29,346 nucleotides of DNA, taken from the NCBI GenBank assembly GCA_014728035.1, contig WJMJ01000135.1:1-29346 (forward strand). The letters are read 5' to 3'. A program made the translations under genes and the position numbers. Origin of the DNA: Promethearchaeota archaeon (GTDB taxonomy: Archaea > Asgardarchaeota > Thorarchaeia > Thorarchaeales > Thorarchaeaceae). The first letter of the stretch is position 1. Each line of letters begins with the position of its first letter. Under the pieces are notes generated by a model. The model was not told where the DNA came from, made no database searches, and saw only the letters and a program-made list of their open reading frames with translations. Positions 1-29,346 of this stretch are shown piece by piece.

Positions 1-716
1 TCCCCTCGAGCTATCATAACGCCATGTGACTCGCGTAGTATCTCATCGTAATTCTCTATAGCGAGCTTGTGCTCTATTTTGCTTATCAAATCCACCTTTG
101 TTGGTCCGTTCTCTCTGACGATATCATCTACTCTTTTGACATCATCCGCATCAAGAACAAAGGAAAGAGCAATTAGGTCAGGTTCAATCTCAGCCGCTAG
201 ATCCAGATCATCAAGGTCTTTTTCTGTAGGAAGATGACAGGATAGTCTGATTCCTGGGACATTCACTCCCTTTCTACTGGATATTGGACCGCCTTGCACA
301 ATTTCTGTAACAACCTCTGATTCCTCGATTGACTTTACCATCAGTCTAACGATTCCGTCATTTATTGCAATGAAATCTCCTGGGTTAACGTCGTCAGGGA
401 GTTCTTTATGTGAAACTGATACTCGATGTTCATCGCCAACAAAGTCTTCAATCGATATTCTAAATTCATCTCCTGTTTCAAGTTCAACAGGTTCTCGCAT
501 CTCACCAATTCGGATTTTTGGACCTTGAAGATCGATGAGGACTGCAATCGTTTCGTCTACTGACCGAATGGTTTCCAAAGTTTCTTTCGCAGTCTTATGG
601 TCCTCGTGTGACATGTTTATTCTTGCAACATCCATTCCTGCATCTATCATTTTAGCAAGAACTTCTTCAGATCGAGAAGCAGGTCCAATAGTACATACGA
701 TTTTGGAACGAGTCAT
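1..716 (-). CDS. pyk: Pyruvate kinase, N-terminal part (3' end runs off the window)
   Basis: Not in the ORF track. Manual minus-strand translation from ATG 716 gives MTRSKIVCTIGPAS..GMDVARINMSH..IDLQGPKIRIG..INDG..SRKGVNVPG..SFV..ISKIEH..GVMIARG, all hallmark PK motifs. An alternative in-frame GTG lies at 734. Confidence 0.96.
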   Translation of the reverse strand, partial: MTRSKIVCTIGPASRSEEVLAKMIDAGMDVARINMSHEDHKTAKETLETIRSVDETIAVLIDLQGPKIRIGEMREPVELETGDEFRISIEDFVGDEHRVSVSHKELPDDVNPGDFIAINDGIVRLMVKSIEESEVVTEIVQGGPISSRKGVNVPGIRLSCHLPTEKDLDDLDLAAEIEPDLIALSFVLDADDVKRVDDIVRENGPTKVDLISKIEHKLAIENYDEILRESHGVMIARG

Positions 717-808
717 TTCGGTCAAGTCTTTCACCAAATCTTTTGGGGCTAGATGAAATATAGAGAATTGCCTATTGAAACATATGCAGATGAATAAAAA
801 CCTGCTAT

Positions 809-826
809 ATTGAACATACGTTCAAT
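809..826. promoter_or_regulatory. Perfect 7-bp inverted repeat upstream of pyk, candidate operator
   Basis: ATTGAAC-atac-GTTCAAT in the gmd-pyk spacer. Confidence 0.35.
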
Positions 827-859
827 CTCTATTGATTGTAGATTCCTTTTGTTTCATGA

Positions 860-2092
860 TTACTGTTCTCTATGTCTTTCTTCAAGATAGTAATTCAATT
901 GGTCTCTTATGATATCTTTTACAGATGATTCATAGGACACACCAAGTTTCTGGACTTTGGAGGTATCACTAAGAAGAATTGGAACCTCTGATGGTCGGAA
1001 CCTGTCGGGATTGAACTCAAGAGTAAACTCTTTCGTTTCGGTCTTGATTTTTAGACCTTTGTCATCGATGGCAAAGTCTAATTCTTCATTTATGAACATC
1101 TGGTCTACTTTGGTCTTATCGAATTTTATTCCAAATGCCACATCATCATTAGGTTCTGTGGGATTGTCTATCTTTTTCTCTCCTTGGAATGTTTCAATAG
1201 ACTTGATTGGGTATCCCGCTTCTTCAAAAGACCAAAGCAAGTAGGTCAATACTGAATTTGTTCTCATGGACCCTTGATTGTATACTTCTCCTGGTTTTCC
1301 TTTTTGAGAAATCGCACAATATCCCTTAACTATATCATCTACATGACTCCAATCTCGAAAAGCTGACACATTACCTATGACCATCTTATCGGTTGTACCA
1401 ATTTTTAATCCTACAATCTGGCTTGTTATAACCGATGTGACGAACATGATTCCACGTCCTGCCCCTTCATGGTTGAAGCCCCGAGAAACAATTCCCTTTA
1501 CTCCATATGTGTTCCAATAGTTACGAGTTGCATAATCTGATGCAACTTTTGATACTGCATACGGAGACATAGGCCTCAGTGGATCCGTTTCTGAAGTGGG
1601 AATTTCGGGAATCTCTTGAGGTGGGGGAAAAATACTACCATATTTTTTCAAGACACGTTCATACTGTTGCTGAGAGGATATCACTAGACCGTATTCTTCG
1701 CTGGACCCAGCTAACACCATAGTTGCATCGGAATCTTTCAATCGCATGGATTCAAGAAGATAGTTTGTTCCCATTGCATTTGCATGCATACTCTCCAACG
1801 GATTGACAAAAGAATACGGAACATATGACTGTGCTGCAAGATGGAATATGACTTCAGGTTCAGCGACATCTAATGCATTTCCTAGACTTGATATATCTGT
1901 GAGATTCCCCTCAATCAGTTCTATTTTATCCTCAATACCAAGTTGTTTTACCCGTAGAGGTTTGGTGAATTGAGCAATTCGTCTAGTTAAGCCATATACT
2001 TTAGCACCCTGTTTCACGAGATATTTTGCTAAGAGAGGTCCTACAAATCCAGAAATTCCAGTTACTAAAACACGTTTTTCTTCCCAAGTCAT
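860..2092 (-). CDS. gmd: GDP-mannose 4,6-dehydratase-like extended SDR
   Basis: TGISGFVG Rossmann motif, HLAAQSYV, SSEEYG, SPYAVSK (YxxxK), FNHEG..RG..FVT, RDWSH, FRPSEV. Confidence 0.85.
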   Translation of the reverse strand: MTWEEKRVLVTGISGFVGPLLAKYLVKQGAKVYGLTRRIAQFTKPLRVKQLGIEDKIELIEGNLTDISSLGNALDVAEPEVIFHLAAQSYVPYSFVNPLESMHANAMGTNYLLESMRLKDSDATMVLAGSSEEYGLVISSQQQYERVLKKYGSIFPPPQEIPEIPTSETDPLRPMSPYAVSKVASDYATRNYWNTYGVKGIVSRGFNHEGAGRGIMFVTSVITSQIVGLKIGTTDKMVIGNVSAFRDWSHVDDIVKGYCAISQKGKPGEVYNQGSMRTNSVLTYLLWSFEEAGYPIKSIETFQGEKKIDNPTEPNDDVAFGIKFDKTKVDQMFINEELDFAIDDKGLKIKTETKEFTLEFNPDRFRPSEVPILLSDTSKVQKLGVSYESSVKDIIRDQLNYYLEERHREQ

Positions 2093-2242
2093 AAAATCGC
2101 TTCCAATACTCTTTCTAGAATCTTGTGACTTTGGAATATGCTGATTTATATCAATAGTGGTGAACCAAAATGAGATTGGAATACATTCAATTATGACTTA
2201 GCATATATTCTAGATAAGAATGATTATGGATTTGATTGCACA

Positions 2243-3541
2243 ATGGTCAAGATAAAGAAAATCTATGCAATGGAGATAATGGATTCTCGTGGGAATCCCA
2301 CAATAATGACAAAAGTAACTCTATCAGATGATAGTACTGGAGTTGCAAGAGTTCCTAGTGGCGCTTCTACTGGTGCAAACGAGGCTTTGGAACTGAGAGA
2401 TGGAGGTTCCCGTTATGGTGGGAAAGGTGTTGAAAAAGCTGTAAATAATGTAAACGATATAATATCTGAAAACATATCCGATTTCGATCCACTCTCTCAA
2501 AGAGCAATAGATGATGCGATGATTGCATTAGACTCTACGAAGGACAAATCAAAACTTGGTGCAAATGCTATTCTCTCTGTGTCGATGGCAACTGCAGTGG
2601 CTGCTTCTACCCATATGGAAATTCCTCTTTTTGAATATCTTCGAACAAAGGTATTAGGCAAATCGCCAAAATATCTACAACCTGTTCCGATGTCGAACGT
2701 GATAAATGGAGGATCTCATGCTGGAAATGATTTAGCTATTCAAGAATTCATGATTCTTCCAGTGGGTGCAGATAATATTCGTGATGCAATTCGAATGATA
2801 TCCGAGGTATATCAAAAACTTGGGAAGAATATGATTGCCAAGTACGGACGTATGGCCAAGCATGTAGGAGATGAGGGTGGTTTTTGTGGTTTTGGATTGA
2901 AATCAACAACAGATGCAATGGAGGAGATTCTCAAAGCCATAGTTGATGCTGGCTATACACCAAGTGATGACATAGTGCTTGGAATGGATGCTGCAGCAAC
3001 AGAATTTCACAATGATGGAAAGTACTCTATTGATGGAAAGGTGCTGGATGCAGGTGAGCTTCGCGAATTCTATCTTGGACTTGAAAAGACGTATCCTCTC
3101 AAGACCCTTGAAGACCCGTTTGATGAGGCTGCTTTTGTTGATTTTACAGAATTGACTAAGAAAACCAAAATGCAAATAGTAGCTGACGATTTGACTGTAT
3201 CAAATCCAGACATCGTTACAAGAGCGATAGAAGTAGAAGCTGCAAACTCGCTTCTATTGAAAGTTAACCAGATTGGTAGCGTTACCGAGGCCATCGAAGC
3301 AGCTCGATTGGCTAATGATGCAGATTGGTCGGTTGTGGTAAGCCATCGAAGTGGTGAGACCTGTGATACTTTCATTGCAGATCTTGCTGTCGGATTATGT
3401 TCTGGACAGATCAAGACTGGAGCACCGGCAAGAAGTGACCGTGTTGCAAAATACAATCGCCTGTTGCAGATTGACTCAATATTGGATGGCAAATGTGACT
3501 ATCCTGGTGCCGACTTTCAGACTGCTTGGAGGAAATTTTGA
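2243..3541 (+). CDS. eno: Enolase
   Basis: DSRGNPT, PSGASTG, QEFM, GDEGGF, EDPF, ADDL, LLKVNQIG, SHRSGET, QIKTG, RSDRVAKYN. Catalytic residues are intact. Confidence 0.98.
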   Translation: MVKIKKIYAMEIMDSRGNPTIMTKVTLSDDSTGVARVPSGASTGANEALELRDGGSRYGGKGVEKAVNNVNDIISENISDFDPLSQRAIDDAMIALDSTKDKSKLGANAILSVSMATAVAASTHMEIPLFEYLRTKVLGKSPKYLQPVPMSNVINGGSHAGNDLAIQEFMILPVGADNIRDAIRMISEVYQKLGKNMIAKYGRMAKHVGDEGGFCGFGLKSTTDAMEEILKAIVDAGYTPSDDIVLGMDAAATEFHNDGKYSIDGKVLDAGELREFYLGLEKTYPLKTLEDPFDEAAFVDFTELTKKTKMQIVADDLTVSNPDIVTRAIEVEAANSLLLKVNQIGSVTEAIEAARLANDADWSVVVSHRSGETCDTFIADLAVGLCSGQIKTGAPARSDRVAKYNRLLQIDSILDGKCDYPGADFQTAWRKF

Positions 3542-3544
3542 AGT

Positions 3545-4786
3545 ATGACTGAAAAGAGGACTGCTATCCTTCTGATTCTTGATGGAAGTGGAGACCGTGG
3601 AGTGAAGAAACTCGATGGGATGACTCCTTTTCAGGCTGCAAAAACCCCTAATATTGATAGGTTATCTAAGGAAGGACAAAATGGATTGATGGATGTTATT
3701 GCACCAGGGATAACCCCCGGAAGTGATACAGCACATTTAGCACTGTTTGGCTATGACCCTGAGGAACATTACCCGGGTAGAGGCCCACTTGAAGCATTAG
3801 GTGCAGGTCTCGATTCTCGTCCCGGTGATGTTGCATTTAGATCTAATTTTGCTACCGTTGATGATGATATGGTGGTTATAGACCGCAGGGCTGGTCGTGA
3901 TTTCACAGAGGAGGAAGGTGCGGTTTACAAAGACGTAATTGACGGTATGGCAATTGAGGATATCACAATTCAGTTTGTGCATACTGTAGAACATCGAGGA
4001 GCACTTATACTGAGGGGGCAAGGCCTCTCTGCGGATATAAGTGACATTGACCCACACGAAACGGGGAAAAAGATTCTGACATGTAGGGCAAACTCGCCCG
4101 AGGCAGAGAAAACTGCCCGAATCATAAACAAACTAATTCAAGAAGTCCATAAAAGGATGAAAGACCTCGAGGTGAATAAGAGCCGGATCGAGAATGGCCT
4201 CCCTCCTGCAAATGTCCTTCTTCTCCGGGGTGCTGGTAAACATCAAGATGTATCTACTCTTGAGATGAAATTTGGTACTCGCTCTGCAGTAATAGCTGGC
4301 GGTGCACTATACATTGGCACTGCAAAATATGTTGGAATGGAACATCTAACCGTCGAAGGCCAGACCGGCACGATTGAAACAAACTTCTCCAATATTGCTG
4401 ATAAGATAATTGAAACTGTCGAGTCCGATTTCGATTATGTTTTTGTTCATATCAAGGCCACAGACAATGCAAGTCACGATATGAATGTTGAAGAAAAAGT
4501 ATTGGCTATTGAAAAGACCGATAAAATGATAGGTAAAATTTTAGAGAATGTATCCACTCGAATTGTTATTGCAGTAACTGGTGATCACACCTCTCCTGTT
4601 TCTATCGGTGATCATACATGTGACCCTGTTCCAATTATATTATGGTCTGATTTTATCCGTGCTGATGATGTAGAGCAGTTTTCAGAATACCATGCGGCAC
4701 ATGGTGCTTTGCATACCATTCGTGGGAAAGATGTCATGAATTTGCTACTAGGATATGCTGGACATATTGAGAAATTTGGTGCATAA
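3545..4786 (+). CDS. apgM: 2,3-bisphosphoglycerate-independent phosphoglycerate mutase, archaeal type
   Basis: LDG, PGSDTAHLALFGYDP, GRGPLEALG, DRRAGR, HIKATD..SHD, GDHTSP, HTCDPVP. Starts 3 nt after the eno stop. Confidence 0.95.
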   Translation: MTEKRTAILLILDGSGDRGVKKLDGMTPFQAAKTPNIDRLSKEGQNGLMDVIAPGITPGSDTAHLALFGYDPEEHYPGRGPLEALGAGLDSRPGDVAFRSNFATVDDDMVVIDRRAGRDFTEEEGAVYKDVIDGMAIEDITIQFVHTVEHRGALILRGQGLSADISDIDPHETGKKILTCRANSPEAEKTARIINKLIQEVHKRMKDLEVNKSRIENGLPPANVLLLRGAGKHQDVSTLEMKFGTRSAVIAGGALYIGTAKYVGMEHLTVEGQTGTIETNFSNIADKIIETVESDFDYVFVHIKATDNASHDMNVEEKVLAIEKTDKMIGKILENVSTRIVIAVTGDHTSPVSIGDHTCDPVPIILWSDFIRADDVEQFSEYHAAHGALHTIRGKDVMNLLLGYAGHIEKFGA

Positions 4787-4792
4787 AGATTG

Positions 4793-4813
4793 GAGGGGCG
4801 ATACATCCCCCTC
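4793..4813. terminator. Hairpin between convergent apgM and the nucleotide-sugar dehydrogenase gene
   Basis: GAGGGG-cgatacatc-CCCCTC followed by tattctttt on the + strand. Confidence 0.5.
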
Positions 4814-4820
4814 TATTCTT

Positions 4821-6176
4821 TTACCTTTTGATTCCTGATTTTCCAATAGCTCTATACTCGAAGCCTGCTTCTTCCACCTCTTTTTGTTGCCAGACATTTC
4901 TTCCGTCAACAATAATGGGCGTACGCATGATGGACTTCAGTTTATCAAGCTCTGCTTCGTAATACTCCTTGTGTTTTGTTACTAAAACGAGACAATCTGC
5001 ATCTTTGGCACACTCGTAAAGGTCTCGTTCAATCTCATGCTGTGTGAATTCCCACTGGTGAACATAAGGGTCATGAAGAACAATAATTGCTCCTTTTGTC
5101 TGAAGTGAACCAATCAATGGAACTGCGGGAGTGTTTCTGGTATCATCTGAGTTTTCTAAGTATGCTACTCCGAGAACAACAATCTTTGCATCATGTACAG
5201 ATACGCCTTTTGCAAGTAGTGCGTTCTCAACTAGGTTTGAGAGGTGAACTGGCATGTGGTTATTTATCCGGCGAGCGACAGAGATGAACTCGGGTTCGAT
5301 CTTCCATGAACCATATTCATAGAGGCCAAATCTCAAGAGCCATGGGTCTTTAGGCAAGCAATGACCTCCTACACCGGCTCCTGGAATATGCATATGTCTG
5401 TCGTGTCGAGCATTGATTAGTTCAATTATCTCGTAAATATCTACACCAAGACTCTCACATACTAATGCCATTTCGTTGGCAAAAGCAATATTCACGTCAC
5501 GATATGCATTTTCGATCGTCTTTGCTAATTCAGCACTCAGTGTATCTGTGGTATAGATTTTCTTCTTGATGATTTTCTTGTACATATCAAATGCACGTTC
5601 TGTGCTTTGTGGAGTGATTCCTCCTACAACCCGTGGCATATTGACAATGAATTCAAGAAGTTTTCCAGGCATAACTCGTTCATATGAAAATGCCAAATCA
5701 AAGTCTTCTCCACCCTTCATTCCAGACTCTTTTTCCAGAATTTTTTGTACAACATTTTGGGTCGTACCTGGTGCTACAGTTGATTCAACTACCACCATTG
5801 CACCTTTTTTCATTCGTTGTCCGATGTTCTTACTTACCTCTCTTAGTGAGATATACTGGGGCATATTCTGCGCATCGGTTGGAGTCTGAACATCAATAAG
5901 AATGATGTCTGCTTCTCTAAGTATTTCAATATCGTCTGTGACTCTGAAAGTACCTTTCTTAACGACTTTGGCAATGAGCTCATCAAGTCCTGGCTCATCA
6001 CCTTCAAATGGCGATTTTCCACTATTTAGCACATCAATCTTCCAACCAGACCTTTTTGATCTGCGTTGCAGTCCAGTCACATCATATCCTTCAACATCGG
6101 CAAGCAATGCTGCTGCGGGTATACCAACATAACCCATACCGATGACAACAATCTTTGTAGTCATATTAATCGCCAA
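4821..6176 (-). CDS. UDP-glucose/GDP-mannose dehydrogenase family protein (WecC/WbpA-like UDP-HexNAc dehydrogenase)
   Basis: GMGYVG, VQTP, ESTVAPGTT, ERVMPG, KTIENAYRDVNIAFANE, PGAGVGGHCLPKDP (catalytic Cys), DTRNTP, DGRN. The likely start is ATG 6164. Confidence 0.92.
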   Translation of the reverse strand: MAINMTTKIVVIGMGYVGIPAAALLADVEGYDVTGLQRRSKRSGWKIDVLNSGKSPFEGDEPGLDELIAKVVKKGTFRVTDDIEILREADIILIDVQTPTDAQNMPQYISLREVSKNIGQRMKKGAMVVVESTVAPGTTQNVVQKILEKESGMKGGEDFDLAFSYERVMPGKLLEFIVNMPRVVGGITPQSTERAFDMYKKIIKKKIYTTDTLSAELAKTIENAYRDVNIAFANEMALVCESLGVDIYEIIELINARHDRHMHIPGAGVGGHCLPKDPWLLRFGLYEYGSWKIEPEFISVARRINNHMPVHLSNLVENALLAKGVSVHDAKIVVLGVAYLENSDDTRNTPAVPLIGSLQTKGAIIVLHDPYVHQWEFTQHEIERDLYECAKDADCLVLVTKHKEYYEAELDKLKSIMRTPIIVDGRNVWQQKEVEEAGFEYRAIGKSGIKR

Positions 6177-6291
6177 CTAGTTTCTCTGGTCTTTACTTAG
6201 ATTTCCGAAAAAGAGGCATTGAAAAAGGTTGCTACTTGGCGATTTTTGTATTAATCTGCAATTTCAATCAGTGTGAGTTCTTGAGAGTTAT

Positions 6292-7116
6292 CTATTCGAT
6301 ATCAACGACTTCCGAGATTCGTCTAATCGACTGTGAAATGCCTGTTTGATCAATTGTGATCTCTATTGCATCGTGAGGACATATTTCTACACACCGTCCA
6401 CATGCTCGACAATCGTTTCCGATTATTGCCTTTCCTTTGACTATACGGATTGCATCAACAAAACATACATCATTCACACACCGCCCGCATCCAACACAAT
6501 TATCATTGACGCTGACATCCACACCCGGCATCTTTGTCACTTTTTCTCCAATATGGGGCGTAATATCTGGAAGCATTCTCCACAAACAGCAACATGGGCA
6601 ACAATTACATATTGTGAGAAGCTTTTCACCTGGTCCCACATTGAGCCATACCGCATCTAATTTATTACGTCCTATGAGGTGAACCAGACCTGCTTCTCTG
6701 ACTTTCTTCACATAATCTAGTGCCTCTTGTTTGGTAACCTTCTTTCCAAGGTCCGGATTGATTCCAAGAGTTGCTTCTCCCAGAAATAAACATCCATAAT
6801 CGATTGGATAATCTTTGCATTGTAATGAATCTCTACAGATACAGAAATTCATAATCCAGTGATGTTTGGCCTTTTTAATGAAATCATCAACAATCTGAGA
6901 CGGGAGTACCGTATCTGTTGGACGTTCTAATGATTTTCCGATTTGAATAGTTTTCCGAGCTGCACTATCTTTAGGAATATAGATGATGTCATCTCCCTCA
7001 AATAGCATCTTTTCAATTAGTCTTCCAATGATTGGCACATTGGTCAATTTTGCAATGATTCGAGTATTGGGGAACGTCTTTTTTAGAAGTGCAACAAACC
7101 AAAGAGGTCTCGCCAT
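6292..7116 (-). CDS. Cys-rich 4Fe-4S-binding protein with a C-terminal 2[4Fe-4S] ferredoxin domain
   Basis: CICR..C..C, ICNCCPCCC, CVGCGRC..C, CRACGRCVEICP. Confidence 0.88.
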   Translation of the reverse strand: MARPLWFVALLKKTFPNTRIIAKLTNVPIIGRLIEKMLFEGDDIIYIPKDSAARKTIQIGKSLERPTDTVLPSQIVDDFIKKAKHHWIMNFCICRDSLQCKDYPIDYGCLFLGEATLGINPDLGKKVTKQEALDYVKKVREAGLVHLIGRNKLDAVWLNVGPGEKLLTICNCCPCCCLWRMLPDITPHIGEKVTKMPGVDVSVNDNCVGCGRCVNDVCFVDAIRIVKGKAIIGNDCRACGRCVEICPHDAIEITIDQTGISQSIRRISEVVDIE

Positions 7117-7238
7117 ACCTATGTACTCGGTTATTTCACTGATATTCCTATCGAAATATGAAAAAACTCACAAACAATACGGTATTCTCATAAGTTGTCG
7201 TGTATATGCTGAACAAGAGAGATAGAGGTGTCAGATAC

Positions 7239-10200
7239 ATGCGGGTAATGAGAACCATTATCATATTGATTATAGTGGCAGTGATTTCCACTGTTGTTTT
7301 AGGCTCGGTCTATGGATTTTTCCTTGGGCAAACAATCTATCAAAATACCTTCTATACCAAGGCTGGTGTTGACTTCTGGGCAACGTGGACCTTGAGGAAT
7401 AATATATTCACTGCTTCTGTGCTTTTGACTATTCTGAGCATGATTACTTTTCCTCAGAGATCAACTTTTCTCAGCTTGATATCTACTATCGCTTCAGATG
7501 GTAAGACCACAAGTAAACTCACAATCCATCAAGCAATTGGTTGGCGAATATTGCAAGCTATTGCTCTTTTCTTAATCTACGTGAGCATTGGTGGCTATTC
7601 ATTTACTGGTCAGAATGTAGCATTTCTTATGATGTTGACGAGTGATGGATCTATCACAATTAATGCGAGCCAGTTACAGCTTCTGTTCTCTCTGCCATTT
7701 TACCCTCAAACATCCTCTTCAACCATAGTTGGACTGATTCCTGCAATGGAAGCTTATCAATTGTATCTTGGATTAGTCGCTACATTTGTTCTCTTCACTG
7801 CTGGACGGTTTGTATTGGCTCTAATATCCAATATTCTATCTCAGAAAAGAGATGCGTATCTGGTGGTTTCATTAGGCTCCTTTGCAGTGGGCTTCGGAAT
7901 ACTTCTTGAGATTCTAGGAGTTCCAATGTGGACAGTTAATGCAGGCACTTACCTATCCTATCTGGCATTATTAGTTGGTCTGGCTGCATCCTTCATTGCT
8001 GGTTTCATGTTTGCGATAGCAAGATTGCGTTCTGGAGGTACTACCCAACGTACAAAGAGCAAAATTACTCAACTGGAACAGGATTTGGCAAGACTTCAAG
8101 GCGAACTACTCTCAGTACGCCAAGAGTATGAAGAAGGTTCTATGGACTTCGCATCTTTCGAACGCCGTGTGAAACTTCTTCAAGAAGATCAGTACTACAT
8201 CAAAGAGGAGCTTCGCAGACTCAAGATTGCTCGCATTGTTCCTATTATGGGAAGTGATCGAAGCTACGGATGTGTTGCACTCTTTCTGATTGTAGTTGTG
8301 ATGGTACTTCCAATAGCTCAAGTTGTACTCTATGATATTCCTATGGATGGAGACCAGTATCTACAGTGGAAATTCAATTACGAGACCACGAAAGAGATCA
8401 CCATCACTAATTGGGCTGCTGGATTGGAAAATATGCAGATTCAGACCCTTGATGACCTTACATCAAACGCGACACCTGAGAGTGAGGTTGAATCGTTAAC
8501 TACGGTTAGACAATGGGACCAGACTGCGAGCTATAAGCGAATGAAGAACCAAATCGGTACAAATTGGATGCAACTATCCGATTCGGATATAGTCTATCTT
8601 GGAGGGCATGAATACTGGGTTGCACCTCTTACCTTTGATACTAGTAGAACAAAGACCAATTTCATTAATCAGCACCTCTACTATACTCATACTGAAGGAA
8701 TGGTCGTTCTTGATGCATATAGTGGAGACTTGATTGAGAATGAAAATCTTATAGCTTTGATTAATAGCAGTGCTGACATCAACATATACTATGGAGAGGG
8801 TGATGGCTTCAGTGATGTTGCATTTGTAAATGTTCCAGGTTTCACAGAAGTAGGAAATGCCACTTTCTCAGCTTCCCCTGACTATACCCTATCTGGATTC
8901 GAGTCATTATTCTATATGTTCACAATGGGTCCAGAAGCTTGGTCTTTCATGGGTCGTGATATGAATATGCTTGTTGAACGGGATGTACTATCACGTGTTA
9001 GGTCTGTTCTGCTTCAGGGATTGACTGCTGATACCGATCCATACATTGTTGTTGATGACACTGGAAGACTACACTATGCGGTATCGGTGTATATCGACTA
9101 CAAACTAGCTACAGGCTACGCCCATGAGAACTACATGCGTTTCATTGGTCAAATTTTGGTTGACATCGAAACTGGTGATTTGTCATTTTACAAATCTCCT
9201 ATTGAAACTGATGAATTCTTTATAGATAAGACATACATGGAGTATTATCCTTGGCTTGAAACTCCCGACTGGCTTCAGAGTCAGATGAAATGGCCTGAGG
9301 ATATGTACGAAACTCAGCTAGAAGTAGCGTATATCTATCATGTAGATGATGGGCTTGTCTGGAGAGGTGGTCTTGATTTCCATCAGACTCCAGATGGTTC
9401 TGATACTCGGTATATCATCATGCAGATTGGTGGTGAGGAACGTTTTGTTGCAATGCACAACACAGAATTCCGTGACTCTATGGGACGTAACCTTGCAGGA
9501 TTGTATGTAATGGGTTGTGGCAATAAGAACTTTGGTGAGTTGATATTTTACAGTGCGGGAGAACTAGGATTCTCTACCTTGCTTGGACCAAATGCTGCAG
9601 TTCAGGCATTTGAAACAGCAGATGAGGTGCGTACTCAGCTACAGCTTTGGGGTGATCATAGATATGGAAATCGATTGCTTTACCATCTTGGTGGTGATTT
9701 GTTCTTCGTCATTCCTGTCTTTCTTGAGGTAGAAACATCCTCTGCAATTGTTATCGAGAAACTAGGTGGTGTGGGCCTTGTCGATGCACTTACTGGAGAG
9801 CGGGTCGAGCTCGGCAGTAATGTTGTTGAAGCATATTACAAGATGTTTGGCCTACTTAACCAGACAGTTGTTGAAGAGGGAAATGTAGGGGTTGAGAGTG
9901 CTGTCTTTAATCCAGTTACCATCGAGTCTGGAGAATTTGCTGATCTAGTGACTTTACTTCGCAACAACGACAACGTCACACATAATCTGACACTCGATGT
10001 AGTTATTTCAACTGGCAATTTCTCAGTCGAATGGCATGGCAGTGAGGTCACACCCATTACTTATGCTGCCAATACTACATACTCGATGAACATTGGATTA
10101 GTTGGCCCTGGCGACTCCTATGGGACTTCGCCAAAAATCACGGCATTCTTACCCTCTGGATTAGTCTTTGCTCAATACGTAGTGCAAGTTGTTCTTAGGA

Positions 10201-10250
10201 CTGAAGAAGGAATAGTCGATGAGGTAACACTGTTTCTAACAGTAACCTAA
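7239..10250 (+). CDS. UPF0182-family polytopic membrane protein with a large extracytoplasmic domain
   Basis: About 8 N-terminal TM segments, then VRQWD, FINQHLYYTH..G, IYYGEG, DTDPYIVV, NYMR..VD..TG, WPEDMYETQ, YHV, YGN. GAGGTG RBS precedes ATG 7239; the ORF track starts at 7200. Confidence 0.85.
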   Translation: MRVMRTIIILIIVAVISTVVLGSVYGFFLGQTIYQNTFYTKAGVDFWATWTLRNNIFTASVLLTILSMITFPQRSTFLSLISTIASDGKTTSKLTIHQAIGWRILQAIALFLIYVSIGGYSFTGQNVAFLMMLTSDGSITINASQLQLLFSLPFYPQTSSSTIVGLIPAMEAYQLYLGLVATFVLFTAGRFVLALISNILSQKRDAYLVVSLGSFAVGFGILLEILGVPMWTVNAGTYLSYLALLVGLAASFIAGFMFAIARLRSGGTTQRTKSKITQLEQDLARLQGELLSVRQEYEEGSMDFASFERRVKLLQEDQYYIKEELRRLKIARIVPIMGSDRSYGCVALFLIVVVMVLPIAQVVLYDIPMDGDQYLQWKFNYETTKEITITNWAAGLENMQIQTLDDLTSNATPESEVESLTTVRQWDQTASYKRMKNQIGTNWMQLSDSDIVYLGGHEYWVAPLTFDTSRTKTNFINQHLYYTHTEGMVVLDAYSGDLIENENLIALINSSADINIYYGEGDGFSDVAFVNVPGFTEVGNATFSASPDYTLSGFESLFYMFTMGPEAWSFMGRDMNMLVERDVLSRVRSVLLQGLTADTDPYIVVDDTGRLHYAVSVYIDYKLATGYAHENYMRFIGQILVDIETGDLSFYKSPIETDEFFIDKTYMEYYPWLETPDWLQSQMKWPEDMYETQLEVAYIYHVDDGLVWRGGLDFHQTPDGSDTRYIIMQIGGEERFVAMHNTEFRDSMGRNLAGLYVMGCGNKNFGELIFYSAGELGFSTLLGPNAAVQAFETADEVRTQLQLWGDHRYGNRLLYHLGGDLFFVIPVFLEVETSSAIVIEKLGGVGLVDALTGERVELGSNVVEAYYKMFGLLNQTVVEEGNVGVESAVFNPVTIESGEFADLVTLLRNNDNVTHNLTLDVVISTGNFSVEWHGSEVTPITYAANTTYSMNIGLVGPGDSYGTSPKITAFLPSGLVFAQYVVQVVLRTEEGIVDEVTLFLTVT

Positions 10251-10290
10251 AGAGCGGTTCAAACGAATCGCTCTCTCACATCTTTTTATT
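10251..10290 (+). terminator. Hairpin plus pyrimidine tract after the UPF0182 gene
   Basis: AGAGCGGTTC-aaac-GAATCGCTCT (10-bp stem, one G-U pair) directly after the stop, then ctcacatctttttatt. Confidence 0.7.
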
Positions 10291-10388
10291 TCTATCATCT
10301 TATTATATGAAGTATTAGCTCAATCTTTAATGTTCTTCTACTTGTATTTCATTCCGTTGATTTTTTGCTTTGAGAACTTATTGTCTTA

Positions 10389-10404
10389 CGAATAAGTTTA
10401 TGAA
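10389..10404 (+). promoter_or_regulatory. Candidate archaeal BRE/TATA promoter of the nuoJKLMN-like operon
   Basis: CGAATAAG-TTTATGAA about 60 nt upstream of the first gene. Confidence 0.45.
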
Positions 10405-10455
10405 GCTGCACCGATGGCCGAATCATCAACAACCACCAATAAAGCCTAGGCGGGT

Positions 10456-10749
10456 TTGTCGATGATTTCAGAACCATTCGAGTTTGCACAACTTATTATC
10501 CTGGTCCTAGCTGTGGTTTTCCTTGTTATCGCAATCGAATATAGAAAATTGTCTTTTGCAATCATATCGTTTGCTGTTGGTAACGGTTTTCTAAGCCTTG
10601 CCTTCTTTGCGCTTGGTGCTCCTATTGTAGCAGCCTTCAATTTCAGCGTCTTCTCTGGCGCTTTCTTGATTGTCTTTCTAGCTACAATGAACCTTGATGC
10701 TCCTGAGGAAGAACCAGCTAATCCAGAGAAAGCGGAGGTGACTGAGTGA
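10456..10749 (+). CDS. NuoJ N-terminal-half / MbhD-like small membrane subunit
   Basis: Three TM helices. SLAFFALGAPIVAAFNFSVFSGA matches the NuoJ/MbhD 'l.A.fvA..q..Vy.GA' pattern. Start is TTG 10456 or ATG 10462. Confidence 0.75.
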   Translation: MSMISEPFEFAQLIILVLAVVFLVIAIEYRKLSFAIISFAVGNGFLSLAFFALGAPIVAAFNFSVFSGAFLIVFLATMNLDAPEEEPANPEKAEVTE

Positions 10750-11021
10750 TGAAACATAAAATCGTCGCTGCAGTACTCTCAATTGTCATAATTATCCTAG
10801 TCGGATACCAGTTGATAGATTTCTCAGTTTTTGTCATGGGAACTCCAGCAGGTGGTACCCAATCAGCCGACCTTGCAAACGCTGGGCAAGTCTTGGAAGT
10901 TCTTCGAGACTGGATCTCATCGTATCGAGCGGTTGATGTACTCATTCAAGCAACTCTTTTGCTTGCAGCAGTTATGGGTGTATCAGCTCTTGTCAGGTCG
11001 ATGTACATGGAGGAGTCTTAA
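10749..11021 (+). CDS. NuoJ C-terminal-half / MbhE-like small membrane subunit
   Basis: Two TM helices. YRAVDVLIQATLLLAAVMG resembles the MbhE/MrpA-C 'yR..DtlgE..vl..A..g' motif. TGATG overlap with the upstream gene, with a GGAGGTG RBS. Confidence 0.7.
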   Translation: MKHKIVAAVLSIVIIILVGYQLIDFSVFVMGTPAGGTQSADLANAGQVLEVLRDWISSYRAVDVLIQATLLLAAVMGVSALVRSMYMEES

Positions 11022-11023
11022 TT

Positions 11024-11353
11024 ATGTTTGACATGCTTCATATCTATCTGATTGCAGGACTTGTGCTGTATGTGTTGGGAATATACACACTTGCAAGTGC
11101 AAGGAATATGATCAAGCTTGTACTAGGAATCGAGATTCTTGTGGCAGCAGCCAACTTGAATTTCTTAGCACTTGCTGGATTCACACTTAATCCGAGTACT
11201 CTTGGACCTATTGACCCAATGGCACAGACTTTCGTTATTCTATCGATTTGTGTTGGCGGAGCAATCGCGGCGGTAGCAATGAGTCTGATTGTTAATGCTT
11301 ACCGTCATTACGGTACACTTGATGTACGAGAGCTTAGGAGGCTAAGAGGATGA
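11024..11353 (+). CDS. nuoK: NuoK/MrpC-like subunit
   Basis: RNMIKLVLGIEIL..AANLNF, AQTFVI, YRHYGTLDV..L..LRG. GGAGG RBS. Confidence 0.85.
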   Translation: MFDMLHIYLIAGLVLYVLGIYTLASARNMIKLVLGIEILVAAANLNFLALAGFTLNPSTLGPIDPMAQTFVILSICVGGAIAAVAMSLIVNAYRHYGTLDVRELRRLRG

Positions 11354-13365
11354 TTTTTCCATTAGAATTAGCTGGCTGGCTGGTATTTGTTATCCCCGTA
11401 ATTGGTGCATTACTTACTCCAATATTTGGGAAAATACACGGAACGCTACGGGATGCAATGGCAGTTATAGTTGGATTCGCGACTGCGTTCTTTGCTGTTG
11501 ATATGGGCCTCGACTTGTTGTTCAATCCACGAGTCATTGATCTAAGCCTATTGAAATGGACCGTTATCGGAAACACTGCAATTGAATTTGGTGTATTGAT
11601 AGACCCATTGAGTGTTCTACTTGCATGCATTGCAGGTGGTATTGGCTCACTGATCATTCTCTTCAGTATTGGATATATGACCGGACATGATGAAGATGGT
11701 CATGTCATTAAGGATCCAAGTCTGACACGTTATTATTTCTTCATGCAATTCTTTGTTGCTGGAATGATTCTGCTGGTCATGGCTAATAATCTCCTGATGA
11801 CCTTCATTGGTTGGGAGATTGTTGGTATGTGTAGCTATGCATTGATTGGTTTCTGGCATAATGTCAAGGAGCCTAGCCCTGTTCCAGAATATGAAACTGA
11901 GGGCGAATACAATGCTGCTTGCGGAATGAAAGCCTTCATGGTCACACGTGTAGGTGATATCGGTCTTCTTGCAGGTATTGTCATGTTATTCTTCTTGACT
12001 GGAACCTTCAACTACACAGAAATTCTTGAAACCGCACCAACATGGATTGCCGGGCTTACAAGCTTCACAGCTTGGTTATTACCTGTGATTGGAATTCTTA
12101 TTTTTGCTGGTCCTATTGGCAAAAGTGCACAATTCCCATTACACATATGGTTGCCAGAAGCGATGGCCGGACCTACTACTGTTAGCGCACTTATTCATGC
12201 TGCAGCAATGGTCAAGGCTGGAGTCTATCTGGTCGCACGAATAGTCCCTCTATTCATCGAGATCGCTATCGATGTGGCGGGATTAATTATTTTCTTCCAA
12301 GTGGTTGCTTGGATTGGTGCAATTACTGCATTCATGGCTGCAACAATGGCTATGGTTCAAGACGAGATCAAGAAAGTTCTTGCATATTCCACAATATCAC
12401 AGCTTGGTTACATGTTTATGGCTCTGGGCGCTACTGGACTTGTCGCAGAAAGCGTAGCAGCATACAGTGCTGGTGCCTTCCACTTACTTGCTCACGCAAT
12501 ATTCAAGGCGCTACTGTTTCTTGCAGCTGGTTCTGTACTTCATACAGTTCAGAGCAAGTCTATGAAGGATATGGGTGGTCTTGGCAGAGATATGAAAGTC
12601 ACTGCAGTTACCTTTACATTTGGTGCTTTGGCTTTGTCTGGAGTTCCTCCGTTTATTGGGTTCTTCTCAAAGGAACTCATCTTTGAGGCACTATGGCATG
12701 GGCATCAGTACATCCTGTTCATCATGGCTTTTGTGACCGCTATTCTAACAGCATTCTATACATTCAGGATGCTTGGAATGACCTTCTTTGGTGAGAAATC
12801 CGACCACGTAAAAGAACTTGAATCTCATGGACATCACATTCACGAATCACCCCTAGTAATGACTATCCCTCTCATGATACTTGCCTTTGCGGCTTTGATT
12901 GGAGGCTTTTTAGAAGGATACTTCTTCAATTTCTTCGTTCCAATTGGAGAGGGATTGACTCATGCTTTTGAGTGGACTCACCTACCTGTATTTCCAATTG
13001 GCATTACAACACTTTTCACAGCAGTAGTGCTAATTGTGGGAATCGTACCTTCTTACTTCATTTACTTCAAGGGTAAAGGTGACTTTTCTGGACTAAGAAA
13101 TGGCCCTCTTGGCAAATTCTTGGAGAATCGTTGGTACATCAATTCACTCTTCACTAGAATATTCGTTGATGGATATCTCTGGGCAAGTGCCGGATTGAAG
13201 AACACACTCGAAGCTGCATTACTCAAATTCAGTGGAAGTGTAGCTGAGGGAATGGACGACACTTCAAGAACATGGAGAAAGACCATGACTGGTGTGCTCA
13301 ATACAAATGTCTTGGGCATGATGATGGGAATCATCGCGTTTCTCCTGATACTCATCTTCCTATAG
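11350..13365 (+). CDS. nuoL: NuoL-like proton-translocating antiporter subunit
   Basis: DPLS, GWEIVG, KAFMVTRVGD, GKSAQFPLHIWLPEAMAGPT..SALIHAA.MVKAG, KKVLAYSTISQLGYM, HAIFKALLFL, GFFSKE, plus a C-terminal lateral helix and final TM. Confidence 0.93.
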   Translation: MIFPLELAGWLVFVIPVIGALLTPIFGKIHGTLRDAMAVIVGFATAFFAVDMGLDLLFNPRVIDLSLLKWTVIGNTAIEFGVLIDPLSVLLACIAGGIGSLIILFSIGYMTGHDEDGHVIKDPSLTRYYFFMQFFVAGMILLVMANNLLMTFIGWEIVGMCSYALIGFWHNVKEPSPVPEYETEGEYNAACGMKAFMVTRVGDIGLLAGIVMLFFLTGTFNYTEILETAPTWIAGLTSFTAWLLPVIGILIFAGPIGKSAQFPLHIWLPEAMAGPTTVSALIHAAAMVKAGVYLVARIVPLFIEIAIDVAGLIIFFQVVAWIGAITAFMAATMAMVQDEIKKVLAYSTISQLGYMFMALGATGLVAESVAAYSAGAFHLLAHAIFKALLFLAAGSVLHTVQSKSMKDMGGLGRDMKVTAVTFTFGALALSGVPPFIGFFSKELIFEALWHGHQYILFIMAFVTAILTAFYTFRMLGMTFFGEKSDHVKELESHGHHIHESPLVMTIPLMILAFAALIGGFLEGYFFNFFVPIGEGLTHAFEWTHLPVFPIGITTLFTAVVLIVGIVPSYFIYFKGKGDFSGLRNGPLGKFLENRWYINSLFTRIFVDGYLWASAGLKNTLEAALLKFSGSVAEGMDDTSRTWRKTMTGVLNTNVLGMMMGIIAFLLILIFL

Positions 13366-13378
13366 GAGGCTGAAAGAC

Positions 13379-14902
13379 ATGCAATTATTCACACTACCAA
13401 TACTCTCGGAATATCCAATGATTCTAACACTTCTCGGCCTCATAGCAGGTGGGTTACTGACCTTACTAGTGGGACAAAAATCTGAGAAGGGTGGTCGAGC
13501 TCTTGCTGCACTATCCCTACTTGGAGGCCTGTTCCTCAATGTTTTACTGGTCTTGCAGATTTGGAATGGTGGTACTGTATTCCATGACATTGTATGGCTT
13601 GGAAATGCAGCTAACCCAATAATGACTCTTGGCTTTCTAGGTGATGGTCTCAGTGCTGCTGTAGCAATTCTTATCCTTGGCCTTGGTCTATTCTCAGTTC
13701 TGTTTTCATTTGTCTATATGAAGGAACTCGAAAATCCAGGACTCTACTACTCACTAATGGTCTGGTTCATCGCAGCTATGGTTGGTGTTGTCTACGCAAC
13801 CAATCTCATGCAGTTCTTCATATTCTATGAACTGATGTTGATTCCTGCATTCATTCTTGTCTATCTTTATGGTGTATCTGAGGATGCACAAGAGAGATCA
13901 AAAAATGCTTTGCAGTTCTGGGTCTGGACAGCTTTAGGTGGTCTGATATCTCTATTTGCCACTTTTATCCTGTTTGGAGCTACTGGAACTATGGACATCG
14001 CAGCTCTATATTCTGCCCCTCTCGCAGTCACTACTGCACAGACTATAGGCATTCTCTTCTTACTTGGATTCGGAATCAAGTTGGGCCTAGTACCATTACA
14101 CGTTTGGGCCCCTCCCGTCTATAGAGAAGCTCCAATGCCTGTATTGGTCTTATTGAGTGGTGCAATGACAAAGACCGCTGCATATGGTGTAATTCGTATT
14201 GTAATTCCAATTATTTGGGCTTCAATGGAAACCTTTGCTACTGGTCTTATGGCAATTGCAATCATTACCATGTTTTACGGTGCTATGATGGCAATAGCGC
14301 AGAAAGACCTGAAGATGATGCTTGCTTACTCCAGTATTAGTCAGCTAGGTTATCTGATGTTTGGTTATTCATCCATGACTCTGATAGGTCTAAGTGGAGC
14401 AGCATTCCAATTGATAAATCATGGAATTCTAGCGAGCCTAATGTTCTTCTGTGCTGGCGCTCTTAAAATGAAGACTGGCACCTTACAGTTTGATAAACTG
14501 GGTGGCTTAGCACCAAAAATGCCAGCATTTGCAACCATTTTCATTATCGGTGCGCTTGCTCTTGCTGGAACACCTCCCCTATCTGCATTTGCTGGAGAAT
14601 GGATGATTTTTGCAGGCGCAGCACAGTTAGCAACTTCTGCTGATGCAACTCTAGTACATGTGATTCTGACTATTCTTGGTGTTGTTGCAACTGGTCTAAC
14701 CGCTGGTTATTATCTTTGGTCCGTTAGAAGGATATTCTATGGACAAGTGCCTGCGGAGCTTGAACAAGTCGATGATCCTCCAAAGACAATTCTTGGAATT
14801 GGTGCAATTCTTGCTCTGATTGTGGTTGTACTGGGTGTTTGGCCTTGGATTTTGTGGAGATTTATGAATCCCGTTCTATCGGGACTACTTGGAGGTTGGT
14901 AA
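13379..14902 (+). CDS. nuoM: NuoM-like antiporter subunit
   Basis: DGLS, FYELMLIP, IKLGLVPLHVW, KTAAYG, DLKMMLAYSSISQLG, NHG, PPLSAFAGE (the TM12 Glu typical of NuoM). Confidence 0.9.
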   Translation: MQLFTLPILSEYPMILTLLGLIAGGLLTLLVGQKSEKGGRALAALSLLGGLFLNVLLVLQIWNGGTVFHDIVWLGNAANPIMTLGFLGDGLSAAVAILILGLGLFSVLFSFVYMKELENPGLYYSLMVWFIAAMVGVVYATNLMQFFIFYELMLIPAFILVYLYGVSEDAQERSKNALQFWVWTALGGLISLFATFILFGATGTMDIAALYSAPLAVTTAQTIGILFLLGFGIKLGLVPLHVWAPPVYREAPMPVLVLLSGAMTKTAAYGVIRIVIPIIWASMETFATGLMAIAIITMFYGAMMAIAQKDLKMMLAYSSISQLGYLMFGYSSMTLIGLSGAAFQLINHGILASLMFFCAGALKMKTGTLQFDKLGGLAPKMPAFATIFIIGALALAGTPPLSAFAGEWMIFAGAAQLATSADATLVHVILTILGVVATGLTAGYYLWSVRRIFYGQVPAELEQVDDPPKTILGIGAILALIVVVLGVWPWILWRFMNPVLSGLLGGW

Positions 14903-14903
14903 A

Positions 14904-16469
14904 ATGCAATTAGATCTATTCATCATTCCTGAGCTTAGTACAGTGATGCCTGTTTTGGTTCCTGTACTCTTTGCCCTACTCACGGCAGTATTATCTGAAT
15001 TGGTCCTGTTTTTGAAGAAACAGGTACCAAGAGGTCTCCCTGATGTCATCGCAATCATCGGGTTTGCCTTTACTTTCCTCTACACATTTCTCTTGGCCTT
15101 GGAAGTTTGGCCTAATGGAGTTTCCACATGGACATTTGGAAATACTGCAGGTAGTCCTTTAGCGGTAGTTCTTGCTGCAGACATGTTCTCAGTGATGTTG
15201 ATGGGGCTATTCAGCTTCATGGGTCTTGTAGTAGCTATCTATTCAGTTGGTTATATGAAGGAGGACAGTAGACTTCCACAGTACTACGTATTACTCCTGA
15301 TTATGGTTGCTGGAATGAACGGAGTAGTCATCTCAGGTGACCTGTTTACTCTATTCTTGTTCTATGAGACCATGGGACTCTCTAGTTTCATCCTTGTTGC
15401 GTTCAAGCGTAACTGGGAGGGCATCGAAGCAGCTATCAAGTATCTAATGATGTCAGCAATCGGGTCAACTTTGATTTTATATTCGTCAAGCTTTCTCTAT
15501 GGTTTGACCGGTACACTGAACTTGGGTGCCATGTCTTTAGCACTTCAATCCAGTCCTGAAAATCCAATGATTCCGATTCTAATTGCATTACTGATTGCAG
15601 GATTTGGTGTGAAAGGAGCAATTGTTCCCTTTGCCGCATGGTTAGCAGATGCTCATCCTGCAGCTCCGTCTGGTATCAGTGCAATGCTTTCAGGGGTGGT
15701 CATCAAAGTAGGAGTTTACGGAATTATTCGTGTGAACACACTTCTGTTCTCCATGGTTTCCCAATACTTCAACTGGCCACTTCTAATTGGTATTTTTGCT
15801 TTGGTGACTATGACTGCTGGAAATCTTTGGGCTCTTACTCAGAAAGACTTGAAGAGAATGCTTGCTTACAGTTCAATTGCACAGATCGGATTCATACTCT
15901 TTGCATTTGGTACAGCAACAGAATTTGGCTATCAATCCGGAGCATTCTATATCGTGAGTCATGCTTTAACCAAAGGACTTCTGTTCCTTTGCGCAGGAGC
16001 TTTCTTGCATTCGATTGGTTCAAGGAATTTAGACGACTTAGAGGGTATAGGCAAGAAGATGCCAATTGCTGGTGCTTTTTTCGCTATAGGAATTCTCTCA
16101 CTTATGGGAATGCCACCTATGGCTGGATTCTATGCCAAGTTCCTCATTCTTGCTGCGGGTGCTGAGATAGGTCTTGTGAACGGATACTACATGGCATTCA
16201 CATTGATTGCTATTGTCAATGCAATTATCGGTCTTGGCTACTACCTGAGAATGTTAACCACTGTTTGGTTTAAGCCTGTGTCTGAAGCTTCTGAAAAAGC
16301 TCATAGATCGCACCCAGCTATTATCTTTGGAATGTTTGTTCTTGGTGTAGCTCTACTGGTCATAGGTGTCTTTCCTGGACCAATATATAGTGTTACTGAA
16401 GCAGCCGGAAGTGCTCTCTATAATTTCAGTGATTTTGTCTTACAGATTTTGAGTGCAGGAACCCCATAA
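14904..16469 (+). CDS. nuoN: NuoN/MrpD-like antiporter subunit
   Basis: GDLFTLFLFYE, EAAIKY, KGAIVPF..WL.DAHPAAP, KRMLAYSSIAQIG, PPMAGFYAKF (TM12 Lys), YYLR. GGAGGT RBS precedes ATG 14904; the ORF track starts at 14889. Confidence 0.85.
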   Translation: MQLDLFIIPELSTVMPVLVPVLFALLTAVLSELVLFLKKQVPRGLPDVIAIIGFAFTFLYTFLLALEVWPNGVSTWTFGNTAGSPLAVVLAADMFSVMLMGLFSFMGLVVAIYSVGYMKEDSRLPQYYVLLLIMVAGMNGVVISGDLFTLFLFYETMGLSSFILVAFKRNWEGIEAAIKYLMMSAIGSTLILYSSSFLYGLTGTLNLGAMSLALQSSPENPMIPILIALLIAGFGVKGAIVPFAAWLADAHPAAPSGISAMLSGVVIKVGVYGIIRVNTLLFSMVSQYFNWPLLIGIFALVTMTAGNLWALTQKDLKRMLAYSSIAQIGFILFAFGTATEFGYQSGAFYIVSHALTKGLLFLCAGAFLHSIGSRNLDDLEGIGKKMPIAGAFFAIGILSLMGMPPMAGFYAKFLILAAGAEIGLVNGYYMAFTLIAIVNAIIGLGYYLRMLTTVWFKPVSEASEKAHRSHPAIIFGMFVLGVALLVIGVFPGPIYSVTEAAGSALYNFSDFVLQILSAGTP

Positions 16470-16492
16470 CGGGTTCTGCTCTCTTCTTTTTT
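16451..16492 (+). terminator. Hairpin plus U-tract ending the nuo-like operon
   Basis: GAGTGCAGGAACCC-cataac-GGGTTCTGCTCTC spanning the stop codon, followed by ttctttttt. Confidence 0.7.
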
Positions 16493-16563
16493 CATTTTCG
16501 ATACCTTTATAGTTGATTTACTGTGCTCCCTTCGAAAAATGTCACCAAAATCTATACTCGTTC

Positions 16564-16587
16564 CAAAGCTTTAATTATATGTAATTA
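16564..16587 (+). promoter_or_regulatory. Candidate BRE/TATA promoter of the sulfate operon with an overlapping near-palindrome
   Basis: CAAAGC-TTTAATTA, overlapped by TAATTA-tatg-TAATTA at 16572-16587. Confidence 0.45.
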
Positions 16588-16637
16588 CGGGCTGAGTTAT
16601 AGTTCAAGTTGATATCAAAAGAAGCGGAGGCGATAAA

Positions 16638-17405
16638 ATGATTGTAATCTTTCTAGTTTTATTCACAATTGCATTCATCTGCGAATATGCAGCAGCAACA
16701 CTAGGTATGGGTTACGGTACAACACTCGCTCCAATACTGTTGATTGCAGGGTATGCTCCTTTGGTTCTAGTACCTGTCATCCTCTTCAGTCAGTTCTTTG
16801 CAGGCTTCATAGCTGCAGCATTTCATCATAAATTCGAGAATATGGATCTGAAGAAAAAGGAGGAACGAACTGCTTTCTACATTTTCGCATTGACTGGAAT
16901 AGTTGGTGTGATTGTTTCTATTCTTGTCAGTATCTCTCTACCATCTCTCTTTGTCAAAGTATACATTGCTCTGACTGTCACTATTGTTGGCATTCTTACA
17001 CTAATAGATGGTGACCGTCAATTTTCGTTTTCACAAAAGAAATTGGTTGGAATGGGAATTGTTGCTGCATTCAACAAAGGGATGTCTGGCGGTGGTTATG
17101 GTCCTATAACAACTGCAGGTCAGATGATATGTGGAATATCTCCAAGAGCAGCAGTAGCTATAACTGCACTAGTAGAGGGAATAATCTGTATTATAGGAGT
17201 AATTCTCTATTATTTATTAGCAGCTCCTGTAGACTTATTGTTGTTAATCAGTATAACAGCTGGTGGAATTGTAGCAGCTCCACTATCAGCATTTACTACC
17301 AAGAAATTAGAACAAGAATCTGTAAAGAAATTAGTTGCAGTTTCAATAATTTTGATTGGTTTACTCAGTCTATTCCTTGTGATTTTGAATCCTTCAGGTG
17401 CTTAG
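16638..17405 (+). CDS. TauE/SafE (TSUP) family sulfur-oxyanion transporter
   Basis: About 8 TM helices with two repeats carrying LGMGYGT..P and SGGGYGP motifs. GGAGG RBS. Confidence 0.88.
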   Translation: MIVIFLVLFTIAFICEYAAATLGMGYGTTLAPILLIAGYAPLVLVPVILFSQFFAGFIAAAFHHKFENMDLKKKEERTAFYIFALTGIVGVIVSILVSISLPSLFVKVYIALTVTIVGILTLIDGDRQFSFSQKKLVGMGIVAAFNKGMSGGGYGPITTAGQMICGISPRAAVAITALVEGIICIIGVILYYLLAAPVDLLLLISITAGGIVAAPLSAFTTKKLEQESVKKLVAVSIILIGLLSLFLVILNPSGA

Positions 17406-17453
17406 ATGACAATTTGAACTTCATCGATAATTGAACAACAGGTGACAAATCTT

Positions 17454-18599
17454 ATGATTACTCCCCATGGTGGAAAATTGGTGGACCGAAAGGCTACCAA
17501 CACAGAACGAGAAAAGACATTGAAAGAGTTTGAATCGTATCATACTCTGACATTAGATAAAGAAGATGCTCAAGAGATTGACAATATTGCTTATGGTGTA
17601 TTTAGTCCACTCGAAGGGTTTCTGACACAGAAAGATTTTGAATCAGTCTTAGAAAGTGGAAGGTTAGCTGACAACACACCTTGGACCATTCCTATCGTCT
17701 TAGATGTTGAAAAACGTGAATTGGGTGATGCTAAACAAGGTGACACTCTTGGACTGGTCTATAATGACACACCTACTGCAATTATTGAGGTAGAAGACAT
17801 TTACGAATTTGATAAAATTCAATTCAAGACCAAGATTTTTGCTACTACTGATGAATCACACCCTGGTGTGGCAAAGGTAGATGGAATGAGGCCATTGTTG
17901 GTTGGGGGAAAAATTACTCTACTCAATGATATTGGGAACCCATATCCTGACCATACACTATCTCCAAAACAAACACGAGCACTTTTTGAACAGAAAGGGT
18001 GGAAGTCAGTTGTTGCTTTTCAGACTCGTAACACACCTCATTTGGGTCATGAATATGTTCAGAAGACCGCATTATCTATCACTGATGGACTTTTCATCAA
18101 TCCCTTGATTGGAAAGAAAAAGACAGGGGACTTCAGAGACGAAGTAATTCTTGAATCATACAAGGCCTTGATGGATCATTATTATCCTGAGAAACATGCT
18201 AGCCTGGCAGTACTTCATACGGAAATGCGATACGGTGGTCCAAAAGAAGCAGTACATCACGCCATAATGCGTCAAAATTTTGGTTGTACTCATTTCATTG
18301 TTGGTCGTGATCATGCTGGAGTAGGAGATTTTTATGGTCCATTTGATGCTCATGAGATATTCAATGAGTATCCTGATTTGGAAATCACTCCAATCTTCTT
18401 CAGGTCTTTCTTCTTCTGTAGAAAATGCAATAGCATAGCAAACGATAAAGTATGTCCTCATTCTGGTGATGATATAATTATCTTTGCCGGGCGTAGAATC
18501 CGTGCTATGCTTAACGAAGGGGAAGTCCCTCCTGCAGACATGATGCGCCCAGAAGTAGCTGATACCATTTTGAGTTATGACAAACCATTTGTCGAATAG
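17454..18599 (+). CDS. sat: Sulfate adenylyltransferase (ATP sulfurylase, Sat type)
   Basis: PHGGKLVD, FSPLEGF, WTIPIVL, FQTRN.PHLGHE, MRYGGPKEA, HFIVGRDHAGVG, Zn motif CRKC..CPH, MRPEV. AGGTGA RBS precedes ATG 17454; the ORF track starts at 17442. Confidence 0.97.
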   Translation: MITPHGGKLVDRKATNTEREKTLKEFESYHTLTLDKEDAQEIDNIAYGVFSPLEGFLTQKDFESVLESGRLADNTPWTIPIVLDVEKRELGDAKQGDTLGLVYNDTPTAIIEVEDIYEFDKIQFKTKIFATTDESHPGVAKVDGMRPLLVGGKITLLNDIGNPYPDHTLSPKQTRALFEQKGWKSVVAFQTRNTPHLGHEYVQKTALSITDGLFINPLIGKKKTGDFRDEVILESYKALMDHYYPEKHASLAVLHTEMRYGGPKEAVHHAIMRQNFGCTHFIVGRDHAGVGDFYGPFDAHEIFNEYPDLEITPIFFRSFFFCRKCNSIANDKVCPHSGDDIIIFAGRRIRAMLNEGEVPPADMMRPEVADTILSYDKPFVE

Positions 18600-18610
18600 A
18601 GGTATCAGAA

Positions 18611-19993
18611 TTGAAACGGTCTGTAGTACTTGGTTGGGATGGAGTTCCTCCTGGTTTGGTCTTTAATGACTTAATCGACCGATTGCCGAATCTACGAGAA
18701 ATTCTCAAATCAAGTACATATGGTCCATTACAAAGTGTGTCACCCCCGATTACAGTTCCAGCTTGGATGAGTATGATGACAGGTTGTGATCCTGGACAGC
18801 TTGGGCTCTATGGATTCAGACACAGAACTCCAGGTGATTACAAAGAAATTTGGATACCTGATTCAACTCATATCAAGCAACCTAAGGTCTGGGATATTGT
18901 TGGTGAACATGGTGGAAAGGTTATTGTCATAGGCGTACCTCCCACATATCCGCCCTCAGAAGTGGATGGCGTATTAATATCTGGATTTCTAGCGCCTGAT
19001 ACTGAACGGCCATACACCTATCCCCCTGAAATTTCTGAAAAGATTAGTGAGATTGTGGGTGACTATACGTTAGATGTCTTCTACAGAACTGAAGACAAAG
19101 AAACACTTAGTGCCGAGCTCTTTGAGATGACCAAGAAAAGGCACCGAGTAGCAAAACATCTTCTCCAAAATGAAGAATGGAATCTATTTGTGATGATGGA
19201 AGTTGGTCCTGATAGATTACATCATGGCTTCTGGAGATACTATGATGTTACACACTCGAGGCATATCGAGTCTGAAAAGTATCGTTCGGTTTTCATTAGA
19301 TACTACGAGTTACTTGATAAGCAACTGGGTGAAATACTTGAACTTCTTCCTGATGATTGCGTTCTTATTCTGGCTTCAGACCACGGAGCGAAGGAACGTG
19401 AAGGAGTTTTTTGTATTAACCAATGGCTTTACAATCAGGGATTACTTGCCCTGAAGTCAGAGCCTTCATCTCCCACTTCTTTTGAAGACTTGGACATCGA
19501 CTGGAAACACACGAAAGCATGGGCATGGGGTGGATATTATGCGCGTATTTTCATCAATCTTGAAGGATACGAGCGTGAGGGTTGTGTGCCTCATGATGAA
19601 TACGAGCAATTTCGAGACACACTCGCTCAGATGCTGTTATCGATACGTGGTCCTAATGGTGAATCGTGGGAAAACATCGTGGATAAACCTGAGGATATCT
19701 ATCATGAATGTAACGGGGAATATCCTGACCTAATGTTATACTTAGATGATTTACATTGGCGAGCATCTGGCGGATTGGGGTATGATTCCGTCTATTTCTA
19801 TGAGAGTGACAATGGTCCTGATGATGCGATACATGACTGGAATGGCATCTATGTCATACATTTTCCAGAACAACAACATTCCGCAAAAAGAGAACAAAGC
19901 ATACTCGATATTGCTCCTACTCTTTTGCAATATATGGGGCTGAAAGTCCCATCCTATATGAAAGGAAAAACAATACGGAGTAAACACAAATGA
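18611..19993 (+). CDS. Alkaline-phosphatase-superfamily (NPP/phosphodiesterase-like, COG3379-type) cytoplasmic enzyme
   Basis: GWDG (metal Asp), PPITVPAW..MMTG..PG (Thr nucleophile), DRLHH, SDHG, DAIH..G, DIAPT. No signal peptide. TTG start with GAGGT RBS. Confidence 0.9.
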   Translation: MKRSVVLGWDGVPPGLVFNDLIDRLPNLREILKSSTYGPLQSVSPPITVPAWMSMMTGCDPGQLGLYGFRHRTPGDYKEIWIPDSTHIKQPKVWDIVGEHGGKVIVIGVPPTYPPSEVDGVLISGFLAPDTERPYTYPPEISEKISEIVGDYTLDVFYRTEDKETLSAELFEMTKKRHRVAKHLLQNEEWNLFVMMEVGPDRLHHGFWRYYDVTHSRHIESEKYRSVFIRYYELLDKQLGEILELLPDDCVLILASDHGAKEREGVFCINQWLYNQGLLALKSEPSSPTSFEDLDIDWKHTKAWAWGGYYARIFINLEGYEREGCVPHDEYEQFRDTLAQMLLSIRGPNGESWENIVDKPEDIYHECNGEYPDLMLYLDDLHWRASGGLGYDSVYFYESDNGPDDAIHDWNGIYVIHFPEQQHSAKREQSILDIAPTLLQYMGLKVPSYMKGKTIRSKHK

Positions 19994-20514
19994 AACGAAA
20001 TGGATTTTGCATCTGGCTTACTGGACTTTCAGGAGCTGGAAAAACAACAATATCTAAGAAACTAATTGAATACTTGAAAGAAGACCGCTTCATTGAAGCT
20101 ATGGATGGCGATGAAATCAGAAAAGGTCTGAGTCGAGACCTCGGATTTTCAAAAGCTGATCGAAATGAGCACAACAGACGTGTAATATTTTGTACAAAGC
20201 TACTTGTTAGAAATGGTGTAATTGTTAATGTAGCTTTAATCTCACCCTATCGAGAAACACGTGCATACGCAAAAGAGGAGATTCCTAATATGATAGAGGT
20301 TTTTGTCAAAGCACCACTTGAAACTTGTATCGAACGTGATCCCAAGGGCCTCTATGAGAAAGCGTTAGCGGGTGAGATTAAACAGTTTACTGGAATTGAT
20401 GACCCATATGAAGAACCTCTCGAACCTGACCTTATTGTAGAAACACACAAGGAAACTGTAGAGGAATCAGTCCAGAAGATTCTTGACAAAGCTAAAGAGC
20501 TAGGATATCTATAG
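19990..20514 (+). CDS. cysC: Adenylyl-sulfate kinase
   Basis: WLTGLSGAGKTT, DGDEIR, DLGFSKADR, ISPY, RDPKGLY, FTGIDDPYEEP. ATGA overlap with the AlkP gene. Confidence 0.97.
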   Translation: MKRNGFCIWLTGLSGAGKTTISKKLIEYLKEDRFIEAMDGDEIRKGLSRDLGFSKADRNEHNRRVIFCTKLLVRNGVIVNVALISPYRETRAYAKEEIPNMIEVFVKAPLETCIERDPKGLYEKALAGEIKQFTGIDDPYEEPLEPDLIVETHKETVEESVQKILDKAKELGYL

Positions 20515-20537
20515 TTAGATAACAGGATGATGAGATA

Positions 20538-20774
20538 ATGCCAAAAACCAAGTCGCGGAAGGGGAAATTCACGTCCGTATCAATTCCCATTCCCCTTTTC
20601 AGAAAAATTGAAGTGCATATTGAAGATACTGGATTCACATCAGTTTCTAGTTATGTGACATATATCCTAAGAGAGATTGTTGCTGAATCTGCTTCAGATA
20701 CATCTGAAACGTCCGCCAAAGCAGACCAAGAAAAGGTCAAAGAACGTTTGAGGGCATTGGGTTATCTCGATTAA
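20538..20774 (+). CDS. CopG/ribbon-helix-helix protein with C-terminal KERLRALGYLD tail
   Basis: TSVSIP (beta strand), helix, GFTSVSSYVTYILRE (second helix), then a low-complexity linker and the tail. Confidence 0.85.
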   Translation: MPKTKSRKGKFTSVSIPIPLFRKIEVHIEDTGFTSVSSYVTYILREIVAESASDTSETSAKADQEKVKERLRALGYLD

Positions 20775-20845
20775 TCAAATTCAGATACATCTCTTAGGCA
20801 CATTATCCTGAATGGACTCGAACAAAACGACTAATTGTAATATAT

Positions 20846-20883
20846 GAGATGCGGAAAAGTCCGTATTCTCCCTTCTTCTTTTT
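20846..20883 (+). terminator. Hairpin plus pyrimidine/U-tract ending the sulfate operon
   Basis: GAGATGCGGA-aaag-TCCGTATTCTC followed by ccttcttcttttt. Confidence 0.6.
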
Positions 20884-20973
20884 GGCGTATAACCTGATGC
20901 AATATCTAAACGATTCATTCTTATTCGGTTTAATACTCCAAGCTCAATAGCAATATACTTTGTAGGTGTTTAA

Positions 20974-21807
20974 ATGACCAAAGCAATTGATTTGCTGAAT
21001 CTTCTTCGTGAAACTGTCGTACCTGGTGGAATAATACTTCGAGCATTACAGGGGAAATTAGATAATCGACCAAAAGAATCGGATTTACCGGATGATCTAG
21101 CTGATGACAAATCCACCGCTCATACAATTGGGGATGATTTAGTTCAGGAGGTAGCGCTTCAGATTCTTTCGAGTCACAGTACTGATTTTCGGATAAATGC
21201 CGAAGAAGATACTCCTCGAGTAAACACGTTTAGTGGAACTGATTCGTCATTTTGTTATCATTTAGACCCTCTTGATGGAACTCTCTCATTTATCCAAGGA
21301 AGTGATGGTTATGCTGTTGGAGCAGCATTTTCCAGAAACAAGCAATTTGAAGCCTCTGCAATTTATTTTCCTGCAAGAGATAAAGTCTACTTAGCCCAGA
21401 GAGGAAAAGGGATTCGAGTAGAAACACAGTTTAGACAAGAACTACCCTTCGATAGAATTAATCCAACCTCCGGGAAGTATATTCAACGGCGTGCGGAGAA
21501 ATACGTACCTGTAGTTGAATCCATGAATTTCACACATCTGGATACAATGGGTGCTCATCATGGGATGGTGTGTATCGCTCGTGGAGAAGCAAGAGTTTTG
21601 ATGTACGGTAGAGCGAGTCCACATGATTTTGGTATACCTCAAGTAGTTGTTGAAGAATCTGGAGGGATATGTACGGACTCTGAAGGCAATCCTGTGACTT
21701 ATGAGAAAGGCTTTCCAAGAGTTCCCCTCTTCATGGCATTCTCCGATATCGAAACAAAGGAGGCCTTTTTTGAGAGTGATGTCTATGCCTCATTAGACAC
21801 GAAATGA
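20974..21807 (+). CDS. Inositol monophosphatase superfamily protein, possibly a CysQ-like 3'(2'),5'-bisphosphate nucleotidase
   Basis: T.GD..VQ, AEE, LDPLDGT, HD..PQVVVEESGG..TD..G. It has its own TTTAATA box (20929-20935) and an AGGTG RBS. Confidence 0.85.
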   Translation: MTKAIDLLNLLRETVVPGGIILRALQGKLDNRPKESDLPDDLADDKSTAHTIGDDLVQEVALQILSSHSTDFRINAEEDTPRVNTFSGTDSSFCYHLDPLDGTLSFIQGSDGYAVGAAFSRNKQFEASAIYFPARDKVYLAQRGKGIRVETQFRQELPFDRINPTSGKYIQRRAEKYVPVVESMNFTHLDTMGAHHGMVCIARGEARVLMYGRASPHDFGIPQVVVEESGGICTDSEGNPVTYEKGFPRVPLFMAFSDIETKEAFFESDVYASLDTK

Positions 21808-21844
21808 TAGTTGAGCATATCTCTCTTTATGTGGTTATATCTAC

Positions 21845-22885
21845 TTAATTTCGTAGCCGGTCTCGTAGAATCTTTATTGTGATTGACACAAATAGAATTG
21901 GCCCCGTTATCATCATAGCTAGATACACCAATGTTCCAATAACGATAGCTAAATCTGCGACAAAGCACCAAATTATTGCTAGACTTGCAAACGTCCCAAA
22001 CAATAGCCAAACAAATCGCATCTTGATTGGTTCTTTATTCTCAAATGAAACATCATCTTTAGGTCCTATGTATATCATAAGGAATATCAACAAGTAGAAT
22101 CCAACTGTAAGAAGAATTGTTTCTAGTCCTGGTATTCTATCTGGAAATATAACAAACCATAGAAATACATAGAGGAATGCCAAATACAGGCTTGCAAAAG
22201 CAATTCCTTTCTTCCCAATTCTTAGTTGTTGAATATTCAAGCCATTAGGTGTTCTTTTTGCAAGATATAGTGCAGATAATATCAAGATTAGATTTCCAAT
22301 AATCGCTATCAATACCGAAAAGAGATCTGCTAGGAGCCCAGATACAAGAAATGTTGCTCCAGCAAAAAAGACGAGAATAAAGATAATCTTATTTCTCCTA
22401 TTCTGTACTACAAACTTCCAATGGCTTGGAATGATGCTTGAAAAAGTATGACCCCTATTTGTATTTAATGAACTGATCTCAAAGATGAAAATTGGTATAA
22501 TAAATGAAAAAATTGCGTGCCAAAAGAGTGCTATGATGAGAAATTCTCCAGTCGCGAATCCCAGAAATGTGCCAAATTGCGGGCCGTCTTCCGCCATATA
22601 TCCTGCCCAAATGACCTTGGTCATCCAAGACTCATATAATCCATAGATAATCCCCCATAAGTAGAGCTGGCTGGGGGATGTCCGTTGAAGTTTAATCGCC
22701 AGATTGAGAAGTATTAGTCCATGAAACCAGTAAAGTGGGAGCACAACAAAAATTCCCCAGGGATCCAGAAACCATAATGGAGCTGAGCCTGAGAAAACTT
22801 CAGCAAACATAATCGAAAGAATACCAAAGTAAAAAATACTCCAGTAATTCGTTTCTTTCTGGGACGTTTCCACCATCTCAATCAA
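21845..22885 (-). CDS. Uncharacterised polytopic membrane protein (about 10 TM)
   Basis: Long hydrophobic ORF with intramembrane polar motifs AEVFSGS, YGLYES..K, WHAIFS. Confidence 0.75.
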   Translation of the reverse strand: MIEMVETSQKETNYWSIFYFGILSIMFAEVFSGSAPLWFLDPWGIFVVLPLYWFHGLILLNLAIKLQRTSPSQLYLWGIIYGLYESWMTKVIWAGYMAEDGPQFGTFLGFATGEFLIIALFWHAIFSFIIPIFIFEISSLNTNRGHTFSSIIPSHWKFVVQNRRNKIIFILVFFAGATFLVSGLLADLFSVLIAIIGNLILILSALYLAKRTPNGLNIQQLRIGKKGIAFASLYLAFLYVFLWFVIFPDRIPGLETILLTVGFYLLIFLMIYIGPKDDVSFENKEPIKMRFVWLLFGTFASLAIIWCFVADLAIVIGTLVYLAMMITGPILFVSITIKILRDRLRN

Positions 22886-22995
22886 ATACAGTTTGAAAAA
22901 ACAGCTATTTATTTTTCATCTACAAATATCGTGGTTTATCATGTTCACCAAACTTTTTCAAAAGGGTTGAGCTGCTATGTTCTTGAGGTAGCATA

Positions 22996-23283
22996 GTGTA
23001 CTACGTCTATATAATCGAGACCGAAGATGAAACGTATTACACTGGAATAACGAATAATCTTCTTCGTAGAATGAAAGAGCATACATCAGGGTCTGGTCGT
23101 GGAGCAGCTTATCTAAGAATGCATAAGCCGAAATATCTGGTATATCTTGCAGAATGTGAAACAAGGAGTGAAGCACAAAAATTGGAGTATAAAATAAAAA
23201 AAGATCAGAAGCTCAAAATGAGCCTAATTGGCCCTAGGCGAGACCTCCGCGAAGTCATTGAAACTGAGGAGAGCTATCTTTGA
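22996..23283 (+). CDS. Stand-alone GIY-YIG nuclease family protein (UPF0213/YazA-like)
   Basis: YVYII..YYTGITNNL.RR..EH..G.GA.Y...KP..LVY...SEA.KLE..IKK. Confidence 0.9.
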   Translation: MYYVYIIETEDETYYTGITNNLLRRMKEHTSGSGRGAAYLRMHKPKYLVYLAECETRSEAQKLEYKIKKDQKLKMSLIGPRRDLREVIETEESYL

Positions 23284-23284
23284 A

Positions 23285-25969
23285 TCAGATCAAAGAGTTG
23301 GTTGTTCTTTCCACCTGTTTTCTTAGTGGATCCCCCAACTCATCTAGTAATGTAGATAATTTATCCAACCAGTGAATACTAGCCCTTCTGCATGCAATGA
23401 AGGGCTTTGATGTACCCATTGCATTTCCTATGTCTTCTAACTGATCCAGTGCCAATGAAAGCCAGTCCAAATATCCATTGTGTTTACCAACTGCGTAGAT
23501 TCCCTTTTGTGAAAAATACCCCTTGCCTGCTAAGAAGTCACATAGAAAATCATAGGATGCTCTGAGATGGCGTATATCGTCTCTTATTCGTACTGCTGGA
23601 ATTTTATGCGTCAAACGGAATGGAAGTTTTTCATCATTTCTGAGGAATCTCTGATAGGTCGCCAAGACCTTTAGAATTGAATATGCACATTTTACCTCTC
23701 TTACAAGTATGTCTAGAAAACCAGGTCGATTCCATGTCCAGGGATTGGAGAATTTATGGGTTTTAAAATCATAGTCTGTTGTCACTTGCTGATATTTTGA
23801 TAGGGCCTGAAGCCAATTTACGCTCCAACAAAATCTTGTTGGCTTTCCATTTTCTATAATTCCTGATCGTGTAGATAGGCATCTCGTGATTTCTTCAAAG
23901 GTTATCTGACGAACGACAAAGTCGTGCATTGCAGAGCTGAGTGGTGATAGTCTTTGAGAATTTTCGACTAAGGCGAGACCTAAGGCATTGACAGGGCTTC
24001 TGATTAGTTGATTATCTCGGGTCATTACAATATAGCAGTCGTGTTCTTGTTTATAGTCTGCAATAGGCGTACTCCGCCCTATTATCTTTCTACTCTCTTC
24101 GTTTAGTCTGACTGAAATACTAGAATGTTGAAATGGCTCTCGTGACCATATCAACTCAGCTTTCCCATGGAATTCTTCATCTTCAAGACTTAGGAATGTG
24201 ACTCTATTGTGAAGGATCTCCCATAGATAGTGATAGTTCTGATGTGTTAACACCTCCAAGAATACCTTTTCTCTTAGTGGATGGTGGAATAAGAATGGGA
24301 TTTTATAATCCTTAGAATGAGCTGAAACATTTGCAATTTCCTCTGCCAATCCTCCAGAAATAATCCATGCACCACCTCCCGTTACAACCCAATCAATGAC
24401 TCCTTTTTTAGTTAGGTCCGTTACAGGCATTATCTCTGCTAGTGTTTTACTCCCAGTTATTTGAGGGATATCTAGTACAGGGCGTTCAAGTTTTTGAGAA
24501 TGTTTTCTGATCGGTTGGTCTTCTTTTGTTCCGATTAGTTTAGTCCGGATTGTTTCTCCTATTTTTTCTTCTAATCTTTCAATTATCCCTTTTGTTGTCA
24601 AGGTATTCCCATAGTTTATCCTTTCAAGACCGGAACTGGAATGAACTTGTGGGAGTACATTTACTCGTATGAGAAGATTTCGTAACTCTTCATTTTTATC
24701 TAGGTCACTTGGATCTTCGATTCTTTTCATAATCTCTTGGATAGTGATTTCTTCTCTTGCATAGCTATCGATAGCCATGACTGTGTTGCTGACATCCAGA
24801 AGCTCCAAGTGAATTCCATCGATCTCCCCATCAAAGATGTCCTCCAAGAGCAGTCGGTGGTTTCTCTCAAGTTTTTCTTTTAGCCAATTTCGCTCTAACA
24901 ACATTATCCAACTATTACCAGAGTCTATGATTTGTTTTCCTTCTGGGTCCACAATAGAATATCCTGAAAGACAAAGAATTTTTTCAAAGCTATTTTCTGA
25001 ACTTCTCAGAAAACGTGCCGTAAAATCTGATTTGCCCCCCTTCGAGCCCTTCTTCTCCGAGAAATGAATCTGCGGAGTGTCTATTGAATCCCAAAGTATC
25101 TCATAAACAAACTCGCCTTCGATTTCCACATCTTCATGTTTAAGAATTTTCAAATCGTATTGCTTATCGACCAGTCTTATGAGGTTCATTATTGACTCTC
25201 TTGAAAAGAGTGTGGTTACATTTTCTGAAGTACTTGAAAGTCGTATCAAATCACTTCCAAATGATTTGACTTGTTCACCACGTAGATCCGCTACCAATAA
25301 CATATTCCACAGGTTGTAAGTTCTTATTCCCAGAAATGCCAATATTTGCTTGTACCTATTTATGCTGGAATGGTGTTTCAGTGCATACTCTAAAATTTCC
25401 GTTTCTTTGTCAGTAAGCGGATCATCAAACTCGAGATGCTCAAGTATTTCATCAATATCCACTTCATGACGTTCTTCTAAGAGATTCTCTCTTGCTCGTA
25501 TCTCCTGTCTGATTTCCGTTTCTATAGAGATAATGAATCTACGAAGTAAAACCAATTCCCAAAGATTCATTCCCGTAGTAGCAATTATTTGTTCAACATC
25601 TTCTCTTTTGGAGATGCCAATCAAAGAGTTGAGATTTCGTGGACGGTTTAGAAGTTGGTTTTCTAGTTCCTTCATATCCCGTTTCCATGATATCCGAATC
25701 AGAATCGATGTCACGACCCATAAAAAAATGTCAAAAACTCCAATTGCAATAAGCGGATAGATATCAATTGTGGCACCCCATGGAGATGGGAAAACCAACT
25801 CATAGTCAAGAACCACGAACACTATATTTTGCTCAGTATTTGTTGTAATGGTTAACAGTGTGATTACAATACCAATCAAGAATGTTATAGCTACAGAAAT
25901 GAACTTCTTTCGCACATAGTTAATTCGTTCTCGAAGTTTTGAATTATATCCCATAAGATTGTACTCCAT
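23285..25969 (-). CDS. Large hypothetical protein (~894 aa) with two N-terminal TM helices
   Basis: Uninterrupted 2.7-kb ORF. ATG 25969 lies 4 nt after the Nudix stop, whereas the ORF-track start at 26074 overlaps the Nudix gene. Two hydrophobic segments precede a long soluble region. Confidence 0.8.
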   Translation of the reverse strand: MEYNLMGYNSKLRERINYVRKKFISVAITFLIGIVITLLTITTNTEQNIVFVVLDYELVFPSPWGATIDIYPLIAIGVFDIFLWVVTSILIRISWKRDMKELENQLLNRPRNLNSLIGISKREDVEQIIATTGMNLWELVLLRRFIISIETEIRQEIRARENLLEERHEVDIDEILEHLEFDDPLTDKETEILEYALKHHSSINRYKQILAFLGIRTYNLWNMLLVADLRGEQVKSFGSDLIRLSSTSENVTTLFSRESIMNLIRLVDKQYDLKILKHEDVEIEGEFVYEILWDSIDTPQIHFSEKKGSKGGKSDFTARFLRSSENSFEKILCLSGYSIVDPEGKQIIDSGNSWIMLLERNWLKEKLERNHRLLLEDIFDGEIDGIHLELLDVSNTVMAIDSYAREEITIQEIMKRIEDPSDLDKNEELRNLLIRVNVLPQVHSSSGLERINYGNTLTTKGIIERLEEKIGETIRTKLIGTKEDQPIRKHSQKLERPVLDIPQITGSKTLAEIMPVTDLTKKGVIDWVVTGGGAWIISGGLAEEIANVSAHSKDYKIPFLFHHPLREKVFLEVLTHQNYHYLWEILHNRVTFLSLEDEEFHGKAELIWSREPFQHSSISVRLNEESRKIIGRSTPIADYKQEHDCYIVMTRDNQLIRSPVNALGLALVENSQRLSPLSSAMHDFVVRQITFEEITRCLSTRSGIIENGKPTRFCWSVNWLQALSKYQQVTTDYDFKTHKFSNPWTWNRPGFLDILVREVKCAYSILKVLATYQRFLRNDEKLPFRLTHKIPAVRIRDDIRHLRASYDFLCDFLAGKGYFSQKGIYAVGKHNGYLDWLSLALDQLEDIGNAMGTSKPFIACRRASIHWLDKLSTLLDELGDPLRKQVERTTNSLI

Positions 25970-25973
25970 TGAA

Positions 25974-26765
25974 TTATTTTGAAACGAGATATTTTCGTAA
26001 TAGTGATATTGCCAATACCATGTGGTCAGTAGCATCAATATCTTCAGCAATTGGGAGCCCGTTGTTTTCCACAATACTTGATAGTGTACCTTCGTCAGTC
26101 GAAGGGAAAAAGAGGTAGGAATGCTCTTTTCCTCTTATTGCAACATCTGTAGATGCAACGTTGACTGGTGCATACATGACACATGTTGTATCATGATTGC
26201 TTCCCCATACAACACCTAGAAGTCTGAATTTTTCAATTGAATAATGCTTATCTCTTTGTAGCGAGGTTTCTTCGGTGATCTCTCTAGCTGATGTCTCGAA
26301 AAGACATTCTGGCAATGCTTTCCATTCGTTATGATGATTCTCTACAGCAGCTAGTTTGGGATCAATAAATCCTCCCCCTACTGCGTGTAACATACCTCCT
26401 TGGTCAGAACCCTGTCGTACACCAAGTACGATTTTGTTATCGGTTGTGACCATCAGAGACGTGACACTGGTAGGATTTGGATATTCAATAGCTGATTGAT
26501 ATTGTTGATGTCGTAGAATGAAATGCCACTTGTAGCTACATTTACTGAGCTCAATCGATACTGTTTGGTCTTCTTTGACCACTCTTTCGAATCTCCAAAG
26601 CGGTCCATTATACACTCCTTGAGGTCTCTTCTCCCATTCCTCGTTTACTATTTCTATTTGTGTCTGTGTAGGATTCCATGAGGAAGGAACCACTTTGATG
26701 TTCACTTGGTTCTTTTTCCATTCTCCGTGAACGAGTACTTTTCGGTATGATGATTGAGCAGACAT
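25974..26765 (-). CDS. Nudix hydrolase, NUDT22-like subfamily
   Basis: YNGPLWRF, SYK, P..V..L..T.D..IVL..R, GGGFIDP, split Nudix box AREITEETSL, LLGVV. Confidence 0.82.
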   Translation of the reverse strand: MSAQSSYRKVLVHGEWKKNQVNIKVVPSSWNPTQTQIEIVNEEWEKRPQGVYNGPLWRFERVVKEDQTVSIELSKCSYKWHFILRHQQYQSAIEYPNPTSVTSLMVTTDNKIVLGVRQGSDQGGMLHAVGGGFIDPKLAAVENHHNEWKALPECLFETSAREITEETSLQRDKHYSIEKFRLLGVVWGSNHDTTCVMYAPVNVASTDVAIRGKEHSYLFFPSTDEGTLSSIVENNGLPIAEDIDATDHMVLAISLLRKYLVSK

Positions 26766-26868
26766 TACATTCTGGTTTGATAGACTCTCATATAGATTTG
26801 ACGTGTCATCATATTATGCGAAGATTTCAAATCTCTGAATGTAGTTTCCTGTATTGTGTGAATCTACC

Positions 26869-28389
26869 ATGAAAGAGCTTGTTCTTGCTATTGATGCTGG
26901 TACTACTGGGATACGATCAATGGTTTTCGATATCTCTGGGAAGGTTGTTGCCAAATCATATCGTGAGTTCAAGAGTTTTCATCCTCATCCATCGTGGGTA
27001 GAGCAAGATGCTGCCACATGGTGGGATTCAACCTGCAAGACTATCTCAAGCTGCATGAAAGATTTGAAACACCGTTCAAAGGATATTGTTGGGTTGAGTG
27101 TGACAAATCAGCGGGAAACCATAGTTCCCATTGATGAGAATGGCAATGCCCTACGAAGAGCCATCGTTTGGCAAGACCGTCGGACCGCACCTCAGTGTGA
27201 CTGGATAAGGAAGCAGATAGGCATCGAGAGAATATATGAAGATACAGGACTGACTATTGACCCATATTTCTCGGGCCCTAAGATTTTGTGGATTCTGAAA
27301 AATGAACCTGAGGTCTTCAGAAAGACAGAGAAATTTCTCCTAGTTCATGATTATCTGATTTACATGCTGACAGGACATACCATAACTGACTATTCGAATG
27401 CCAGCCGAACAATGTTACTCGAACTTGATTCTGCAAAATGGTCTGAATCTCTTCTAGAACAATTTGATATCCCCAAGGAAAAATTACCAGACTTAGTTGC
27501 GTCTGGAGATTGTGTTGGTGAGGTATCGCCAAAAGCAGCAAGAAACACTGGGTTAGCAGAAGGCATTCCGGTAGTCGCAGGTGGTGGTGACCAGCAATGC
27601 GCAGCGCTTGGTGTTGGTGTTGTTCGACCAGGTAGAATAAAGACTACGACCGGTACTGGAACTTTCATGCTTGCATTCTCACAAAAACCTAAACGCGACC
27701 CTGAAAGAAGGGTTCTATGCAGTCGACACGTTGTTCCTGATGCCTTTGTTGTAGAAGCTAGTATGTTCACTACTGGCTCAGCTCTACGGTGGTTTCGAGA
27801 TAATCTCGCGGTTGAAGAATGCAATTTTGCTCTTGAACATGATGTGGACCCATATGATGTGATGACGGATGCCGCAAAACATATTCCAGCAGGTTCTGAG
27901 GGTGTAGTTCATATACCTCATTTTGTTGGAGCTGGTGCACCCTATTGGAACTCTTATGCTAGAGGTGTTTTTGCTGGCCTGTCATTAGGCCACACTAGAA
28001 ACCATCTCATGAGAGCAATTTTGGAGGGTGTTGGCTATGAGATTAGAACTAACCTGGATGTAATGCGAGAGCTCAGTCTTACTACCTCTGAGATGCGTGT
28101 TACTGGAGGGGCGTCTCGAAGTGATGTCTGGATGCAAATTCAAGCCGACATACTGGGAATCCCGGTGATTACTACTCAAATGGAGGAAGCCACCGCAGTC
28201 GGTGCAGCTATTTTGGCTTGTAAAGGAGTTGGTATCTTTAAGTCAATATCTGAGGCTGCAGAAGAAATGATTCGCCCTAATCCTGCAATAATACCTTCTT
28301 CTGCCAATAGAGAGATCTATGAACAAGGTTATGAGACCTATCGAAAGTTGTATTCCCATATCTCAGACATTCGGTGGGGTTCGGACTAA
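26869..28389 (+). CDS. FGGY-family carbohydrate kinase (glycerol kinase/xylulokinase-like)
   Basis: IDAGTTG, WVEQD, TNQRET, WQDRRT, DPYFSGPK, TDYSNASRT, GGGDQQ, TGTG, GAPYW, RAILEG, GGASRS..WMQIQAD. The likely start is ATG 26869. Confidence 0.93.
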   Translation: MKELVLAIDAGTTGIRSMVFDISGKVVAKSYREFKSFHPHPSWVEQDAATWWDSTCKTISSCMKDLKHRSKDIVGLSVTNQRETIVPIDENGNALRRAIVWQDRRTAPQCDWIRKQIGIERIYEDTGLTIDPYFSGPKILWILKNEPEVFRKTEKFLLVHDYLIYMLTGHTITDYSNASRTMLLELDSAKWSESLLEQFDIPKEKLPDLVASGDCVGEVSPKAARNTGLAEGIPVVAGGGDQQCAALGVGVVRPGRIKTTTGTGTFMLAFSQKPKRDPERRVLCSRHVVPDAFVVEASMFTTGSALRWFRDNLAVEECNFALEHDVDPYDVMTDAAKHIPAGSEGVVHIPHFVGAGAPYWNSYARGVFAGLSLGHTRNHLMRAILEGVGYEIRTNLDVMRELSLTTSEMRVTGGASRSDVWMQIQADILGIPVITTQMEEATAVGAAILACKGVGIFKSISEAAEEMIRPNPAIIPSSANREIYEQGYETYRKLYSHISDIRWGSD

Positions 28390-29346
28390 CTATAGACTGC
28401 AAGTTTGTTTGCTTTGTCGAGCACAATGATTTTGACATCGGGGTCTTTCGCAATCCATTCATCAATGACTTGTTGTGGATCTATTACTTTTACAAGGTGA
28501 GCTGATTCTACAGTTTCTCTATCGAGGTCAGTGAACATTTTGATTGCAGAAACTCGATTTAGTAGCTCTGCAAATTTGTATGCTTTGTGCTCGTAGAGAT
28601 TATATTTTCCTTGAATTGACTCGATAATCTCATCGACCGGAACAAGCATCTTCTTGTAGAAATTCTCCATTGCTTTTGGTGGTGCAACACCATCTCTGCA
28701 TTCAGCAAGAAACAATATTTCTCCACCGTTCTCCACTGCATTTTTAGTAAGCTCGAGTCCTCGTTGGGCATGATATAGACTGAGGTCCTGTGGGTACCCT
28801 CCTGGAGAAACAATAATCCTTGATGTAGGTTCTACTGTGAAGCTAGCAATTTCGTCGAGTACTTCGATACCTCCACTGATAACCGGTTCAAGTTCACCTG
28901 CATCTGCCCAGACTAGCTTGCCAGCATTGGTAATCACCGATAGTGTAAATGCTTTCCCATCTTTGGTAATCATTTCCATTGCTTCTCGCATATCATCAGC
29001 GAGTGGATTATCACGTCTTTTAGGGTCTGGATGATATGGATGTTTTCCAAATGTGGAATTTGGATTCAATGCCATTGAATGATTTGCTTCAATTGTATCA
29101 AAAGCACAAATTCCTGGTAAGAAATCCTTCAGGGCATTAGAATATCCTGCAAAATAATGTGCTTTCATATCTGCAAGTGCAACATAGACATCATGGTCAG
29201 CAGCTTCCGAGTCGATAATAATTGGTGTACCCCTACTTGTTGTACCCAGATTTACTACATCCTGATTCTGGCAATCGTTTATCTTTATCCTGTAATTATC
29301 GAGTCCATTTTCCTCTGCGGCTTTCTCTATCATTCCCACAATGGCA
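28386..29346 (-). CDS. larA: LarA-family nickel-pincer-dependent 2-hydroxyacid racemase/epimerase (5' end outside the window)
   Basis: LGTTSRGTP, HYFAGYS..K.FLPG....I..NH, NP...DM.EA, PGGYPQD..LY, GGEI..LAEC.DG. The frame stays open to the window edge. Confidence 0.88.
   Translation of the reverse strand, partial: AIVGMIEKAAEENGLDNYRIKINDCQNQDVVNLGTTSRGTPIIIDSEAADHDVYVALADMKAHYFAGYSNALKDFLPGICAFDTIEANHSMALNPNSTFGKHPYHPDPKRRDNPLADDMREAMEMITKDGKAFTLSVITNAGKLVWADAGELEPVISGGIEVLDEIASFTVEPTSRIIVSPGGYPQDLSLYHAQRGLELTKNAVENGGEILFLAECRDGVAPPKAMENFYKKMLVPVDEIIESIQGKYNLYEHKAYKFAELLNRVSAIKMFTDLDRETVESAHLVKVIDPQQVIDEWIAKDPDVKIIVLDKANKLAVYS

Follow-up and report, generated by a model that had tools for sequence, protein, structure and literature searches.

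The window, that is, the whole 29,346-nt stretch of Asgard archaeal DNA that was analyzed, carries a set of genes for sulfate activation at positions 16638–21807. The gene content and coordinates originally predicted for this region hold as given when profile matches are taken gene by gene:

16638..17405, + strand: TauE/TSUP-family permease, 255 aa, the first operon gene (PF01925, E 6e-24)
17442..18599, + strand: Sat, ATP sulfurylase of the homo-oligomeric type, 385 aa (PF14306 and PF01747, 1e-87)
18611..19993, + strand: NPP-type AlkP-superfamily enzyme, 460 aa, TTG start (PF01663, 7.5e-43)
19990..20514, + strand: CysC, APS kinase, 174 aa (PF01583, 9e-57; TIGR00455)
20538..20774, + strand: RHH-like (CopG-type) protein, 78 aa (fold topology and neighbor conservation)
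20974..21807, + strand: IMPase-family phosphatase, 277 aa, in a separate transcription unit (PF00459, 5e-25)

Sat makes APS and pyrophosphate (PPi) from sulfate and ATP, and CysC makes PAPS from APS and a second ATP. In profile searches, Sat scores 507 bits against NF003166 (cut-off 387) and CysC 219.7 bits against TIGR00455 (cut-off 138.7). The AlkP and cysC genes overlap as predicted, with the 4 nt ATGA common to the stop of one and the start of the other. The permease may import sulfate; of 80 related loci, 11 have a TauE gene inside the cassette or beside it. The unit had also been described as bounded by a candidate promoter and terminator. By eye alone, candidates for both can be made out, the first a TTTAATTATA box that precedes tauE by ~60 nt and the second a T-tract that follows the RHH gene; a sigma-70 promoter scan of the locus, a model not applicable to archaea, did no better than chance.

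The last gene had been called CysQ/IMPase-like, and only the second half of that label stands. The protein belongs to the IMPase family, but against the CysQ equivalog TIGR01331 it scores 56.6 bits (cut-off 228.8), about the same as against the HisN and FBPase/IMPase models, so the name CysQ can be used only tentatively. In related cassettes the corresponding gene encodes a DHH enzyme that matches the Methanothermococcus thermolithotrophicus PAP phosphatase 8a8k (E 4e-93, profile); no Pyrococcus yayanosii pApase structure is among the PDB matches of the DHH profile. A tblastn search of the host genome finds no homolog of the DHH pApase, and the closest relative has the same arrangement. The IMPase-family enzyme may be a PAP phosphatase that stands in for the usual DHH enzyme of the cassette.

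The NPP-type enzyme and its RHH-like neighbor

The AlkP enzyme scores 147.9 bits against PF01663 (cut-off 23) over residues 5–404, which places it in the NPP-type family. This is its sole match in a Pfam scan, which returned no Sulfotransfer_1/2/3 or Stf0 profile. The motifs quoted in the original prediction are all found, with WDG at 8–10, PPITVPAW at 45–52, DRLHH at 201–205, SDHG at 256–259, and the final histidine at H408. The nucleophile and all six metal-binding Asp/His residues of the two-metal site are present; D10, T48, D201, H205, D257, H258, and H408 are invariant among 20 aligned homologs, and the nucleophile Thr of both Xac NPP and PhnA falls at the position of T48 in the alignment. 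Because the N terminus opens directly with the first core strand, inspection agrees that there is no signal peptide. An AF2 model (pLDDT 92) is closest in Foldseek to ENPP1/3/5/6, Xac NPP, and PhnA (TM 0.55–0.6, with 0.55–0.69 for ENPP5/6 and Xac NPP; E 2e-17 for ENPP1). As judged from alignment and model, the active site is of the standard phosphoryl-transfer type. Five ortholog-specific basic residues within it (R70, H71, R159, K261, and R384) suit a small polyanion as the substrate. Orthologs share 45–50% identity across both domains. AP-superfamily enzymes are promiscuous in general, and a search of the protein Atlas and the COG3379 literature added nothing on this one.

The RHH-like gene is the most constant neighbor of the AlkP gene, adjacent in 71 of 80 loci. 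The modeled topology is strand-helix-helix with a C-terminal helix, and the best Foldseek rows are all RHH proteins (NikR, Arc, ParD, and MazE6; rmsd 1.0–2.6 Å), but the 78-aa protein has no Pfam match and the Foldseek E values of at least 0.9 are nonsignificant. The P. yayanosii counterpart is annotated as CopG (PMC8268124), and the protein is probably the operon regulator. Its linker is acidic, and its C terminus is an invariant ...RLxxLGY(L/I)D tail, in which L74, G75, and Y76 are invariant over 30 sequences; the ...LGY tail also ends some long AlkP paralogs. A reading of the tail as a proteasome HbYX motif was ruled out because its spacing to the C terminus varies. In a predicted complex of the AlkP enzyme with the 78-aa protein, one control scored equally high, so the prediction counts neither for nor against an interaction.

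Cassette linkage and PAPS use across genomes

The co-occurrence expected at the outset is found, with the AlkP gene tightly linked to sat and cysC in both archaea and bacteria. Of 80 genomes, 63 have Sat next to the AlkP gene and 68 have CysC there, the recurrent order is RHH-Sat-[DHH]-AlkP-CysC, and 17 related loci have the full gene set including DHH. At least 120 protein clusters are direct Sat–AlkP fusions of ~863 aa. Split cassettes also occur. Nine loci without Sat have RHH-[DHH]-AlkP-CysC, the cassettes of the Archaeoglobaceae are RHH-DHH-AlkP-CysC without Sat, and seven loci pair RHH-AlkP with sugar-nucleotide genes while Sat-CysC lies elsewhere. The split forms are of no use for discriminating between readings, since CysC or Sat is nearly always encoded elsewhere in the genome.

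Long AlkP paralogs sit in glycan clusters, adjoining genes for sugar-1-phosphate nucleotidyltransferases, enzymes that also release PPi. An exclusive relation between these paralogs and classical sulfotransferases was rejected (6 vs 5 loci). In the Aminicenantes, TviC/TviB-like UDP-sugar genes follow the cassette, and in several archaea NTP-transferase, GT2, and GT4 genes surround it. A sulfite route to UDP-sulfoquinovose through the neighboring epimerase was discarded, as this protein looks TviC-like and reaches only 57 bits with the UDP-sulfoquinovose synthase model (cut-off 575). A census of 139 further neighboring ORFs turned up no sulfotransferases in its 25 most frequent families.

As predicted, the window has no reductase, sulfite reductase, or classical sulfotransferase, and profiles for PAPS_reduct, Sulfotransfer_1/3, and NIR_SIR have no match on its contig. 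The proposed search covered the whole host genome (97.9% complete). Four intact Sulfotransfer_1/3 genes lie on two other contigs beside GT4/GT9 genes, and the profile search found no NIR_SIR. The sole strong PAPS_reduct match is a 648-aa PUA-fused protein, unlikely to be CysH given this fusion, its lack of linkage to the operon, and a genome without sulfite reductase. The lack of NIR_SIR and the nature of this sole PAPS_reduct match support the view that PAPS serves sulfation and not reduction.

The anticorrelation with sulfotransferases that had been proposed is seen within the Asgards. Among 91 Asgard genomes, 15 of the 27 with the AlkP enzyme lack Sulfotransfer_1, Sulfotransfer_3, and NIR_SIR, and the other 12, the host included, have classical sulfotransferases, whereas all 17 CysC-positive genomes without the AlkP enzyme have Sulfotransfer_3; for this contrast (15/27 vs 0/17), Fisher p is 8e-5 when genomes are counted and 0.09 when families are. 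The 15 genomes span 8 families and include one that is closed and 100% complete. Four sulfotransferase families are missing from 29 of 50 cassette genomes, and in 23 of the 29 NIR_SIR is missing as well. These surveys are to be read in light of the many MAGs among the genomes, the nonindependence of related genomes, and possible unrecognized sulfotransferase families.

A likely pyrophosphatase or possibly a PAPS user

The PAPS cassette of the Asgard host is of an archaeal kind already published from Thermococcus and Pyrococcus. The enzyme in the AlkP position has been assayed in Thermococcus onnurineus. TON_1705, which together with PYCH_17550 is the putative counterpart of the AlkP enzyme by cassette position, Pfam family name, and shared taxa (Archaeoglobaceae and DHVE2), is given in Table 1 of PMC9653972 as an inorganic pyrophosphatase with a Km of 18.8 uM, a kcat of 2.1/s, and a pH optimum of 9.5 for PPi. 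This result speaks against the original prediction that the AlkP enzyme transfers the sulfuryl group from PAPS. We favor the AlkP enzyme as the pyrophosphatase of the cassette, helping Sat, with a probability of roughly 0.5.

In this scheme, the TauE-type permease would supply sulfate and Sat would convert it to APS and PPi. By analogy with TON_1705, the NPP-type enzyme would hydrolyze the PPi at its Thr/two-metal site, and this removal would pull the very unfavorable Sat reaction forward. CysC would go on to form PAPS for the four classical sulfotransferases encoded on other contigs, the neighboring IMPase-family enzyme, in place of the usual DHH pApase, may remove the PAP, and the RHH protein may regulate the operon. 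With the sulfotransferase genes located beside glycosyltransferases, the product in the host is probably a sulfated glycan.

The Sat–AlkP fusions fit the removal of a Sat by-product, and the nucleotidyltransferases beside the long paralogs are likewise sources of PPi. A pyrophosphatase role has to be set against a low kcat; the canonical PPase of T. onnurineus has one ~10,000x higher (PMC9653972). The host genome also encodes a family I PPase and an H+-PPase already, which rules out the notion that a dedicated PPase is needed because the genome lacks one. In split cassettes the AlkP enzyme often parts from Sat, and a known PAPS consumer is absent from 15/27 Asgard and 23/50 cassette genomes.

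A PAP phosphatase comes with the cassette (a DHH enzyme, or an IMPase-family one in the Asgard host), which implies a PAP-forming step. This leaves room for a tentative reading in which the NPP-fold enzyme, possibly as a pair with the RHH-tail protein, might be the missing PAPS-using step, moving a sulfuryl or 3'-phospho-AMP moiety with release of PAP, either as a new-fold sulfotransferase or as another PAP-releasing transferase. A nucleotide sugar or a glycan might serve as acceptor, as might the invariant Tyr within the ...LGY tail, and PPase activity would be a side reaction on an isosteric, look-alike anhydride. No other recurrent neighbor in the 139-ORF census fits a PAP-forming step, and the Asgard contrast and the 50-genome survey both point toward a PAPS user. 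The same is true of the Archaeoglobaceae, which retain the enzyme with CysC in the absence of Sat, of the paralogs in glycan clusters, and of the P. yayanosii genome, in which its authors found neither a sulfotransferase nor a sulfite reductase (PMC8268124). Against it, the sole activity in the TON_1705 measurements cited above is PPi hydrolysis, identity of 45–50% is easier to reconcile with one small substrate found everywhere than with acceptors particular to each lineage, and the 12 Asgard carriers with classical sulfotransferases include the host. The survey caveats on MAGs, relatedness, and unrecognized families also count here. Sulfuryl transfer is not known to be the native reaction of any two-metal, Thr-nucleophile member of the AP superfamily.

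It is improbable that the AlkP enzyme instead cleaves the phosphosulfate bond of APS or PAPS by attack at phosphorus, as NPPs do, and so keeps the pool of activated sulfate in check as a safety valve or sensor, perhaps with the RHH-tail protein in control. Anhydrides of this sort are cleaved by the nucleotide pyrophosphatases whose folds come closest, the gene keeps close company with Sat and CysC alike, and the conserved RHH partner has a tail in common with the paralogs. Such an activity would nonetheless run a futile cycle inside a strongly conserved, horizontally spread cassette, and it would leave the dedicated PAP phosphatase unexplained unless PAPS were cleaved to PAP. Very unlikely indeed is a nucleotide or nucleotide-sugar phosphodiesterase/phosphatase for a glycan pathway, or a second PAP phosphatase, with only a regulatory tie to sat/cysC: the sugar genes near the cassette in several lineages and the UDP-GlcNAc bound by NPP3 (PDB 6f30, among the structure matches) agree with it, but those genes are lineage-specific where the Sat/CysC linkage is general, Sat-CysC is kept in 5/5 genomes with split cassettes, and the DHH (8a8k match) or IMPase-family gene already provides a PAP phosphatase.

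The new-sulfotransferase idea is supported only in part, with the sat/cysC linkage and the Asgard sulfotransferase absence in its favor and the published cassette, the TON_1705 values, and the four classical sulfotransferases of the host against it. A classical sulfotransferase elsewhere in the genome, one of two linked findings named beforehand as counting against the idea, is present; the other, homologs without linkage to sat/cysC, is clearly not what is seen. Since the locus is an Asgard copy of a published cassette, "sulfate activation with NPP-type pyrophosphatase" is an apt annotation and "new sulfotransferase" is not. There is a recognized gap, in that Pyrococcus and roughly half of the genomes examined have no known PAPS user despite having their own PAP phosphatase. 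The Asgard contrast makes this gap testable on one soluble 460-aa protein, and the case gains from the fusions with Sat and from the conservation of the RHH-tail partner. If the AlkP enzyme did use PAPS, it would represent a new catalytic class of sulfotransferase spread across archaea and several bacterial phyla, and many uncultured archaea and bacteria would owe their sulfation to an unrecognized class of enzyme.

Comparison with known systems

For T. onnurineus TON_1704–1707, PMC4463584 and PMC9653972 cite Lee et al. 2009 (J Bacteriol 191:3415). Those genes are listed in PMC4463584 as APS kinase, pyrophosphatase, PAP phosphatase, and ATP sulfurylase. P. yayanosii PYCH_17520–17560 encodes CopG, ATP sulfurylase, DHH pApase, a "type I phosphodiesterase/nucleotide pyrophosphatase," and APS kinase, next to a TauE gene (Jin et al. 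2021, PMC8268124). The window has every member of this Thermococcales-type set (CopG/RHH, ATP sulfurylase, a PF01663-type enzyme, APS kinase, and TauE) except the DHH pApase, in whose place an IMPase-family gene follows. The Asgard order also differs, with the RHH gene last instead of first and TauE in first place, and the Asgard host encodes classical sulfotransferases at other sites in its genome. The Thermococcales loci (PYCH_17520–17570 and TON_1704–1707) pose the same question of what uses PAPS.

The M. thermolithotrophicus operon likewise groups CysC and a DHH-type PAP phosphatase with a stand-alone Sat at one locus, but it includes a PAPS reductase and works with Fsr, a reductive branch that the Asgard host lacks, and its description mentions no alkaline-phosphatase-fold gene (PMC10322725). 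With NPP/ENPP enzymes (Xac NPP 2gsn; ENPP1 4gtw/6wet) and PhnA, the AlkP enzyme shares the fold, the Thr nucleophile, and the six metal ligands. It differs from them in its identity of only 11–17%, its cytoplasmic location, its large insertions, and its family-specific invariant Arg, Lys, and Trp residues.

NPPs produce PPi from ATP and are not known to hydrolyze it. EptA and LtaS, the analogy drawn in the original prediction, do form a covalent Thr intermediate, but they and PigN sit in the membrane and transfer phospho-alcohol groups taken from lipids, unlike the AlkP enzyme, and the classical P-loop sulfotransferases have an unrelated fold. Some eukaryotes reportedly have ATP sulfurylase fused to an inorganic pyrophosphatase (see Patron et al. 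2008, reference 4 of PMC8268124). Like the Sat–AlkP fusions, these proteins tie Sat to the removal of its by-product, with a family I PPase as the partner in place of an AP-superfamily enzyme.

The operon and its proteins

The six-gene content originally predicted at positions 16638-21807 was confirmed, and the genes are arranged as follows.

16638-17405, TauE/TSUP permease
17442-18599, Sat
18611-19993, AlkP enzyme, PF01663 (NPP-type alkaline phosphatase superfamily)
19990-20514, CysC
20538-20774, 78-aa protein, putatively ribbon-helix-helix (RHH)-like
20974-21807, IMPase-family gene

The last 4 nt of the AlkP gene, with its stop, overlap the start of cysC, and a 200-nt spacer with a T-tract separates the 78-aa gene from the IMPase-family gene. 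The putative start of the AlkP gene is TTG at 18611, with a GAGGT box upstream (both within 18587-18613); the database copy of the protein (P0002, 468 aa) starts eight codons further upstream. Directly 5' of the operon, 10389-16492 encodes three antiporter subunits resembling NuoL/M/N or MrpA/D (671, 507, and 526 aa) and small subunits, an operon closed by a hairpin and T-tract at 16458-16487 and kept in the locus of the closest relative, L011. Downstream, 21845-26074 (minus strand) and 22996-23283 (plus strand) encode a 346-aa protein, a 95-aa GIY-YIG nuclease domain protein, and a 929-aa protein. The 346-aa and 929-aa proteins had no Pfam match; the L011 ortholog of the former is listed as PF27245 AF_0692.

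The AlkP enzyme of the window (P0001) contains all the motifs first quoted for it, and D10, T48, D201, H205, D257, H258, and H408 are invariant across 20 homologs. Its nearest relatives come from Thorarchaeota and other Asgard archaea, including a protein from a BAJATHOR MAG with 78% identity and an identical locus, which places the window in an Asgard archaeon. Sequence searches returned no close solved relative. Among solved structures, the AF2 model (pLDDT 92) most resembles those of ENPP1/3/5/6, Xac NPP, and phosphonoacetate hydrolase (TM scores 0.55-0.69, 11-17% identity). Five basic residues are specific to P0001 orthologs.

The 78-aa protein is predicted to form a strand-helix-helix unit followed by a C-terminal helix, and its best structural matches, though nonsignificant, are all RHH proteins. 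L74, G75, and Y76 are invariant in 30 sequences, within a RLxxLGY(I/L)(D/E) tail preceded by an acidic linker. There are hints in the sequences that an LGY-type tail may be a docking element common to cassette proteins; in complex prediction of the AlkP enzyme with the 78-aa protein, one control scored as high as the pair. The same tail closes some long AlkP paralogs of 534-562 aa (L030:16149-17813, L061:2929-4533, L085:7243-8931), and ELGYL ends 24 of 59 cassette CysC proteins.

Linkage of the cassette across genomes

At least 574 relatives of the enzyme turned up in species-representative genomes, and the best 80 loci, from archaea and bacteria, were analyzed with tblastn. Linkage to sat and cysC, whose absence would have told against the original prediction, is clearly present: the AlkP gene lies beside the gene for the 78-aa protein in 71 of these loci, CysC in 68, and Sat in 63. 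The commonest order is RHH-Sat-[DHH]-AlkP-CysC, followed by TauE or TviC/TviB-like UDP-sugar genes. In 17 of the 80 a DHH gene is present, whose product matches the PAP phosphatase structure from M. thermolithotrophicus at E 8e-31 (single-sequence search) or 4e-93 (profile). One AlkP protein is fused to CysC, and Sat-AlkP fusions of ~863 aa, with an N-terminal ATP sulfurylase (PUA_2 + PF01747) and C-terminal AlkP enzyme, form at least 120 protein clusters (P0123-P0242, e.g., L093:10001-12619). The named carriers of this fusion are Anaerolineae; one form reaches 1173 aa with an extra C-terminal stretch, and at L093 cysC fragments and a 75-aa gene lie downstream.

The AlkP gene also occurs apart from Sat, as RHH-[DHH]-AlkP-CysC (9 loci) or RHH-AlkP with UDP-sugar genes (7 loci). 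Five genomes in which neither adjoins the AlkP gene each encode a Sat-CysC pair elsewhere. A census of 139 further neighboring ORFs revealed no recurrent sulfotransferase. Long AlkP paralogs adjoin sugar nucleotidyltransferases that release PPi.

Candidate PAPS consumers

The source genome (97.9% complete) encodes four intact classical sulfotransferases (343, 276, 475, and 239 aa; contigs C94 and C70), adjoining GT4 and GT9 glycosyltransferase genes, so a new enzyme is not needed to account for PAPS use here. NIR_SIR had no match there. PAPS_reduct had one strong match, a 648-aa protein with a fused PUA domain and no linkage to the operon (contig C25:152647-154593; L001:715-2661), and a weak one on a different contig, barely over the Pfam cut-off. 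Comparable ~650-aa proteins, again with no sat/cysC linkage, are found in other archaea with the cassette (L094, L095). The genome encodes a family I PPase and an H+-PPase; neither a DHH pApase nor a long AlkP paralog was found in it. The IMPase-family protein, which falls far under the CysQ equivalog cut-off, is likely the PAP phosphatase of the cassette here.

Sulfotransfer_1 or Sulfotransfer_3 was found in 21 of 50 cassette genomes. Sulfotransfer_2 and Stf0 were absent from the other 29, which is weak evidence because both models also matched no control genome; six of the 29, mostly sulfate-reducing Archaeoglobaceae, contain NIR_SIR. Among 91 evenly drawn Asgard genomes at least 85% complete, Sulfotransfer_3 occurs in 12 of 27 with an AlkP ortholog (25 with CysC, the remaining two having contig-end problems) and in all 17 with CysC and no AlkP ortholog, where Sat-CysC is mostly fused (~580 aa). 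In the 15 AlkP-positive genomes that lack Sulfotransfer_3, Sulfotransfer_1 and NIR_SIR are missing too; these genomes span eight families and include one that is closed and 100% complete. The association has a Fisher p of 8e-5 by genome, with related genomes not independent, and 0.09 by family (6/11 vs 0/5). Fused Sat-CysC with many Sulfotransfer_3 copies is another organization of sulfation inside the same phylum. In Asgard families without the AlkP enzyme, CysC lies within the ~580-aa fused frame (G059, G071, G082, G091, G098, G117, G124, G130, G142), with up to nine Sulfotransfer_3 copies per genome.

Function of the AlkP enzyme and the published cassette

We give roughly even odds (about 0.5) that the AlkP enzyme acts as a pyrophosphatase helping Sat. 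Its active site is of the standard phosphoryl-transfer type, and the ortholog-specific basic residues, the Sat fusions, and the PPi-releasing neighbors of the long paralogs would all fit. Pyrophosphate hydrolysis is also the sole activity measured, namely for T. onnurineus TON_1705, a putative counterpart by cassette position, Pfam family, and shared taxa. However, its tabulated kcat is low (2.1/s, vs 3e4/s for the canonical PPase of T. onnurineus; Km 18.8 uM, kcat/Km 1.1e5 per M per s, pH optimum 9.5; PMC9653972), canonical PPases would make the enzyme redundant, and the PAPS consumer is still missing.

A PAPS-using role is the less probable, tentative reading, even though the genome counts, neighbor census, and split cassettes fit it no less well than they fit a Sat helper. 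The original prediction is partly supported: its sulfation operon stands, and its new sulfotransferase remains a candidate. Very strong conservation across domains and the coexistence of classical sulfotransferases in 12 of the 27 AlkP-positive Asgard genomes, the source genome included, argue against such a sulfotransferase, and no enzyme with a two-metal Thr site is known to transfer sulfuryl groups natively. Hydrolysis of the phosphosulfate bond or other nucleotide roles take up most of the remaining probability.

The cassette is already described in the literature, and the window holds a further example. P. yayanosii PYCH_17520-17560 encodes CopG, ATP sulfurylase, DHH pApase, a 'type I phosphodiesterase/nucleotide pyrophosphatase', and APS kinase, with TauE adjoining; Jin et al. 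(2021, PMC8268124) identified neither a sulfotransferase nor a sulfite reductase in that genome, called the role of the pathway unclear, and speculated that the PF01663 protein removes PPi. The T. onnurineus cluster is TON_1704-1707, in which PMC4463584 cites TON_1705 as an inorganic pyrophosphatase characterized by Lee et al. (2009).
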